From Candidatus Nanosyncoccaceae bacterium (GTDB taxonomy: Bacteria; Patescibacteriota; Saccharimonadia; Saccharimonadales; Saccharimonadaceae), in NCBI GenBank assembly GCA_051891815.1, contig JBJFFO010000010.1:16207-80206 (forward strand): a stretch of 64,000 bases of DNA, written 5' to 3'. The notes beneath the pieces were generated by a model, which searched no databases, had not been told where the DNA came from, and saw nothing but the letters and a program-made list of their open reading frames with translations. Below are positions 1 to 64,000 of the stretch, one piece after another. Position numbers and translations under genes: made by a program. Within the stretch, counting starts at the first letter, position 1. Every line of letters begins with the position of its first letter.

Positions 1-593
1 AAATTGCAGGCATCGAGAAAATCCCGGCCATCGTTCGTACGCTTGACGCTCAAAATCGCCTCGAGCTATCACTAATCGAGAACGTTCAGCGCGAAAACCT
101 CAATGCTATTGAAACTGCGACTGCCTACATGAAACTCAAAGAGCAGTTCAACATGAGTTCCGCCGACGTCGCTAAGCGCATTGGCAAGAGTGAATCTTCT
201 GTTATTAATACTATGCGTCTACTATCTCTCCCGGATAAGGCCAAGCATATGATGGTAGAGCATGGCTTATCAGAAGGGCAAATGCGCCCGCTCATCATGG
301 CGACTCCCGAGCAAATCGAGGCAGTCTTGCCAAAAATTATTGAAGAAAACTGGAGCGCTCGCAAAGTCGAGCAGTACATGGTCGAACAAAAAGCCAAGAA
401 AAAAGCCGCACTTGCGGCCGAGGCAGACGCTAAAAAGCGCATCACGCCTAGCGATGAGCGAGCCGAGAGCCTCAGTAATCGTCTTGGCGTCAAAGTCAAA
501 GTTCGCACCACTGCGCGTGGCTCTGGAGACATCGTACTAAGATTTAAAAATGAAAAGGAGTTCGAAAAACTATGTTCGATACTGACGGCGTAA
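1..593 (+). CDS. parB: ParB/Spo0J-family partition protein, C-terminal part (5' end outside window)
   Basis: Frame 3 is open from nt 3. My translation of nt 3-128 is IAGIEKIPAIVRTLDAQNRLELSLIENVQRENLNAIETATAYMKL (ParB box LIENxQRExL), followed by an HTH-like SSADVAKRIGKSESSVINTMRLLSLP. Stop at 591-593. Confidence 0.85.
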   Translation, partial: IAGIEKIPAIVRTLDAQNRLELSLIENVQRENLNAIETATAYMKLKEQFNMSSADVAKRIGKSESSVINTMRLLSLPDKAKHMMVEHGLSEGQMRPLIMATPEQIEAVLPKIIEENWSARKVEQYMVEQKAKKKAALAAEADAKKRITPSDERAESLSNRLGVKVKVRTTARGSGDIVLRFKNEKEFEKLCSILTA

Positions 594-1114
594 AAGCCAA
601 AATGAATGCTTCTGTGGAGCATTTTAAAGAAGAATTAAAGAAGGTCCGCACCGGTCGTGCGCATCCAGATATGCTCGCCAACGTTCGCGCCGAGGTTTAT
701 GGTCAGATGACCCCACTCAACCAAATCGCTAACGTCACTATTCAAGGCGCTTCTATGCTCCTAATTACCCCATACGACGTCGCAAATATCGCCAAAATCT
801 CTTCTGCTATCCGTGCCGATCAGAGTCTTGGCCTTAATCCTTCCGATGACGGCCGTGTGATCCGCGTTCCAGTACCACCACTTACCGAGGAGCGCCGCCG
901 CGAAATCGTCAAGACTGCTAGCGGCAAAGTAGAGGAAGCTAAGATTCAGCTTCGCAACATTCGTGAAGACGCCCGCAAAGATATCAAAGCCGCCGAACTC
1001 GCTGAAGACGCCAAAAAACGCGCCGAAAAAGCCATCGATGACATGATCCGCGACTTTAACACTTCTGTCGACAAGCTCTTTGCCGAAAAAGAAGCCGAAA
1101 TTATGAAAATCTAA
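572..1114 (+). CDS. frr: ribosome recycling factor
   Basis: 180 aa. VRTGRAHPDML and LNPSDDGRVIRVPVPPLTEERRREIVK are typical RRF signatures. Overlaps the parB end by 22 nt. Confidence 0.93.
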   Translation: MFDTDGVKAKMNASVEHFKEELKKVRTGRAHPDMLANVRAEVYGQMTPLNQIANVTIQGASMLLITPYDVANIAKISSAIRADQSLGLNPSDDGRVIRVPVPPLTEERRREIVKTASGKVEEAKIQLRNIREDARKDIKAAELAEDAKKRAEKAIDDMIRDFNTSVDKLFAEKEAEIMKI

Positions 1115-1124
1115 GGAGAGAACA

Positions 1125-1844
1125 ATGAAAAAGGGTGAGCTCAAAAAAGACAGTAAAGATTATCTCAACTATAAAACTATTCTCACAACCATGCTTTGTA
1201 CTTTGGTTGGCGTGCTATTTATCCTGTGCCTAATCTTTGTTGGTATGGAAATGGCAAGCAAAGACCGCCAAAGCATCTTTACGAGTAACGATGTCGAGGT
1301 AATCCCAGTCTATTACGAACAACAGCAAGTCGGCTATAAAGTTGAAGACTGGCAAATTTCTCAAGACACCGACACGCCATACATCTTTTCGGATTTTAAT
1401 ACTAAGTACTACGGTAAAGATTATGTCGTCATCAACAGTAAGACTCAGCTTGATCAGCTCGTGCAAACTGCTACTAGCATTGCTGGCGAGACCGATTTTT
1501 ACGACATGGATAGCTCCTTTTTTGAGACTGGTTCTGTCATCGCGGTTGCGCTCGAGAAGAAAGATTACTATTCTTACAACATCTCCAGTGTAACGCGTGA
1601 TGAAAACTACAATTTACAAATCAACGTCGATGCATTTAAATACGAGCAAACCGACGAAGAAGTTTCCAAATGCAATGTTTCGAATTCAGATGAGACTACC
1701 GATGAGGCTTCAAGTGAAGCCACGGATGGGTCAACTGATTGCATTGAAATCGCTCCAAAGATCGAGTCTACGCTCTTTTTGCTGAATGTCCAGAATATCC
1801 AGCCACACAAAGTCAACGTTGTAATCAACGAGATTACCGACTAG
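1125..1844 (+). CDS. hypothetical membrane-anchored protein
   Basis: 239 aa. One N-terminal hydrophobic helix (ILTTMLCTLVGVLFILCLIFVGM), then an acidic soluble domain. GGAGAG RBS just upstream. No family recognised. Confidence 0.7.
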   Translation: MKKGELKKDSKDYLNYKTILTTMLCTLVGVLFILCLIFVGMEMASKDRQSIFTSNDVEVIPVYYEQQQVGYKVEDWQISQDTDTPYIFSDFNTKYYGKDYVVINSKTQLDQLVQTATSIAGETDFYDMDSSFFETGSVIAVALEKKDYYSYNISSVTRDENYNLQINVDAFKYEQTDEEVSKCNVSNSDETTDEASSEATDGSTDCIEIAPKIESTLFLLNVQNIQPHKVNVVINEITD

Positions 1845-1850
1845 TTTAAA

Positions 1851-1878
1851 AGCGCTCCTGTAAAAGGGGGCGCTTTTT
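1851..1878 (+). terminator. rho-independent terminator
   Basis: Stem agcgctcct/gggggcgct (1851-1859 / 1866-1874) followed by TTTTT. Confidence 0.6.
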
Positions 1879-1946
1879 GATGGCTTCTATTGACAAAACG
1901 ACCCAAGCTCGCTAAAATAAAAACAGTTCACATTTTGTGATTTTGT

Positions 1947-2022
1947 GCCGCGATAGCTCAGTTGGTAGAGCGCATCCATGGTAAGGATGAGGTCCCGGGT
2001 TCAAATCCCGGTCGCGGCTCCA
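1947..2022 (+). tRNA. tRNA-Thr: tRNA-Thr (anticodon GGU), CCA encoded
   Basis: Hand-folded cloverleaf: acceptor gccgcga/tcgcggc, D arm gctc-agttggta-gagc, anticodon arm catcc-atGGTaa-ggatg, T arm ccggg-ttcaaat-cccgg, then discriminator t and cca. Confidence 0.93.
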
Positions 2023-2023
2023 T
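1976..2023 (+). repeat. attL-like direct repeat (3' half of tRNA-Thr)
   Basis: The 48-mer ccatggtaaggatgaggtcccgggttcaaatcccggtcgcggctccat is identical to 13151-13198 (compared base by base). Confidence 0.9.
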
Positions 2024-2039
2024 ATAATGTCTATTAAAA

Positions 2040-2070
2040 CTCGTGAACATAGAATGTTTGCGAGTTTTTT
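2040..2070 (+). terminator. rho-independent terminator after tRNA-Thr
   Basis: 10-bp stem ctcgtgaaca/tgtttgcgag (two G-U pairs), loop tagaa, then TTTTTT. Confidence 0.6.
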
Positions 2071-2194
2071 GTTTCTTGCTTTTTTCTTAGAAGTAATAGA
2101 TCGTAAGTGTTTGCTTCGGCTCATATCGTCGACTTTCTTCCATGAAAAACGAGCCATATGAGCCGGAACATTAGTAGAATCCCTATTTTTGAAA

Positions 2195-4378
2195 CTATAG
2201 TTTCATTGCAATTTGTTGTAGGGCCTTATTCTTTGTTCTCAGATAGTAGTTCTTTACTTTATCTGAATACTCAGCAGGGAGGTTAACGTCTCTTGCAAGT
2301 TCATCATAATATGATATGAAGTATGTTTGCTCTTGGTGTTCGATTTCAGCGCCTACTTGCGGATATTTATCTTTGAGAACTTCAGCAATATGTGTACAGT
2401 TGAATAGCTGGTAGAGATATTGTTTCAAATAAGATCCTTTAATTTCACCGATACTAGTTAATTTTCCTCTCGCTCTCGTGTCTGAATAATTCTCAAAATT
2501 AGTTTTCCTAAGCGGTCTGGTCTTTAATGCGTCTTGGTGAAGTACATTCCATAAATTAGAAACACAACGCTTCACTTGAGCTTCGTTGAGGTTATTATTT
2601 GGATTTTGTATATAAGATAGAATATTTTTTACATTAGAACTATCCATTAACGCATAGGTAGCAACCTCTACGCCAAAATCGTCCGTTATCGTATCGAGCG
2701 CATCCATATCAACACTAGCAATCCTCTTGTTGAAGAAAATATCTGGCTTAATGAGCCCTGATTTATCGAAGAATTCAGACAGTTGCGGATATTGCTTGAT
2801 GATGCTTGGATCTCCTTTTATACTCTTGCCGAGCTGTTCGATGTCGTATTGTATATACGGCATTTCTTGACCGTTTTCATCAACCTTGAGAGTAAAAGCG
2901 CGCCTCGTCCTCACTTCTTGTTCGTTTTCCATACACTTAACCCAATGGTCAGATGCACGTATTTTGCTGGCCACATCTTTTTTGTCCCAATAGTATTGCC
3001 TCTCGTGTTCGTTTATGAATTTTCGGCATTGTCTCCATGCTTCTTCATCAGCTTGAATTTCTATTTCGTCGCTATCATGATTCGCTCGGTAGTAATCAGT
3101 TTTAACTTCATTTCCATTCTTATCAAGCACTTTGTTTAAGTTTTTGTCAACCAATGGGAAACACTGATTTTTATTTTTTCTTAAAACCTGATTTAGTATA
3201 TGAACCATAGCGCTGCTATTGTCTTTGCCGTCTGCCACCATAAATTTTTGATAGTCGTGGGTGAGTTCATGAAAGGAGACCACCATTAAGGAATACAGGT
3301 CAGAAATAGTTTCACGTCTAGATTTACTAAGTCCTTCCTCTGACGATAACGACATACGGTTAATTTTATTCTGCTCCAATACACAATATTCTGCGCACGA
3401 GACTCCTGTGTTGACTGGAGTTAATTTTTGTTTCTCGTTATCATACCTAGAATTATTAGCTATAATAATGCGCCTGTCTTTCAATCTGTCATCCAGCGTG
3501 TCCTTATAGCCAAAATAATTTGCAAGAGCGCCACCTATTTGTGTAGAAGGTTTTAAATCTCGTCGTTCTCTTGCTTCGTTAAACATATAGCACGCAAACT
3601 TCTTTGCTAAGCCACTGCCGAAATCTCTCCCTGAATACAGATAATCGCCAACCATGTTCAGTTCGCCCTGAGATACTAATGCTCTATTTTCCAAGCGGCT
3701 CTCAATCGTCCTTAAGTAACTCTTATACATGGCCTCGCTCTCGCCGAGGTTTCTAACTATTCTATCTACTTGATCTGCCGGCTGAAGTTGCGAAATTACC
3801 AATCTTCGATACCTCGGATTCTTCAATACTGGGTTCGTAGATAATTCGGGATAATACTTTTTGCCATTGATTATTTGCACTTTTTGGCGTGCAGTGTCTA
3901 CGATGTACGAAGCATAATTTCTAAATTGTTCTGAGTTAACAAAATCTCTTGCACTATCTCCCGATAGCTGACCAATAATATAATGGTCTAGCATATCTTT
4001 ACTAGAAAGAACATCGGCCCTAGATTTAGAATTGGGTTGATATTGCTCAAGATAGTTTTCTTGCGCAGTTTTTAAGAGATTAGGATTAGAAAGTATTCTT
4101 TCATACTTCGGTAATCGTATTGAATATCCTTCTAATTTAGTAGGAGAAATTATATCACCATAGGAATCATAGTCGCCATCCGAACCACCCCATACATTTT
4201 CATCCTCAAAATCTGAGTTACCTATTTCGGGTTTATTCGCTGATATTTGCCTTGCTTCCTCTACTCGGCGAGCAGCAGCATCGGGATCAAATGGTGGGGC
4301 ATCTTCTAACGGATGTTTTTCTTGGCTCGCTTGTGGATTCTCGCTTATTGAGCCAACTTTTTCTGCGTCGCTAATCAT
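2195..4378 (-). CDS. large HExxH (zincin-like) protein of unknown function, paralogue of 28124-30169
   Basis: 727 aa. SFHELTHDYQ (aa 369-378), then ANHDSDEIEIQADEEAWRQ about 60 aa downstream. Acidic, disordered N-terminus; no signal peptide or TM segment seen. Its start overlaps the stop of the upstream ARH gene (ATGATTAG). Confidence 0.8.
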   Translation of the reverse strand: MISDAEKVGSISENPQASQEKHPLEDAPPFDPDAAARRVEEARQISANKPEIGNSDFEDENVWGGSDGDYDSYGDIISPTKLEGYSIRLPKYERILSNPNLLKTAQENYLEQYQPNSKSRADVLSSKDMLDHYIIGQLSGDSARDFVNSEQFRNYASYIVDTARQKVQIINGKKYYPELSTNPVLKNPRYRRLVISQLQPADQVDRIVRNLGESEAMYKSYLRTIESRLENRALVSQGELNMVGDYLYSGRDFGSGLAKKFACYMFNEARERRDLKPSTQIGGALANYFGYKDTLDDRLKDRRIIIANNSRYDNEKQKLTPVNTGVSCAEYCVLEQNKINRMSLSSEEGLSKSRRETISDLYSLMVVSFHELTHDYQKFMVADGKDNSSAMVHILNQVLRKNKNQCFPLVDKNLNKVLDKNGNEVKTDYYRANHDSDEIEIQADEEAWRQCRKFINEHERQYYWDKKDVASKIRASDHWVKCMENEQEVRTRRAFTLKVDENGQEMPYIQYDIEQLGKSIKGDPSIIKQYPQLSEFFDKSGLIKPDIFFNKRIASVDMDALDTITDDFGVEVATYALMDSSNVKNILSYIQNPNNNLNEAQVKRCVSNLWNVLHQDALKTRPLRKTNFENYSDTRARGKLTSIGEIKGSYLKQYLYQLFNCTHIAEVLKDKYPQVGAEIEHQEQTYFISYYDELARDVNLPAEYSDKVKNYYLRTKNKALQQIAMKL

Positions 4379-5513
4379 TGTTATCTACCTGTCCTTTAGC
4401 TGTCTTTTTCTTGTTAGTAATATTCTCAAAGAATTCATTATCCTCGAATCTGGTTCTAAGAATTGGACATTTTGGCATTTTAAGCAGATCATCGGCTATT
4501 TCGACTAACTCGTCAGATAGATAAACTTCTTTTCGCCATTCCTCAGGTATCGCATTGTAGCCATAATAAGCACCTGCGAGTTGGCCATAGATTGCGCCAT
4601 TAGTATCGGTGTCTCCACCTAATCTAATTACTGCCATAATACCATCTTTGAAATTATTGAAGTTCATCAAACCCCAGAGAGCAATAGCGAAGGCATCAAC
4701 GATGTATCCACCGAGATTGCATAGTTTCTCTCCGTCTTTTTCTAGAGTTCTATTTATTAGTTTTTCGCAGTTATTGAGATAGAAGTGGTCATATTCTTCG
4801 TTCATAATCCAACGTCCACAATACGAAGCAATATTGTTTTTAGAAAGCCCATGCAGGGCGCAGTAAAGCATTGTTGCAAATAGTGCCGTCGTTGCCTCGG
4901 CGGCAATAGAATTATGTGTTTCGCGACATGATAGAACTGCCATATCGATCGTAGGCGTGATATCTTTTAGATCGATAAATTCTCCGCCATCATTTTTGGG
5001 GTCAATTATAAGATTTCCTTTTTTAAAACCATCTTGGAGGGTTGGGTATTTTTTATTTAAGAAAGTATTAGCGATAATAATCGGTGCGAGACGCATGATC
5101 GCGCCATTACCGGCAGATTCTGTTTTGGGATAATCTTTTGGTACTACTGGGTGAGCGATAAATTCGTCAATAGCACGAGATGTTTGCATTCCCACATCAT
5201 GGGCCGGCTTATCGTCATATGTTCGATAGCCTTCTTCACTCCAGGCCCGGAATCTGCGCATGATGTCATACGAATCATATCCCTCGTTGACTAATAAACT
5301 ATCTGCCATACAGAGCGCCATTTCCGTATCGTCAGTCCAAACGCCTTCTGGCACACGGTAATTCTTATGGAAATGTTCAATTTTATCACCCATTTCTTTA
5401 ATATAAACATCTGACGGATCAGGTAAGAATTCTACGGGCGCACCAAGAGCATCGCCAACCGCGAGACCGACGAGCATGCCGCGAGCTCGATCTTGGTAAT
5501 CACTATTAACCAT
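4371..5513 (-). CDS. ADP-ribosylglycohydrolase (ARH/DraG family)
   Basis: 380 aa. RARGMLVGLAVGDALGAPVEF, WTDDTEMALCMADSL and a C-terminal GGDTDTNGAIYGQLAGAYYG are the ARH-family metal-binding motifs. Confidence 0.88.
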   Translation of the reverse strand: MVNSDYQDRARGMLVGLAVGDALGAPVEFLPDPSDVYIKEMGDKIEHFHKNYRVPEGVWTDDTEMALCMADSLLVNEGYDSYDIMRRFRAWSEEGYRTYDDKPAHDVGMQTSRAIDEFIAHPVVPKDYPKTESAGNGAIMRLAPIIIANTFLNKKYPTLQDGFKKGNLIIDPKNDGGEFIDLKDITPTIDMAVLSCRETHNSIAAEATTALFATMLYCALHGLSKNNIASYCGRWIMNEEYDHFYLNNCEKLINRTLEKDGEKLCNLGGYIVDAFAIALWGLMNFNNFKDGIMAVIRLGGDTDTNGAIYGQLAGAYYGYNAIPEEWRKEVYLSDELVEIADDLLKMPKCPILRTRFEDNEFFENITNKKKTAKGQVDNND

Positions 5514-5544
5514 GCTTCCATTATATCATCGGGCTAATTTTCTC

Positions 5545-5757
5545 TCAGGCTGTTCTTTTCCGCATATAGACAGAAATGTATGGCTGTCGGTTTTCGTGTG
5601 ATCCACCGCCGCCAGTATTTTGGTTTGTAGTTGTGGTTCCACCAGAGGTTGTAGTCTCAGTGTAATCCCATTGTGATGAGTTTACGGAGCATTGAGCACG
5701 ATAAGTAGGGCATAATCCGGCGGCGTATGTATTTGCGTGTATAGATGTAATCGGCAT
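5545..5757 (-). pseudogene. possible remnant of a phage-tail-collar / MdpB-like protein (C-terminal piece only)
   Basis: 70-aa ORF ending GGGGSHENRQPYISVYMRKRTA. This resembles the C-terminal GG..H.N.QPY motif of tail-collar domain proteins, but the ORF is far too short for a complete domain. Confidence 0.35.
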
Positions 5758-5845
5758 TATCCACGATAAAGATATCTGGTATTATGTTGGCGAAAAAGAT
5801 GCAAACGGAAAGCGTCTGCGCACGGATGAGCGTTATTCGTCGTTC

Positions 5846-6046
5846 TTGGTTGACGCGAAACGCTATGACGATATGGATGTTCTGCGATGGGAACTTGAGA
5901 GACTTCCGAAAACCCTAACTTATAAGATTTTGGAAATTCAACGTTGTCCGAAGTGCAAGAAAGAATTCACAGACTATCCGGCGCTTTCGCGAGGGGATAA
6001 CGAAACAGAAATCTGTCCGGAGTGTGGTGTTAGGGGAAGCGATTGA
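5846..6046 (+). CDS. small zinc-ribbon protein or gene fragment
   Basis: CPKCKKEF...CPECG gives two CxxC pairs. TTG start in the ORF track. The same frame stays open upstream to nt 5705 with no ATG, so it may be the 3' remnant of a longer gene. Confidence 0.3.
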   Translation: MVDAKRYDDMDVLRWELERLPKTLTYKILEIQRCPKCKKEFTDYPALSRGDNETEICPECGVRGSD

Positions 6047-6076
6047 AGCATATTGTAGAGCAAATAAATAAGCTAC

Positions 6077-8563
6077 TTACTGATTGCCTTGTATTTCTTG
6101 TTGTGCGCGTTGGATATATGTTTCTATGTCATCTAGAGAGAAATCTTTGCCAAACAAATTTGGATTTTGGGCGTACAACCTGCGTAATAGGTCGCTTGCC
6201 GTCTTGAAAGAATAATCGTTTCCGGCTAGCGATCTACTTTTATTGGTAGAAGCACCATAAGGGCCATCCATGAGCTGCATATTTACATCGAGGTTATAGC
6301 CACGCTGAATCATATCGTTGACTACTCCGCCACCGCCCACTGCGATCATATAGCCGTCTCTATCTTTTACATATTCAAGCTGAGTGTCTGGTAAATCCAT
6401 CCAGTTTTCAGCTTTCCTGCCATCATGTTCCAATATAGTCGCATGAGTAATTGTATTCGGTTCGACCCCACCACTTTCTTCGTGCGTTGCTTCCATTGTG
6501 AGCGTTCCGAGTAGCACTATCGAATTATCAGGATTCGACTCGTTGCGACGATGAACTGCCTCATGCATTGTCTTCTCAACGCCAAAATTAGTTCCGCCGG
6601 TTACTATAAAAGCAGTCTCCGGATTTAATGTATCAGCGAGCACTTGCATAGTTAACGCTATTTTTTGCTGATCTTTCGGAGTAATATTTGGCCAGTTGCT
6701 TTTGGAGGCTCCCGTAATCATTACCGGAGTTTTTCCAGCTGTTGCTTTTTCGACCGCTTCAGCATCAGTAACTATTCCCACTCTTTCGAGCCTCTCGTCC
6801 AATTGTCTTGCTGCTTCGGCTTTTGCTGCAGCGTATCGATCCGACACGGCTTTATTGTATCTTGGTTGGCCATCCTCAGTAGAATACTTTACGCTATCAT
6901 ACATGAAATCAACGCTTTCTGGTCGTGGATGACTACTCTCTCGGCGAGATTCTCTTTCTAGTATTTTTGCCTCAGTTTGTCGCATTTTTTCGAAATCTTC
7001 TGGCTCTAATCCTGCCGCAGTTGCAAGAAGGGCTTCTTGTTCGCCGATTGTTGAATAAAGTCCGCCGCCATCTGTGCCTAAGACTACATCGACACCGGCA
7101 TCAAGATATTTCTTTATGGGGATTTCAGAAATACTATTGATATTATTCAAGGCCAAATTAGAGCTAATATTAAACTCCACTATTGCACCCATTTCTTTGG
7201 CTAGTTGGATCGTTTCCTCATCTACGCCATATAATCCATGTCCAATTCTTACTCTGGGCATTTCGTATTCACGACCGTCGGCTGCTTCGCGTGCTTCATG
7301 TTGCTCGTAGATAATACGCAGGGTATCTTTTACATTATTCTTAAACATCGGGTTTTCCCCGGCATGAACTCGAATTGTAAAGTCTGGGTCTTCGCCCATT
7401 GCGTAATTGGCAAGCATTTGGAGCTCGTCCTTGAATGTTTTCGTAGAGTTAGTTTCATGACCCATAAAATCAACGCCGACGATGTATGGGCTTCTGGCGA
7501 TGCTAGTAATTCTATCAGTATCGTCCATATTCCATTCTTTGTCGGAGTGTCGCCATAAGCCCGCCACGAAGCGAAGCTTTACTCCGGTTTGAGCTTCGAT
7601 TTCTGGAACATGTTCATTTATCATTTCCATATACTCACGATCACCGATAAACGATGAGTACGATAGTTCCGCGTATTCTACGCCCGTATCACGATACGTC
7701 TCTGCCAGGGAATGGAGTAGATCGGGGAACAATTCTTTATTTTTTGTGAATGGGCCACGCAAAGCGTATATTTCTTCCATCTTATTGAAAGTTTCTTGTG
7801 TGACCGGAGAAATCATAAGGCCGCTTTTTAGTGTGTCTAAATCCTCATCGCTTATGGATTTCAGTTCTATATTGCCTTTATCATCGACTTCGTATTGACT
7901 AGTATCAACTCCGACTTGGGCTAGAAAATGTGCGGGGTATGAAATGTCGTGTTTCTTACCTACATCGATTAGTGAATCCGGAGTAATTGCTCCGGCAAAA
8001 TGTGTATGCAAATCAGTTTTTGGTTTAAAATCGGTCAGCTTTTCCCTAGAGAAAGGTACGCCATTTTCTTTTCCTTGAGCAAGCGATCTTAACTCAAAAG
8101 CTGTCAATTTATTCACGCTTTGAATTTCGCCAGTAGAACGACTTACGTCGATAAAGATAGTATCGCGAATAGAATATCGCCAAATATCTTCGTTCTCGGT
8201 AGGAGCTATTGACGATATGCCTCTCAGATTCTCGACGATTTTACGGCTTAAATGTTCGTCTTTACTGGAACATTCTAGATCGAAATCCACTCCGTCATCA
8301 GACTCTTCGAAAACGACTTTCAATAAGTTCCCGTAGTCTAGAAACGATTCGGAAAGGCGTTCTCTGTCTTTTTCGTATTTACTTTCGTCTATATCTGAAC
8401 GTCTCTCGGAGTCGGTACTAGGTTTAAATGGCACTTCTGCTGCCAGATCGTCCCAAGTGGTTTGTTTACTATCTTTCCCACCCTCAATAACTTCCCAACC
8501 GGTTTCCTGAGGCTTCAAGGCGTTGTTACCTGATATGGCACCACCGAGATTAAAGTTTTTCAT
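6077..8563 (-). CDS. adenosine-deaminase-fold domain fused to a C-terminal SLOG/LOG-like Rossmannoid domain
   Basis: 828 aa. Deaminase ligand set in canonical order: DLHTHF (aa 184-189), GVDFMGHE, RVHAGE (398-403), RIGHG (439-443), NISSN, LGTDGGG (495-501). C-terminal VMITGAS, FIVTGGTNFGVEKTMHEA and MIAVGGGGVVNDMIQ match the LOG/SLOG glycine-rich pattern. The first ~180 aa are unassigned. Confidence 0.8.
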   Translation of the reverse strand: MKNFNLGGAISGNNALKPQETGWEVIEGGKDSKQTTWDDLAAEVPFKPSTDSERRSDIDESKYEKDRERLSESFLDYGNLLKVVFEESDDGVDFDLECSSKDEHLSRKIVENLRGISSIAPTENEDIWRYSIRDTIFIDVSRSTGEIQSVNKLTAFELRSLAQGKENGVPFSREKLTDFKPKTDLHTHFAGAITPDSLIDVGKKHDISYPAHFLAQVGVDTSQYEVDDKGNIELKSISDEDLDTLKSGLMISPVTQETFNKMEEIYALRGPFTKNKELFPDLLHSLAETYRDTGVEYAELSYSSFIGDREYMEMINEHVPEIEAQTGVKLRFVAGLWRHSDKEWNMDDTDRITSIARSPYIVGVDFMGHETNSTKTFKDELQMLANYAMGEDPDFTIRVHAGENPMFKNNVKDTLRIIYEQHEAREAADGREYEMPRVRIGHGLYGVDEETIQLAKEMGAIVEFNISSNLALNNINSISEIPIKKYLDAGVDVVLGTDGGGLYSTIGEQEALLATAAGLEPEDFEKMRQTEAKILERESRRESSHPRPESVDFMYDSVKYSTEDGQPRYNKAVSDRYAAAKAEAARQLDERLERVGIVTDAEAVEKATAGKTPVMITGASKSNWPNITPKDQQKIALTMQVLADTLNPETAFIVTGGTNFGVEKTMHEAVHRRNESNPDNSIVLLGTLTMEATHEESGGVEPNTITHATILEHDGRKAENWMDLPDTQLEYVKDRDGYMIAVGGGGVVNDMIQRGYNLDVNMQLMDGPYGASTNKSRSLAGNDYSFKTASDLLRRLYAQNPNLFGKDFSLDDIETYIQRAQQEIQGNQ

Positions 8564-8585
8564 GCCACTATGATACCTTTCCTAG

Positions 8586-9269
8586 CTATTCCGCTGATCC
8601 GCCCTTAAAGTCTCCTGCTTGCTCGGCGATATTATCCCAAGTCGTTGGTTCTTCGGTCTTTGGCGTTTCGCCAGTCGCCGCTTCGCCGGAACGAGTGTAA
8701 GTATCATGAAAATCTCTTGGGTTAATTGCATACATATCATCTGGGTTCGTAATATTAATAAAACTACCCTTTGGCATATTCATCTCATCTCCCCATTGCG
8801 AAATTGTCAAAGCTTCTTTCGTTTCAACGAACTTCTGTGGGCCACCGACAGGTCTGAAAATGTCCGGATGGTCTGGATCCACTTCATACTTCTTGCGGAA
8901 GGTTTTGTCGTCAATAATCCATTGATTCGTATGGCCATTCTTATCAACTATTGGATTACCGTCGGCATCAGTTTTGGTTGCGATCCAACCAGTTTCGCCG
9001 GTTTCTTCGTCGGCTGTCACGGTGGCTACCTTTTCCTGAATTGGATTTCCGTTCTCATCCTCGCTCCAAGAAATAACTTCTTGTCCAGCCTCGCCTTTTA
9101 CGGCACCAATGCGAGCGTGTTTTGCCGCTTCGAACACTTCCAAACTACCGTCGGCTAGGCCGGCCTCAACGTATTCTTTTGTATCGACTTTGCGATACTC
9201 CATATTTTCCCAACCAGTATTTCCGGCGGTTTCACTATTACCACTAGGAGCTGTTTCCTTTGAACTCAT
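8586..9269 (-). CDS. hypothetical beta-rich protein, first gene of the ADA::SLOG operon
   Basis: 227 aa. GGAGG RBS 7 nt upstream. 22-nt gap to the downstream 828-aa gene. Paralogous to the 202-aa ORF at 9710-10318 (GWIATKT.../EWIATNP..., FRKKYE/FHKRYE, NPDD). Confidence 0.8.
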   Translation of the reverse strand: MSSKETAPSGNSETAGNTGWENMEYRKVDTKEYVEAGLADGSLEVFEAAKHARIGAVKGEAGQEVISWSEDENGNPIQEKVATVTADEETGETGWIATKTDADGNPIVDKNGHTNQWIIDDKTFRKKYEVDPDHPDIFRPVGGPQKFVETKEALTISQWGDEMNMPKGSFINITNPDDMYAINPRDFHDTYTRSGEAATGETPKTEEPTTWDNIAEQAGDFKGGSAE

Positions 9270-9308
9270 AAGTATTCCTCCAACTATTAAAATTACTATT
9301 TACATTAT

Positions 9309-9326
9309 GCCACAAAATTATGTGGC
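9309..9326. promoter_or_regulatory. candidate operator (inverted repeat GCCACA-N6-TGTGGC) in the divergent XRE / operon control region
   Basis: gccacaaaattatgtggc, with perfect 6-bp arms. On the minus strand it overlaps a TGgCATAAT extended -10-like element upstream of 8586-9269. Confidence 0.4.
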
Positions 9327-9381
9327 TGTGAGCCTATATATGAAAACTTCTTTTCAACGGATAATAGAAGTAAGGAATATT

Positions 9382-9630
9382 ATGATGGAGGATAGGGCCT
9401 ATGTCCATGACGATGAGTATTGCTACGAGGTGATTCGTAGGAATATGCGTAGGTTTCGAAATCAACGCGACCTCACTCAGCAACAATTGGCCGACCTGAC
9501 CGATATGTCTAGGGAATATATTTGCGATATTGAGAATACTAGCCGAAATAAACACGTTTCAATCGCGGTTCTCGGCCGAATAGCTGAAGTCTTAGACAAA
9601 CCGATCGGCGATTTCTTTATTGAAGATTGA
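9382..9630 (+). CDS. XRE-family helix-turn-helix transcriptional regulator
   Basis: 82 aa from the ATG at 9382 (AAGGAA RBS at 9372-9377). LTQQQLADLTDMSREYICDIENTSRN is a typical Cro/C1 HTH. The longer ORF from 9109 runs antisense through the neighbouring gene, so I did not use it. Confidence 0.85.
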   Translation: MMEDRAYVHDDEYCYEVIRRNMRRFRNQRDLTQQQLADLTDMSREYICDIENTSRNKHVSIAVLGRIAEVLDKPIGDFFIED

Positions 9631-9709
9631 TTAATTTTTCTTGGAAGGAAAAAGGCAGCTCCGAAAAGCTGCCTAGTAGGTTTTCCTGAGACTACCGCTC
9701 AGATCTTGA

Positions 9710-10318
9710 TTACTCGTTCCAACCTTTTCCCAGAACTTCATCTGCAGGCCCGTAAGCCGCAAAGTCGTTCTCGCTCAGAATGTAGCGATCGCCCTCGGCG
9801 AGGTCATCAGGATTGTCCTTATTGTAGGGAGCGCAGAAGTAGCACTTCGCATCTCCGTTCTGCGGACCACCCCAAGGTGCCTCGATCTCGACTGCGTCGC
9901 CGGTATCATTCTGGATGATTCTTGCCATACCCTTGGCGCGATACACGCCGGGTTCGTCCGTAGGCTCGTAGCGCTTGTGGAATGTCGCATCCGGAATGAC
10001 GTAGTTGTTGTCGCGGTCGCTTTCCCAAGCCTTGGGATTGGTAGCGATCCACTCGCCAACTTCGACAGGACGCGTGTCCTCGAGCTCAGCGCTGCGAATG
10101 CAGCCTTTGCCCTCAACGGGAATCTCGCGCATCACATAGGTGTCGATCACATACTGGCCTTTCTTGTCGTCGAAGCGAATGTCCTTGTCGGCATATTCGC
10201 CAGCCTTGAGTCCGTCCTCGGTGATCTGCATAGCCTTGATGACGCCTTTCTTGGCGTAGATGGCCGCTGCTGCGAACTTGTTGGTGTACTCCTCGGTGTT
10301 CAGATTGATCTTCTTCAT
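9710..10318 (-). CDS. hypothetical beta-rich protein, GC-rich paralogue of 8586-9269
   Basis: 202 aa. Shares EWIATNP, FHKRYEP and NPDD...F blocks with the 227-aa protein. 34/60 G+C counted at 9901-9960, inside an otherwise AT-rich island. Confidence 0.75.
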   Translation of the reverse strand: MKKINLNTEEYTNKFAAAAIYAKKGVIKAMQITEDGLKAGEYADKDIRFDDKKGQYVIDTYVMREIPVEGKGCIRSAELEDTRPVEVGEWIATNPKAWESDRDNNYVIPDATFHKRYEPTDEPGVYRAKGMARIIQNDTGDAVEIEAPWGGPQNGDAKCYFCAPYNKDNPDDLAEGDRYILSENDFAAYGPADEVLGKGWNE

Positions 10319-10437
10319 AGTAGTGTCCCCTTTCTATGGATACAAAATTTTTGAAAAATGCCATAGCACTACTTACGAGTAATTCAGATTTGTAAGGTGC
10401 TATTGTAAGATTAAGTATTTTTCAATCTTACCCTTAC

Positions 10438-10466
10438 ATTATAGCACACTTTAGCGAAATTGTCAA
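10438..10466 (-). promoter_or_regulatory. sigma70-type promoter (TTGACA-17-TATAAT) for 9710-10318
   Basis: The minus strand reads ttgacaatttcgctaaagtgtgctataat. This gives a leader of about 110 nt. Confidence 0.6.
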
Positions 10467-10790
10467 TATACTACAACATATTTTCACATAAATTGAAAAT
10501 GCTTAAGCTAAGAAATACCCCTCGTCGTGGACGAGGGGTTGGGGACTGCTCCCATGAAGAGCATGTGGAAGTGATCTTTAGGATTTACACGGTATTCTTT
10601 GTGTCTTCTAGAATGGGATCTTAACTTCCCAACACATATAATATCGTTACCGTATCGGACAATTTTAGATAATGAGCCTTTCAAGGTCGGCTGTTATCCT
10701 TGTTGTCTGTTACTTCCTTAAAGTACTTAGAGATTGGTAGTCGACTTGTATCGTAATAACATTTTCTCCATATTAGAAGCTACTCGCCAG

Positions 10791-10812
10791 AAAACTCCCG
10801 CCTTGTCGGGAG
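10791..10812 (-). terminator. rho-independent terminator after the helicase remnant
   Basis: Minus strand: stem ctcccg/cgggag, 6-nt loop, then TTTTCT. It lies 13 nt past the stop at 10825. Confidence 0.5.
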
Positions 10813-10824
10813 AGCACTTTTCTG

Positions 10825-11703
10825 TTAAGAAACTTTGGCCTCCGACCTAGGACGTACAGTTCGGACGTGTGCTAGACGCCTACCACTATCAAACGAGAAT
10901 TTATCTTTGCCGTCGGTTCGCCTCCAAACCCAGTCTGTGATATTTACGTAGTGGTCATTGTCGGTGTAGTGCGAAGATAATGCAAAGGATACTTCCATCT
11001 CCTTACCGTCCTCGTCTTTTACTGTCTTCATGCTGTCTTCGTAATTGCAGACGTATTCGTTGCTTTCTTTTGCTATCGCCTCTATATGCTCAGCAAAGTC
11101 TCTCCATTTCGCATAGGTGTCAGAGTATCTATCGCACATTTTCTGGACGCTAGCGTCGGTCTTTTTGTAGTCGGAGTAAAGCTTAAATATGCTCGACGGA
11201 GCGTTCACTTGTTCTTGGCGCTTTAAGAAATCTGATGCTCTGAATGATGATTTCTGGGATAACTCTTTGAGTCTTGTCGTCTTGATCTTGATTTCATTTG
11301 TAATAATGTCGCTATCTTGCCATAGCTTTACGCCGAAGCTCTTGCGCAAATCTTCAGGAATTATACCCCATATCCATGCGGTCATCGCAAGTTCCTTGGC
11401 CTCGTCGCTCAGAGTTTCAAAATCTAGTAGTCTTGGGTTGCGCCGGACGCGGCCCATGACCTGCTCATCTAATTGTTTGCTCTTACTATCACGCATCTGG
11501 TACAACATACAAGCGCGTGGAATATCCCATCCCTCGGTGATGACCATTTTGAAGATTATGATATCTATCGTAGATAGGTTTTCTTTAGCATAGTCTTTCC
11601 ATTTCGAAACTGGAAGCTTCTTGGCCATGCGAGCATTCAAGTTACGATGACTTATACCCACGTCGTAGATGAAGATCTTCACCAAATTCATCGCTTGAAG
11701 CAT
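10825..11703 (-). pseudogene. truncated SF2 helicase / type III restriction Res-like protein (C-terminal RecA lobe only)
   Basis: 292 aa. VITEGWDIPRACMLYQM and QVMGRVRRNP correspond to helicase motifs V and VI. No Walker A or DExH part is present upstream, because the Fic gene starts 128 nt away. Confidence 0.6.
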
Positions 11704-11722
11704 ACGGTGATTCGCGCCTCTT

Positions 11723-11794
11723 AACTTTAAATAATGAGAAATCGCTACTTTAAATAATTACTCCTGTTATAGCGACATCTCAACTTTAAATAAT
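11723..11794 (+). repeat. three direct copies of ACTTTAAATAAT upstream of the Fic gene
   Basis: Copies at 11724-11735, 11747-11758 and 11783-11794. The first and third extend to aactttaaataat. Confidence 0.7.
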
Positions 11795-11830
11795 CTACCT
11801 ATTATGGTAAAATAATACTAGGAGAATATT

Positions 11831-12961
11831 ATGATTAATACACCTACCCCTAAATTTGATTCTGGCCTCACGAATATCATTCTTGAGCTAGAACACCTTA
11901 AGAATCGTCCGCTCAAAAATACCACGAGCGAGAGTGTCTTTTTGCAGCTCAAAAGCTTACTCCATGCAGTGGAAGCGGTCGCTTCTGCGCGCATCGAGGG
12001 GAATCATACAACTATCGCTTCCTACATCGAGAAGCGTGATGACGACAGCCATAAGAACGATGAGCAGATCATCGAAATCTCCAACTTGATCGACGGCTTG
12101 GATTTTATTGATAGATACGTCATGGAAGAGCTTATCTCGGCTGATTTCATCAAAGAGCTTCATCGTGTTGTCGTAGGTGGTCTAACCCATGAGGGCGACA
12201 AGCGTGCAGGTGCGTGGCGCGATGAGCCTCGTTATATCGCCAATGCCAAGCATCAACCACCTGAACCATATGATGTTCCGGATCTCATGCGTGAGCTTAT
12301 CGACTATATCAATAGCGACGAGGGCGAGCAGTATGACTTGCTCAAAATCGCTATCGCCAATCATCGCTTCGTTTGGATCCACCCATTCGGTAATGGAAAT
12401 GGCCGTACCGACAGATTGATGACTTATGCGCTTCTTTGCAAGAAAGGCTATATTGCTCCGAATAAAATGCGCCTCTTTAATCCAACAGCTATTTTTGCAG
12501 GTGATCGTAATAAGTATTACGATATGCTAGCTCTTGCCGATGACTATAAAGACGAGCATATCCTAGAATGGTGCGAGTATTTCTTGTCTGGTGTTCGCGA
12601 CGAGATTAAGAAATCCGAATCTCTTGCCGATGCTGAATTCGTCAATAAGAAGATCCTGCTTCCGTCTGTCGGTCGTATGGAGAAAGCCGGTGTTGTTTCC
12701 AAACTAGAGGGCAATATTCTTGGCCGTGCTGTTCGTCTTGGTGTTATCAAGGCTAGCGACATCAAAGATCTTTGGGGGCGCGAAGTTACTTCCGTTGCTA
12801 TCGCTCAGCAGATCAAGAAACTTCGTGATCGTAACCTTATTAAACCCACTAAAGAGGGTGGCCGTGAATACGAGATCAGCTTTGAAAATAGTGAGCTAAC
12901 TCGCGTTACTCTCGAGCAAATGGATCTTGCCGGTCTTCTGCCGATCCGAGTGGACCGCTAA
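11831..12961 (+). CDS. Fic/DOC-family protein (putative AMPylase) with C-terminal wHTH-like region
   Basis: 376 aa. HPFGNGNGRTDRL matches HxFx(D/E)GNGRxxR, with Asn at the D/E position. The N-terminal ARIEGNHTT block is typical of Fic_N-type proteins. Confidence 0.88.
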   Translation: MINTPTPKFDSGLTNIILELEHLKNRPLKNTTSESVFLQLKSLLHAVEAVASARIEGNHTTIASYIEKRDDDSHKNDEQIIEISNLIDGLDFIDRYVMEELISADFIKELHRVVVGGLTHEGDKRAGAWRDEPRYIANAKHQPPEPYDVPDLMRELIDYINSDEGEQYDLLKIAIANHRFVWIHPFGNGNGRTDRLMTYALLCKKGYIAPNKMRLFNPTAIFAGDRNKYYDMLALADDYKDEHILEWCEYFLSGVRDEIKKSESLADAEFVNKKILLPSVGRMEKAGVVSKLEGNILGRAVRLGVIKASDIKDLWGREVTSVAIAQQIKKLRDRNLIKPTKEGGREYEISFENSELTRVTLEQMDLAGLLPIRVDR

Positions 12962-12966
12962 AAATA

Positions 12967-13006
12967 GTGCGAATTTTGGTGAACTTAGCCGAATTCGCAC
13001 TTTTTT
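12967..13006 (+). terminator. rho-independent terminator after Fic
   Basis: 9-bp stem gtgcgaatt/aattcgcac followed by TTTTTT. Confidence 0.6.
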
Positions 13007-13150
13007 ATTCAATTTATGTTATACTAGATTGTAGGAAGCTGCGACTCGTTTGAGCTCGTGACCTGTCACTTAATAACTAAGAAATCAATTGCGGTTCTTA
13101 GGGTTAAGTGTCTATACCCTTATTATTTATTGTCGAGGAGTCGACGATAA

Positions 13151-13198
13151 CCATGGTAAGGATGAGGTCCCGGGTTCAAATCCCGGTCGCGGCTCCAT
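13151..13198 (+). repeat. attR-like direct repeat (orphan 3' half of tRNA-Thr)
   Basis: Identical to 1976-2023. No tRNA 5' half precedes it (upstream sequence is ...ggagtcgacgataa). Confidence 0.9.
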
Positions 13199-13247
13199 TT
13201 TTTTATATCTTAAACCCCGCCAATATGGGGAGTTCTTTATTGCATCA

Positions 13248-13279
13248 TTGACTTTTATGCTTATCTGTGCTATAATAGA
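13248..13279 (+). promoter_or_regulatory. consensus promoter (TTGACT-17-TATAAT, TGn extended -10), near-identical copy at 59230-59261
   Basis: ttgacttttatgcttatctgtgctataataga, with 31 of 32 positions identical to the second copy. Confidence 0.65.
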
Positions 13280-13326
13280 ATTCTGTCATATTGACAGCGC
13301 ACTTTTACAGACTGGAGGTAGGAACA

Positions 13327-14007
13327 ATGGAACAAACTGTAAATTGCATCTTAGTAATCATGGATCAAACCTGCGATTACTCCGAATTTCTTAAGTATCT
13401 AAGAAAGCTTCGCGTACGCTATCCAGAGGCAGAAGTTATGACTTTTAGTCCTTCGAGCTACGACGAGAGCGAAGCCCGTCGCCGCGAGAACTACAAGGAA
13501 CTTCTCAACACCTATGGCGAGGATACTAGATTTGCTATTCACGCTCAAGGTGCCGTCGGTGCGATGATTGCCTTTGAGATTCTCAACTTTGAGCCCGAAC
13601 GTATCGATACTGTGCTCTTCATCGGTGGGGCTGGTGCTTCAAATATGCATTTTATCGAGCGCTGGACTCGCAAGTTCAAGTTACTTAAACCGTCGCTCAA
13701 AAAGCAGGAGCGCCTCATGTATCGTGAGGCCTTGCGCTGGGAGCCGCATATTGTATGCCTCTGCATGCCAAACTACAAGATTTCGCAGATTAAATACTGG
13801 CTCGCTCATCGCGACGCGAAGTGCTATTACATTCCCGAGGGACACTATGCGCATAACGCCTACAAATCCGAGCCCGCCATGCAACAATGGCATGATCTCG
13901 GCGTAAGATGTTGCTTATCGCCAGCGCAAATCTTTGATGTGGCGTCATTTACGCCGCTCAATTCACTCATGCGCACCTTGGACAAGGTCGACTCCGGTCA
14001 AGAATGA
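13327..14007 (+). CDS. hypothetical protein (possibly a degenerate alpha/beta-hydrolase fold)
   Basis: 226 aa from the ATG at 13327 (GGAGG RBS). IHAQGAVGA sits where a GxSxG elbow would be, but has no Ser. The fold call is weak. Confidence 0.65.
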   Translation: MEQTVNCILVIMDQTCDYSEFLKYLRKLRVRYPEAEVMTFSPSSYDESEARRRENYKELLNTYGEDTRFAIHAQGAVGAMIAFEILNFEPERIDTVLFIGGAGASNMHFIERWTRKFKLLKPSLKKQERLMYREALRWEPHIVCLCMPNYKISQIKYWLAHRDAKCYYIPEGHYAHNAYKSEPAMQQWHDLGVRCCLSPAQIFDVASFTPLNSLMRTLDKVDSGQE

Positions 14008-14095
14008 TAACGAGATAAGATCTCGCTAACGCACTAACCCGCAGCTTTTGCTACGGGTTATTTTTTTGTCGATTTACTCCAGTTAAACGCAAGCG

Positions 14096-14860
14096 CTATT
14101 TTCCACTTGAGCGGATTGCTTTTTTCTTAAACTCGCGGTTCAATATTGCGCTGTTGCGTAGGCCTACCAAAGTCTTCATTAACATCGGATCTTTGGCAAG
14201 ATCTGGCACCGCAAACCACTTCGACATCGTATCATGGCGGAAAAAGCCCTTGTATTCAAGATAATCCAGCACGAAGCGCAAATCTTCCTCTTGCACCTTA
14301 AAATATTCGTAAATCTTCGCCTCAGGCAAGCCTTCGTCGCTATGCTTCAAAATCACGCTATAAAGCCCGCGCAAAGTAAACGGTTTTTGGATAATTTTCT
14401 CCTCGACAGTTGCAGTAGCGAGATTCTTTGGTGTTTCGGTGATTTTGCGAATCTGTTTTGGTGCTTCTTTTTTGACGGACTTAACTTCTGGCCTCTCGGC
14501 GGCTTTATCGGTGGCCTTTTCGGTAACTTCTTCAGTAGGCTTTTTAGCGGTCTTCTTAGTTTCGACTGTTTTCTTTGCTGGCTCAGCCTTCTTTTCGGCT
14601 TTCTTTGGCGTACTAGTCGGCACTACACCCTGGTAAACAAAGTCAAAGAATTTCTTGGAGTCGATCTTGGCAAAGTCTTGCGTGCGCCAGCCATCTTCGG
14701 CGTCATAGATAAAGATTCCCCAGCTTTCGCCCGCCATCAAAAGCTCTTCAATTTTAACTTGGTCGGCATCAAAAACTTCCAGCATGCGCTCAATTTTACG
14801 CTGTTTGGCGTTGTTTTTGCTGAGATAGTCGTAAAGGTTTTTTGATGTCAACTCTGTCAT
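14096..14860 (-). CDS. hypothetical protein with Lys/Glu-rich linker
   Basis: 254 aa. Two globular ends joined by PKKAEKKAEPAKKTVETKKTAKKPTEE. No family recognised. Confidence 0.7.
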   Translation of the reverse strand: MTELTSKNLYDYLSKNNAKQRKIERMLEVFDADQVKIEELLMAGESWGIFIYDAEDGWRTQDFAKIDSKKFFDFVYQGVVPTSTPKKAEKKAEPAKKTVETKKTAKKPTEEVTEKATDKAAERPEVKSVKKEAPKQIRKITETPKNLATATVEEKIIQKPFTLRGLYSVILKHSDEGLPEAKIYEYFKVQEEDLRFVLDYLEYKGFFRHDTMSKWFAVPDLAKDPMLMKTLVGLRNSAILNREFKKKAIRSSGK

Positions 14861-14910
14861 ATTCGCACTCCGTTTTCTTTTATTATATCACGCCATAAGA
14901 GATAAATAAA

Positions 14911-15789
14911 TCAATGGTGTAGCCTCGGCTGCTTTAACTTGCAACGACTCGTCTTGCAATGTTCGCCATCGTGTTCGAGCTCTATTGTTGAGTGATTAAA
15001 ACCGGCGCTAGCTAAGACCTCGCGTAAATCCACCTTCACTTTGCAAGTATCAGCATTATCAGTAATCAAACAGTGCAAAGTTGCACAGTTATTTGCGCCA
15101 TCCAGGCTCCACAGATGTACGTGGTGCAGTCCCAGCACGCCATCCACCCCAAGTAGTTTATCGCACAAATCGTCATAATCTACCTCTGGTGGCGTCTTGT
15201 CGAGCATAATGTAAAGACTTCCGATAAACTCTCGAAGTACGCGCACAAGGATATAAATAGCAATACAGATCGACAAAATTGCGTCAATTTGCATAAAACC
15301 TGTCTGCTGCATCACGATTGCGCCAATGATAATCGCAAGCCACGACAAAACATCCTGCACTGAGTGCAAGCTCACGGCGCGCTCGTTATGTGTATGCCCA
15401 TGCCTAGTCGCAAAAGCCGCAATAAAATTCGCCACTGCGCCAAAAATCGCTAACCCGAGCATGCCTGAAAGCTCGATTTCTTCCGCCTCGTGCAGACCGT
15501 GCAACGACTCGGTAATAATCGTCACGGCGCCAACTAGCAAAAACATGTTCGTAATCAGGCTACCAAGCAGGGAATAGCGCGCATAGCCAAAAGTATGCGT
15601 CTTATCTGGTCCATTTTTGCTCTTACGCTCCAAGAAAAACGAAATTCCAACCGTAATTCCGTCGCCGAGACTATGCAAGGAATTAGAGATAATCGCAAAG
15701 CTCCCAGTAATCAACCCCGAGAAGATGCCAATCGCCGCCAAGCCAAGATTGGCCAAAAATGCCACCAAAATATGTTTATCTGTCTTCAT
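14911..15789 (-). CDS. cation diffusion facilitator (CzcD/ZitB-like) metal efflux transporter
   Basis: Start moved to Met48 of the ORF (MKTDKHILVAF...), because the longer ORF would overlap rpmG. HSLGDGITVG, RHGHTHNERAVSLHSVQD and a C-terminal HHVHLWSLDG are CDF-like. Confidence 0.85.
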   Translation of the reverse strand: MKTDKHILVAFLANLGLAAIGIFSGLITGSFAIISNSLHSLGDGITVGISFFLERKSKNGPDKTHTFGYARYSLLGSLITNMFLLVGAVTIITESLHGLHEAEEIELSGMLGLAIFGAVANFIAAFATRHGHTHNERAVSLHSVQDVLSWLAIIIGAIVMQQTGFMQIDAILSICIAIYILVRVLREFIGSLYIMLDKTPPEVDYDDLCDKLLGVDGVLGLHHVHLWSLDGANNCATLHCLITDNADTCKVKVDLREVLASAGFNHSTIELEHDGEHCKTSRCKLKQPRLHH

Positions 15790-15851
15790 TACTTCTATTT
15801 TACCACTGAAAGATTTACAAATCTCTATAGATATGCTAAAATAGACGCAAT

Positions 15852-16061
15852 ATGGCAAAGAAAAATAATACAAAGCGAAAGCTCGTTGGCTTGGTTTCAG
15901 AAGAATCTGGTATCCGTCTTTACTATACAAAGAAGAATACTATGAACACTCCAGACAAGCTCAGCCTCCGCAAATACGACCCAGTTTTGCGCAAGCACGT
16001 TACCTTCACTGAGACGAAGAAGAATCTTGGTCGCAACGAAGTTAAGGAAAAGAAGCGCTAA
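15852..16061 (+). CDS. rpmG: 50S ribosomal protein L33 (Cys-less type)
   Basis: 69 aa. [31 protein letters not shown] matches the L33 pattern. Confidence 0.85.
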
Positions 16062-16095
16062 AATTTCGCCCACTACTTTGGGCGAAATTTTTTTG
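16062..16095 (+). terminator. rho-independent terminator after rpmG
   Basis: Stem aatttcgccc/gggcgaaatt followed by a T-tract. Confidence 0.65.
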
Positions 16096-16221
16096 TGAGA
16101 TTTGAGGAACTCCTTGGCCTCGGCAGATCCAAGCTGCAGAATCTCGCAAGAAACTTCAAGATAAACACTCTTTGTCATATCAAACAGCTGCGGCTCACAA
16201 CGCAACAATTGAATAATTAAC

Positions 16222-16250
16222 AAAAAAACCACCTATAGCAGGCGGTTTTT
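16222..16250 (-). terminator. rho-independent terminator after rplA
   Basis: Minus strand: aaccgcc-tgctat-aggtggtt followed by TTTTTTT. The G-U pair exists only on the minus strand. Confidence 0.55.
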
Positions 16251-16260
16251 TGTGTATCTA

Positions 16261-17148
16261 CTAGTTGTAGATGTTTTCGACCAAGATGCTTGGACCCATC
16301 GAAGTAGTCATGTAGACGCTCTTGACGTACTGACCCTTGATAGATGCAGGCTTCTGGCTCTTGAGGCTCTCGGTAAAAGCGTTGATATTTTCCATCAACT
16401 TGTCGGCACCAAAGCTGACCTTGCCAAGACCAACGTGAACAATAGCTTGCTTGTCGACGCGATACTCGATTTTACCAGCCTTAGCTTCCTTGACGGCTTT
16501 CTCGATATCGGTAGTAACCGTACCAGCCTTTGGGTTTGGCATCAAACCTTTAGGGCCGAGGAGACGAGCAAACTTACCAAGCTTTGGCATGTATTGTGGC
16601 GTGCTGATCAGAACGTCGAAATCAAGCTGCTCCTTCTCAAGACGCTTGGTGAATTCTTCGTCCTCAGCAATGTCGGCACCAGCTGCTTTAGCGGCCTTAC
16701 AGACATCGAGCGGCGCAAATACAGCTACGCGGATGTCTTTACCGGTACCAGCAGGCAAAGTGACGGTAGAACGAATGTTCTGGTCGGCTTGACGTGGATC
16801 GACACCAAGACGGAAATGCATTTCTAACGTTGCGTCAAATTTGACTGGGCTAGTTGCAATTGCGAGCTCGACAGCTTCTTTGAGGCTGTAGGCTTTGCCT
16901 TTTTCGACCTTAGCGTAAGCTTCGCGGTAGTTTTTGCCACGGCGCTCGAGACGACTGCGGGTAACTGGCTTTGGACCAGAAACTTTTTCTGGGGCAGCAG
17001 CAGCTTCGGCTTTGCGAGCTTGGCGCTCAGCCTCGGCCTTGACTTCCTCGATATGCTTCTTAGATTTTTTGCCAGCTTTTGCAAACTTTTCTTCTGCAAT
17101 AGCTTCGGTCTCTTGGACCTCAAGATTTTCTTTTGGCTCTTCTGCCAT
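16261..17148 (-). CDS. rplA: 50S ribosomal protein L1 with ~75-aa Lys/Ala/Glu-rich N-terminal extension
   Basis: KFDATLEMHFRLGVDPRQADQNIRSTVTLPAGTGK is a typical L1 core. Start placed at MAEEPKEN, preceded by an AAAGGA RBS. Confidence 0.93.
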   Translation of the reverse strand: MAEEPKENLEVQETEAIAEEKFAKAGKKSKKHIEEVKAEAERQARKAEAAAAPEKVSGPKPVTRSRLERRGKNYREAYAKVEKGKAYSLKEAVELAIATSPVKFDATLEMHFRLGVDPRQADQNIRSTVTLPAGTGKDIRVAVFAPLDVCKAAKAAGADIAEDEEFTKRLEKEQLDFDVLISTPQYMPKLGKFARLLGPKGLMPNPKAGTVTTDIEKAVKEAKAGKIEYRVDKQAIVHVGLGKVSFGADKLMENINAFTESLKSQKPASIKGQYVKSVYMTTSMGPSILVENIYN

Positions 17149-17282
17149 GATTATCCTTTCGCGGTACAAACGAATCTTGTGATTCTCCCGAACTTAAGTT
17201 AATATACCTTTCTATTATAGCACAGATTACTCTAAAAATCAATGCACCCCTCGTTTGAGGGGTGCTTTTGGAGTGGAATATT

Positions 17283-17966
17283 TTAGAAAATTAGCATTAG
17301 TAACCCATATAGCGCTAATCCCAGCGAAACCGAGTCAAAGCGATCAAGATAACCACCGTGGCCACGCATTGGTGCTTCGACTAACTTGAATATGCGTAAA
17401 TTCGCGAGCAATACACCCGAATCCTTCACGCCAAGTTGACGTTTGGTGGCCGAGCCCAGTAGGTCGCCAATCGCGGCCGTTAGTCCGCCCAGCGCAATAT
17501 ACGCGACGATGCGAGGCGTAATCGGGATTCCAGTCAAGACGCAGACAAGATATGCGGCGACGATTCCGATCAAGATCCCGCCTGCAAAACCTTCGTAGCT
17601 CTTGCTAGCCGAAATCTTGGCGAGGAACTTAACCTTATGGCGTCCAATCAGCGAGCCAACAGCGAATGCGCTGACGTCGGCCAGCATGCTCGTGCAGAGC
17701 ACTAGCGCGATTTCCTCGCGGCTCATGAATAGCGTGGTAAAGCCCGCAATCATGAGAATTACAGATTGGTAACAGAATGCGAAGTGCGGATGACAATGCT
17801 TCGGGTCTAGTGTCAAGGTTAACAAATCTAAGGCGTAATCTATCTCCATAAAGGCGATAAGCAAGCAAAAAATCAGCAAGAACTTGAGTGCAGTCCCGTC
17901 AAAGGCAAAGTATCCCAGTAAAAATATTCCAATGATAAAAAGTGCGGTAATTACTCGTTTTCTCAT
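17283..17966 (-). CDS. cdsA: phosphatidate cytidylyltransferase
   Basis: 227 aa, multi-TM. SATKRQLGVKDSG...GHGGYLDRFDS is the CTP-transferase-1 signature. Confidence 0.88.
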   Translation of the reverse strand: MRKRVITALFIIGIFLLGYFAFDGTALKFLLIFCLLIAFMEIDYALDLLTLTLDPKHCHPHFAFCYQSVILMIAGFTTLFMSREEIALVLCTSMLADVSAFAVGSLIGRHKVKFLAKISASKSYEGFAGGILIGIVAAYLVCVLTGIPITPRIVAYIALGGLTAAIGDLLGSATKRQLGVKDSGVLLANLRIFKLVEAPMRGHGGYLDRFDSVSLGLALYGLLMLIF

Positions 17967-18071
17967 AATACCACCTCCGGTTTATATTTTGAGCAATTAC
18001 AATACCGCTATTATAACATAAAATCATAAGATGTAAAAAAGACGCCCCAGTCGGGGCGCCAGTTGGGCTCT

Positions 18072-18863
18072 TCAGCGCAAAATGCTGACGAGCAGGGCAA
18101 AAAGTATGATGCTAGTTGAGATCGAATCACTCATGTCGAGATATCCATCGCGAGACTTGGTAAACCACTCGAGAACCCCAAAGACCGGCAATCGTCCAAA
18201 AAAGCAATTAGAATTCTTAATTCCAAGCTGTCTTTTGGCGCCTGATGCGAGCAAATCGCCACAAGCACCAAAGACCGGCGCTAGCAAAATGAATCCTGCC
18301 GTTGCCATGTCGCGACATAGTCCGAACATGTAGACTATGGTTGTTCCGGCCACGAAGCCGAAGATTAGCTCGCCTAAATATCCAGCGTAGGTCTTGTTTG
18401 GCGACAAGTTCCTCAGCATGCGAACCGGCGTGCCGATGCTAAATTTGCGCGTCAGCTTGCCGACAAACAATCCGCCAGCATCGATTGAAACAGTCGTGCC
18501 TACGACTAATATCAGCTCGCGTCCAGAGACACTCAGCAGGAATACTAGCACAATTGCGACTTGCAATACGATGAGCTCGGTCCAGATTGCCCAAACCCCT
18601 CGGTGTGGCCAATTCGGAATCGGCTTAGTTTCGGCCTCGGGACGTTTGATGTGGTAAATACCGCTACGCTGAAATATGCGTTCAATAATCGTAGTTGCGA
18701 TTTCTAGGATCGAAATGCTCAGAATGAGGCAAATCAGCCACCTTAAAAGCGCTCCATTTTGGAACAACCCTGTGGCGATTACGACTCCGCCTAGCACCAG
18801 TGTGTCGACGATGCGATCGATGTTACTGACTCTCTGCGAAGCCATAAACATCACCCCTTTCAT
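18072..18863 (-). CDS. divergent CdsA-family (CTP_transf_1-like) membrane protein
   Basis: 263 aa. ASGAKRQLGIKNS...SRDGYLDMSDS parallels the CdsA signature, but HGG becomes RDG and DRxDS becomes DMSDS. The true start may be the third Met (18845). Confidence 0.7.
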   Translation of the reverse strand: MKGVMFMASQRVSNIDRIVDTLVLGGVVIATGLFQNGALLRWLICLILSISILEIATTIIERIFQRSGIYHIKRPEAETKPIPNWPHRGVWAIWTELIVLQVAIVLVFLLSVSGRELILVVGTTVSIDAGGLFVGKLTRKFSIGTPVRMLRNLSPNKTYAGYLGELIFGFVAGTTIVYMFGLCRDMATAGFILLAPVFGACGDLLASGAKRQLGIKNSNCFFGRLPVFGVLEWFTKSRDGYLDMSDSISTSIILFALLVSILR

Positions 18864-18974
18864 TGTAATGTGCAGATTATTCTATTATATCACAAAAATG
18901 CCAAAAAATCAATGAGGGGGCAAATCGGCGCATCAAAAAACACCCCCACAAAGAGGTGTTTTTGTAAGTAGAAA

Positions 18975-19400
18975 TTACTCAGTAACTTCGACGCCCATCG
19001 AGCGAGCAGTACCAGCAATGATTTTGCAAGCACCGTCGAGGTCGATTGCGTTAAGTTGGTCCATTTTAGCTTTTGCGATTTCTTCAATCTGTGCGCGGCT
19101 AATTTTACCAACTTTCTCGGTGTTTGGACGACCAGAACCCTTTTCAAGCTTGATAGCTTCGCGGATGAGATCATCTACTGGTTGACCGAGACACTTCCAG
19201 TCGAAAGTGTGATCTTCGTAAACGGCGATGTGAACAATCACGTTCTTGCCCATATACTCTTTAGTTTTTTCGTTGAATGGGTTGATGAAATCCATCATAT
19301 TAAGGCCCCATTGACCGAGTGTGCTTCCTACTGGAGGTCCTGCAGTTGCTTTACCACCAGGGATGCGGAGTTTTAGATTACCAATAACTTTTTTAGCCAT
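18975..19400 (-). CDS. rplK: 50S ribosomal protein L11
   Basis: 141 aa. KLRIPGGKATAGPPVGSTLGQWGLNMMDF is the L11 N-terminal domain. Confidence 0.96.
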   Translation of the reverse strand: MAKKVIGNLKLRIPGGKATAGPPVGSTLGQWGLNMMDFINPFNEKTKEYMGKNVIVHIAVYEDHTFDWKCLGQPVDDLIREAIKLEKGSGRPNTEKVGKISRAQIEEIAKAKMDQLNAIDLDGACKIIAGTARSMGVEVTE

Positions 19401-19466
19401 AATCCCTCTAGATTTATATTTGATTCTTTCGAATGCGTAACGCTATTAACTATAGCAAATTTTGCA

Positions 19467-20021
19467 TTAATTGTCAATCTTCTTGACCTGAAGTGCATCA
19501 AGCTCGACTGCAGTCTCGCGTCCAAACATCGAAATTAGTACTTTGAGCTTGCCATTCTTGTTATCGATGTCAGAAACAGTACCCTCAAAGCCCTTGAATG
19601 GACCATCGGTCACCGAGACGACCTCGTTAACTTCGTAGTTGACAGTAAACTTTGGATCTTCGACGCCCATGCGCTTCTTGATGCTTTCAATCTCGCGCTT
19701 TGATACTGGAGTTGGTTGCGTGCCAGTACCCACAAAGCCGGTTACGCCTGGCGTGTTGCGAATGATATACCAAGTCTCATCCGAGAGAATCATTTCGACG
19801 AGCACATAACCCTGGAAAATCTTCTTATCGGCGATGCGGCGCTTGCCGTTTTTGATTTCAATTTGCTTTTCTTTTGGTACGATTACGTCGAAAATCTTAC
19901 CAACCATTTCAACTGAATCGAGACGTTGGCGGATAGAATCCGCAACTTTGTCTTCGTAGCCAGAATACGTGCTGATTGCGTACCAGGCTTTAGTATCGTT
20001 AAAATAACGGTTTACAGCCAT
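19467..20021 (-). CDS. nusG: transcription termination/antitermination factor NusG
   Basis: 184 aa. WYAISTYSGYEDKV (NGN domain) and a C-terminal KOW (VSVTDGPFKGFEGTVSDID). Confidence 0.93.
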   Translation of the reverse strand: MAVNRYFNDTKAWYAISTYSGYEDKVADSIRQRLDSVEMVGKIFDVIVPKEKQIEIKNGKRRIADKKIFQGYVLVEMILSDETWYIIRNTPGVTGFVGTGTQPTPVSKREIESIKKRMGVEDPKFTVNYEVNEVVSVTDGPFKGFEGTVSDIDNKNGKLKVLISMFGRETAVELDALQVKKIDN

Positions 20022-20024
20022 GTT

Positions 20025-20462
20025 CTATCCTTTCAAAACTGCATTAAATACTTTTGTAAACAAGAGGTCGAGTAGCATAATAAATGCTGAAATTAAGATG
20101 ACATAGAGAATAACCGAGATTGTCATCTTCCAAGTTTCTTTGCGGGATGGCCAGCGAACCTGGCGAATCTCAGCGAAAGATTCCTTGATGTAGCGACCAA
20201 GCGCACGGAAAGGCGTCAAGAGCCACCAGAGCGGTTTGAGAATTGTTGGAACTTTGCGTGCTTTCTTGTCTTTCTCGGCCTTTTTCTTGGTCTTGTCGGC
20301 TTTCTTGGCCTCGACGGCTTTTTTGGTGGCGAGTTTTTTGTTTTCGCTATTTTTGGCTTTGACGGTCACTTTGCGGGTAACCTCTTCGGCCTCAGCGTCC
20401 TGCTTTTTTGCCTTATCTTTTGGTTGGCTATCGGACGCTTTGATTCTAGTGATCTTTGCCAT
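20025..20462 (-). CDS. secE: preprotein translocase subunit SecE with Lys-rich N-terminal extension
   Basis: Start placed at MAKITRIKAS. The C-terminal IKESFAEIRQVRWPSRKETWKMTISVILYVILISAFI is the SecE TM segment. Position upstream of nusG fits. Confidence 0.85.
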   Translation of the reverse strand: MAKITRIKASDSQPKDKAKKQDAEAEEVTRKVTVKAKNSENKKLATKKAVEAKKADKTKKKAEKDKKARKVPTILKPLWWLLTPFRALGRYIKESFAEIRQVRWPSRKETWKMTISVILYVILISAFIMLLDLLFTKVFNAVLKG

Positions 20463-20567
20463 ATTTACTCCCATTAAAAATAGTCCTATCGGACTCTTGT
20501 CAAGAGTATAGCAAAATTTAAGGTAAAACGCAAGCAAAAACCCACACCTTGCGGTGTGGGTTAAGCT

Positions 20568-22688
20568 CTAGAACAAGTAGTTGAGATAATCGCGCATCAT
20601 GCGAGAACCGGAACAAATATCGAGATATGCCTTGAGCTCTTTATGGATCCAATATTCGAGATCAAAGTCGTTCTTCCAAGCTGCAGCTGCGACCTCCATC
20701 TGTTTGTAGAGATTTTCGACTTCCTGCGCCTCATTCTTGCCATCTACAGTGAGGTAATTGTCCGAAGGCATGTCTGCCACGCCGCCATCGTGCGTTGAGA
20801 TGAGGAGTCCCATATTAGCTACGTCCTTTTCCCAGCTGGTACCGCAGGCCTCAAGACCAACAATTGGCGTATTGATCGATGAGTTGGCGCCGATGCTTAG
20901 CGCGCGACCCAGCTCTTCGTCGTAATCTGGCAAATAGTGCACGCGGGATTTTAAGATTGGATTCTCGTCAATTAGATGAAGTAGGCGCATTAGCTTATCA
21001 AACATACGCGTATCGCCCATATGGACACGTCCTGCTAAAATATAGTGCGCGTTGTTGCGTTCGAGTATCTGCGCTAGGCGTTCTGGGTCGGTAAACGGCA
21101 GCTCTGGGCGCTTGTAGTCGACGAAGCGACGCTTAAAATCAAACAAGAAAGCATCTTCCGGAATATGCACTGGATTGCCGTATTGATCGGTGCGATGTGC
21201 CAAAACGTCGTTCAAACGGGCACGACCAATTTGTTTGAGATGACGAATCTCGTCGGCGGTAATTTGGTCTATGTTTTCTTCAAAGCCGCGCGACTCTGGC
21301 AAATCAAAACGATCCAAGATGCCATGCGAGTGGTAATAATCGGAAATCTCCGGCAACACCCAGGTGTGAAGGTGAATACCGTTGGTGACGGACTTAAACT
21401 TAACCTTGTTGCCGTTGATGTCGTGGTAATTCGCGACACGAGCGTGCAATTTAGATACGCCACTACGAAGCTCCGCAATCTCGACGGTTGGAGTCGAAAG
21501 ACGAATCCAGCCATCGGTAAACTTATCTTTAAGCCAGCGTCGGACGGCCTCACTCTTGATATTAGGGAAGACGTATTGCTCGAACTGCTCGTAGCGGAAA
21601 CTTGCTTCGGCGGCCTGGACGAGGGTGTGGTTGGTGTAAAGCGTGTGCTTGCGCGTATAGACTACGGCTTCATAGAAGTCCATGCCACTGCTGGCGAGTT
21701 CGTCAAGACGAGCAAGCGCAGCAAAGAAGGTGGCGACTTCATTGAGCTGGATTACGCCAGGTTTACAACCGACAAGCTTCAAAGCCTGATAACCACCAAA
21801 GCCAAGCGCGACTTCCTGGTACAAACGGTGGTCGCTGCCGGATTCGCCAGAGTATAGCTCGCCAAAGTTTGGCTCAGTAATACAGAGGAAGCGCGAAGAA
21901 CCAAGACGTTTCTCGACCACATCAAGCTCGACCGAGGTTGTAGCGGTGCGAATACGGACCTTATCGACGAAATTAAAACCAAAGTCGCGGTAATTTCGCT
22001 CTTCATGGTAGTCGATTTGCTCCATGTTGACCATTTTCTGGTGCGATTCCCATGGATAGAACGGCGTAACGAGCACAAAAGGCACCGAAAGCTGCTCAGC
22101 TACGCGGCGCATATCTGCCGCCAGCACACCAAGACCGCCGCCGCCACGGATGCCGTTACTTTTATCGTAAGTCTCGATCGTCCAGTAGCAATATGGGCGC
22201 TCTGGCGAAAGCTTGTGGGTTAATTTTTCGCGACGAATCGCCGCGTAGAATTCCTCAACGTCTTCGATGTTGTCAAGTGGGGTATAAACCATGTGCTCCT
22301 CGTGATGATTAGTTTGAGTAGAAGTATCAGCAAGTTTGGTTGGCTCAGCTGACGCAGCGATTTTTGTAGCCTCAGCTGGCGCAGCGAGCTTCGCGGATTC
22401 TTCTGGCGCGGCAAGTTTCGTCGGTTCAGCTGGTGCATTGATGGCTGGCTTTGTGGCCGGCGCGTTGATTGCAGGTTTTTTAGCTGGCGGCGCAACAACT
22501 ATCCTATCGCCATAATTCGTAATAGTGAAGCCATTATCGGCTACGATCACGTTTGGTTTGTCTGAGTTTGCAGTATTTTTATCCTGAGCTGCAGAAGCAT
22601 GAATCCGCGTCACTGGCGTTCTCTGCGTATTTTGCGCAATCGGCTGCCACGCATTCTGCATTCCACGCTGTGTATTTTGCCTATCCAC
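20568..22688 (-). CDS. glgP: alpha-glucan (glycogen/maltodextrin) phosphorylase, GT35, with repetitive N-terminal extension
   Basis: 706 aa. GGGGLGVLAAD, SGVSKLH, VTNGIHLHTW and EACGTSWEKD match alpha-glucan phosphorylases. The first ~130 aa are Pro/Ala/Lys repeats. Confidence 0.88.
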   Translation of the reverse strand: MDRQNTQRGMQNAWQPIAQNTQRTPVTRIHASAAQDKNTANSDKPNVIVADNGFTITNYGDRIVVAPPAKKPAINAPATKPAINAPAEPTKLAAPEESAKLAAPAEATKIAASAEPTKLADTSTQTNHHEEHMVYTPLDNIEDVEEFYAAIRREKLTHKLSPERPYCYWTIETYDKSNGIRGGGGLGVLAADMRRVAEQLSVPFVLVTPFYPWESHQKMVNMEQIDYHEERNYRDFGFNFVDKVRIRTATTSVELDVVEKRLGSSRFLCITEPNFGELYSGESGSDHRLYQEVALGFGGYQALKLVGCKPGVIQLNEVATFFAALARLDELASSGMDFYEAVVYTRKHTLYTNHTLVQAAEASFRYEQFEQYVFPNIKSEAVRRWLKDKFTDGWIRLSTPTVEIAELRSGVSKLHARVANYHDINGNKVKFKSVTNGIHLHTWVLPEISDYYHSHGILDRFDLPESRGFEENIDQITADEIRHLKQIGRARLNDVLAHRTDQYGNPVHIPEDAFLFDFKRRFVDYKRPELPFTDPERLAQILERNNAHYILAGRVHMGDTRMFDKLMRLLHLIDENPILKSRVHYLPDYDEELGRALSIGANSSINTPIVGLEACGTSWEKDVANMGLLISTHDGGVADMPSDNYLTVDGKNEAQEVENLYKQMEVAAAAWKNDFDLEYWIHKELKAYLDICSGSRMMRDYLNYLF

Positions 22689-22787
22689 CCTATTTTCCTA
22701 TTATTCTTATGATTATTCTATTTTAGTATAGCATAAAATAACACGGCCTGAGGACATAAAAAGATATATACTAGAAAAAGAGGAAAT

Positions 22788-23177
22788 ATGAAGAAGATTG
22801 AAGTAGTTGCAGCAGTAATTAGAAAAAATGACAAAATCTTATCAACTGAGCGTGGTTATGGTGAGCTCGAAGGTTTCTGGGAATTTCCAGGCGGAAAAAT
22901 TGAACCAGGCGAGAATAAAGAGCAGGCCCTAAAGCGCGAAATCATGGAAGAGATGAATGTTGAAATCGAGGTTGAGGATTATATTACGACAGTGGAATAT
23001 GATTATCCAACATTTCATCTTATTATGCATAGTTTTATTTGTGAGCTTGATGGAGATTTTGAATTACTTGAACATCATGCGGCAAAATGGCTTACTCGTA
23101 ATGAGTTGGATGACGTGAAGTGGTGTCCGGCTGACGTTGAGATTGTTGAGAAGATTAAAGAAAAGCCACTTATCTAA
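22788..23177 (+). CDS. NUDIX hydrolase (MutT-like)
   Basis: 129 aa. Nudix box GGKIEPGENKEQALKREIMEEMNV. Confidence 0.88.
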   Translation: MKKIEVVAAVIRKNDKILSTERGYGELEGFWEFPGGKIEPGENKEQALKREIMEEMNVEIEVEDYITTVEYDYPTFHLIMHSFICELDGDFELLEHHAAKWLTRNELDDVKWCPADVEIVEKIKEKPLI

Positions 23178-26046
23178 TTAGATATTCATAAATATCTTCC
23201 CGCACCTCGTGATCTAGCTTTAGGCGCACGTTGACGACGGGAAGCTTTTTGCTTCCGCTTGTCATATACTGTTGTTGCAAATTTTCTGCACGTGCTCTGC
23301 CGAGATAGTAAAAGTCGAAGCCTTCAGCGTTAGCTTTTTTAACAAATAACTCAATTCTGAGATTGCTCTCGTCTGCATGCTTTAGTGCAATGGCCTCTGA
23401 CGAATCTAATCTCACACCATTACGTGTTAACCAGTTAAAATATCCGCGATTGATAAATGCATCTTCGTATTTCGTACTATCTGAAATGCCTTCATCTTTA
23501 TTAAGAGTTACAAAGATAGGACAGGTTCCATGTTTTATTCTGTACCCGTACATAGTAGAGCTATCGTCATGAGGCCATTTTAGCAACCTGCACGCATCGC
23601 GCCTAGAATATTTCTTAAATAATTTAAGATCGTTTTCTGGGTCTCCGCCAATATACTCATCTTCATACCGCAAGAGCGCGTATTCAATAAGGTCATTCAA
23701 AAACAATTTAAGATTTTCTGACAAGCTGTCAGTGAAATCTTGATTTCTGATAATATTACGATCTTCGATATGGCAGAAGCTGAGCGATTTGTATCGATTT
23801 TGGCTTGCGCTAGTTAAAAAGTCGCCCGACATTACATGAATTGCAGAAATAATGTCAGAATCATTAAAGACTCTATACTCGCTGAGCGCTTGCTTAACGT
23901 AGTCAAAATCAATAGAACTCTCTTCTAGTAGCTTTTGTAAAATTACGAGTTCGGTCGGTCTCTTGCCATCTCCAAATTCAATCGAAGCATATTGTAAAAA
24001 TGCCGACTCTTCTTCTGTAAGAGAAGTAAGGTCTTCCTCGACCTTCGCTAGAAAGCCATAAAGAGAGCCGTATGATTTAACGATAATATTCGGGTCAATT
24101 GAGCCGAATCTATAAAAATCTACCAAAGTTGGAGTTTTGCCAATTTTTTCTTTTAATTGAATGTACTCGTCGCGAAGTAATCTAAGCGTCGAGAAGTTTG
24201 CGCGGTTAATAGAATTAAAGATGCGCTGTTCGGCGATACGGTCAAAAGAAATAGTTGAACATCCAGGAATAGTCGGACTCCCCGCGACGATTGTTTTACG
24301 TAGAGTGTCTTTATTCATTGTTTTATCGCCGGAAAGTGCAATTGGAATCATGAAGTTATTTGTGTAGTTTCCAATAAAATCTAGAACGACAACAAAATCC
24401 TTATTTTTTACCTTCCTGAGCCCGCGACCAAGTTGTTGTACGAAGATAATAGCCGATTGCGTTGGCCTAAGCATGATAATCTGGTTGACTTTTGGGATAT
24501 CTACGCCTTCATTAAAAATATCCACAGAGAATATGTAATCTAATGCATTCTCGTCATTTACGTCCGACTCGAGCCTGCGCGCAGCGGCTATACGTTCTTC
24601 TTGGCTACTAAAGCCCGCAAGCGCAACCGTTCTGTAACCTAGAGCGTTAAATTTCTTTGACAATTCTATTGCCTCGTCTATTCTGCTAACAAAGATGAGT
24701 CCTTTAACTCTATCGCCGGCATAGCCATAATACTTCGCATAATTCAAAATATTCCTAACGCGTTCATCTGATGTTAGATATCTGAAGTTTGTCGCCTCGT
24801 CTATCTCTACTCCGTCAATTGCAAGTTCTGCAATACCGAAGTAGTGGAAAGGGCATAATAAATCCGCACCTAAAGCATCTTTCAGTCGAATTTCATATGC
24901 GATATTATGATCAAACAGTTCATAGGTACTTGTGCCATCCGAACGTTCAGGCGTCGCCGTCATGCCTAATAGGAATTTTGGTCTGAAATAATCAAAAATT
25001 ATACTATAACTTGGTGCGCCAGCTCTATGCGCTTCGTCGACAATAATGTAATCAAAATATTCAGATGGGATATTTTTATAACAGTCCTCGCGTGACAAGG
25101 TTTGAATGGTTGCAAAGATAAAATCTGCATTTAAATCTTTTTGTCCACCAGATAAAAATCCGTATGTTCTCGAATTTCCGAATATGCGCTTGAAACTATT
25201 CATTGCACTTCGCGCAATTTGCTCACGATGAATAATAAAAAGCATTTTCTTTGCGTCAAATGCGCGAACGTCGAAAGCTGATAAATATGTCTTACCGGTT
25301 CCGGTCGCAGAAATTAGCAGTGCTTTATTGATGCCATCAATGCGAAGCTTCGCTAGCCTGTCTAGTGCTTCGACTTGCATTTTATTTGGTGCTAGAAGTT
25401 CGCTCTGGGATGAGAATTCTTCGGTTTGCTTTTCGACACGAGCGCGGTTAGTTTTTGCCTTTTTATATCTGACCTCATATTTATCTATCCATTCATTCGT
25501 GAGTTCGCTGGAATTTTGCCAGTTTTTGCGAAACTCGGATAGTATAGAATCGGTGACTTCACCATCGCGCATCGATGAGAATTTGAGATTCCATTCCGTA
25601 TTCGTAGAAAGTGCACTCGCGGTCAAATTTGAACTACCGACGATCATATTATAGATGTCATTATCTTTAAAAATATAACACTTAGTATGAAAATCGCCTT
25701 TGTCGTAAACTTTAACTTCAACATTATCTAATTCTTGAAGCTTACGCAGAGCGGCGGGCTCACTAAAATTAAGGTAATCAGTCGTTAAGATTTTTCCTCG
25801 TACGCCGCGTTCTTTCAGCTCGAGCAGAGTTTTTAGTAGCATTATTAAGCCGCTCATCGTAATAAAAGCGACAGAGAAATAAAACTCATCGCAATTTTCT
25901 AGTGACTTTATAAGATAAGAAATTACTTTTTCGCTATTTTCGGGGTCATTGTACAGTAATCTAGCGTGATATTCTTCGGGCGATAAATAAGATTTATCAA
26001 TAAAACTAGTCTTTAGGGCCTTCTCTAGAAAATCGGAGTTATCCAT
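23170..26046 (-). CDS. PLD(HKD)-nuclease / SF2 helicase / DUF3427-like C-terminal domain fusion (restriction-like)
   Basis: 958 aa. N-terminal FHTKCYIFKDNDIYNMIVGSSNLT (HxK...GSxN). Helicase motifs ISATGTGKTYLSA, VDEAHR and QQLGRGLR. About 330 aa of C-terminal extension. The 3' end overlaps the Nudix gene by 8 nt, convergently. Confidence 0.85.
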   Translation of the reverse strand: MDNSDFLEKALKTSFIDKSYLSPEEYHARLLYNDPENSEKVISYLIKSLENCDEFYFSVAFITMSGLIMLLKTLLELKERGVRGKILTTDYLNFSEPAALRKLQELDNVEVKVYDKGDFHTKCYIFKDNDIYNMIVGSSNLTASALSTNTEWNLKFSSMRDGEVTDSILSEFRKNWQNSSELTNEWIDKYEVRYKKAKTNRARVEKQTEEFSSQSELLAPNKMQVEALDRLAKLRIDGINKALLISATGTGKTYLSAFDVRAFDAKKMLFIIHREQIARSAMNSFKRIFGNSRTYGFLSGGQKDLNADFIFATIQTLSREDCYKNIPSEYFDYIIVDEAHRAGAPSYSIIFDYFRPKFLLGMTATPERSDGTSTYELFDHNIAYEIRLKDALGADLLCPFHYFGIAELAIDGVEIDEATNFRYLTSDERVRNILNYAKYYGYAGDRVKGLIFVSRIDEAIELSKKFNALGYRTVALAGFSSQEERIAAARRLESDVNDENALDYIFSVDIFNEGVDIPKVNQIIMLRPTQSAIIFVQQLGRGLRKVKNKDFVVVLDFIGNYTNNFMIPIALSGDKTMNKDTLRKTIVAGSPTIPGCSTISFDRIAEQRIFNSINRANFSTLRLLRDEYIQLKEKIGKTPTLVDFYRFGSIDPNIIVKSYGSLYGFLAKVEEDLTSLTEEESAFLQYASIEFGDGKRPTELVILQKLLEESSIDFDYVKQALSEYRVFNDSDIISAIHVMSGDFLTSASQNRYKSLSFCHIEDRNIIRNQDFTDSLSENLKLFLNDLIEYALLRYEDEYIGGDPENDLKLFKKYSRRDACRLLKWPHDDSSTMYGYRIKHGTCPIFVTLNKDEGISDSTKYEDAFINRGYFNWLTRNGVRLDSSEAIALKHADESNLRIELFVKKANAEGFDFYYLGRARAENLQQQYMTSGSKKLPVVNVRLKLDHEVREDIYEYLIR

Positions 26047-26294
26047 GTGCTAATTATAACATTTAAGCTTGATATATTAATGCAGGTAGGTAAAGTATGA
26101 ATCTAAGATAATAATGCTAGAAAAATAAAGTTATGGATGAAATAGGTGAGATCTATATTCAAAATAAGATAATAAAAATATCCCCTGACGCTCTCTCGAG
26201 CCGGGGGTGTGCGGGTAATCCCGAATATGTATCCATTATGTCGAAATAGGCGTAAAATGTCAACTTTCGAAAATCGGAGACTAGTTCAAGACCA

Positions 26295-26325
26295 TTAAAA
26301 ACCCGCCCCATTTCGGGGCGGGTTT
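26295..26325 (-). terminator. rho-independent terminator after 26407-27381
   Basis: Stem acccgcccc/ggggcgggt, loop atttc. The minus strand continues with TTTTT. Confidence 0.65.
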
Positions 26326-26406
26326 GTCGTAAAGCCGCGACGATAAACTACAAGTAATTAACTAGACTAGCGCACCAAAACTATACTAAGAAACCAAACA
26401 GCGTGT

Positions 26407-27381
26407 TTACGTTTGCGGTCTCACCAAGTCTCCACGTTTCAAGTGCATGACAGCCCAGGCGATGTGCTCGCGGAACTTAAATTCCAGCTGGCGGCCGCGG
26501 TAATTCGAAGCCGCAGAAGTACGCAGAAAGTCGACATAGTCGGCCTTCAGGCTCGGTCCAAAGTTCAGCTTGTAATCCTCGAACAGATTCAGACCTCGTC
26601 CACAGTGATGGTTTGGCGCCACGCCTACCGGCACAAACTCGAAATCGCTAACCTTTGCAGCATGAAGCGCAGTTGCAAGCAGTGTCATGGTTTGCGGCTC
26701 AATGCGTACGCGATCGTTCAGCTCGTCCTCACTACGGAAGATTGTCGCTTGACGCGTCGCAGTCGGCGCTACCCAAATCACGCAGTGTCCCGCCTTCGCC
26801 GCCTCTGCCACCTTTTTGGTGTAGTGATTGTTTAGCAAAAACGCCAGCGATTGCAGGTAGGTTTTCTCGGTCTTGTTTACGTTCTTGCTAATCTTCTCCA
26901 GCGTACTTGGCGTCAAAATCGGCACCAATGTAATCCCCAGTTGTGACAGTAGCTCCGCTCGTGGCGCCAGTGCCTCATACCAAGGCAAATTCACTGGAAA
27001 CAGGGAAGTTCTGTCGTCGAAATACTTCAGATGCACGTACACAAAACGCGCAATCTCGCCCAGCGACGGATGATTAAAACCCATCACGAGGCAGCTCGCA
27101 TCGCGGTCGAGGTTGCCCGAAATCTTGCACGGCGCACCCCAAGCCAACATACTCGCTAGTTTTTTGCGCATCTTACGAATGTTGCGATACTTCTTGGTGC
27201 CACCCGCCATTGCGCGCGCCAGCCAGAGCACTGCTCGACAAATCAGCCCCATTCCGCGCATCTCGGCGCGGAGTTTTGCGCTGTGTGCGGCTTTTAGAGC
27301 CGAGAATTCTTCATTCTCGAGTCCGCGAACCAGATTTTCAATCGGCATACTCGCCAGTTGTCGAATAGTAACATCACTCAT
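26407..27381 (-). CDS. hypothetical protein, possibly PlsC-like acyltransferase
   Basis: 324 aa. GFNHPSLGE (an H-x4-E variant of the H-x4-D motif) and VAPTATRQ (FPEGTR-like). GC-rich (34/60 counted at 26701-26760). The functional call is weak. Confidence 0.6.
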   Translation of the reverse strand: MSDVTIRQLASMPIENLVRGLENEEFSALKAAHSAKLRAEMRGMGLICRAVLWLARAMAGGTKKYRNIRKMRKKLASMLAWGAPCKISGNLDRDASCLVMGFNHPSLGEIARFVYVHLKYFDDRTSLFPVNLPWYEALAPRAELLSQLGITLVPILTPSTLEKISKNVNKTEKTYLQSLAFLLNNHYTKKVAEAAKAGHCVIWVAPTATRQATIFRSEDELNDRVRIEPQTMTLLATALHAAKVSDFEFVPVGVAPNHHCGRGLNLFEDYKLNFGPSLKADYVDFLRTSAASNYRGRQLEFKFREHIAWAVMHLKRGDLVRPQT

Positions 27382-27535
27382 AAAAATTCCCCCTCAAAAT
27401 ATTGCTATAGTCGCCTAAAAAGCGACCATCCAATGTTATTATAGCACAAACGTAATAAAAAATCAAGTTATATATGCTTCGCGTCTAAAAAAACTGGACA
27501 AAAGACCGCATTAGCGTTACTATATACCTAACCGT

Positions 27536-27610
27536 TGGGGATTCGCCAAGCGGTAAGGCAGTGGGTTCTGGTCCCACCATTCGGGGGTTCGAATCCCTCA
27601 TCCCCAGCCA
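27536..27610 (+). tRNA. tRNA-Gln: tRNA-Gln (anticodon CUG), CCA encoded
   Basis: Hand-folded: acceptor tggggat/atcccca (U1-A72), D arm gcc-aagcggtaa-ggc, anticodon arm gtggg-ttCTGgt-cccac, T arm ggggg-ttcgaat-ccctc, then g and cca. Confidence 0.9.
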
Positions 27611-27611
27611 T

Positions 27612-27653
27612 GAAAGATAAAAAACACCCGTCAGGGTGTATTTTTTATCTTTC
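27612..27653 (+). terminator. long hairpin terminator after tRNA-Gln
   Basis: gaaagataaaaaacaccc-gtca-gggtgtattttttatctttc. Confidence 0.65.
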
Positions 27654-28123
27654 ATATTCTGTAAGAATGGGTTCGCCCCACATAGAAGTGCGCTAATCAT
27701 TGGCAAATACAAAGAATATTATAAAGTGCAACTAGCGAAATGAGAAAACAGTTAAAGTATTGCATAATATTAGAAATTATTTTTGCAATTTTATGCGTCA
27801 CGATAAATGGCGCAATAAATTTCTTCCATATCAGTATAAATAAGATGGAAATAGTGGTCTACAATACTATTGAGACTTACGGCAACACTATGCGCAAGGG
27901 GCACGAAAATTATTAAGAAGGATGGGGTTAATGGCGAGAAGGTGGATACTAATTTGGTTTTTTAAAAATATATTCGGCGATGAAGTTAGGCGGACTAGAG
28001 AGTCGACAAAAGTAGTAAAGTATCGAGCTGGTTTTAAGATGAGCATAGATAATATGTTGCCTCGATAATGGCTTAACTAATAGCTATATATCCGTATTTT
28101 TTTGCCCATTATATAATAAAGTC

Positions 28124-30169
28124 ATGAATGAAAAGCTTCCTCAAACAAGTGAGTCCAGTAATATCTCTTCGCAATGGAATACATTAACGCCGCCAGAAGA
28201 TAGCCTAGCAGATTTAGAGTCCACAGATGTGTCGCCTGACGAAGACATCCATGAGACTCCGGGACAGCAAAACGAACATTTGCCGGGTATTAGCAACTAT
28301 CTCGACCTTCTTTATAACCCCAAAGCATTTAAGCAGGCCGGTTTTGAATATGCCAATGAGTATTCTACTGATGCTAGCATCTCGACGAAAGCTATTATCT
28401 TATGGGATGACGCTAATGAGACTTTTAAAGAGGCGTTACTCGACAATGATCCTGATTTTTACGCATCCGACGAATTCCAGGATATAGCTCAGATTATCCA
28501 TGACACTGTTGCTAGTAGAACCATTGAACTTGATGGTGAAACTTTCTTCTCGGGTTTCGCAAATAATACGATTATGCGAAGCGAAGTTTCTCGCGAGCGG
28601 CTTCTGCGACATCTTTACTCGCCTGAAGAAGCCGATAGGCATCTTGAAAATATTGAGGCGGAAAACCAAAAATATGAACGAAAAGTTGCTTCTATCGAGG
28701 CGAAATTCGACCATGATAAAAAACTTTCACAAGCCGAGCTTGATTTTCTTGCGGATTATATTTATAGCGGCCGCAATTTCGACGATGCTCGCGCCGATAA
28801 GTTTATGGCCTATATTTTTAATCGAATCGAGAAGGATGAAAAGCTACAAACTTCCGTGCCGATTGTGAGCGCTATAACTAATTATTGCGTCGAAAACTTT
28901 CAAGGTGCCGAAGGAGTTAATTTAACTACGAGATTCTTTGTCTCGGATTTTGATGGAACCCCAGGCGATCTTAATGACTGTATTGCTTGTCGCAATGGCG
29001 CTCGCTGCGTAATAGGTCGAGAATTTTGCGTCGGTCATCCTCTCGCCTGTAGTGAATCGCTGGAAAAGAGAAGCAAGGCGACCGATCCTTATAGTATTAT
29101 GCATATCGCCTTCCATGAACTCGAGCATGTTCGCCAAGAATTGGGTTTCCGAGACGGTGACAGCTCACGGGCGGCAGTATCTGGAGCGCTACTAAATATT
29201 CTAAGAAGCAATAACAGGTCATGCATCTACGATGGCGTCGAATTAATTGGTGAAGGCTCGTACTACGACATAAATCATGATGCGGATGAAGCTGAAATTG
29301 ACGCGGATGAAGAAGGCTGGAGGCAATCCGCAATCGTACTGAGTAGGTTATCCAAAAAATACAAGCCAAAAAGCATCGCAAGGAGAAAAGAGTGCAGTGA
29401 AAAATATAAAAAATGCCTAAAAAACATGTATGGGACGCATGCTCGTCGCATGTTTTCGCGAAAATTCGACGAAGATGGCCATCTATTTGCAAACAATGAA
29501 TATAACGCACTGACATTATCAAAAAATATTGCGGAGAATCCAGATATTTTGCAGGAATATCCAGTGTTCCAAAAGTATTTCGATGACAAAGGAAATGTTA
29601 AGGTGGCCTTTTTGTTCGACAACCAACTTGCTTCATCGACCGAACAGGGTATTGAAGGGCGAAGAGATGATTTTGGCATTGATTTAGGCTCTTATATTTT
29701 TAGTAATCCTGAAGAATATGATAAGTTAATTGACTATATTCTTGAAAATCCGATGAAACCAGTCCAAACGCGTTGCTTTGAACAAAATATATGTAATATC
29801 TTGTATCGTGACTTAATGGACGTTCGCTGCTTAGACTCTGTCGATTTTAACTTTTATGACGGAACTCACACGTGGCATTCTGGCGACCAGCAAAGTATTA
29901 AGAGTGAAGTATTAAATGGACACTTGATAAAACTTTACAAATGCATGACCGCGGCGCATATTGCTAAGAAGCAAAATCCGGGCAACATAAGCTTTATTTG
30001 CGACCCAACTAACTATTACTTAACCACATACTTTACTCGCTTACGTAGGTCTGGTTGTAGGCTTGATGACGCTGATGCTTGCCTAGCCGTCACGCATCTT
30101 AAAGAAATCAAAGGTAATCCGACGATACAATATATTATTAACGAGATTAAGAAAGATATAAAATCTTAA
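28124..30169 (+). CDS. large HExxH (zincin-like) protein, divergent paralogue of 2195-4378
   Basis: 681 aa. AFHELEHVRQ (aa 330-339), INHDADEAEIDADEEGWRQ, YIYSGRNFDDARADKFMAYIF and LQEYPVFQKYFDDKGN each align with blocks in the 727-aa protein. Confidence 0.8.
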   Translation: MNEKLPQTSESSNISSQWNTLTPPEDSLADLESTDVSPDEDIHETPGQQNEHLPGISNYLDLLYNPKAFKQAGFEYANEYSTDASISTKAIILWDDANETFKEALLDNDPDFYASDEFQDIAQIIHDTVASRTIELDGETFFSGFANNTIMRSEVSRERLLRHLYSPEEADRHLENIEAENQKYERKVASIEAKFDHDKKLSQAELDFLADYIYSGRNFDDARADKFMAYIFNRIEKDEKLQTSVPIVSAITNYCVENFQGAEGVNLTTRFFVSDFDGTPGDLNDCIACRNGARCVIGREFCVGHPLACSESLEKRSKATDPYSIMHIAFHELEHVRQELGFRDGDSSRAAVSGALLNILRSNNRSCIYDGVELIGEGSYYDINHDADEAEIDADEEGWRQSAIVLSRLSKKYKPKSIARRKECSEKYKKCLKNMYGTHARRMFSRKFDEDGHLFANNEYNALTLSKNIAENPDILQEYPVFQKYFDDKGNVKVAFLFDNQLASSTEQGIEGRRDDFGIDLGSYIFSNPEEYDKLIDYILENPMKPVQTRCFEQNICNILYRDLMDVRCLDSVDFNFYDGTHTWHSGDQQSIKSEVLNGHLIKLYKCMTAAHIAKKQNPGNISFICDPTNYYLTTYFTRLRRSGCRLDDADACLAVTHLKEIKGNPTIQYIINEIKKDIKS

Positions 30170-30193
30170 AATTAATCTGTTACAATAGAGGAC

Positions 30194-31837
30194 ATGCGAG
30201 CTCGACATATCGCGCTATCTTTTGGTGACCAAAAAATCTACGACGACTGTAGTTTTCATTTTGATGCTAGTGATAAAGTTGGCATTGTTGGCGTCAATGG
30301 CGCTGGCAAATCCACGCTTTTTAAGGTGATTCTTGGTCAGCAAAAACTCGATGATGGCGAGATTGAGCTCCCGTCTTTGCGCCTTGGCTATCTGCCACAG
30401 GAAATCAAAATCGACGAAGCGCATGCCGACATTACCGTCTGGGATTACATTGCGATGGCGCGTCCGGTTGATGAGCTTCAAGAGCAACTCAACCAAGAAT
30501 ATGAAAAACTCGCCAAATACCCCGAATCTGGCGCCATTCTTGATCGCATCAACAAGCTTCAGGATCTAATCGACTCATATAATGTTGCGGATTTTGATCA
30601 CGAGCTGCTTAAAATTGTCGAGAAAATGAACCTGCAGGATATTATGGACCGCAAAATGCGCCAGTTGTCTGGTGGCCAAAAGTCTAAAGTCGCCTTCGCG
30701 CGCGTACTTTTTGAAAACGCTGGCCTACTGCTCCTTGACGAGCCGACCAATCACCTCGACGTCGAGACTAAGTCCTTTGTTGCTAACTACCTGCGCAACT
30801 ACAACGGCATGGTGCTAGTTATTTCGCACGATGTTGATTTTCTCAACACCGTCACCAATAAGATTCTTTTCGTCAATAAAACTACTCACAAAACCAAGGT
30901 TTATCACGGTAATTACGCCGTTTTTCGTCGCCAATATGCCAAAGAAAAAGCCGACCAGGATGCGCGCATTAGCGAGCAGGAGCGTGAGATTAAGCGCATT
31001 CAGGAATTTGTCGACCGCGCTCGCGCCGCCAAGCGTAGTAATACGGCACTCATTCGCCAAGGCCATGTGCGCGAAAAGATGCTTGCTCGCAAACTCGCCG
31101 AGCTTGAGACGCGCGAGCAAGAATATCAGCGCGTTTCTATCAATATCTCGCCCAACAAGCAATCGGGCAAAACGCCGCTCGAGGTCCAAAAGCTCAGCTT
31201 CGCCTACCCGAGCAAAGATCCGCTCTATCAAGATCTCTCCTTCAGCCTCACACGTGGCGAAAAATTCCTCATTGTAGGCGAAAACGGCATTGGCAAATCC
31301 ACGCTGCTCAAACTCATCATGGGCGAACTTACGCCTAGCGCTGGTAGTATTCTAACCAGCCAAAACACCACAATTTCCTACTACGCGCAGGAGCTCGAAG
31401 TGCTTGACGAGCGTAAAACTGTTCTCGAAAACGTCCGCAGCTATGATTTTACCGACACCGACATGCGTTCTATCCTCAGTAATTTCCTCTTTAGCGGCGA
31501 CGACGTTAATAAGCGCGTCTCTGTGTTATCTCCGGGCGAAAAAGCCCGCGTTGCGCTCTGTAAAATTCTCACCAAGCGCGCCAATCTTGTAATTCTGGAC
31601 GAGCCAACCAACCATTTCGATCCCGAAACCCAAAAAATCATCGGCGAGAACTTCAAGGATTACAGCGGTACCGTGCTGATGGTAAGTCACAGCCCATCCT
31701 TCGTCGAGCAAGTCGGCATTACGCGTATGCTGGTACTGCCGAGCCATGAAAAAGACCAGCTCCCGCAGGCGCTGATCAAAAACTACTCGCGCGAGCTGCT
31801 TGATTATTACTATTACCTCAACTCAGAGCTAGTCTAG
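30194..31837 (+). CDS. ABC-F family ATPase (two ABC cassettes, no TM domain)
   Basis: 547 aa. GVNGAGKSTLF/LSGGQKSKV/LLLLDEPTNHLD and GENGIGKSTLL/LSPGEKARV/LVILDEPTNHFD, separated by a charged linker. Confidence 0.9.
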   Translation: MRARHIALSFGDQKIYDDCSFHFDASDKVGIVGVNGAGKSTLFKVILGQQKLDDGEIELPSLRLGYLPQEIKIDEAHADITVWDYIAMARPVDELQEQLNQEYEKLAKYPESGAILDRINKLQDLIDSYNVADFDHELLKIVEKMNLQDIMDRKMRQLSGGQKSKVAFARVLFENAGLLLLDEPTNHLDVETKSFVANYLRNYNGMVLVISHDVDFLNTVTNKILFVNKTTHKTKVYHGNYAVFRRQYAKEKADQDARISEQEREIKRIQEFVDRARAAKRSNTALIRQGHVREKMLARKLAELETREQEYQRVSINISPNKQSGKTPLEVQKLSFAYPSKDPLYQDLSFSLTRGEKFLIVGENGIGKSTLLKLIMGELTPSAGSILTSQNTTISYYAQELEVLDERKTVLENVRSYDFTDTDMRSILSNFLFSGDDVNKRVSVLSPGEKARVALCKILTKRANLVILDEPTNHFDPETQKIIGENFKDYSGTVLMVSHSPSFVEQVGITRMLVLPSHEKDQLPQALIKNYSRELLDYYYYLNSELV

Positions 31838-31864
31838 AAGGACCTTATCTGCTAAACTCGTATC

Positions 31865-32527
31865 ATGAAACGCACCCCTGTTATTTTTCTGCTTGTTATC
31901 ATAGCCTGTCTATTTGTTGCTAGCGGTCTGCATTTTCTCGACGACTACACTAAGCCCATCGCTTATGCGGCTATCGATCCCAAGACCATTCCGGACGGCG
32001 ATAATGTTTGGTATATTGGCGATTCTTACTCGGACAACACTTATATGCGTGCCAAAATTAACGAAACTTTCGGCGATATTTTTGTCGATGTTCAGAGTGG
32101 CAAACGTTTCGCGCGTGATCTTGCGGGCAATCCTGCCGGCACTACGCTACTGCGCAAATACGTCGCCACCGGCCGCAAGCCTACCTATCTCATTTATGAA
32201 TTAGATACTAATGACAGCGACTTGAGCTCTGCTGAGGCTGCGCAAGAGATCGCCGAACTGCGCGAAATTCTTGGGAGCGATACTTATATCATCTTGATGA
32301 CTGCACATTCCATCGCTTACGATAACGATGCTTTTAATAGTGCCGTCTGGCGCGCCGCGGCGAATGACGACCGCATTCTGGTCGCCGACTGGCAGGGCGC
32401 AATTCAGAGGCAAGAAACTACCTATATTTCAAGTGATTTACTCCATCCAAACCAGGCTGGTCATGACCTTCTAATTCAGTTGTTCAAAGAGCAACTCGAC
32501 ATCGCCGCGGAACTGGCCAAAAGCTAG
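31865..32527 (+). CDS. SGNH/GDSL-family hydrolase, N-terminally anchored
   Basis: 220 aa. Signal/anchor helix, WYIGDSYSDN (block I) and DLLHPNQAGH (block V). Confidence 0.75.
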   Translation: MKRTPVIFLLVIIACLFVASGLHFLDDYTKPIAYAAIDPKTIPDGDNVWYIGDSYSDNTYMRAKINETFGDIFVDVQSGKRFARDLAGNPAGTTLLRKYVATGRKPTYLIYELDTNDSDLSSAEAAQEIAELREILGSDTYIILMTAHSIAYDNDAFNSAVWRAAANDDRILVADWQGAIQRQETTYISSDLLHPNQAGHDLLIQLFKEQLDIAAELAKS

Positions 32528-32634
32528 CCAGCGGGCGCATAACTTGCAAAAAACGCAAAAGTGTGCTATAATATAATAGTTACCTCTCCTTTTTGGTGGA
32601 ATGTAACGAACTTTAGGAAAGGAGGTCATTTTTC

Positions 32635-33855
32635 ATGGGAGATAGAAAAATGACAAAAGTGGTTCTAATGCCTCTTATCGAGACATTTAGTGACCCGGTG
32701 GAATTTGCGCGCGTATTTAAGAATCACGCTGCAACTGAGCAAGTTAGTGCACGTGCTGCGAGTGCGAAGTTGATCGAGGATTACTTCGCAAATGTGAGCG
32801 ATTATATGCAGGAAGGGCAGGAGGCACACGATGCCTACCTTGCGCTGACAGAAATTGCCAGTCAAAACGACGCCAATGCAAGGCTAGCGCTTTATATGCC
32901 GCTCAACTTCGTTTACGGAGGTTGGGATGATGTAAATAAGGCTTATCAGCAAGCATGGCTCAAGTTACTCGACTATTTAGATGTTCGCGAGTGCTTCAAC
33001 CTCGGCGACGTCTATGAACGCGAAGCTAGCGAAGGCGATTACGAGTATGTCATCAAGTGCTTGCATCTGCTTCCTTGGCTAATTGAGGAAGAGGTCGTAA
33101 GTCCAGAGCAGCTCTTTATGCTACTGGATGCGCACGAGAATCAGCCGATTTTCGCAAGTTGCGTGTATGATTGCCTCGAAGTTTTCGAAGACTGGGGCTG
33201 TCTAAGCGAAAAAGATCTGCTAGAGCTCAAAAGTCGCTATATGCGCTTCGATTATCAGCGTCCAAAGCAGATTCTGAAGAGCTGTACAACCGCTCGAAAA
33301 GACTGGCGCGAAGAATATTTGCGCTCTGTCGACGAAACGCCAGTAACGCTACGCAATATCACGTCGCCGTTTAAGCCAAATCTCATGGCAATGAGCGACG
33401 TGTTCGAAGCGGTATCTCAACAACTCGAACCCGGCCAGGTGGCACTAGTTGGCGGTTCACGCGTCAAAGGTTATAGCTCAGACAACTCCGACTATGACAT
33501 TTGGTATTTTCAGCTTGAGGAGCTCGACCATGTCGATCCTGCGCTGGCGCACTATATCTTCGACACTTTCTGGGTTAGCAAAGATCCGGACATCGAAGCC
33601 AAGCGCGCTGCTATTGCCGAGAAATACATGGCGCTACCGAAAGATTCGGAGCAGTACCGCGACTGCCTGATTCGCATCGAGTCTGATCTGTTACAGTTCC
33701 GTCTGATGCATAAGGGCTTTCCGTATGCGTATGGTTCCGATCTGTCTAAGCCTCTGCAGAAGTATAAAGACATTGATGGTGGCAGTGCCTTCTACGATGT
33801 GCGCTATCGCCGTGTGGCATCGATACTCTATAGCAGATACGTCTATATTCCATAA
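32635..33855 (+). CDS. hypothetical protein with C-terminal Pol-beta-type nucleotidyltransferase motif
   Basis: 406 aa. LVGGSRVKGYSSDNSDYDIWYF fits hG[GS]x9-13Dh[DE]h. About 260 aa of N-terminal helical region are unassigned. AGGAGG RBS. Confidence 0.7.
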   Translation: MGDRKMTKVVLMPLIETFSDPVEFARVFKNHAATEQVSARAASAKLIEDYFANVSDYMQEGQEAHDAYLALTEIASQNDANARLALYMPLNFVYGGWDDVNKAYQQAWLKLLDYLDVRECFNLGDVYEREASEGDYEYVIKCLHLLPWLIEEEVVSPEQLFMLLDAHENQPIFASCVYDCLEVFEDWGCLSEKDLLELKSRYMRFDYQRPKQILKSCTTARKDWREEYLRSVDETPVTLRNITSPFKPNLMAMSDVFEAVSQQLEPGQVALVGGSRVKGYSSDNSDYDIWYFQLEELDHVDPALAHYIFDTFWVSKDPDIEAKRAAIAEKYMALPKDSEQYRDCLIRIESDLLQFRLMHKGFPYAYGSDLSKPLQKYKDIDGGSAFYDVRYRRVASILYSRYVYIP

Positions 33856-33943
33856 TCCTAAAAATTCCCCAGCCACTCTGGCTGGGGTTTTTGATGCATA
33901 AAAAACGGGGCCCCTGGTGGAGCCCCTTTGGTTAATGGAAAGA

Positions 33944-35161
33944 TTAAAGGACGCTACTGCCGCCAAAGCTGGTAGTGTGGCTCGGAGTTGACAATCCCAG
34001 CTGGCTCCAGTTAATCTGGCGACCCAGCTGCCATAGGGCGCTGAGATACTGCATCTCATTGCCGACGGCATTCTCGTTGAACTTGAGAAAACTCATCACG
34101 AAACGCACGATGCACTGTTCCTGACGCGTATAGGCCGAATTAATGTTCAGACCCAGCATCTTCAGCATCTGTTCGCGGTTTCCAGCGCCAATCTGAGCCG
34201 GCAGCGACGGATCCGTCAGAGCTTCGTTGATTTTCTTGGCATCATAGGCTAACGCGGCCGATACTAAAACACCATAGTTATTGAAAACGTGGTTAATCTT
34301 GTCTTTCAGATCATCGCAGGCGCTCGAAACCATGTCAAAAGGCGGCATGGTCGCACCAAATCCGCCCATTCCTTGACCGCTAACGATGGCCATGAAAGTT
34401 GCCGGATTCGAAATTACCGCCTGTGAAGAATCATACCAGGCGTCCAGCGCCTCGAAAGCAGACTTGATCGCCGGCCACATTTCTGTGTCGACCTTCTTCA
34501 GGAATTTTGCGCGGCGTTCCTTTGTTGCTACACTTCTGATATCCACGCCGTCCAGCGCGCCAAAAATCTCGGCATAGTCGCGGCGGGTAATCATATTGCG
34601 AATCTTGAAGAAATCTGCCGTAATCGGCTCATCCAGGGACTCCGCATACTCCTCCAGCTTTTTCAGCAGAATGTCGGGAACGTTGTAAAGTCCGCAGCGG
34701 TGTGCCATAGCGGCGCGAATCGCCCCGATGTAGGTTGAATCAACTACTTTCAGCACGCCGCCCGTCTTCAGCGACTCCATCCAAGAGCCTTCGTCGGGCA
34801 AAGCCGGCAAAACGCCATCCATATTGAAGGTCGCCATCGGCGCAACCGCCGGTCTCGCCTCAGTTTTCGGAGCTTCCGGCTCGGCGTTCTTGAAGGACTT
34901 CAGGAGCTTGCGCGCCTGTACCAGCTTCAAACCAGCCTCAACCAGCTCATCGGCGGTCAAATCCGCCAAATCATTGACTTGTTCAACACCCAACTCAATC
35001 AGGGTGTTCAGCGTTTCGGTGCCACCGCCATACTCGGCCAGAAAGCGCTTCAGATCCGTAATCGGAGTCTTAGCGACCGGCGCGCCGTCGGCAGTTGCGG
35101 TCTCGGGAGTCTTCATCTCGGTAGTTTCGGACATTTCGGTAGTTTTCTTGACTTCGGACAT
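33944..35161 (-). CDS. hypothetical protein: HhH-like N-terminal module plus alpha-helical domain (operon gene 4)
   Basis: 405 aa from the ATG at 35161 (GGAGG RBS; 13 nt after the upstream stop). LIELGVEQVNDLADLTADELVEAGLKLVQARKLLKSF looks like helix-hairpin-helix. The rest is unassigned. Confidence 0.75.
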   Translation of the reverse strand: MSEVKKTTEMSETTEMKTPETATADGAPVAKTPITDLKRFLAEYGGGTETLNTLIELGVEQVNDLADLTADELVEAGLKLVQARKLLKSFKNAEPEAPKTEARPAVAPMATFNMDGVLPALPDEGSWMESLKTGGVLKVVDSTYIGAIRAAMAHRCGLYNVPDILLKKLEEYAESLDEPITADFFKIRNMITRRDYAEIFGALDGVDIRSVATKERRAKFLKKVDTEMWPAIKSAFEALDAWYDSSQAVISNPATFMAIVSGQGMGGFGATMPPFDMVSSACDDLKDKINHVFNNYGVLVSAALAYDAKKINEALTDPSLPAQIGAGNREQMLKMLGLNINSAYTRQEQCIVRFVMSFLKFNENAVGNEMQYLSALWQLGRQINWSQLGLSTPSHTTSFGGSSVL

Positions 35162-35174
35162 AATAATACCTCCA

Positions 35175-36491
35175 TTAGATGAATAATTTGTCGCCAGGCG
35201 CCGGCCCAAAAGAGACCAAGCGCACTGGAACATCAATGTATAGTGACAAAAATTTCTGACACCACTTTGCTAACTCCTCCCGATCGAGATCGGGCAAGGG
35301 CAAAGTAGTAATCATCGGTTCTACTCGGTAGAGCAATTCCGCATTTAGTTCTGTGCTGTCCGGTAATCTACGCCCATTCAGCTTATAATCTGCCGCGAAT
35401 TGCCATTCGCCGTTTTGGATAATTTGGTCAAACCACGTCAGGCAAAGCCCATCGTAGCGCCAAGGTTTAGTCAGAGAAATCGCGTGTTTTAGCAGGCGCA
35501 AATCAAGCGGTCCCACTCGAACTTCGCCCTGCCAGCGGTTGGTTAGCTTGTGACTATCAGGCAACAGCGAGCTTCGCATCGTAGCGTCGGCAGTTGGAAT
35601 TGGTCCAGCGCCGTGTCTAATATCATAGGCGCGATGTACGCCCAGATCGACGACTTCGCCTCGATAACCTGCTCGCCCCAAAAACATATCAGAAATACCC
35701 GGTAGTGTGCGCAGATTGCTTACATGTGGGCGCAGGCCAACGACATTGTCAGTCAACACGCCATGCGAACGCTCGATGATAGCCTTGCCGTCAAACTTGT
35801 TCAGCACTGCCGTGTACTCTTCTTGCCGGAGCAACTGCCCCAGCTTCAAGAATATTTCGAAAATCTCCTCGAAAGCTACCTCGCTGTGTAGCAAGGCTTG
35901 GCATTCCTCGAAGATTTTCGCATCTTCTGGCAAAACTTCGTTCATCGAGCAATCGCCGTACATTTTTAGTACGCGTTCGCGGTTTGCGCTGAGCCCTTTG
36001 CGTATTAACTCATAGTGCGGTACATCCCTCAGGTAAATTGCTAGGGATGGTTTCTCACAGTATTCGCGATAAGCCTTGCCAACACCAGTTCCTACGGTAC
36101 CGTGCGGTTTATCCTTGAGCATCAACTCATAAAGCTGCGACCAGACCTGATGATAAGGCGTAGCACAGATGCATGATGGACTAGCCGAGAGCAAGCTCCA
36201 CGGCCGAATTGACGCATCATAAGCCTCAAGTGCAGCCGCTTCATTGAGCAGTCCGATCGGCGAAATCACAAAATTAGGCGAAATGTAGGTCGGAACATTG
36301 TCTAGCGTGCCGCATCCCCATTGCGAGAATGCGAACTTGCCATTCTTTCCAACCACGCCATGCGATCCTTGTGCGCCGCCTTCCTTGATTACTAGGCTGG
36401 CATTAATTTTGCGGGCAAGCGCCTGCACGACGCCGCCTTTGCCTCCATCTCCAGGACCAAGGTCGGTGACGCGATAAATTTTGTTTATCAC
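35175..36491 (-). CDS. divergent adenylosuccinate-synthetase (PurA)-fold ligase (operon gene 3)
   Basis: 438 aa, GTG start with AAGGAGG RBS. GDGGKGG (cf. GDEGKGK), GGAQGSHG (cf. GGHNAGH), GTVGTGVGKAY (cf. GTTGRGIGPAY), AYDIRHGAGPIPT (cf. AYSTRVGAGPFPT), LTWFD (cf. TKLD), VSFGP (cf. STGP). Confidence 0.8.
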   Translation of the reverse strand: MINKIYRVTDLGPGDGGKGGVVQALARKINASLVIKEGGAQGSHGVVGKNGKFAFSQWGCGTLDNVPTYISPNFVISPIGLLNEAAALEAYDASIRPWSLLSASPSCICATPYHQVWSQLYELMLKDKPHGTVGTGVGKAYREYCEKPSLAIYLRDVPHYELIRKGLSANRERVLKMYGDCSMNEVLPEDAKIFEECQALLHSEVAFEEIFEIFLKLGQLLRQEEYTAVLNKFDGKAIIERSHGVLTDNVVGLRPHVSNLRTLPGISDMFLGRAGYRGEVVDLGVHRAYDIRHGAGPIPTADATMRSSLLPDSHKLTNRWQGEVRVGPLDLRLLKHAISLTKPWRYDGLCLTWFDQIIQNGEWQFAADYKLNGRRLPDSTELNAELLYRVEPMITTLPLPDLDREELAKWCQKFLSLYIDVPVRLVSFGPAPGDKLFI

Positions 36492-36506
36492 GTCAAGTCC
36501 TCCTTT

Positions 36507-37628
36507 TTAGAGCCAGGTGCCAGAACTTGCGTTCTCGATCGGAGTCTCTTCTTTCTCCTCGTCGATATGGCCCGAAGGCTGTAAGTCGGTTTTGTGGACG
36601 AAGATATCGCCTTTTTGCGGAAGTTTGTATCCGGAAGCTTCTTCCAGCTTGCGCTGAGCTCCATATTCTACACGTAGTAATTTACGGGCCAGCTTTTCAG
36701 CCTCGGCTGCCGGCACTTGCGTATCGATCAGGAATTGCTTCAGTTCGGCAGGCTCCAGCGTTGCTTCGGTCAGGCCAATTATCGCGGCTTCGACCTGCGG
36801 CAAATACTTCGTACTACTAATCTGGACAATGTGCGCCTCATCATAGTAGGAACTCCAAAAACCATTGGCATCGGAGTCGACCAACAGGATAAAGGCGTGG
36901 AAAATCTTCTTCATATCCGCAAACAACTGTTCGACGGCCGGCGTATCCGGCAAATCAAAACCGTTGTCGCGCACCGCATCAAAGACTTGGTCGCCAAAGA
37001 TGCGTCGCAGATTTCTCTTGTAGACGGTGCCGTGCATCGACGCATCAGTAATCAGAAAATGATAACCCTTGAGACCGATTTTGTTGATGTAGGCGTCCGT
37101 CAGATATGCGGCTGCATAGACGGAATATTGCGGATCCTCAGGATAATCGCCGCCGCTACCACTCGAAAACAAGTTCGCGCAGTATTCGACGATCTTCTCT
37201 GCGGTCATTTCAAACTGTGGCCGACTCATGATAAAGTCGTCCACTTCGTCGCCAAAAATTCCCAGCGACAGTTGCGGGTCGCAACCGAGCAGTACTTTTG
37301 AGATCAACTCATAAGTCTGCGGTAAGACGCCCAGCATAATCTGTACGTTGTCGCCCATGCTTCCCGTGACGTCGCAGGTACTCTCAATCGGCACCGGCAG
37401 ACCAACGGTTACGCGAAACTTGTCCTCGTAAGGACTAAAGCGCAGCAGGGAACGATGGATCGGCTCAGTGGCCGGATCAACGCTTGGGTGTAGCTTCTTG
37501 GTGGTCGCCGCTTGTCGAGCAGCCTTTTCGGCTACCGATTTGCTTGCACGGCCATCAGATTCGAAGCTGATACCTCTCCTTTCGGTTTCTGTCGTAAAAG
37601 AGTGACGGGTGAAAATAGGATCTCCCAT
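36507..37628 (-). CDS. von Willebrand factor A (vWA)-like protein with MIDAS motif (operon gene 2)
   Basis: 373 aa. ESTCDVTGSMGDN is the DxS/TxS MIDAS strand, followed by alternating beta/alpha-looking sequence. Its ATG overlaps the upstream stop (TAATG). Confidence 0.7.
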   Translation of the reverse strand: MGDPIFTRHSFTTETERRGISFESDGRASKSVAEKAARQAATTKKLHPSVDPATEPIHRSLLRFSPYEDKFRVTVGLPVPIESTCDVTGSMGDNVQIMLGVLPQTYELISKVLLGCDPQLSLGIFGDEVDDFIMSRPQFEMTAEKIVEYCANLFSSGSGGDYPEDPQYSVYAAAYLTDAYINKIGLKGYHFLITDASMHGTVYKRNLRRIFGDQVFDAVRDNGFDLPDTPAVEQLFADMKKIFHAFILLVDSDANGFWSSYYDEAHIVQISSTKYLPQVEAAIIGLTEATLEPAELKQFLIDTQVPAAEAEKLARKLLRVEYGAQRKLEEASGYKLPQKGDIFVHKTDLQPSGHIDEEKEETPIENASSGTWL

Positions 37629-38485
37629 TACGAAATACCACCTTTCATAAGATTCGAGATTGTAGCATCAGTCAAACTGTGCCAAGTTGCAGTCTCGCGA
37701 TTATAGTAAGTAAAAGGATGATACGAAATCCCCCAGTACTTACGAATCACGGTGTAGAGCATACGGTGAGCTTCGGCTCCGCTTAGACCTCGGGACTCGG
37801 CGAAGAATCTCAGATTCTTCATAAAGGCCTCATCCTCCGGCGTTTCGCTAGGAAGCGTAAACTCCAGTATACATTTGCTCGCACGCGCCACATTGTTCCA
37901 TTCGGGGCTGTATTCACGAAGGTTCCAGCCCAGAAAAACCATGCGGTGCATGCGTGGCTCCAATACGACCTGGTCGGGCATAAAGTTAAAGCCAAGCTCC
38001 ACCTCATCGGCGAAGGTCATCAGCTTAAAAAACCTGCCCAGAATCCAAGCCGCGCTACGGGTATCAATTTGGTACTTCTCGGTTAGCTTTGGTAAAGGGA
38101 AAAAATCCCTTACCTTCGCATCACGGATGCCGATTAGATTTGCCTGGCGAAAATTCTGACTCTCGTCCGTAATAAAGCTATCCCAAAGCTCGGGAACCAG
38201 CCAATCATAGTGGACGCGGGCCTTCGGGTTTTTGCGTTCTTTTTGATAGAGGGCCTCGATTTCGTCTGATGCTTTCTTCAGAAATTCCAGCTTCTCGACC
38301 TCAAATTGCATATCGCCGTTGCCAAAACGATTAGTCGGCAGCCTCAGAAAGACCGTCTCTTTGTCGTTTGGCGTACTTGCCAGGTAAATGCGATAGCCAT
38401 CTCCTTGGAAGAGCAAATCTTCTTCGGGATTGGCGATTTTGCATCGCGCGATGCCATGTTTGTCCTTGAGTAACAAATCATTCAC
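37628..38485 (-). CDS. hypothetical protein (operon gene 1)
   Basis: 285 aa, GTG start (a TTG three codons downstream is also possible). No motif recognised. Faint resemblance to the C-lobe layout of a degenerate kinase-like fold (AAWILGRFFKLMTFADEVELGFNFMPDQVVL). Confidence 0.7.
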   Translation of the reverse strand: MNDLLLKDKHGIARCKIANPEEDLLFQGDGYRIYLASTPNDKETVFLRLPTNRFGNGDMQFEVEKLEFLKKASDEIEALYQKERKNPKARVHYDWLVPELWDSFITDESQNFRQANLIGIRDAKVRDFFPLPKLTEKYQIDTRSAAWILGRFFKLMTFADEVELGFNFMPDQVVLEPRMHRMVFLGWNLREYSPEWNNVARASKCILEFTLPSETPEDEAFMKNLRFFAESRGLSGAEAHRMLYTVIRKYWGISYHPFTYYNRETATWHSLTDATISNLMKGGIS

Positions 38486-38535
38486 CTTCTTTCCATGTTA
38501 AAAATCATGAGGGCACAAAAAACCCTCACTTTTCT

Positions 38536-38563
38536 ATATTATCATAATTTGGGCTATTGTCAA
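38536..38563 (-). promoter_or_regulatory. candidate promoter of the four-gene operon (TTGACA-16-TAATAT)
   Basis: The minus strand reads ttgacaatagcccaaattatgataatat. Confidence 0.45.
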
Positions 38564-38616
38564 GATTGGTCAGATATGTTAATCTAGTGATTAGACCAAG
38601 AAAGGAGGTGGTATGC

Positions 38617-39000
38617 GTGCAGACCACAAGGCACCATATCTTGTACCCGCATCGAATCTGGGCTAAGAGTTATTCTGGCGACAACAAAAAAAGGGCGGCA
38701 TTCCTTCGCGGTAAGTTCATTATTAAATTACCGGAAAACTTGCATACCATGTTACATCAGCAAGTTGATGTGCTTCTGCCCGAGGTTGTCATGAAGGCGC
38801 ACGCGCCTAAGCCCGCCACTATCGCTAAAGTATATCTTGTTGTGCGCAAGAACGAAAGCGAAATTGAGGAGATGACGCCTATGGAGAAGATTGAATGGCT
38901 GCTTGCGAGGTTCGACCCGCACGACGAGACAAATGGCTCGGTTATTTTAAGTCTCGGCGCACAGCTTGATTTTCTTCGCGCCCACGAGGGCGAGTATTAA
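38617..39000 (+). CDS. hypothetical small His-rich protein (possibly His-Me/HNH-like)
   Basis: 127 aa from the GTG at 38617 (AAGGAGG RBS 8 nt upstream). TTRHHILYPHRIW...LPENLHTMLHQQVD. The fold call is speculative. Confidence 0.6.
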   Translation: MQTTRHHILYPHRIWAKSYSGDNKKRAAFLRGKFIIKLPENLHTMLHQQVDVLLPEVVMKAHAPKPATIAKVYLVVRKNESEIEEMTPMEKIEWLLARFDPHDETNGSVILSLGAQLDFLRAHEGEY

Positions 39001-39020
39001 GTTTCGGTAACTATTAAACT

Positions 39021-39050
39021 AAAAGTCGCCCATATTTCTGGGCGACTTTT
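39021..39050 (+). terminator. bidirectional hairpin terminator
   Basis: aaaagtcgccc-atatttct-gggcgactttt. Confidence 0.65.
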
Positions 39051-39103
39051 CCGTTTTTAGTCAATGTCGCACAAGTTAAAAGCAAAAACCGAACATTTCG
39101 CTC

Positions 39104-39131
39104 TTTACAAAATCCATAAAAATAGTATAAT
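39104..39131 (+). promoter_or_regulatory. promoter TTTACA-16-TATAAT
   Basis: tttacaaaatccataaaaatagtataat, upstream of the HD-hydrolase gene. Confidence 0.55.
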
Positions 39132-39199
39132 ATATCAAAGCAATCTATTCTATGCTTTTGTAACTTATTATCTTGCAATCCTAGAAAGGGGGCTTTTCT

Positions 39200-40072
39200 A
39201 TGAAGAAGATTGAAAACGGAATGGTCATAATACCGGTCGACGAATATAATGTCGAACAGCAAATCACATTACTGCGTGGCATGTTTACGGGCTTTAGGGA
39301 CGTCTTTCCACTTAGCCTTGATGCGCTTTCTTTGGCAGTTAGATGCCACAAAGGGCAGTACCGAGAAGGCGGCAAACCGTATATCGCGCATCCGCTCTCG
39401 ATGGCCTGCATGGCTAAGGGCTTGGGGCTGCGCGACGATGCGCTTTATGCCACTATTCTCCTGCACGACGTTTGTGAAGATTGTGGTCTCAAAATTCAGG
39501 AGATTAGTGAGTCTAGCCAAGTTCGCAATGCTGTCCGCCTGATGACTGTCATGCAGTATAGCTACGATCAGACCAAAGCCGATGTGAAGCGTCGCTACTT
39601 CGAGGATCTCTTACAGTCGCGCGAGGCGCTGATTTGCAAGGCGCTGGACCGCATCGACAATCTTGAAAGCATGGCTGGCGTCTTTGAGCGTGAGCGTGTA
39701 CTCAAAAACTGGCGCGAGACTTACCATCTCTTGATGCCAACGCTAAAACGCGCCAAAGAAATGTTCAATATGCGCGATTATGATCTTCTGCATATTTTGC
39801 GCGGGCGTATTCGTTCGGCGCTGGTTTCCATTATGCATCTTTATCAGCTTACTGATGAGGAGATGTATACGCCTTATGGCCATATGAGCTTTGAGCAGAA
39901 ACCCGTTCATAGCGCCGACTATAAACTTGAGAATGAACTCGAGGAATTTCGCGAAGCACACTATCCTCGCGCCGTAGTCGACGTAGCAGTCCCAAAAGTG
40001 CCTAAAAACACTTCATCGGAAACATTGGACGCTAGTAATGCGCCCAAGCTTGACTCATCGCCAATCGCTTAA
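39200..40072 (+). CDS. HD-domain (p)ppGpp-hydrolase-like protein (SpoT/RelA hydrolase family, no synthetase domain)
   Basis: 290 aa. AVRCHKGQYREGGKPYIAHPLSMA...ATILLHDVCED matches the HxGQxRxxGxPYxxHP...LLHDxxED pattern. Confidence 0.8.
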   Translation: MKKIENGMVIIPVDEYNVEQQITLLRGMFTGFRDVFPLSLDALSLAVRCHKGQYREGGKPYIAHPLSMACMAKGLGLRDDALYATILLHDVCEDCGLKIQEISESSQVRNAVRLMTVMQYSYDQTKADVKRRYFEDLLQSREALICKALDRIDNLESMAGVFERERVLKNWRETYHLLMPTLKRAKEMFNMRDYDLLHILRGRIRSALVSIMHLYQLTDEEMYTPYGHMSFEQKPVHSADYKLENELEEFREAHYPRAVVDVAVPKVPKNTSSETLDASNAPKLDSSPIA

Positions 40073-40086
40073 AGATTGCAAGTAAG

Positions 40087-40110
40087 CCCCACCGTAAAAA
40101 GTGGGGTTTT
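40087..40110 (+). terminator. rho-independent terminator
   Basis: ccccac-cgtaaaaa-gtgggg followed by TTTT. Confidence 0.6.
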
Positions 40111-40116
40111 ACTGTC

Positions 40117-40145
40117 TTTACAAATTGAATACTTTTTGCTAAAAT
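40117..40145 (+). promoter_or_regulatory. promoter TTTACA-17-TAAAAT for rpsL-rpsG
   Basis: tttacaaattgaatactttttgctaaaat. Confidence 0.55.
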
Positions 40146-40231
40146 GTAGCTCAGAGTTTCGTAAACTTCGTTGGTAGATGCTGAACCACGGAGTTTTAAT
40201 CAGCAATAATAATAAAAGAAAAGGATTTTTT

Positions 40232-40645
40232 GTGCCTACAATCAATCAATTAGTGCGTAAGCCACGCAAAAAAGCCCCAGCCAAGAGTAAATCTCCAGCG
40301 CTCGGCTCTATCGTCAATACGCTCAAGACTCGTTACTACAAGCAAGCAGCCCCACTCAAGCGCGGTGTTTGCGTCAAAGTAACTACTAAAACCCCAAAGA
40401 AACCAAACTCCGCTTTGCGTAAGGTTGCTCGTGTGCGCCTTACCAACGGTCAGGAAGTTTGGGCTTACATCGGCGGTGAAGGTCACAACCTTCAGGAGCA
40501 CGCCGTAGTGCTCGTCCGTGGTGGCCGTGTACCAGATCTTCCAGGTGTCCGTTATCACATCGTCCGTGGTACGCTCGACCTTCAAGGTGTTAATGGTCGC
40601 AAGCAGGGCCGCAGTAAATACGGTGCAAAGAAGGAGGGTAAATAA
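40232..40645 (+). CDS. rpsL: 30S ribosomal protein S12
   Basis: GTG start giving (M)[13 protein letters not shown]. The [22 protein letters not shown] core is present. Confidence 0.96.
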
Positions 40646-40647
40646 TT

Positions 40648-41127
40648 ATGCCACGCAAAGTAACTAGTAGCTTGCAACGCAAAGTTATGCCAGATCGCAA
40701 GTATCAGAGCATCCTCGTTCAGCGCCTTATCAACAAATCCATGCTTGATGGCAAAAAGCAAGCTGCCGAACGCGCAGTTTATGCCGCCATTGAGGGTGCA
40801 GCTAAGAAGCTAAACAGCGAAAACCCAGTTGAGGTTCTCGAAAAGGCTATCGCAAACATCAGCCCAGACTTCGAAGTTAAGTCTCGCCGTGTCGGTGGTG
40901 CTAACTATCAGATCCCATTTCCAATCGCTGGTCATCGCCAACTTCACTTTGCAATGATGTGGATCGTTTCCGCCGCTCGCGCTCGCAGTGGTATGTCCTA
41001 TGCCAAGCGCCTTGAGGCCGAAATCGTCGACGCTTACAACGAAACCGGTGCCGCCTTCAAGAAGAAGGAAGACTGCCACCGCATGGCCGAAGCAAACCGT
41101 GCCTTTGCACACTTTGCTCGCGCCTAA
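40648..41127 (+). CDS. rpsG: 30S ribosomal protein S7
   Basis: 159 aa. VKSRRVGGANYQIP. Confidence 0.96.
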   Translation: MPRKVTSSLQRKVMPDRKYQSILVQRLINKSMLDGKKQAAERAVYAAIEGAAKKLNSENPVEVLEKAIANISPDFEVKSRRVGGANYQIPFPIAGHRQLHFAMMWIVSAARARSGMSYAKRLEAEIVDAYNETGAAFKKKEDCHRMAEANRAFAHFARA

Positions 41128-41148
41128 ATTGCGAAAAATTAATAAATT

Positions 41149-41180
41149 TACCCGTTTCTATCAAAGAAGCGGGTATTTTT
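41149..41180 (+). terminator. rho-independent terminator after rpsG
   Basis: tacccgtttc...gaagcgggta followed by TTTTT. Confidence 0.55.
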
Positions 41181-41191
41181 ATGTCTCCCTA

Positions 41192-41220
41192 TTGACAAAA
41201 TGTAAAATCTGTGATACAAT
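41192..41220 (+). promoter_or_regulatory. promoter TTGACA-17-TACAAT with TGn
   Basis: ttgacaaaatgtaaaatctgtgatacaat. Confidence 0.6.
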
Positions 41221-41300
41221 AGAAGGACTGGGGGCGTTCTTTATTTTTTTATGCTATTTTTTGAAACGCTCGCAGAATCTTATGAAAGGAGGTCCAAGGT

Positions 41301-43007
41301 ATGGATCTCAATTTAATTCTCTCTATTGCGTTACCCGTGGTTGGTGTCATTGTTCTCGTCGTGCTGTTGTTTGCTATGATCAAAACAGCCAACGCGAATG
41401 AGGCCCTTGTTGTCTCCGGTGTCGGAGCCACCAAAAACGGCAACCCTATCATTAAGCGAGCCGGCGGACGCATCGTCATTCCTTTTATTCAAAAGGCCAA
41501 GTACTTTGATTTATGTACCAGGTCAACCAAGGTTACAGGCGATGTCACCAAGACACAATCCGGCGTGCCGATCATGATTGATTGGGCTATCGCGTATCAT
41601 CCTGACTATGAGGACGAACAGGCACTGCAACGTGCAGTAGCCAACTTCCTCGATAAGGACGAGCGTCAGCTCGAAGCGGTATTAATTGATATCGTTTCCG
41701 GCGGCGTGCGTGCTGTTATCTCTGGACTGACTCCTGAAGCTGTCATGAACAAGAAGGACGAACTTGATGATCAAGTCAAGGCCTCTATTCAGGTTCAGAT
41801 GAAAGAGCTGGGATTCTGTGTCGTTCTCTCGATTCATGAGGTCGTCGACGCTGAGGGTTCTACCTACTACAGCGATTTGGCAGCCAACGATCGTGAGACC
41901 AAGCGTCGCGAAGCAGCCAATATCACGGCGACGAACAATCGTCAGATTCGTGAAACCGCTGCCGTCGAGGATCGCCAGGCGCAGGATGCCGAGTTGAGCG
42001 CTCAGGAGGCTGTTGCGGCCCGTCAGCGCGACAAAGATATCAAGATTGCTCAGTTCAAGGCCGAAACTGAGATTGAGCAAAAGCGCGCCGAGCGTGCTTC
42101 TGATCTGGAAAACCAGACCATCGAGCAACAGCTGGCTGAGCGTGCCGGTGCCGTCGAGGTTGAGAAACAGAAACAGGCCAAGCTCGCCGCTAGCGCTGAG
42201 CAGGAAGTGCTTGTGACTAAAGCCGAGACCAAGAAACGTACCGACGTAATCTCTGCCGAAGCTGCCGCCCAAAAGGGCGTCATCGAGGCTCAGGGCCGTG
42301 CCGATGCTGAGGCTGCCGAGACTACTCGTAAGGCCGAGGCCGAAGCAACTGCGCGCAAGACTACCGCTCAGGGTACAGCCGAAGCGCTTCGCACTGAAGC
42401 AAGCGCCGAAGCTGACGCAACCCGTCAGAAAGGACAGGCCGAAGCTGACGCAACCGAGGCCAAAGGTAAAGCCGAGGCCGAAGCGATTCGTGCCAAAGGT
42501 TTGGCTGAGGCCGAAGCTGCGCGTGCACTCGCCGATGCAAACGCCGCCAACGACAAGGTCAACTTCGAGCTTGAATCCCTCAAGATCGAGACCTCTGCCA
42601 GAGTTGAAGTTGCGACCAATGTCGCCAAGGTCATGGCTGAGGTGGGCAAGAATGCAACCTTCTATGATTTTGGTGGCTCGTCTGGCTCAGATGGCGCCGC
42701 TGGCTCCAACCTGTTCACCCGCGTAATCGGCGATTTGCCGATGCTCTTTGCCAAGGCCAACGCCGAAGGCAAGGCGCTTAACGGCGAAGAAGTACAGGAA
42801 ACTGTCGGCAAGTTGGCAGAATCCTTGCTTGCACCTCTTGCGGGTGCGCTTGGCAAAAAGCCGGCCGTAACGGACGGCAAACCTGCCAGCGATATGCCTG
42901 TCGAGTCTGAAGTTGTAAAACCCGACATCAAGACTACCGAGGTCTCCGACGACGGCTTCGTCGCACCGAGTGGCGAGACTATCCCGCCCGAAGCGCTCGA
43001 CGATTAA
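41301..43007 (+). CDS. SPFH/flotillin-family membrane protein with long Ala/Glu-rich coiled coil
   Basis: 568 aa. N-terminal TM helix, SPFH core (ANEALVVSGVG...GVPIMIDWAIAY...), then AEAEA-type repeats. Confidence 0.85.
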   Translation: MDLNLILSIALPVVGVIVLVVLLFAMIKTANANEALVVSGVGATKNGNPIIKRAGGRIVIPFIQKAKYFDLCTRSTKVTGDVTKTQSGVPIMIDWAIAYHPDYEDEQALQRAVANFLDKDERQLEAVLIDIVSGGVRAVISGLTPEAVMNKKDELDDQVKASIQVQMKELGFCVVLSIHEVVDAEGSTYYSDLAANDRETKRREAANITATNNRQIRETAAVEDRQAQDAELSAQEAVAARQRDKDIKIAQFKAETEIEQKRAERASDLENQTIEQQLAERAGAVEVEKQKQAKLAASAEQEVLVTKAETKKRTDVISAEAAAQKGVIEAQGRADAEAAETTRKAEAEATARKTTAQGTAEALRTEASAEADATRQKGQAEADATEAKGKAEAEAIRAKGLAEAEAARALADANAANDKVNFELESLKIETSARVEVATNVAKVMAEVGKNATFYDFGGSSGSDGAAGSNLFTRVIGDLPMLFAKANAEGKALNGEEVQETVGKLAESLLAPLAGALGKKPAVTDGKPASDMPVESEVVKPDIKTTEVSDDGFVAPSGETIPPEALDD

Positions 43008-43039
43008 GTTTCGCAAAGAAAAATAGCAATAACTTTTCG

Positions 43040-43068
43040 CTCCGGTCCTTGTGGCCGGAGTCTTTTTT
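43040..43068 (+). terminator. rho-independent terminator after the flotillin gene
   Basis: ctccgg...ccggag followed by TCTTTTTT. Confidence 0.6.
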
Positions 43069-43099
43069 ATTCTCCGCTTATGTTATTATATAGAGTGAA

Positions 43100-44548
43100 A
43101 TGGGCAAAAAAATCTCTTCAAAACACGACGTTACTGGACGCAAGCTAATCTATCAGATTTATCCGACCGCTATCGGCGATCTGCGTGATATTAAGGATGC
43201 CTTGCCGCTTATCGCCAAGTTAAAACCTGACTATATTTGGCTAAATCCGATTTTTGTCAGTCCTTGGGTGGATGGCGGCTATGATGTGGCGGATTATTGC
43301 AAAATCGACCCCCGTTTTGGTATGATGGCGGATTTTAAACGCCTAGTTGCCGAGGCGAAGAAATATGATATTGGGATTTTGCTCGATCTAGTACTCAATC
43401 ACACCTCCAATCAGCATCCGTGGTTCCAGAAATCCATCATGCATGATAGTTGGTATAAAGATTATTATGTCTGGCTCGACAAGCCGCTCAACTGGAATTC
43501 CTTTTTTGGCGGCCCGGCCTTTGATTACGAGGCGCGCCGTGGCGAATATTATCTGCATCTTTACGACCAGTCGCAGCCCGACCTTAATTTTAAAAATCCA
43601 CGCGTAGTGCGCGAATTTAAAAACATCATCAAGTTCTGGAAAGATCAGGGCGTGGCGGGCTTTCGAGTTGATTCGGCTAATATTCTAACCGAGCGTAATC
43701 TTAAGCATGGCATGATTCCGCGCCTATCTGGCTTCTTCAGTTATTATCAGCCCAAAGATACCGTGCAAATTCTTGATAAATTGCTTGCTCAAGAGGACCT
43801 CTTTACAATCGCCGAGCCGGTTGGTGGTAATTTTATGAGCAAAAAGACTTTCCGCGGCCTTACGCAAAATGCGTTTAATGCCGCCTTTAATATCGGCACA
43901 CTGGATGTTGCGGATACGTACATGTCCAACAAAGAAAGAATTCGCTCCATCAACTACAAGCGCTGGTTAACTAAACTCGCCGACTGGAGCCAGGAGCCAA
44001 AGTTTTCGCTAGCTCTAGAGTCACACGATACGCCACGTGCCGTCAGTCGTTTTAATGCAAATCCGAAGGCGCTCTGCATGCTTGAATTTTGTTTGCCAGG
44101 CAATTATCCTTGCATTTATCAGGGCCAGGAACTCGGCACTAAAAACGCACATCTCAGCAATAATATCGATGATTATCCTGGCGTGCAGTCGCGCATGATT
44201 TATCGCCATTTGCGTCGTGAAGGCAAGACTAAGAAAGAAGCTATGCGTATTGTCAAGCACACATCGCGCGATAATGCACGTCAACCTATCGACTGGGGTG
44301 ACTATCTCTTGCAATCAAAAAATCCTGATTCTGTACTGGGCTTTTATTATCAAATGCTTAAAATCTGGCGTAACGACCCGGTGATGGCCGAGGGCAAGCT
44401 AAAAATTCGCTACATCGGTGCGCAGGGCGTGATGAACTTTAATCGCGTGCTTGGCGATCGTAGCTATTTTATCCATATTGACCTCACGGGCAAAACTTCG
44501 TCTTATCTTCGTAACGACAAGGGCGAAAAAATACTTCAAACCCGCTAA
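43100..44548 (+). CDS. GH13 alpha-amylase-family glycosidase (alpha-glucosidase / oligo-1,6-glucosidase-like)
   Basis: 482 aa. DYIWLNPIFVSP..GGYDVADY, LDLVLNHTS, GFRVDSAN and LESHDTPR correspond to GH13 conserved regions I, II and IV. Confidence 0.88.
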   Translation: MGKKISSKHDVTGRKLIYQIYPTAIGDLRDIKDALPLIAKLKPDYIWLNPIFVSPWVDGGYDVADYCKIDPRFGMMADFKRLVAEAKKYDIGILLDLVLNHTSNQHPWFQKSIMHDSWYKDYYVWLDKPLNWNSFFGGPAFDYEARRGEYYLHLYDQSQPDLNFKNPRVVREFKNIIKFWKDQGVAGFRVDSANILTERNLKHGMIPRLSGFFSYYQPKDTVQILDKLLAQEDLFTIAEPVGGNFMSKKTFRGLTQNAFNAAFNIGTLDVADTYMSNKERIRSINYKRWLTKLADWSQEPKFSLALESHDTPRAVSRFNANPKALCMLEFCLPGNYPCIYQGQELGTKNAHLSNNIDDYPGVQSRMIYRHLRREGKTKKEAMRIVKHTSRDNARQPIDWGDYLLQSKNPDSVLGFYYQMLKIWRNDPVMAEGKLKIRYIGAQGVMNFNRVLGDRSYFIHIDLTGKTSSYLRNDKGEKILQTR

Positions 44549-44648
44549 AAAATTGCGTCACCCCCTTTATCTACGTTGAAAATTATGCTATTATATAGCA
44601 AAGCCCTAAAAGGGCATTAAATACTATTGTCTAAAAATAAGGAAGAAA

Positions 44649-46742
44649 ATGGCAGAAAAAGTCACAGACCTATCGAAGTATAGGAACATCGGTATCATTG
44701 CCCATATTGATGCGGGTAAGACTACCACTTCCGAGGCGATTCTTTATCGCACCGGTCTCAAGCACAAAATCGACCTAGTGAAGGGCGACACCGGCGGTGC
44801 TACTACCGACTGGATGGAGCAGGAAAAAGAGCGCGGTATTACAATTACCTCCGCCGCTGTTACCGCCTACTGGAAAGGTCACAAGATCAACATTATCGAT
44901 ACCCCAGGACACATCGACTTTACCGCAGAGGTAGAGCGCTCGCTTCGTGTTCTTGATGGTGCTGTCGTAATCTTCGACGGTAAGATGGGCGTCGAAGCTC
45001 AGTCTGAGACTGTTTGGCGTCAGGCCGACAAATACGGCGTGCCTCGTATCTGCTTCGTCAACAAGATTAACCAAATCGGTGGCGATTTCTACAAGTCTCT
45101 CGATTCTATCCGCAAGCGTCTTTCAAAGAACGCCTTTGCAATTCATCTCCCAATCGGCTTCGAGAAGGAAATCAACGGTGTAGTCGACCTCATCACGATG
45201 AAGGCCTATACTTACAATGAATATGCCGACCACGAGCTTAAAGTTGGCGACATTCCAGCCGATATGCTCGAAAAAGCTAAAAATTATCGTTCTATTCTCG
45301 TCGAGGAAGCCGTTCAGGCTGACGAAGCTTTGATGGAGAAATTCTTCAACGAAGGCGAAGAAGCTATCACTGAAGACGAACTCAAGCGTGCCCTTCGCAA
45401 GCGCGTAATCGATGGTCAATTCTTCCTCGTTACTGGTGGTGACGGTCGTGGCGTTATCGTTGAGAAGGTTCTCGACCTTATTACCGACTTCTTGCCATCT
45501 CCACTTGATCTTCCTGCAATTCTTGGTAAGAATCCAAAAACTGGCGAAGACATTGTCCGCCACAGCGATGTAACTGAGCCTCTTACTGCTCTCGCATTTA
45601 AGATTGCAACCGACCCATTTGTCGGTAAGCTTATCTTTATTCGCGTTTACTCTGGTAAACTTCAATCTGGATCTTACGTTCTGAACGCTACGACTGGCAA
45701 CAAAGAGCGCGTTGGTCGTCTCGTCCGTATGTTCGCTGATAAGCGTGAAGATATTACTGAGATTACCGCTGGTGATATTGCCGCCGTTGTAGGTCTCAAA
45801 GATACTACCACCGGTACTACTATCTGTGACCCAGCTCATCCAATTCACCTCGAATCTATCGAGTTCCCGGAACCACCTGTATCTATCGCCGTCGAACCAA
45901 AGTCCAAAGCCGACCAAGAGAAGATGGGTATTGGTCTCTCGAAGCTCGCTGAAGAGGATCCAACCTTCCGCGTTCACACCGACGAAGAATCCGGCCAAAC
46001 CATTATTTCTGGTATGGGCGAACTTCATCTCGATATTATTATCGACCGCTTGAAGCGTGAATTTAACGTCGAAGCTAACACTGGCGAACCACAAGTTGCC
46101 TACCGTGAGACTATTCGTGGTGCCGCTGAAGCTCAAGGTAAGCACATCAAGCAGTCTGGTGGTCGTGGTCAGTACGGTGATGTTTGGGTCAAGTTTGAGC
46201 CGAACGAACCTGGCAAGGGCTTCGAATTTGTCGATATGATCAAGGGTGGCGTCGTCCCTCTCGAATATCGCAAGCCAACCATGGAAGGTATCAAGGAAAC
46301 TCTCGAAGGTGGTGTTATTGCTGGATACCCAGTACTCGATGTTAAGGCTACTCTCTATGATGGTTCTTACCACGATGTTGACTCCTCCGAGCTCGCCTTC
46401 CATCTTGCTGGTGTCCTCGCTACCCGCGAAGGTATCAAAAAAGCCAAACCAGTGCTCCTCGAGCCTGTCATGAAGATCGAAATCACCACTCCGGAAGACT
46501 TCATGGGCGACGTCATTGGCGATCTTAACTCTCGCCGTGGCCGCATCGACAGCATGGAAGACCGCGAAAATGGCATCAAGATCATTACTGGCTTCGTGCC
46601 TCTTGCAAATATGTTTGGCTACACCTCCGATCTTCGTGGTATGTCCCAAGGTCGTGCCGCTTCTACTATGGAGCTTCACGGCTATGAGGAAGTTCCACCG
46701 AACATCGCTCAGGAAATCATCGAAAAGCGCAACAGCAAATAA
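44649..46742 (+). CDS. fusA: elongation factor G
   Basis: 697 aa. [17 protein letters not shown] and DTPGHIDF. Confidence 0.97.
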
Positions 46743-46751
46743 TAGCTTCAT

Positions 46752-46779
46752 AAAATCCCTTCGCATTGAGGGGATTTTT
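46752..46779 (+). terminator. rho-independent terminator after fusA
   Basis: aaaatccc...gggatttt hairpin with a T-tract. Confidence 0.55.
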
Positions 46780-46817
46780 GATGAGATATTAAACAGTTTT
46801 ATAGCTTTCTGTAACAC

Positions 46818-46846
46818 TTTACACATTTAAAAAAATCGTATAAAAT
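46818..46846 (+). promoter_or_regulatory. promoter TTTACA-17-TAAAAT for tuf
   Basis: tttacacatttaaaaaaatcgtataaaat. Confidence 0.5.
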
Positions 46847-46916
46847 ATAGGTATTATTTGGGCTGGTTTAATATTAGCGCCCAAAAATTATTAAAAATAA
46901 AGGAGAAATACTAACT

Positions 46917-48101
46917 ATGGCAGAATTTGACCGTAGCAAGCCGCACATCAATGTCGGTACCATGGGCCACGTTGACCACGGTAAAACCACTTTGACCGCA
47001 GCTATTACGACCGTTCTTGCAAAGCGTCTTCCATCTGACGTCAACAAGCAGGTCGCTTACGACCAAATCGATAACGCACCTGAGGAGAAGGCTCGTGGTA
47101 TTACCATCGCAACTTCCCACCAGGAATACGAATCCGAAAAGCGCCACTACGCACACGTCGATATGCCAGGCCACGCCGACTACATCAAGAACATGATTAC
47201 CGGTGCCGCACAGATCGATGGTGCTATTCTCGTAGTTGCCGCTAACGATGGTCCACTTCCACAGACTCGTGAGCATGTTCTCTTGGCTCACCAGGTTAAC
47301 GTTCCAAAGATCATCGTCTTCTTGAACAAGATGGATCTTGCTGACCCAGAACTAGTCGAGCTCGTCGAGATGGACGTTCGCGAACTTCTCAACAAGTATG
47401 GCTACGATGGCGACAACGCTCCAATCATCAAGGGTTCTGCATTCAAGGCACTCGAAGGCGATCCAGCCAACGAAGACGCTATTATGGAACTCGTTCATGC
47501 TATGGACGAATACTTCGACATTCCAGAGCACGATCTCGACAAGCCATTCTTGATGCCTGTTGAGGATGTTTTCTCGATTAAGGGTCGTGGTACTGTTGCC
47601 ACTGGTCGTATCGAGCAAGGTACCGTCAAGATCAACGACGAAGTTGAAATCGTTGGTATCCGCGACACCCAGAAGTCTGTCGTTACCGGTATTGAGGCCT
47701 TCCACAAGACTCTTACCGAAGGTCAAGCTGGTGATAACGCTGGTCTCTTGCTCCGCGGTATTGAGCGCGAGCAAATCGAGCGTGGTCAGGTGATTGCCGC
47801 TCCAGGTAGCATCACACCACACACCGAGTTTGAAGCACAAGTTTACATCCTTAAGAAAGAAGAAGGTGGCCGCCACACTCCATTCCAGAATGGTTACAAG
47901 CCACAGTTCTACTTCCGTACTACCGATGTTACTGGTGAAGTCGAACTTCCAAAAGACAAAGAAATCGTCATGCCTGGCGATACTGTTACCTTCAGCGTCA
48001 AGCTTGGTAGCCCAATCGCTATGAATAACAATGACCGCTTCGCTATCCGCGAAGGTGGCCGCACTGTCGGTTCCGGTGTCGTTACTAAGATTGTTAAATA
48101 A
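46917..48101 (+). CDS. tuf: elongation factor Tu
   Basis: 394 aa. [15 protein letters not shown] and [18 protein letters not shown]. Confidence 0.98.
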
Positions 48102-48116
48102 TAATCTTTCGTAGCT

Positions 48117-48152
48117 AAAAGCTCCTCCGTTTTACAACGGGGGTGCTTTTTT
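48117..48152 (+). terminator. rho-independent terminator after tuf
   Basis: aaaagctcctccgt-tttaca-acgggggtgctttt followed by more T. Confidence 0.65.
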
Positions 48153-48184
48153 ATTGAAAAAATCCTGAAATTATGAGAAAACTA

Positions 48185-48213
48185 TTTACAAAATAGCTAA
48201 TCTGTGATATACT
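48185..48213 (+). promoter_or_regulatory. promoter TTTACA-17-TATACT with TGn
   Basis: tttacaaaatagctaatctgtgatatact. Confidence 0.5.
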
Positions 48214-48295
48214 TAAAAAATGCACTCAAGAAACTAGAGTACATGCACCTTAACGGTGTCTTTCTTTGTTCTATTTTTAGAAAGGTGGGATTCCA

Positions 48296-49519
48296 ATGAA
48301 CAAAAGAAAACCAAAAGAGAAACTCGAAAATTGCTACGTCTGCATCGTTGCAGGTGGCCGAGGCACGCGCCTCTATCCGATCTCCAACCCCCTGCATGAG
48401 AAGCAGTTCTGCTACGTCTCTGACGGTGTGGAGTTTATCGCCGATACAGTCAACAGATTCGTTGGTGCCGGCATCGATCCGCAGAAGATCATCATCGTGG
48501 TAACCAGCGAGCGTCAACGCGACCTTGCCAAAGACATCACACTCAAACTTGGTGTGATTTCGCCAAACATCATCATCATCGACCCCGATCATGGTTATGT
48601 TGGTGCGATGGCCGACGGTACTTTCTTTGCCGAAAGCATCAAAGGCAGCAAAGACCCTGTCGTAATTGCGACTCCGGCCGACCAGTATGTCGACCAGTCC
48701 GATGGCGAGTTCAAAAAAGCGGTGCACCAAGCCTACGCTTCTGCGAAGGCTGGCTATCCGACTATCGTGGGCGTGACGCTTCGTGATCTCAGTAGCTTCA
48801 TGGGCTGCGGACACGCAATCTACGGTAAAGAATACAAATTCTCCGAAGATTTCGTTCTGCATGGCGTCAACGGCTTCATCGAGAAGCCTGCCGATCGGAA
48901 GAAAGCCGACCAGCTTATGCGTTCCAACACGACTGCTTGTAATACTGGCATTAATGCCTGGACGCCTTCCATGATCCGCGCCGCCATTGGCGACAAAGAT
49001 CCCTATGAGATGTCTACCGACGAGCTCATGGATGGCTTTGGCGACAAGTTGCGCGTAATCACTGGCAAGTTTGACTGGTACGATTGTGGCACCTTTAGCA
49101 GCTACTATCAGGTACTCAATCACGACGCCAATGACAATGCTTTCATCGGTGATGGCGACAGTGATTCGTCTCTGTCTGAGCGCTGCTTGATCTCTGCTGG
49201 CAAGAAGATTCATCTGCGTACTTCCAACACGACTAAAGAGTCGATTGTAGCCGAGTACGTGGGCGATATTCTGGTCGTCATGGACTGTGCCTTCAACTAT
49301 TCGCAGAAGGTTAAGCGTTTTGCGGATGATTGGTGTGGCGTTGGCGGCGAGATTCTCAACAGCATCTTTACGATCGACGCGCCGAACAACCATGTCCGCT
49401 TCACCAACATGAAGGGTAAGGCGGTTGTCGGCTTCCTGGGCGTATCTAATCACATGATTAGCATGTACGAGGAAGACGACTGTGTTTACGTCAGCTGTTT
49501 TGGTCCCGACAAGGAGTAA
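48296..49519 (+). CDS. sugar-phosphate nucleotidyltransferase (mannose-1-phosphate guanylyltransferase-like)
   Basis: 407 aa. CIVAGGRGTRLYPIS....KQF is the GxGTRL nucleotidyltransferase loop. GFIEKP resembles the ManC/CpsB FVEKP block. Confidence 0.8.
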   Translation: MNKRKPKEKLENCYVCIVAGGRGTRLYPISNPLHEKQFCYVSDGVEFIADTVNRFVGAGIDPQKIIIVVTSERQRDLAKDITLKLGVISPNIIIIDPDHGYVGAMADGTFFAESIKGSKDPVVIATPADQYVDQSDGEFKKAVHQAYASAKAGYPTIVGVTLRDLSSFMGCGHAIYGKEYKFSEDFVLHGVNGFIEKPADRKKADQLMRSNTTACNTGINAWTPSMIRAAIGDKDPYEMSTDELMDGFGDKLRVITGKFDWYDCGTFSSYYQVLNHDANDNAFIGDGDSDSSLSERCLISAGKKIHLRTSNTTKESIVAEYVGDILVVMDCAFNYSQKVKRFADDWCGVGGEILNSIFTIDAPNNHVRFTNMKGKAVVGFLGVSNHMISMYEEDDCVYVSCFGPDKE

Positions 49520-49536
49520 TAGGCACCCGAGAACTA

Positions 49537-49561
49537 GGCCCCTCACTTGCGGGGTCTTTTT
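49537..49561 (+). terminator. rho-independent terminator
   Basis: ggcccc-tcacttgc-ggggtc followed by TTTTT. Confidence 0.6.
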
Positions 49562-49562
49562 A

Positions 49563-49591
49563 TTGACATTATTTATTAAATACAGTATAAT
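49563..49591 (+). promoter_or_regulatory. consensus promoter TTGACA-17-TATAAT for rpsJ
   Basis: ttgacattatttattaaatacagtataat. Confidence 0.65.
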
Positions 49592-49683
49592 TTAGGCACA
49601 ATAATATTAATATTTCGTAAAAACTCATGGACGATACGTCTAGATATCATCTGAGGTTATACGAAACGTAAGAAAGGATAATC

Positions 49684-49995
49684 ATGGCAGAAGGTCTCAA
49701 GATTCGTATCCGCCTCAAGGCTTACGATCATCGCCTCATCGACCAGAGCGCAAAGCAGATTGTTGATACTGCTATCCGTACTGGCGCCAAGGTAAGTGGT
49801 CCAGTTCCACTTCCTACCAAACGTTCAACTTTTACCGTCGTAAAGTCCCCACACGTCTATAAGACCGGCGGTGAAGCTTTCGAGATGAAAATTCACAAAC
49901 GCTTGATCGACGTTATCGATGCTACTCCAAAAACCATCGATGCATTGCAGAATCTATCCCTCCCAGCAGGCGTAGACGCCGAAATCAAGATGTAA
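49684..49995 (+). CDS. rpsJ: 30S ribosomal protein S10
   Basis: 103 aa. [26 protein letters not shown]. Confidence 0.96.
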
Positions 49996-50006
49996 ATATC
50001 ACAATT

Positions 50007-50031
50007 GCCACTTCTTATGGGGTGGCTTTTT
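50007..50031 (+). terminator. rho-independent terminator after rpsJ
   Basis: gccacttc-ttat-ggggtggc followed by TTTTT. Confidence 0.6.
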
Positions 50032-50051
50032 GCTGAAAAATGCGAATAATA

Positions 50052-50080
50052 TTGACATATTAAGACGTTTATGCTATAAT
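50052..50080 (+). promoter_or_regulatory. consensus promoter TTGACA-17-TATAAT with TGn
   Basis: ttgacatattaagacgtttatgctataat. Confidence 0.65.
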
Positions 50081-50136
50081 GAAAGCATGTGGTCGCAATT
50101 TCGGCCACTAATTTGCTCTTTAGGAGGAAAGAAGCG

Positions 50137-50706
50137 ATGTGCACTGCTATTTATCGTCCGCGCGAACTTAAGGGTTATCTCAAAGCGACTCAGATTGAAG
50201 CCAAGCAAATCAAGGCTTTAAGAGATCAGCTCGAGGCTCAATTTGCCCGTGTCGCCAAGCTTGAATTCGTCAAGTTCACCACTGTGGCTAATGCAGTCAT
50301 CGAAAACAACCATCAGCACAACGTTCAGATGAAGACCACCATGCATAAGTATCTGAACGAGCTGAGAGAAAGTCGCAATCGTGCTGAAGCTATCAAGATG
50401 TCGCTTCATCTGCAAACGCAGAACACGCGTGTGTTGATTAAGTGGATGTTGAGATTTGACCCCGAGAAGTATATGTTTAAAACTAAACTTCATCGCGTCG
50501 AAACGCTTCACGACTACGCCGAAAAACTCGAACAGCGCACGACGCTATTCATCGGCTACTGCGACAGTCAGATTAAACTGGTGGAAGGTGCAATCGATGC
50601 CTATTCGGCTGCAACATTGCGCAATAAGCCTTTCGATGAGATGGCGCGCTACGCCATTATCGCCCAAAACGAGGAAGCCATAAACCGTTTGGCTTTTCCG
50701 GTCTAG
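50137..50706 (+). CDS. hypothetical coiled-coil protein inserted between rpsJ and rplC
   Basis: 189 aa from MCTAIYRPRELKG (AGGAGG RBS 9 nt upstream). All-helical, heptad-like composition. No family recognised. Confidence 0.65.
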   Translation: MCTAIYRPRELKGYLKATQIEAKQIKALRDQLEAQFARVAKLEFVKFTTVANAVIENNHQHNVQMKTTMHKYLNELRESRNRAEAIKMSLHLQTQNTRVLIKWMLRFDPEKYMFKTKLHRVETLHDYAEKLEQRTTLFIGYCDSQIKLVEGAIDAYSAATLRNKPFDEMARYAIIAQNEEAINRLAFPV

Positions 50707-50728
50707 ACTTAGTTTTCTCCATAACCCA

Positions 50729-50755
50729 CTCCCTGCATTTGCGGGGAGCTTTTTA
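50729..50755 (+). terminator. rho-independent terminator
   Basis: ctccctgc-attt-gcggggag followed by CTTTTT. Confidence 0.6.
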
Positions 50756-50784
50756 TTGACTTATTTTAATAGATGTGATACAAT
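50756..50784 (+). promoter_or_regulatory. promoter TTGACT-17-TACAAT with TGn for the rplC operon
   Basis: ttgacttattttaatagatgtgatacaat. Confidence 0.6.
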
Positions 50785-50944
50785 ACCTAGGTAAATTATA
50801 AGACAGATCAATTGGTGCAAGAGCCTGGTCTGGCAAAGAACGAGGTGCTATCCGGCCTTTCGGGGTTAGACATCGCACTAGTAAACCGCCAGATACCACT
50901 CAAAAGCCAACTGATTTTAATGTAATGGGAAAGGACGCCCAAAG
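50785..50944 (+). promoter_or_regulatory. ~160-nt untranslated leader of the rplC-rpsH operon (possible r-protein autoregulatory leader)
   Basis: No ORF. GC-rich pairing segments such as ggtgctatccggcc-tttc-ggggttagacatcgcac. Position is analogous to L4-regulated S10-operon leaders. Confidence 0.35.
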
Positions 50945-51565
50945 ATGAAAATCATCCTCGGCACCAAGATTGGTATGACCCAGATCATCGGTGAAGACGG
51001 TGTTGTTACGCCAGTAACGATCCTTCAAGCCGGCCCATGTACAGTGACTCAGACTAAAACCGTCGAGTCAGACGGCTATAGCGCTGTACAATTGGCATTT
51101 GGTCAGGGTAAGAATCTGAGCAAGGCCGTGTCCGGACACGTCAACAAATCCGGAGAAGATATCAAACCTAAGCATATCCGCGAATTCCGCGTCGATAGCA
51201 TCCCAGAAGATGTCAAGCTTGGTAGCAAGATCGATGTCACGAGCTTCGCACTCGGCGACAAAGTTCAGGTTACTGGCACCAGCAAAGGTAAGGGTTTTGC
51301 TGGTGCTGTCAAGCGCCACAACTTCCAGGAATCACGCAACACGCACGGTTTCAAGGGTAACATTCGTAGGGTCGGTTCTATCGGTTCTATGTATCCACAG
51401 AAGGTCTTCAAAGGCAAGAAAATGCCAGGCCGCATGGGTCATGACCGCGTAACCGTTAAAAACCTCGTCGTATCTTACATCGACGCCGAAAACAACCTTA
51501 TTGGTCTCAAAGGCGCTGTGCCTGGTCCAAACAAAGGTCTAGTAATGGTGGAGGGAAAGGAATAA
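50945..51565 (+). CDS. rplC: 50S ribosomal protein L3
   Basis: MKIILGTKIGMTQIIGEDGVVTPVTILQAGPC. Confidence 0.97.
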   Translation: MKIILGTKIGMTQIIGEDGVVTPVTILQAGPCTVTQTKTVESDGYSAVQLAFGQGKNLSKAVSGHVNKSGEDIKPKHIREFRVDSIPEDVKLGSKIDVTSFALGDKVQVTGTSKGKGFAGAVKRHNFQESRNTHGFKGNIRRVGSIGSMYPQKVFKGKKMPGRMGHDRVTVKNLVVSYIDAENNLIGLKGAVPGPNKGLVMVEGKE

Positions 51566-51566
51566 T

Positions 51567-52169
51567 ATGGCTACTGCAAAATTGAACAAAGACATATTTG
51601 GTCTTTCCGTCGATAATCACGAACTAGTTAAGCTCGCATACGACGCATATCTTGCCAACTCCCGCAGCTCTCACGCTAAGACTTTGAAGCGTGGCGAAGT
51701 ACGTGGTGGTGGTAAAAAACCATGGAAGCAAAAAGGTACTGGTCGTGCCCGTTTCGGCTCAACCCGCAACCCTATTTGGCGCCACGGTGGTGTAGCTTTC
51801 GGTCGCACCGGCGAAGAAAACTTCACCAAGAAAATCAGCAAGAGCGCAAAGCTTCAAGCTGTTCGTCAAGCTTTGTCTATGGCTAACGCCGACAAGCTCG
51901 TCAGCACCATCGCTGATTTCGCTCCAAAAGATGGCAAAACCAAAAATGCTATCAAAGATCTAAACATTGAAGCTGGTAAGAACTATCTCGTTGTAGTTCC
52001 AGAGAAAACCACTGAGATTCTTCGCGCTACTAACAATATCGCAAATCTCAAGGTTGTCCGCCCAACTTACCTCAACGTTTTCGACATCTTGAACGCTGAT
52101 CAAATCATCATCGTCGAGAAGGCTATGCCTGAAATCGAAAACTGGCTTATCGGAAAGGAGAACGCCTAA
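51567..52169 (+). CDS. rplD: 50S ribosomal protein L4
   Basis: GGGKKPWKQKGTGRARFGSTRNPIWRHGG. Confidence 0.97.
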   Translation: MATAKLNKDIFGLSVDNHELVKLAYDAYLANSRSSHAKTLKRGEVRGGGKKPWKQKGTGRARFGSTRNPIWRHGGVAFGRTGEENFTKKISKSAKLQAVRQALSMANADKLVSTIADFAPKDGKTKNAIKDLNIEAGKNYLVVVPEKTTEILRATNNIANLKVVRPTYLNVFDILNADQIIIVEKAMPEIENWLIGKENA

Positions 52170-52505
52170 ATGTTAATCCGTCCTATCCAAACCGAAAAAG
52201 CTTACCGCAAGCAAGCCGAGCGCGGTTACATGTTTATTGTGCCTGCAAGCGCAAACAAACAATCCGTCGCCGCTCAGGTCGCTTCGCAGTATAACGTCGC
52301 CGTTGAATCTGTTCGCATCGTACTCCGTAAGGGTAAAGCAACTAAGTTCAGCCGTGGTCGTCACGCTTATCCTGGCACCACTTACCGCCAAGACAAGAAA
52401 ATCGCTTTTGTAACTCTTAAAGATGGCGACAGCATCAAGATCTTCGAAGAAGTTGCCGAAGAAAACACTGAAGACAAGAAATCCGACAAGGGAGGAGATA
52501 AATAA
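52170..52505 (+). CDS. rplW: 50S ribosomal protein L23 (acidic/Lys-rich C-terminal tail)
   Basis: LIRPIQTEKAYRKQ...YMFIV...KIAFVTLKDG. Confidence 0.95.
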   Translation: MLIRPIQTEKAYRKQAERGYMFIVPASANKQSVAAQVASQYNVAVESVRIVLRKGKATKFSRGRHAYPGTTYRQDKKIAFVTLKDGDSIKIFEEVAEENTEDKKSDKGGDK

Positions 52506-53341
52506 TGAGTATCAAAGCTTATCGCCCAACCACGCCGGCACAACGTCAGAAAACCACTCAAGACTTTGATCAGATTACTACTCGTAAGCCTCTCAAAAGC
52601 TTGATCCAAAGCAAAAAGCAAAATGCTGGCCGCAACAACCAGGGTCGCATTACGGTTCGCCATCGTGGTGGTGGCGTCAAACGTCACTATCGTATCTTGA
52701 CTCACAATCTTCCTGCAGGTCTTACCCTTCGCGTTGAAGAAATCGAGTATGATCCAAACCGTAGCGCACGCATCGCACGTGTCAAAGATCAAAACGGTGT
52801 ATATTACTACATCCTCGCTGACACCAACATGCGCCAGGGTCTCGAAATCCAGACTGGTGAAGAAGCTCCAATCGAAACTTCCAACCGCATGGCTATCGAA
52901 CAAATCCCTGTTGGTACCCAAATCTACGCCATCGAGCTTACTCCAGGCAAAGGCGCTCAAGCCGTCCGCGCAGCTGGTGCATCTGCTCAGCTTATGGCAA
53001 AAGAAAACGGCTACGCAACTATCCGCATGCCATCCGGCGAAGTTCGTAAAGTTCTTACGACCTGTACCGCAGCTATCGGTGTAGTTGGTAACGTCCAGCA
53101 CCAAAACGTCAAGATCGGTTCTGCTGGTCGTAAACGCCGCAAGGGTATTCGCCCAACTGTACGTGGTGTCGTTATGAACGCATGTGATCACCCACACGGT
53201 GGTGGTGACGGCGGTCGTCACGGTTCTGGCAAAGCTCCACGCACTCCATGGGGTCAACTCACTTTGGGTTATCGCACCCGTCACAATAAGAAAACTAACA
53301 AGATGATTATCCGCAGTCGTCACCAAGGAAAGAGGAAATAG
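52505..53341 (+). CDS. rplB: 50S ribosomal protein L2
   Basis: GRNNQGRITVRHRGGG and NACDHPHGGGDGG. Confidence 0.98.
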   Translation: MSIKAYRPTTPAQRQKTTQDFDQITTRKPLKSLIQSKKQNAGRNNQGRITVRHRGGGVKRHYRILTHNLPAGLTLRVEEIEYDPNRSARIARVKDQNGVYYYILADTNMRQGLEIQTGEEAPIETSNRMAIEQIPVGTQIYAIELTPGKGAQAVRAAGASAQLMAKENGYATIRMPSGEVRKVLTTCTAAIGVVGNVQHQNVKIGSAGRKRRKGIRPTVRGVVMNACDHPHGGGDGGRHGSGKAPRTPWGQLTLGYRTRHNKKTNKMIIRSRHQGKRK

Positions 53342-53344
53342 TCT

Positions 53345-53629
53345 ATGTCAAGATCTCTTAAGAAAGGGCCTTTTGTGGACTACAAACTTCAACGCAAGAT
53401 TGAAGCTCTCGCCACAGAGGATCGCACGATCATCAAGACTTGGGCACGCCAGTCCACCATCTCTCCAGAGATGGTCGGTCGCACTATCGCCGTCCACAAC
53501 GGTCGCGTCCACGTTCCAGTATTCGTTACTGAAAACATGGTTGGCCACAAGCTCGGCGAATTCGCCCCAACCCGTAAATTTAAACGCCACGGTGGTAAGA
53601 AAGCCGCCGAAGCAGCAAAGAGAGGTTAA
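53345..53629 (+). CDS. rpsS: 30S ribosomal protein S19
   Basis: [12 protein letters not shown]...IAVHNGR. Confidence 0.97.
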
Positions 53630-53632
53630 TCT

Positions 53633-54043
53633 ATGGCAAGCAAAACTGCACGCGCATATATCAAAGGCGTAGATAGTCAGCCACGCAAGGTTAGCATCGT
53701 TGCTGCCTTGGTCCGCGATCGTTATGTCAGCGACGCTGTAGTAATCCTTGAGAATACTCCACGCCGTGCTGCCAAAGCCGTTCGCAAAGCTATCGAATCC
53801 GCTACCGCAAATCTTATCAACAATGGCAACATTGATACCAAGACAATCTGCATCAACCGCATCTCGGTCACTGCCGGCACTCGCATGCGCCGTTACGTAC
53901 CAGCTAGCCGCGGTCGCGCATTGCCTTATGAGAAGATTTCATCCAACATCTTTGTCGAGGTCGTAGGCGAAGAGAAAGTCAAGAAAGCTGCTCCAAAAGC
54001 TGATGCTAAAAAAGCAGATAAGAAAGAAAAGGAGAGCAAGTAA
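53633..54043 (+). CDS. rplV: 50S ribosomal protein L22 (Lys-rich C-terminal tail)
   Basis: SQPRKVSIVAALVRDRYVSDAVVILENTPRRAAKAV. Confidence 0.95.
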   Translation: MASKTARAYIKGVDSQPRKVSIVAALVRDRYVSDAVVILENTPRRAAKAVRKAIESATANLINNGNIDTKTICINRISVTAGTRMRRYVPASRGRALPYEKISSNIFVEVVGEEKVKKAAPKADAKKADKKEKESK

Positions 54044-54669
54044 TGGGTCAGAAAGTTAACCCAGTTAGCTACCGCCTCCAAGTCAGCAAAGACTGGAGTA
54101 GCAAATGGTTCTCCCGCAAGAGCGATTTCAAGAATTGGCTCGTCGAAGACGTTAAAATTCGCGAAACCATCGAGAACCGTTTCAAGAGCCGCCCAACTAT
54201 CGATCGTATCGTAATTGAGCGTAGCCCAAATCTCACCACTATTACCATCCGTACCGCCAAAGCTGGTGCCGTGATCGGTAAGCAGGGTGCTGGTATCGCC
54301 GAAATCAAGAAAGATCTCGAAAAAGTTACCACCACGCCTCTTCGCATCAATGTCGAAGAAGTTAAGAAACCAGAACTCAGCGCCAAGCTCGTTGCCGAAA
54401 ACATCGGTTTTCAACTTGGTAAGCGTATGAACTTCCGCCGCGCCGTCAAGATGGCTTGCGCCTCTACGATGAACGCTGGCGCGAAAGGTATTCGCGTTGA
54501 GGTCGCTGGTCGTCTCAATGGCGCCGAAATGTCTCGCCGTGAGAAGTTTATTGAAGGTTCTGTACCTCTTCATACTCTCCGCGCTGACATCGACTTCTAC
54601 GTCGAGCACGCTCAAACGATTGCTGGTATCGTTGGTGTTAAAGTTTGGATCTATAAGGGGGAGAAATAA
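54043..54669 (+). CDS. rpsC: 30S ribosomal protein S3
   Basis: MGQKVNPVSYRLQVSKDW plus KH-domain sequence. Confidence 0.97.
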   Translation: MGQKVNPVSYRLQVSKDWSSKWFSRKSDFKNWLVEDVKIRETIENRFKSRPTIDRIVIERSPNLTTITIRTAKAGAVIGKQGAGIAEIKKDLEKVTTTPLRINVEEVKKPELSAKLVAENIGFQLGKRMNFRRAVKMACASTMNAGAKGIRVEVAGRLNGAEMSRREKFIEGSVPLHTLRADIDFYVEHAQTIAGIVGVKVWIYKGEK

Positions 54670-54672
54670 ATT

Positions 54673-55092
54673 ATGGCACTTAATCAACCACGCAAAGAAG
54701 CACACCGCAAGGTTCGCAAAGGTAAGAACCGCGGTACCGCTAGCCGCTGCAACACCGTCGCCTTTGGTGATTTCGGTCTTGTCAGCCTAGATAACGAGCG
54801 CGTAAACGGTCGTCAGATCGAAGCCGCTCGTCAGGCTATCACTCGTTACGTCAAACGTGGTGGTCAAATCTGGATCCGCATCTTCCCGCACATTCCTGTC
54901 ACCAAGAAGCCTCTTGATGTCAAGATGGGAAGCGGCAAAGGTGAACCACAATTCCACGTCGCTAAGGTGAAAGCCGGAACCGTGATGTTCGAGATCGCCG
55001 GTGTTACCGAAGCTCAAGCTCGTGAAGCTCTTCGCCTCGCTAGCCACAAGCTTCCAGTACGCTGCCGCATCATTAAGAAAGAGGAGCAATAA
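54673..55092 (+). CDS. rplP: 50S ribosomal protein L16
   Basis: [26 protein letters not shown]. Confidence 0.97.
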
Positions 55093-55094
55093 TT

Positions 55095-55307
55095 ATGGCC
55101 AAGCAAGCAGATAAGAAGGCTGTCAAAGAAGCCGAAGTAGTAAGCAAGCTTCCACTTGAGCAGCAACTCCAGAACAAACGCGAAGAACTCTTGATTGCAA
55201 GGCAAGGCCTTGGCTCAACGCTTCAAAATCCGCATCACATCAATGCGCTTAAAAAGGAAATCGCAAGAATCCTTACGCAAATTAACGCCACGGAAGGAGA
55301 TAAGTAA
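55095..55307 (+). CDS. rpmC: 50S ribosomal protein L29
   Basis: 70 aa, helical. Position between rplP and rps[12 protein letters not shown]...[10 protein letters not shown]. Confidence 0.9.
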
Positions 55308-55609
55308 TGGCACGCACACTGACTGGAGTAGTGTCTTCCGACAAGCGTGACAAGACGATCACCGTCATGATCACCTCTCGTGAAACGCATCCACTCTATC
55401 GTAAGCAGTTTACTATTACGCGCAAATACACTGCTCATGATGCTAATAATGAAGCTCATGAAGGCGACACTGTAATGATCGCCGAATCGCGCCCAATCAG
55501 CAAGACCAAGACCTGGACTCTCGTTAAGATTATCGAAAAGTCTCATGGCAAGGTTGAGCTTAAAGAAGACGTTGTCGAGGTCGAAGACGACGCTAAAGAG
55601 GAGAAATAA
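55307..55609 (+). CDS. rpsQ: 30S ribosomal protein S17 (acidic C-terminal tail)
   Basis: [18 protein letters not shown]...[28 protein letters not shown]. Confidence 0.95.
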
Positions 55610-55612
55610 CAA

Positions 55613-55981
55613 ATGATTCAACAAGAAACACGTTTGAAAGTTGCCGACAACAGTGGCGCCAAGGAACTTGGTGTTATCCGTGTCCTCGGTGGCACACGTG
55701 CTCGTTACGCTCACGTTGGCGACATTGTCACCTGCAGCGTAAAAGAAGCATCGCCAACCGGCAACGTTAAGAAAAAAGCCGTTGTTCGTGCTGTTATCGT
55801 TCGCACTCGCCAGCAAATTCGCCGTCCAGATGGGTCTACTATCCGCTTCGACGACAATGCTGCCGTACTCGTAAACGACGACAAGACTCCAAAAGGCACT
55901 CGTGTCTTTGGTCCAGTCCCACGCGAACTTCGCGACCTTGGTTTCTCCAAGATCATTAGCCTTGCGCCGGAGGTACTATAA
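55613..55981 (+). CDS. rplN: 50S ribosomal protein L14
   Basis: [18 protein letters not shown]. Confidence 0.98.
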
Positions 55982-55982
55982 T

Positions 55983-56303
55983 ATGGGTATTCGCATTAAA
56001 ACTGGCGACCTCGTAAAAGTTATCGCCGGACAAGACAAAGGCAAGACCGGTAAAGTTACTAAAGTTTTGCCAGCTAAAAATCTCGTCTTCGTAGAAGGCC
56101 TCGGCGTCCGTGAGCGTCACATGCGTCCAAGCATGTATCGCCAGGGCGGTAAAAAGGAAATCCAAGTTGGTATCGAAGCAAGCAAAGTTGCTGTAATTGT
56201 AGATGAAAAAGCTGGTACCACCAGCCGCATCGGTTACAGCAAAGACAAAGATGGCAAGACCATCCGCGTCGCTCGCCAAGCTAATAACAAGGAGATCAAG
56301 TAA
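55983..56303 (+). CDS. rplX: 50S ribosomal protein L24
   Basis: Start at MGIRIKTGDLVKVIAGQDKGKTGKV (KOW motif). The longer ORF from 55902 overlaps rplN. Confidence 0.95.
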   Translation: MGIRIKTGDLVKVIAGQDKGKTGKVTKVLPAKNLVFVEGLGVRERHMRPSMYRQGGKKEIQVGIEASKVAVIVDEKAGTTSRIGYSKDKDGKTIRVARQANNKEIK

Positions 56304-56875
56304 TGGCCGAAGCAAAATACGAAGCAAGGCTTAAGACTCTTTACGATAAAGAGATTCGCAAAGCTCTCAAAGAAGAGCTTGGCCTCGCCAATATCAACCA
56401 AGTACCAAAACTAGAGAAGGTTATCGTCTCCTCTGGTACCGGTAAAAAACGCGAAGATAAGCGCTACACCGAAACCGTCGCTCTTACCCTTAGCAAGATT
56501 ACCGGTCAGGCCGTTACTAGCCGTTTGGCCAAGAAGTCTATCGCACAGTTTAAGATCCGCAAAGGTATGGGCGCTCCAGTTGGCTACCTTACTACTCTTC
56601 GCGGTGACAAAATGTACGAATTCACCGATCGTCTCGTTAATATCGTTTTGCCACACGTTCGTGACTTCCACGGCGTTCCTCGCAAATCGTTTGACGCAAA
56701 TGGCAACTATAGCCTAGGTCTCAAAGAGCAGACCGTTTTCCCAGAAATCAGCTTTGAAGACTCTGCTGTTCTCCACGGTATCGAAATTACTTTCGTTATC
56801 AAGAATGGTAGCAAAGAAGCTTCAACTAAATTACTAGAGAAATTCGGCATGCCGTTTGAAAAGGAGAATAAATAA
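56303..56875 (+). CDS. rplE: 50S ribosomal protein L5
   Basis: [34 protein letters not shown]. Confidence 0.97.
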
Positions 56876-56876
56876 T

Positions 56877-57146
56877 ATGGCAAAGAAAAGTGCTGTACTC
56901 CGCGACGAAAAGCGCCAAAAAATGTACGACAAATACAAAGCTAAGCGCGAAGAGCTCAAGGCTGCTGGCGACCTCGAAGGTCTCCAAAAGTTGCCACGCA
57001 ACTCCAGCCCGACTCGTCTCAAAAACCGCGACATGCTCGACGGTCGCCCACGTGGCTACATGCGCCGCTTCGGTTTGTCTCGCATTAACTTCCGCGAAAA
57101 AGCAAGCAAGGGTGAAATCCCTGGTGTTACCAAGAGCAGTTGGTAG
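56877..57146 (+). CDS. rpsN: 30S ribosomal protein S14 (long, non-zinc type)
   Basis: Start at [16 protein letters not shown]-terminal [27 protein letters not shown]. No CxxC pairs. Confidence 0.93.
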
Positions 57147-57164
57147 GAAAGGATAAGGAAAGAT

Positions 57165-57566
57165 ATGTCTATTCAAACTAGCGATCCTGTAGCCGATCTC
57201 ATCACGCGCATTCGCAACGCAATCGCAGTCGGCAAGACCGAAATCCGCGTTCCAACCAGCAAGCTAAAATTTGCTGTCGCCGAGAAGCTACAGAAAATCA
57301 ACTACATCGAAAAAGCTGAACTTGAAAAAGCTGAGCCACGCGAAATCCTTCACATTGTCATCAATAACGAAGGCGAAAATGCTCGCATCAACGAGATCAC
57401 CAAGGTTTCTAAGCCTGGTCGTCGCGTCTATGCAAGCGTTGAGGAAATCCCTCGCGTCAAATCTGGTCGTGGTACCGTGCTCATTTCTACGAGCAAAGGC
57501 ATCATGACTGGCCAAGAAGCTCTCAAGAACAAGCTTGGTGGCGAAGTTCTCGTCAAGGTCTGGTAA
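57165..57566 (+). CDS. rpsH: 30S ribosomal protein S8
   Basis: DPVADLITRIRNA...TSKGIMTGQEA. Confidence 0.97.
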   Translation: MSIQTSDPVADLITRIRNAIAVGKTEIRVPTSKLKFAVAEKLQKINYIEKAELEKAEPREILHIVINNEGENARINEITKVSKPGRRVYASVEEIPRVKSGRGTVLISTSKGIMTGQEALKNKLGGEVLVKVW

Positions 57567-57584
57567 TCTAGACTAGATGTTCTA

Positions 57585-57618
57585 AAAGCACTCTCTGTTA
57601 AAGCGGAGAGTGCTTTTT
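57585..57618 (+). terminator. rho-independent terminator after rpsH
   Basis: aaagcactctctg-ttaaag-cggagagtgcttt followed by TT. Confidence 0.7.
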
Positions 57619-57685
57619 GTGGAATTATGGTATAGTTATAGAGTAGCAACACCGCTACGCACATTAATGAAAGGGGGTATCTCTT

Positions 57686-58555
57686 ATGAGAGATTCCAAA
57701 GTATCCGCTATTTCAGTAGGAATCATTATCGCCCACTACGCTGGCAGACTCGAGCAAAAGCTTGACGAGTTCTGTTTTGGGAAAGACAAGGATATGATTG
57801 CGCCCGTTTTTGACGAGATTATCGACGAGCAGCTCGCGCATGGTCACGTAAGTGAGTCAAAGAGTATCATCAAAAACTGTCTTTCGTATCTTAAGGCACA
57901 TGGTTTTAACGAAGAAAAATGCAAGGTTCTTCGCGATATGAAGCACGCCGACATTGTGTTTATTGACGTGCTTAATATGAGTGACGAAAAGGAGCAAGAG
58001 GCGCTCATTTGCGGCATGAAAGCCGACAAATTCAACAACGTCATTCGCGCGCTCTATAAGTCACAGTATGCTTGTCGCGCCGAATCAGCATTGCACGAAA
58101 CTGGTAAATCTGTTTACGATCTCGAGCGTGACCAGATTGCGCCTATTGTCAGCATCTTTAATGCCTGTAAAAATGGTATCTCGACTTACGTCGTTGACGG
58201 TCTTATGCTTGCCGACCTCTTTACGCAGTATCTTCGCCTCGAGATTGTTCGCCCGGAGCTTGCTTTTAAGCAATTTTTCTGGAACCACGACCTTCGCCAG
58301 CCGCTCAAATCCGACACGCAGATTATTGAGCGTGTGCCAAGTCGCGTTCTCGTCTGTGCAATTACTCAGATGAAGAACTACAGCGATCAAGGTCTCTGGC
58401 TTAGTTTCTGCACCTCTGGTGTCTGGCATTCATATATCGAGTGGCTTACTAACAATCGCAAGGCCGAATGCTATTCAATCGCTGAGCAGGTTGCTTTGGC
58501 TGCCAAAAACGACGAGCTTGTGCACGTACTCCAATCAAAGTTTAGCGATCATTAA
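57686..58555 (+). CDS. hypothetical protein (first gene of the insertion between rpsH and rplF)
   Basis: 289 aa. RBS AAGGGGG. No motif recognised. Confidence 0.65.
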   Translation: MRDSKVSAISVGIIIAHYAGRLEQKLDEFCFGKDKDMIAPVFDEIIDEQLAHGHVSESKSIIKNCLSYLKAHGFNEEKCKVLRDMKHADIVFIDVLNMSDEKEQEALICGMKADKFNNVIRALYKSQYACRAESALHETGKSVYDLERDQIAPIVSIFNACKNGISTYVVDGLMLADLFTQYLRLEIVRPELAFKQFFWNHDLRQPLKSDTQIIERVPSRVLVCAITQMKNYSDQGLWLSFCTSGVWHSYIEWLTNNRKAECYSIAEQVALAAKNDELVHVLQSKFSDH

Positions 58556-58571
58556 TCGCGAGACTGGTCTT

Positions 58572-58599
58572 GCCCGCAGGGAAACCTGTGGGCCTTTTT
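58572..58599 (+). terminator. rho-independent terminator
   Basis: gcccgcagg-gaaa-cctgtgggc followed by CTTTTT. Confidence 0.7.
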
Positions 58600-58601
58600 C
58601 T

Positions 58602-58630
58602 TTGCAAGATGTGTAAAATGATGTTAATAT
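58602..58630 (+). promoter_or_regulatory. promoter TTGCAA-17-TAATAT
   Basis: ttgcaagatgtgtaaaatgatgttaatat. Confidence 0.45.
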
Positions 58631-58667
58631 ATACGGAATTATCTAAAATCAGAAAGGAGATGCTGCG

Positions 58668-59228
58668 ATGCCAATCAATCATGGTCGCCCAACTAGCAAA
58701 ACTAATGTTGTGACCGGCACACCCCGCGAAGACCGCGAGCTAGCCGTCTATGATCTGCTCGACAAGCTAAATGTCGAGTACGACCAGATTGATCATCTGC
58801 CCGCCAACACTATGGAGGCTTGCCTTGATGTCGAGAAAAGCCTCGGCGTCTCCATCTGCAAGAATCTTTTCTTAACAAATCGTCAACAAACCGACTTTTA
58901 TCTCCTTCTAACCCCAGGCGATAAAGTCTTTAAGACAAAATTCTTGTCTAAAGAACTTGGAATTGCGCGCCTATCTTTCGCAAATGCTGATCAAATGATG
59001 CAATACCTTAATGTCATGCCAGGTGCCGTCACGGTTTTTGGTCTTATGAACGATAAGGCGCAGAAAGTGCAACTCGTGATAGACGAAGATGTATTAACGG
59101 ACGAATATCTCGGCGCACACCCTTGCGTCTATACTGCCTGCACTAAAATCAAAACCAAAGATTTGCTCGAGAAAATCATCCCAGCAATAAAGCATGAGGC
59201 GAAAATTATCCATCTTGAGACCGATTAG
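58668..59228 (+). CDS. YbaK/ProX-type aminoacyl-tRNA editing (deacylase) domain protein
   Basis: 186 aa. CKNLFLTNRQQTDFYLLLTPGDKVFKTKFLSKELG...MPGAVTVFGL...LGAHPCVYTAC resembles prolyl-tRNA-synthetase-associated editing domains. Confidence 0.7.
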   Translation: MPINHGRPTSKTNVVTGTPREDRELAVYDLLDKLNVEYDQIDHLPANTMEACLDVEKSLGVSICKNLFLTNRQQTDFYLLLTPGDKVFKTKFLSKELGIARLSFANADQMMQYLNVMPGAVTVFGLMNDKAQKVQLVIDEDVLTDEYLGAHPCVYTACTKIKTKDLLEKIIPAIKHEAKIIHLETD

Positions 59229-59229
59229 C

Positions 59230-59261
59230 TTGACATTTATGCTTATCTGTGCTATAATAGA
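59230..59261 (+). promoter_or_regulatory. consensus promoter, near-identical copy of 13248-13279
   Basis: ttgacatttatgcttatctgtgctataataga. Confidence 0.65.
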
Positions 59262-59305
59262 GTGATAGCCGTGTTGTCGGCCGTACTTTCATAGGAGGTG
59301 AGCAT

Positions 59306-59788
59306 GTGAAAACATATTCAGAAAAGAGTTCATTGATCTGCGCTCAGGACATCGCAATATTTCGAATGATTGAGCAGCTAATCGACAAATTCGACGACAG
59401 TAACCTAAAGCTATCTCAAAACGAGGACGGATCTCCGCGAGATCTCAGCTGTCATATGCTGACGCAGGCTCTTGCGCGCATGTCGATGTGTGAAGAACTC
59501 CGCGCCTGCAGTGGCTATTATCTTCCGGGCTATGAGCATTCGTGGCTAGTATCAAAACACGGCTACAGTATCATAGATCCTTATCCCTGGGCCTGTCTTG
59601 GTGGCGCCATTCTGGTTGATCGACGCGTTGCGCATGCACGCATTGAGCCCAATCGTCCGGGAGGATTTTCTGGAATCTATCTCGAAAATAGTGAAGTTCT
59701 GAGTGATGTTATTACTCGCAATGTCAATTTCTGGTCCGATGTTGCAAAAGTTCAAGCTAGTCTTGAGCAAGTCTCCGCCAATCTATAA
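59306..59788 (+). CDS. hypothetical protein with possible Cys-His-Asp arrangement
   Basis: 160 aa, GTG start 7 nt after AGGAGG. SCHMLTQAL ... GYEHSWLV ... SIIDPYPW occur in papain/transglutaminase-like order. This is speculative. Confidence 0.6.
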   Translation: MKTYSEKSSLICAQDIAIFRMIEQLIDKFDDSNLKLSQNEDGSPRDLSCHMLTQALARMSMCEELRACSGYYLPGYEHSWLVSKHGYSIIDPYPWACLGGAILVDRRVAHARIEPNRPGGFSGIYLENSEVLSDVITRNVNFWSDVAKVQASLEQVSANL

Positions 59789-59807
59789 AATTCAAGCCAT
59801 TCGGCTA

Positions 59808-59831
59808 CCTCCGCATTCCGCGGAGGTTTTT
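59808..59831 (+). terminator. rho-independent terminator
   Basis: cctccgc-attcc-gcggagg followed by TTTTT. Confidence 0.7.
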
Positions 59832-59945
59832 CATGCTAGAATATAAAGCATGAACGGTATTGAAAGAATGCAATCCGACCCTTCTGCAATAGCTTTAATG
59901 TTGCTGGCGTAACTGGTCAAAACCTTGAGTTTAAGGCTTAAGTAC

Positions 59946-59974
59946 TTGTATTTTGGGACATTTTGTGCTAAAAT
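59946..59974 (+). promoter_or_regulatory. promoter TTGTAT-17-TAAAAT with TGn for rplF-rplO
   Basis: ttgtattttgggacattttgtgctaaaat. Confidence 0.45.
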
Positions 59975-60006
59975 AGCGAAGATATTAATAATTTAAGAGG
60001 AACGCA

Positions 60007-60543
60007 ATGAGTCGTATCGGAAAACTACCTGTGGAGATTCCTGCAGGCGTGACAATTACGGTCGGCGACAAGGAAATTACTGTCGCTGGTCCAAAAGGCA
60101 CGCTTCAGGTTCCTGTTCAGGAAAATACCAAGACTACGGTCGAAGGTAATCAAGCTATTGTTACGCGTAGCGATGACGAACCAAAGTCCCGTGCATGGCA
60201 CGGTTTGCAACGCGCACTACTAAACAACGCCGTCGAAGGTGTGACTAAAGGTTTCGAGAAAAAGCTCGAGATCAACGGTGTTGGTTTCCGCCTAAATGGC
60301 GGTGGTCGCAATATCGAAATGGCCCTCGGTTTTTCGCATCCAGTGAAATACGAAGCGCCAGAAGGTATCGACCTCAAAGTTGATAAGATGACCATCACGG
60401 TCGTCGGTATCGACAAACAAAAAGTCGGCCAAGTTGCCGCCGAAATCCGCAGCCTCAAGAAGCCAGAACCATATAAGGGTAAAGGTATCAAGTACGCTGA
60501 CGAAGTTATTATTCGCAAAGCCGGTAAGGCAGGAAAGAAATAA
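60007..60543 (+). CDS. rplF: 50S ribosomal protein L6
   Basis: MSRIGKLPVEIPAGVTITV. Confidence 0.97.
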   Translation: MSRIGKLPVEIPAGVTITVGDKEITVAGPKGTLQVPVQENTKTTVEGNQAIVTRSDDEPKSRAWHGLQRALLNNAVEGVTKGFEKKLEINGVGFRLNGGGRNIEMALGFSHPVKYEAPEGIDLKVDKMTITVVGIDKQKVGQVAAEIRSLKKPEPYKGKGIKYADEVIIRKAGKAGKK

Positions 60544-60546
60544 ACC

Positions 60547-60876
60547 ATGAAAGCAGAATTTAGAAAGAATCGCACCCGTGCAAAGATTCATGGTACTGCT
60601 GAACGTCCACGTCTTAGCGTTAATATCAGCAACAACCACGTTATTGCACAACTTATTGACGACGATAAAGGCGTAACTATCGCTTACGCAACTACCGTCG
60701 GCAGCAAGCAAAAGGGTAGCAAGAAAGAACTCGCAGCCTACGTTGGCAGCGAAATCGCCAAAAAAGCTAAAAAGGCCAAGATCGAAAAAGCTGTTTTCGA
60801 TCGTGGTGCTCGCCTCTACGCTGGTCGCATGAGCGCTCTCGCTGATGCCGCACGTGAGGGAGGATTGGAGTTCTAA
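60547..60876 (+). CDS. rplR: 50S ribosomal protein L18
   Basis: RTRAKIHGTAERPRLSVNISNNHVIAQLIDD. Confidence 0.96.
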   Translation: MKAEFRKNRTRAKIHGTAERPRLSVNISNNHVIAQLIDDDKGVTIAYATTVGSKQKGSKKELAAYVGSEIAKKAKKAKIEKAVFDRGARLYAGRMSALADAAREGGLEF

Positions 60877-60877
60877 T

Positions 60878-61504
60878 ATGGATAATAAGCAACCAAAAGT
60901 TATTAACAAGTCTGGTACCACCAAACTTACCGACGAAGCCGCAGCTGCACGCGAAAATCGTGCTCAGCGCGAATTCCGCGGCCGCCGTCGCGACAACCGC
61001 CGCAACCGCCGTGCCGCCGAAGAAGGTAAGAAGGAATTTGATACCGTAAACATCTCAATCAACCGCGTTTCTCGCACCGTCGCTGGTGGTCGCCGTATGC
61101 GCTTCCAGGCACTCGTTGCAGTCGGTGACCATAAGAATCGCATCGGTGTTGGCCTTGCCAAGGGTTCTGATGTTACTTCCGCCGTTCAAAAAGCCGAACG
61201 CCGCGCCAAGAAAAATATGATTACCATCAACATGAATGGCGAAACTATCTGCCACGAAGTTGAAACCAAAGTCACTGGCGCTCACGTTCTCATGAAACCA
61301 GCTGCTCCAGGTACTGGTATTATCGCTGGTGGCGTCGTCCGTTCTATTATCGGTCTTACCGGTATCAAGAACCTCATCAGCAAATCTCTCGGTTCGACCA
61401 ATAAAGCAAACATTGCCTATGCCGTAATCGAAGGTCTCCGCCAACAAGTTCCAAAGAACGAGTGGCACAGCAGCAAAAAAGCCGCCGCTAAGGAGGATAA
61501 ATAA
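60878..61504 (+). CDS. rpsE: 30S ribosomal protein S5 with ~50-aa Arg-rich N-terminal extension
   Basis: Start at MDNKQPKV. Core sequence RVSRTVAGGRRMRFQALVAVGDHKNRIGVGLAKG. Confidence 0.95.
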   Translation: MDNKQPKVINKSGTTKLTDEAAAARENRAQREFRGRRRDNRRNRRAAEEGKKEFDTVNISINRVSRTVAGGRRMRFQALVAVGDHKNRIGVGLAKGSDVTSAVQKAERRAKKNMITINMNGETICHEVETKVTGAHVLMKPAAPGTGIIAGGVVRSIIGLTGIKNLISKSLGSTNKANIAYAVIEGLRQQVPKNEWHSSKKAAAKEDK

Positions 61505-61969
61505 ATGAAATACAACGAATTAAGCGTTTCCAAGAATCAATCTCGTAAACGCGTTGGTCGCGGTATCTCCGCTGGTCAGGGTAAAACTGCCGGCCGTGGT
61601 ACTAAGGGTCAAAAGTCCCGTACCGGCCACAGCAAGATGCCAGCAGGATTCATGGGTGGTCAGCGTGCTATCATGCAAGCCATTCCAAAGCTCAAGGGCT
61701 TCAAGTCTATCCATGACAAAGCTCAGGTCGTCTACACCGACAACCTCAACGAGCTTTCCGGCAAAGTCGACAACTTTATCCTTGCTGACGCTAACTTGAT
61801 TGAAAATCCATACGCCAAGGTAAAAGTTATTACCCGCGGCGAAGTCACTGCCAAGATCGAGCTTGAGACTCAATTCGCAAGCAAGACCGCAGTCGAGGCA
61901 ATCAAGAAAGCTGGTGGCTCCTTCAAGAAAGTAGCCGTTCCTGCTCGCCAAAAAGCAAACAAAGACTAA
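61505..61969 (+). CDS. rplO: 50S ribosomal protein L15
   Basis: GRGISAGQGKTAGRGTKGQKSRTG. Its ATG directly follows the rpsE stop, so there is no room for rpmD. Confidence 0.96.
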   Translation: MKYNELSVSKNQSRKRVGRGISAGQGKTAGRGTKGQKSRTGHSKMPAGFMGGQRAIMQAIPKLKGFKSIHDKAQVVYTDNLNELSGKVDNFILADANLIENPYAKVKVITRGEVTAKIELETQFASKTAVEAIKKAGGSFKKVAVPARQKANKD

Positions 61970-61982
61970 TACGTCCAAAAAG

Positions 61983-62006
61983 CCATCACGAAAGTGGTGG
62001 TTTTTT
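61983..62006 (+). terminator. rho-independent terminator after rplO
   Basis: ccatcac-gaaa-gtggtgg followed by TTTTTT. Confidence 0.65.
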
Positions 62007-62071
62007 GTATCTTTAAGTGCATATCTGTTCCTTTTATGTTATGATAAAATAAGTAACAAACAAGAGGTAAC

Positions 62072-63475
62072 ATGAATTTCAAGACGATTTTGAAGTCTTT
62101 CAAAAACAAAGACATGCTAAAACGCATCCTGACAGTTATCGGTATTTTGGTTGCCTATCGCATTTTGGCTCACGTTCCAGTACCGCTTGGCGACAATGCA
62201 ACCTTCAAAGATGCTGTCAATAATCTTATCAATGGCACCGACTTTGGTGGCTTTATCAACTTAATTTCTGGTGGTGGCCTCACAAATCTTTCTATCATTC
62301 TAGTCGGCCTATCGCCGTACATTACGGCCTCCATTGTTTTGCAGCTTCTAACAAAAGCTATTCCAAGCATGGAAGAGCTCAGCCAAGATGGCGAAGCCGG
62401 ACGTCGTAAGATCAATCAGTGGACTCGCATTGCGTCAATTCCGCTCGCAATCATGCAATCTATTGCCTACGTTTATCTTCTTTCGCAATCCGTGCTTGCA
62501 ACCAACGCCACTGACACTGTTCAGCTCACCACCTACCAGTGGGCGCTAGCTGTTACGGCTATGACGGCCGGCTCTACGCTCTTGATGTGGCTTGGCGAGC
62601 TTATTACCGAGCAAGGCATCGGCAATGGTATCTCTACTATTATTTTCTGTAGCATCGTTTCGAGCCTCCCAAGCACCATTGCGCAATTCGGCGCCCAACT
62701 CTTCGATACGAGCCAAGGCACACTCAGTCTCTTTGGTTGGGTTAACCTCCCAGTCAACCCAACTGTCTTCTGGATCTTGCTCGCCTGCGCTATCGGTATG
62801 ATTGCAATTCTTTACATCCTTGTAAAAATTAACGAAGCTCAGCGTATTATCACGATCAACTACGCCAAGCGCGTTCATGGCAATAGTGCCTATGGCGGTA
62901 TCAAGTCCATCATGCCAATCAAACTCATTGCAGCCGGCGTTGTGCCAGTCATCTTTGCAGTTGCATTCTTGTCCGTCCCATCCTTTATCGGTCAACTCAT
63001 TCAAAAAGGCGACTCCAGTAGCGTAATCGCCAAGAATTTGGTTGATTGGTTCTCGGCGCCTAATGTTACTTCGCTCGACGAGCTCAGCTTCACCGACTTC
63101 ATCTATCCAATTCTTTACTTTATCCTAGTTGTTGCATTTACTTACTTCTACACCAGCATTATCTTCAATAGCAAAGAAATCGCCGAAAATATTCAAAAGC
63201 AAGGTGGCTTTATCGAAGGCGTACGTCCAGGCCTTGCTACCGAAAAGTACTTCAAATACACCGTTAATCGTCTCAATTTCTTTGGCGCCTTCGCCTTGGG
63301 GCTCATCGCGCTATTGCCATACGCAGTCGACTATATCTCGCTAGCACTTCTTGGCTACACGCTCGGCATCTCGGTTTCCGGTACTGGACTTCTTATCGTC
63401 GTCACGGTCGCACTTGAGAATATCCGCCAGATCAACTCTCGCGCCTTGATGGTCACCTACGACGATTATAAATAG
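62072..63475 (+). CDS. secY: preprotein translocase subunit SecY
   Basis: 467 aa, about 10 TM segments. LGLSPYITASIVLQLL and GRRKINQWTR. Confidence 0.97.
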   Translation: MNFKTILKSFKNKDMLKRILTVIGILVAYRILAHVPVPLGDNATFKDAVNNLINGTDFGGFINLISGGGLTNLSIILVGLSPYITASIVLQLLTKAIPSMEELSQDGEAGRRKINQWTRIASIPLAIMQSIAYVYLLSQSVLATNATDTVQLTTYQWALAVTAMTAGSTLLMWLGELITEQGIGNGISTIIFCSIVSSLPSTIAQFGAQLFDTSQGTLSLFGWVNLPVNPTVFWILLACAIGMIAILYILVKINEAQRIITINYAKRVHGNSAYGGIKSIMPIKLIAAGVVPVIFAVAFLSVPSFIGQLIQKGDSSSVIAKNLVDWFSAPNVTSLDELSFTDFIYPILYFILVVAFTYFYTSIIFNSKEIAENIQKQGGFIEGVRPGLATEKYFKYTVNRLNFFGAFALGLIALLPYAVDYISLALLGYTLGISVSGTGLLIVVTVALENIRQINSRALMVTYDDYK

Positions 63476-63483
63476 GATAAATA

Positions 63484-64000
63484 ATGGGATTAAAAATTAA
63501 CCAAAAAGCAAAACTAATCCCGAGAATTATCGGGTGGGCCCTAGTCGGAATCTTAGTTATTTTCATGATTAAGATTCTCGCCTGGGAGAACAACTATTAC
63601 AAGACCAAGTCCGAGCAAACGCGCGCCGAAACAGTGCCCGTACTCACTGTCGTGGAGCATAGCATTGCGCCTAGCGAGCAAGAGCTCAACGACAGCACTT
63701 ATGCTAACTTCCAAAGCGAAGCCGATATGCCTCGCTACCTAAAAATTGAGCGTCTTGGCATTAAGACTATCGTACGCAAATCTGAAATGAGTAGTTATAT
63801 CTTACCGATGCCGGACAATATCCACGAAACCCTGTGGTATGCCGGATCTTCGCGTCCAGGACAAGGTCGCAATGTGATTATTAGTGGCATTAGCGCTGGC
63901 GCCACCAAGGATGGTGTTTTTAAGAATCTTGATAGTCTCGAAAAAGGCGACGAAATTAAAATCGAGAATGGCAACGGCTTTGAATATACCTATGAAGTCG
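63484..64000 (+). CDS. membrane-anchored sortase-fold-like protein, 3' end outside window
   Basis: My translation: MGLKINQKAKLIPRIIGWALVGILVIFMIKILAW...YLKIERLGIKTIV...LWYAGSSRPGQGRNVIISGISAG...GDEIKIENGNGFEYTYEV. The layout resembles sortases, but the usual His after the NVII strand is not evident. Confidence 0.6.
   Translation, partial: MGLKINQKAKLIPRIIGWALVGILVIFMIKILAWENNYYKTKSEQTRAETVPVLTVVEHSIAPSEQELNDSTYANFQSEADMPRYLKIERLGIKTIVRKSEMSSYILPMPDNIHETLWYAGSSRPGQGRNVIISGISAGATKDGVFKNLDSLEKGDEIKIENGNGFEYTYEV

Follow-up and report, generated by a model that had tools for sequence, protein, structure and literature searches.

The PurA-like gene C of the window (by which we mean the whole 64-kb stretch of DNA analysed here) lies in a compact cluster of five genes, the last of which is convergent to the other four:

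A: 37628..38485, minus strand; protein-kinase-like protein, probably a pseudokinase, 285 aa; the first gene of the operon.
B: 36507..37628, minus strand; vWA/integrin-betaI-like protein by its AF2 model, with a MIDAS-type motif, 373 aa.
C: 35175..36491, minus strand, GTG start; PurA-like protein, 438 aa, assigned by its sequence to a third clade of the adenylosuccinate synthetase superfamily.
D: 33944..35161, minus strand, ATG start at 35161; CPR-specific all-alpha protein with an N-terminal SAM/HhH-like domain, 405 aa.
E: 32635..33855, plus strand; Pol-beta-fold nucleotidyltransferase, 406 aa, a CPR-specific member of the cluster.

The start of B overlaps the stop of A, and spacings of 15 nt and 13 nt separate the stop of B from the start of C and the stop of C from the start of D, respectively; if the longest open reading frame were taken for D, its start would be at 35236 instead of the ATG at 35161. 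Homologs align over 100% of the C query, which backs the start and the length of the 35175..36491 frame. The window also encodes tRNAs, many orphan genes, ribosomal proteins, EF-G, EF-Tu and SecY, and the homologs of its genes come from Saccharibacteria (CPR). A jumbo-phage origin, at first suggested by the tRNAs and orphan genes, was rejected in view of these homologs and of the ribosomal, EF-G, EF-Tu and SecY genes.

Of the 83 CPR loci, 67 preserve the gene order A>B>C>D>E<; the median spacing between neighbouring genes within A-B-C-D is 3, 22 and 11 bp, and the B gene is directly upstream of C in all but two of the 83 loci (81/83). The genes flanking the five-gene cluster vary from locus to locus, and conservation of the window's adjacent HD_4 gene does not extend to L005. 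A PADLOC scan of all five cluster proteins yielded zero defence-system matches. A literature search found nothing on adenylosuccinate synthetase in Saccharibacteria, nor on the combination of vWA, kinase and phage, and for the PurA-like genes of mycobacteriophages it returned genome announcements only.

C has the full PurA fold, and its homology to the Pfam family PF00709 is far beyond chance (127.7 bits, E 6.4e-37, profile positions 8-411 of 416); it also matches the PDB chains of PurA at E 1e-18. The statement of the initial annotation that the nucleotide-binding scaffold is kept holds over the full length of the family profile, and the catalytic residues discussed below are invariant. At the same time, the bit scores of C are four- to five-fold under every curated NCBIfam cut-off for PurA equivalogs (88.5 against 402 for NF002223, 75.1 against 395.55 for TIGR00184, and 58 against 445 and 44.8 against 700 for two further models), and the PurZ model NF038379 gives 11.2 bits against a cut-off of 300. 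The curated PurA and PurZ models hence reject the protein, in agreement with the earlier view that it differs from housekeeping PurA and from phage PurZ alike. A profile built from the CPR members only gives 223 bits for the homolog from the mycobacteriophage Tonenili, 105 bits for E. coli PurA, and 6.5 bits for the phiVC8 PurZ. Public databases annotate the homologs of C as 'adenylosuccinate synthetase'; we consider it very likely that C is not a bona fide PurA. Judging from its sequence, C falls neither with PurA nor with PurZ/PurZ0 but into a third clade of the superfamily, whose function has not been characterised, and it carries the signature of this clade (D13, Q38, H41, an aromatic residue at 300, a deletion of R303, a hydrophobic residue at 305, R306 and D333).

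Residues were mapped in 121 family members by HMMER and MAFFT alignments and are given in E. coli PurA numbering. All motif blocks that the initial annotation had equated with E. coli PurA blocks are found in C, and the alignments pair them with the same blocks: GDGGKGG (residues 14-20 of C), GGAQGSHG (38-45), GTVGTGVGKAY (131-141), RHGAGPIPT (292-300), TWFD (352-355) and SFGP (427-430); ERSHG, reported to replace EGAQG, is at residues 240-244. The segment aligned to the aspartate-binding loop, KLTNRWQGEVRVG, occupies residues 315-327. D13, K16, H41, G274 and D333 are invariant (121/121), the first three corresponding to D15, K18 and H44, and D333 to D355, in the numbering of C itself. The guanine-specificity aspartate, initially noted as retained in C, is kept in all of these relatives. 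In the guanine-recognition trio, D333 is accompanied by S414 (118 of 121), and K331 is Trp in the CPR members (119/121) and His or Cys in the phages.

The substrate side of the pocket has been replaced in a nearly uniform manner. N38Q, Q224H, V273H, T239S and T301Q are present in all 121 members, as is the gap in place of R303; T300W is found in 115, R305 is Val or Ile, R131 is Thr or Ser, T129 is Ile or Val, and at the position of R143 no residue is conserved. The L-aspartate determinants R303, T300, T301, V273, R305 and R131 hence correspond to a gap, W, Q, H, V and T, which the family and, for the most part, the phage homologs conserve; the ligands of the IMP 5'-phosphate, N38, T129, T239 and R143 (the latter from the partner subunit), have become Q, V/I, S and a non-conserved position. 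The changes in the family therefore affect each of the six aspartate determinants on record, and also three of the four IMP-phosphate ligands. The roles of these determinants are established in the mutagenesis literature on E. coli PurA.

The initial annotation had described the aspartate-binding loop as rewritten, with most of its arginines lost. This is borne out by the alignment of E. coli G298-A-T-T-G-R-R-R-R306 with N-R-W-Q-G-(gap)-E-V-R of C, as the loop of C is one residue shorter and has two arginines (R319 and R325) instead of four; the changes extend beyond the named loop to N38, T129, R131, R143, Q224, T239, V273 and K331. In PurA, R303 touches free aspartate as well as O2' of IMP, and aspartate is also contacted by the loop lying over the reactants (PMC8342488). 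The aspartate-binding residues are not conserved at shifted positions in C, and the additional R319 is gone in almost all phage members; for the latter reason, R319 was rejected as a general replacement of R303 in aspartate binding. The remodelled loop of C could still hold aspartate in a new manner; the CPR members keep R319 and R325.

The partner encoded upstream, B, was assigned from its AF2 model (pLDDT 93.1, pTM 0.91), for which Foldseek yields 118 PDB matches at E<=1e-3, integrin beta subunits being the first (probability 1.0), and VWFA proteins also among the BFVD matches. B is, as modelled, a vWA (integrin I-like) fold; Pfam gave no match in 41 B members, and sequence and profile searches against PDB gave nothing for B. 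The MIDAS-type D86-x-T88-x-S90, together with D127, E140, E164 and D195, is invariant in the CPR and phage homologs. B ends in a disordered acidic tail with W-L as its last residues, and its N-terminus has the conserved pattern M-G-x-x-x-F-[S/T]-x-x-x-[Y/F], modelled as an ordered segment (AF2 pLDDT 88) rather than a floppy tail. B begins with MG in essentially all phage homologs (approximately 60 full-length ones) and in 113 of the 120 close relatives whose genes were called independently. Among more divergent full-length representatives only 54 of 89 have this start, and these branches rule out a universal Gly2; some triads have a B protein starting with MAKETF or MARYEDTRTFD, and in the A-B fusion P0380 the B part has no free N-terminus.

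As for the remaining proteins, A is homologous to the phage proteins encoded ahead of B, which combine a J domain with a kinase-like part; A itself has no J domain. The Foldseek search of the D model against PDB produced no significant match (best E 0.36). In E, the motif G274-S275...D286-x-D288 is invariant, and the N-terminal domain, conserved as well, has no assigned function; single-sequence and profile searches of PDB gave only weak nucleotidyltransferase matches.

The third clade is found in Patescibacteria and in many phages, including jumbo phages, T4-like phages and about 200 sequenced mycobacteriophages, and the module-specific partner family comprises 744 clusters at 50% identity. 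In a published tree of viral PF00709 proteins, about 365 of 767 sequences fall outside the PurA and PurZ groups and are uncharacterised (PMC12884076). Cluster C mycobacteriophages have the A-B-C core as well. Their PurA-like proteins, e.g. Tonenili gp104, belong to the same clade as C, with about 28% identity, and gp104 shares with C Q38, H273, W300, Q301, the R303 deletion and D333, as well as the upstream vWA-like and kinase-like neighbours; the CPR-only HMMs match these neighbours at E 1e-17 for A and 2e-18 for B. The cluster C phage proteins differ from C in that they keep Q224, T239 and A39-G40, their A partner has a J domain, and D and E are absent. The link between B and the phages is detectable by profile HMMs, but not by tblastn, which found no match for B, D or E in GenBank phages at 1e-3.

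The pocket signature of C (Q38, H273, an aromatic residue at 300, Q301, the R303 gap, a hydrophobic residue at 305, R306 and D333) is carried by Tonenili and 66 phage homologs; position 301 is Ala in a minority of them, and since the viral set was picked by a search pattern with H273, this residue is not independent evidence there. Asp13 is kept in all CPR members and all complete viral members. The segment NRWQG varies in phages, e.g. GMWQG or NEFQG, where R319 is missing. In metagenomic phage contigs with a C-type gene, B is upstream of C in 65 of the 69 loci, and the only other recurrent family around the viral C genes is A-like (29 of 69). A T4-like subset has genes for neck and tail-sheath-stabiliser proteins interspersed with those of the module.

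PurZ/PurZ0 of the 2-aminoadenine pathway (NF038379) is similar to C in being a PurA paralog retooled by phages, with an altered nucleotide pocket. However, PurZ has Ser in place of the catalytic Asp13 (PMC12884076) and a length of about 340 aa, whereas C keeps Asp13 and the full length; PurZ retains N38, Q224, V273, T300 and an arginine aligned with R305/R306 and uses aspartate, whereas the aspartate pocket is absent from C. The gene linkage of PurZ/PurZ0 with datZ, mazZ and dpoZ, or with dutZ and dmtZ, is also absent around C, where only the A and B families recur. Tonenili gp104 belongs to PHROG 1211, labelled '2-aminooxy adenylosuccinate synthetase'; this PHROG/RefSeq label goes back to PurZ, and the residues do not support it.

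Taken together, these observations favour, with reasonable though far from complete confidence, a multi-protein module in which C is the catalytic subunit, and not a housekeeping adenylosuccinate synthetase. C would act at purine C6 as a GTP-dependent ligase, in concert with its vWA partner B and having given up aspartate. As the P-loop and K16 are kept, together with D13 as catalytic base, H41 as catalytic acid and D333, we infer that C would bind a guanine nucleotide and move its gamma-phosphate onto the oxo group of a bound purine nucleotide. As residues of the aspartate, IMP-phosphate and base pockets (the latter two including N38, T129 and R143) are altered, with the replacements conserved between CPR and phages, a different amine would take the place of aspartate in the second half-reaction, and the nucleotide may not be free IMP. 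As B essentially always precedes C, and A is usually before B, C is predicted to act upon B or together with it. The initial proposal of a possibly GTP-dependent ligase with a non-aspartate acceptor, or with another nucleotide, thus gains support from the residues, the model scores, the module context and the lack of PurB in the sequences searched (see below), and the use of a non-aspartate amine by C is, in our estimate, rather likely.

The single likeliest candidate for the amine, though of low probability, is the alpha-amine of the conserved N-terminal glycine of B, which would yield a conjugate of a protein and a purine nucleotide. In this scheme, C would use GTP to phosphorylate a guanine- or hypoxanthine-type nucleotide at its 6-oxo group, and the alpha-amine of Gly2, exposed by the removal of Met, would displace the phosphate, so that the N-terminus of B becomes joined to purine C6. 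The product would be a post-translational 'purinylation' of B, parallel to the deazaguanylation by QueC-like enzymes. In the Cap9/CdnD system, a repurposed nucleobase-biosynthesis ligase modifies Gly2 of its partner (bioRxiv 10.1101/2025.04.06.647259). The likeness to the Cap9/QatC ligases of type IV CBASS and QatABCD is in logic only, the alpha-amine of Gly2 of the adjacent partner being the attacking group in place of the small amine that such a ligase normally takes: these enzymes have an unrelated PP-loop ATPase fold, act by carboxylate adenylation in the defence of cellular hosts, and have partners with a conserved M(G/S)G(G/S)GG N-terminus, whereas Gly2 of B is not universal and an adduct on B is a prediction.

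About equally likely as the Gly2 amine is a small-molecule amine, with B and A serving as a scaffold or regulator. Here C would join a purine nucleotide to a free non-aspartate amine (another amino acid, a polyamine or an amino sugar) to form a modified nucleotide, which might serve for signalling, as a toxin or antimetabolite, or as the starting material for a modified base in nucleic acid, and the vWA protein and the pseudokinase would merely be a scaffold, sensor or regulator. We regard this as possible, though on balance doubtful. The residue evidence is the same for both amines, the persistence of triads whose B has no Gly2 favours the small molecule, and PurZ is a precedent for phage retooling of the PurA fold for new nucleotide products; moreover, the pocket gains His, Trp/Tyr/Phe and Gln, which may be typical of the binding of a sugar or heterocycle. 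Vice versa, no recurrent downstream enzyme (lyase, polymerase, glycosylase or transferase) is found beside the phage module, where only A, B and C recur, and a free amine would leave unexplained both the near-obligatory vWA adjacency and the conserved N-terminal motif of B. An NTPase switch or chaperone, in which GTP hydrolysis by C remodels or loads the vWA protein and no purine adduct is made, is improbable. Pairs of an NTPase and a vWA/MIDAS protein are a recurrent theme, and in MoxR-vWA, the Mg-chelatase BchI-BchD and CobS-CobT a P-loop NTPase is likewise genetically coupled to a MIDAS vWA protein; the HPD-motif J domain of the phage A proteins would tie the module to Hsp70 in phages, and both the loss of IMP-phosphate ligands and the position among the neck and tail-sheath-stabiliser genes fit such a role. 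However, those NTPases are AAA+, whereas C is a SIMIBI-class PurA-fold enzyme with the substrate-activation residues kept: the residues for purine 6-oxo activation (D13, H41 and Q224, the latter being His in CPR) are conserved, the nucleotide-substrate domain is whole and conserved at full length, and the invariance of the remodelled pocket residues points to a particular ligand and not to decay.

If C were a true, though divergent, adenylosuccinate synthetase, using IMP, aspartate and GTP for salvage or in the purine nucleotide cycle, the rearranged loop would have to bind aspartate and the gene neighbourhood would be incidental. C is indeed similar to PurA (EC 6.3.4.4; PF00709; TIGR00184 / NF002223) in the full-length fold, the GDxGKG P-loop, D13, H41, K16, D333 and SxGP, and probably also in the first half-reaction, the GTP-dependent phosphorylation of the purine oxo group; the public label, the intact catalytic residues and the arginines R319 and R325 of the CPR loop speak for the same function. 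The window also encodes a protein with an adenosine/AMP-deaminase domain, so IMP may form, and the cell could conceivably have to convert it to AMP. Nevertheless, we consider this alternative very improbable, given the scores under all curated PurA cut-offs, the conserved substitutions at the aspartate and IMP-phosphate positions, and the absence of R319 from almost all phage members of the clade. In addition, C is located in a vWA/pseudokinase module rather than among purine-metabolism genes, with a synteny to vWA and kinase-like genes that CPR bacteria share with phages infecting mycobacteria and other hosts, and a search of the 64-kb window and of related CPR loci totalling 1.11 Mb found neither PurB nor a second PurA-type gene. 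Of the Patescibacteria genomes, 93% are reported to have no de novo nucleotide synthesis, and the proposal is that these bacteria take up host RNA as their source of all four ribonucleotides (bioRxiv 10.64898/2026.06.21.733656). The text and the available supplements of a Tn-seq study of the cultivated Saccharibacterium Southlakia mention no PF00709 gene.

To our knowledge, only two activities of the PurA fold are known, those of PurA (adenylosuccinate) and PurZ/PurZ0 (the 2-aminoadenine pathway). The present analysis delineates a third clade of this fold, which is large and extends across Patescibacteria and many phages. As the genes of this clade are annotated as PurA, metabolic reconstructions that count them would overestimate the capacity of CPR bacteria for purine interconversion. 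The pseudokinase-vWA-PurA-like module is common to two groups that exploit bacteria, which suggests a shared chemistry of host manipulation or self-regulation. If the conjugation of C's nucleotide product to the N-terminus of B is true, purinylation would be a new kind of post-translational modification, which phages and parasitic CPR bacteria would use during host takeover.

The PurA-like protein (C) is the 438-aa product of a real ORF with a GTG start, located at 35175-36491 on the minus strand. Pfam PF00709 (adenylosuccinate synthetase) matches it over profile positions 8-411 of 416 (E 6.4e-37, 127.7 bits), and the closest solved structures are bacterial PurA (3hid, E 1e-18; E. coli 1ade, E 7e-16). 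The curated NCBI PurA models nevertheless reject C (88.5 bits vs a cut-off of 402; 75.1 vs 395.55), as does the PurZ model (11.2 bits vs a cut-off of 300), in agreement with the initial annotation, which had set this protein apart from both. Thus, judged by profile scores, C is securely assigned to the PurA superfamily, while belonging to neither PurA nor PurZ.

We aligned C and 120 database relatives (n = 121) with E. coli purA, phiVC8 purZ and a mycobacteriophage PurA-like gene using MAFFT L-INS-i; positions are given in E. coli PurA mature numbering. The motif blocks by which C had been recognized as PurA-like are all present and align to E. coli PurA as claimed. In PurA, D13 is the catalytic base, H41 the catalytic acid, and D333 provides guanine specificity; these residues, as well as G12, G15, K16, G17, T128 and G274, are invariant in 121/121 sequences, with S414 (118/121) and G416 (120/121) nearly so. 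Mutagenesis and crystallography of the E. coli enzyme have assigned N38, T129, T239 and R143 to binding of the IMP 5'-phosphate, and R131, R303, R305, T300, T301 and V273 to aspartate recognition. A number of positions are occupied by other invariant or near-invariant residues (E14G, N38Q, A39G, G40S, T42G, T129I/V, R131T/S, Q224H, L228T, T239S, V273H and K331W), and the position of R143 has no conservation whatever among the 121 aligned sequences. The aspartate loop, G298-A-T-T-G-R-R-R-R306 in E. coli, reads N-R-W-Q-G-(gap)-x-V-R in the C family; in PurA, R303 contacts the IMP O2' and free aspartate, and the loop, lying over the reactants, touches aspartate (PMC8342488). The rewritten aspartate loop of the initial annotation is hence upheld, but its extent had been understated, as the nucleotide pocket is altered too: the alignment shows a remodelling of both the amine and the nucleotide pockets that spares the phosphotransfer residues.

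Over its full length, C has its nearest relatives (95% to ~41% identity) in Candidatus Saccharibacteria and further Patescibacteria. Species-representative genomes, when scanned, yielded 174 matches, the best 80 of which belong to Saccharibacteria, Nanosyncoccus, Falkowbacteria, Uhrbacteria, Moranbacteria, Wildermuthbacteria, Peribacteria, Paceibacterota and a few oddly labelled bins. The window, where genes for ribosomal proteins, EF-G, EF-Tu and SecY are present, belongs to a CPR chromosome rather than to a phage. In it, C is the third gene of a five-gene cluster (A to E), listed here with its flanks.

Genes of the cluster and its flanks
37628-38485, minus strand, A, kinase-like
36507-37628, minus strand, B, vWA/MIDAS
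35175-36491, minus strand, C, PurA-like
33944-35161, minus strand, D, SAM/HhH and all-alpha
32635-33855, plus strand, E, Pol-beta-fold nucleotidyltransferase
30194-31837, plus strand, flank, ABC-F-type double ATPase
31865-32527, plus strand, flank, GDSL-like hydrolase
39200-40072, plus strand, flank, HD_4 (RelA/SpoT-type HD) phosphohydrolase
41301-43007, plus strand, flank, flotillin/SPFH protein

Relatives of C at 73% and 48% identity have the same neighbour genes, and the flanks vary from locus to locus. The four flanking genes are found at the locus of the 73% relative (L004) and are absent from another locus, L005, so we place them outside the module. Iterative searches with the five window proteins, run on the ORFs called in 83 CPR loci, showed an intact A>B>C>D>E< order in 67 loci, the remainder being mostly truncated contigs; the median intergenic distances were 3 bp (A-B), 22 bp (B-C), 11 bp (C-D) and 66 bp (D-E). 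None of the five proteins matched a known defence system in PADLOC. One Saccharibacteria MAG (JAEETK01) carries a copy of the cluster on each of two contigs (L009 and L010, 51-52% identity to the query), reflecting either duplication or strain heterogeneity of the bin.

Several other genes of the window were noted. A 958-aa protein (23170-26046, minus strand) combines a PLD nuclease, an SF2 helicase (ResIII/Helicase_C) and DUF3427, an architecture usually seen in enzymes of the restriction or defence type. This very small genome also encodes two enzymes of protein or nucleotide modification, an ADP-ribosylglycohydrolase (4371-5513, minus strand; PF03747, E 3e-62) and a member of the Fic/DOC family (11831-12961, plus strand; PF02661, E 9e-19). 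Two tRNA genes are also present.

tRNA genes
1947-2022, plus strand, tRNA-Thr(GGT)
27536-27610, plus strand, tRNA-Gln(CTG)

Pfam Pkinase was reached by only two of 41 A proteins (40 from CPR and one from the cluster C mycobacteriophage Tonenili; best E 8.5e-9). Since W147 and H180 are the sole invariant residues of this family and its catalytic loop is degenerate, A, which is protein-kinase-like, is probably a pseudokinase. For B, neither Pfam nor PDB gave a match by sequence. Its AlphaFold2 model (pLDDT 93.1, pTM 0.91) was matched by Foldseek to MIDAS betaI/vWA domains of integrin beta subunits (prob 1.0, 118 matches at E<=1e-3) and also groups with viral VWFA proteins; D86-x-T88-x-S90, D127, E140, E164 and D195 are invariant. 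The B family is module-specific, comprising 744 clusters at 50% identity among 1.84 billion representatives. An A-B fusion, P0380 (679 aa, L160:1323-3362; A domain at residues 51-293, 139 bits; B domain at 337-669, 347 bits), supports physical association of the two proteins, although it lies on a 3.9 kb contig and may be an assembly or frameshift artefact.

A domain of SAM/HhH-like type stands at the N-terminus of 26 of 40 D members, and Foldseek found no structural neighbour in the PDB for the all-alpha remainder of D (best E 0.36; model pLDDT 77). E has invariant G274-S275...D286-x-D288, is matched by PF18765 in 19/40 members and, beside the Pol-beta fold, contains a conserved N-terminal domain with no assigned function. 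In CPR, the C-terminus of B is an acidic, disordered tail (window 36507-36560) whose last two residues are [W/Y]-[L/I] in 116/120, and the phage C-termini differ from this type; D or E, both specific to CPR, may use the tail as a docking peptide. D starts with M-S in 102/120 relatives, and its disordered linkers (residues 1-31, 93-109 and 394-405) surround the SAM/HhH-like and all-alpha domains.

The best GenBank phage matches to C are 'PurA-like' proteins of ~200 cluster C mycobacteriophages (~28% identity), with which C forms a common clade. Homologs of A and B occupy the two positions upstream of the Tonenili PurA-like gene (pairwise E 4e-7 and 3e-10; E 1e-17 and 2e-18 with CPR-only profile HMMs), and the CPR C profile scores 223 bits for the Tonenili protein vs 105 for E. 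coli PurA and 6.5 for PurZ. An IMG/VR scan, with H273 as part of the search pattern, yielded 69 viral contigs; H273 is universal in these homologs and, because of the pattern, is not independent evidence. A B homolog was observed upstream of the PurA-like gene in 65 of the 69 contigs, mostly adjacent to it. Clustering of neighbouring ORFs showed A-like proteins to be the sole other recurrent family (29 loci; others <=7); phages lack both D and E. Phage A combines an N-terminal J domain bearing the HPD motif with a degenerate kinase-like domain.

The phage homologs keep D13, K16, H41, Q224, T239, D333 and R306, and have Q at position 38. R303 is always missing, and the arginines at 131 and 143 are gone as well. 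Nearly all members have an aromatic residue at 300, and most have Q at 301, a minority having A there; position 305 holds a hydrophobic residue, and K331 is replaced by H, C or W. To this signature the CPR members add Q224H, T239S, A39G and G40S. An extra CPR loop arginine, R319 in C's own numbering, is lacking in nearly every phage member, where the segment reads 'GMWQG', 'NEFQG' or the like; therefore, conserved but shifted aspartate-binding residues, which would have counted against the initial annotation, are not found for the clade. The RefSeq/PHROG 1211 label '2-aminooxy adenylosuccinate synthetase' (for example, NC_031080.1, 157315-158643) is contradicted by the retained Asp13 and lost aspartate pocket of the mycobacteriophage proteins, from which the features of PurZ are missing, and appears to be a PurZ-derived annotation transfer error. 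A third, uncharacterised clade is consistent with a PF00709 tree of 767 sequences, in which 251 fell in the PurA group, 151 in the PurZ group, and ~365 'other PurA homologs', including 52 prokaryotic ones, were left unexamined (PMC12884076).

Some viral loci have further features. Immediately past the P-loop region, one phage PurA-like gene of the clade (L146:3403-5925, IMGVR_UViG_3300035181_001311) is split by an intein that carries a LAGLIDADG homing endonuclease (PF14890, PF14528); such elements tend to occupy conserved sites of genes important to the host. In a T4-like subset (L097, L111, L112, L120, L124) the module is interleaved with virion structural genes, PF11649 neck and PF16724 gp15 tail-sheath-stabiliser genes lying between B and C. 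Two IMG/VR loci, L087 and L089 (the latter on a 408 kb contig), contain all five CPR-type genes, and L088, which ends after C, contains A-C with CPR-type residues in C; these are either misfiled CPR contigs or CPR-infecting mega-phages carrying the module.

As read from the alignment, C has a complete fold and keeps both the phosphotransfer residues and the Asp that gives guanine specificity; the aspartate pocket is lost with a conserved His, an aromatic residue and Gln in its place, and the 5'-phosphate/base pocket is altered. The C gene is essentially always adjacent to the MIDAS-vWA gene B. We propose that C would phosphorylate a purine oxo group in a GTP-dependent manner, as in the first half-reaction of PurA, which it would resemble in this respect although it falls outside both PurA and PurZ. 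An amine other than aspartate would then attack the activated purine, with C acting in complex with B (and A).

A tentative and rather improbable version is that C would transfer a purine nucleotide to the N-terminus of B (protein N-terminal purinylation). Of 120 independently called relatives of B, 113 begin with M-G, the seven exceptions resembling mis-called starts, and so do all ~60 full-length phage homologs and the Tonenili protein; the motif is M-G-x3-[F/W]-x4-[Y/F/W], with MGGG as the opening of many of the phage proteins. Removal of Met would expose the glycine alpha-amine as a candidate nucleophile. A close precedent for Gly2 as the amine is the QueC-like Cap9. This enzyme couples a 7-deazaguanine to its partner protein CdnD at Gly2, and the CdnD N-terminus is conserved as M(G/S)G(G/S)GG (bioRxiv 10.1101/2025.04.06.647259). 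However, just 54 of 89 divergent full-length B representatives have the MG start, B starts with MAKETF or MARYEDTRTFD in two triads (L157 and L159; in the latter, the PurA-like partner has F at 273 and L at 301), P0380 has neither the MG motif nor a free B N-terminus, and AF2 predicts the N-terminal segment of B to be ordered. For these reasons purinylation is not our main claim, and a small-molecule amine, itself a doubtful but possible acceptor, is about as likely. That C is a non-ligase NTPase seems distinctly unlikely, as the residues specific to 6-oxo activation are conserved.

We consider it very unlikely that C is a genuine salvage PurA of a reduced genome. IMP may be formed, since an 828-aa protein with an adenosine/AMP-deaminase domain (6077-8563, minus strand; PF00962, E 4e-24) is encoded in the window as a possible IMP source; de novo purine synthesis is presumed to be missing from this organism. 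However, in the 64-kb window and 1.11 Mb of CPR loci the E. coli PurB query had no match and the E. coli PurA query found the C family only. De novo nucleotide synthesis is reported to be absent from 93% of Patescibacteria genomes, and these bacteria are proposed to draw all four ribonucleotides from host RNA (bioRxiv 10.64898/2026.06.21.733656); this would remove the obvious need for IMP-to-AMP conversion. The text and available supplements of a Tn-seq study of Southlakia, a cultivated Saccharibacterium, do not mention a PF00709 gene, and C with the same partners also occurs in phages whose hosts own PurA.

A widespread third PurA clade tied to a vWA partner in both CPR and phages would be surprising to specialists, and the protein-conjugation reading, if true, would represent categorically new chemistry.
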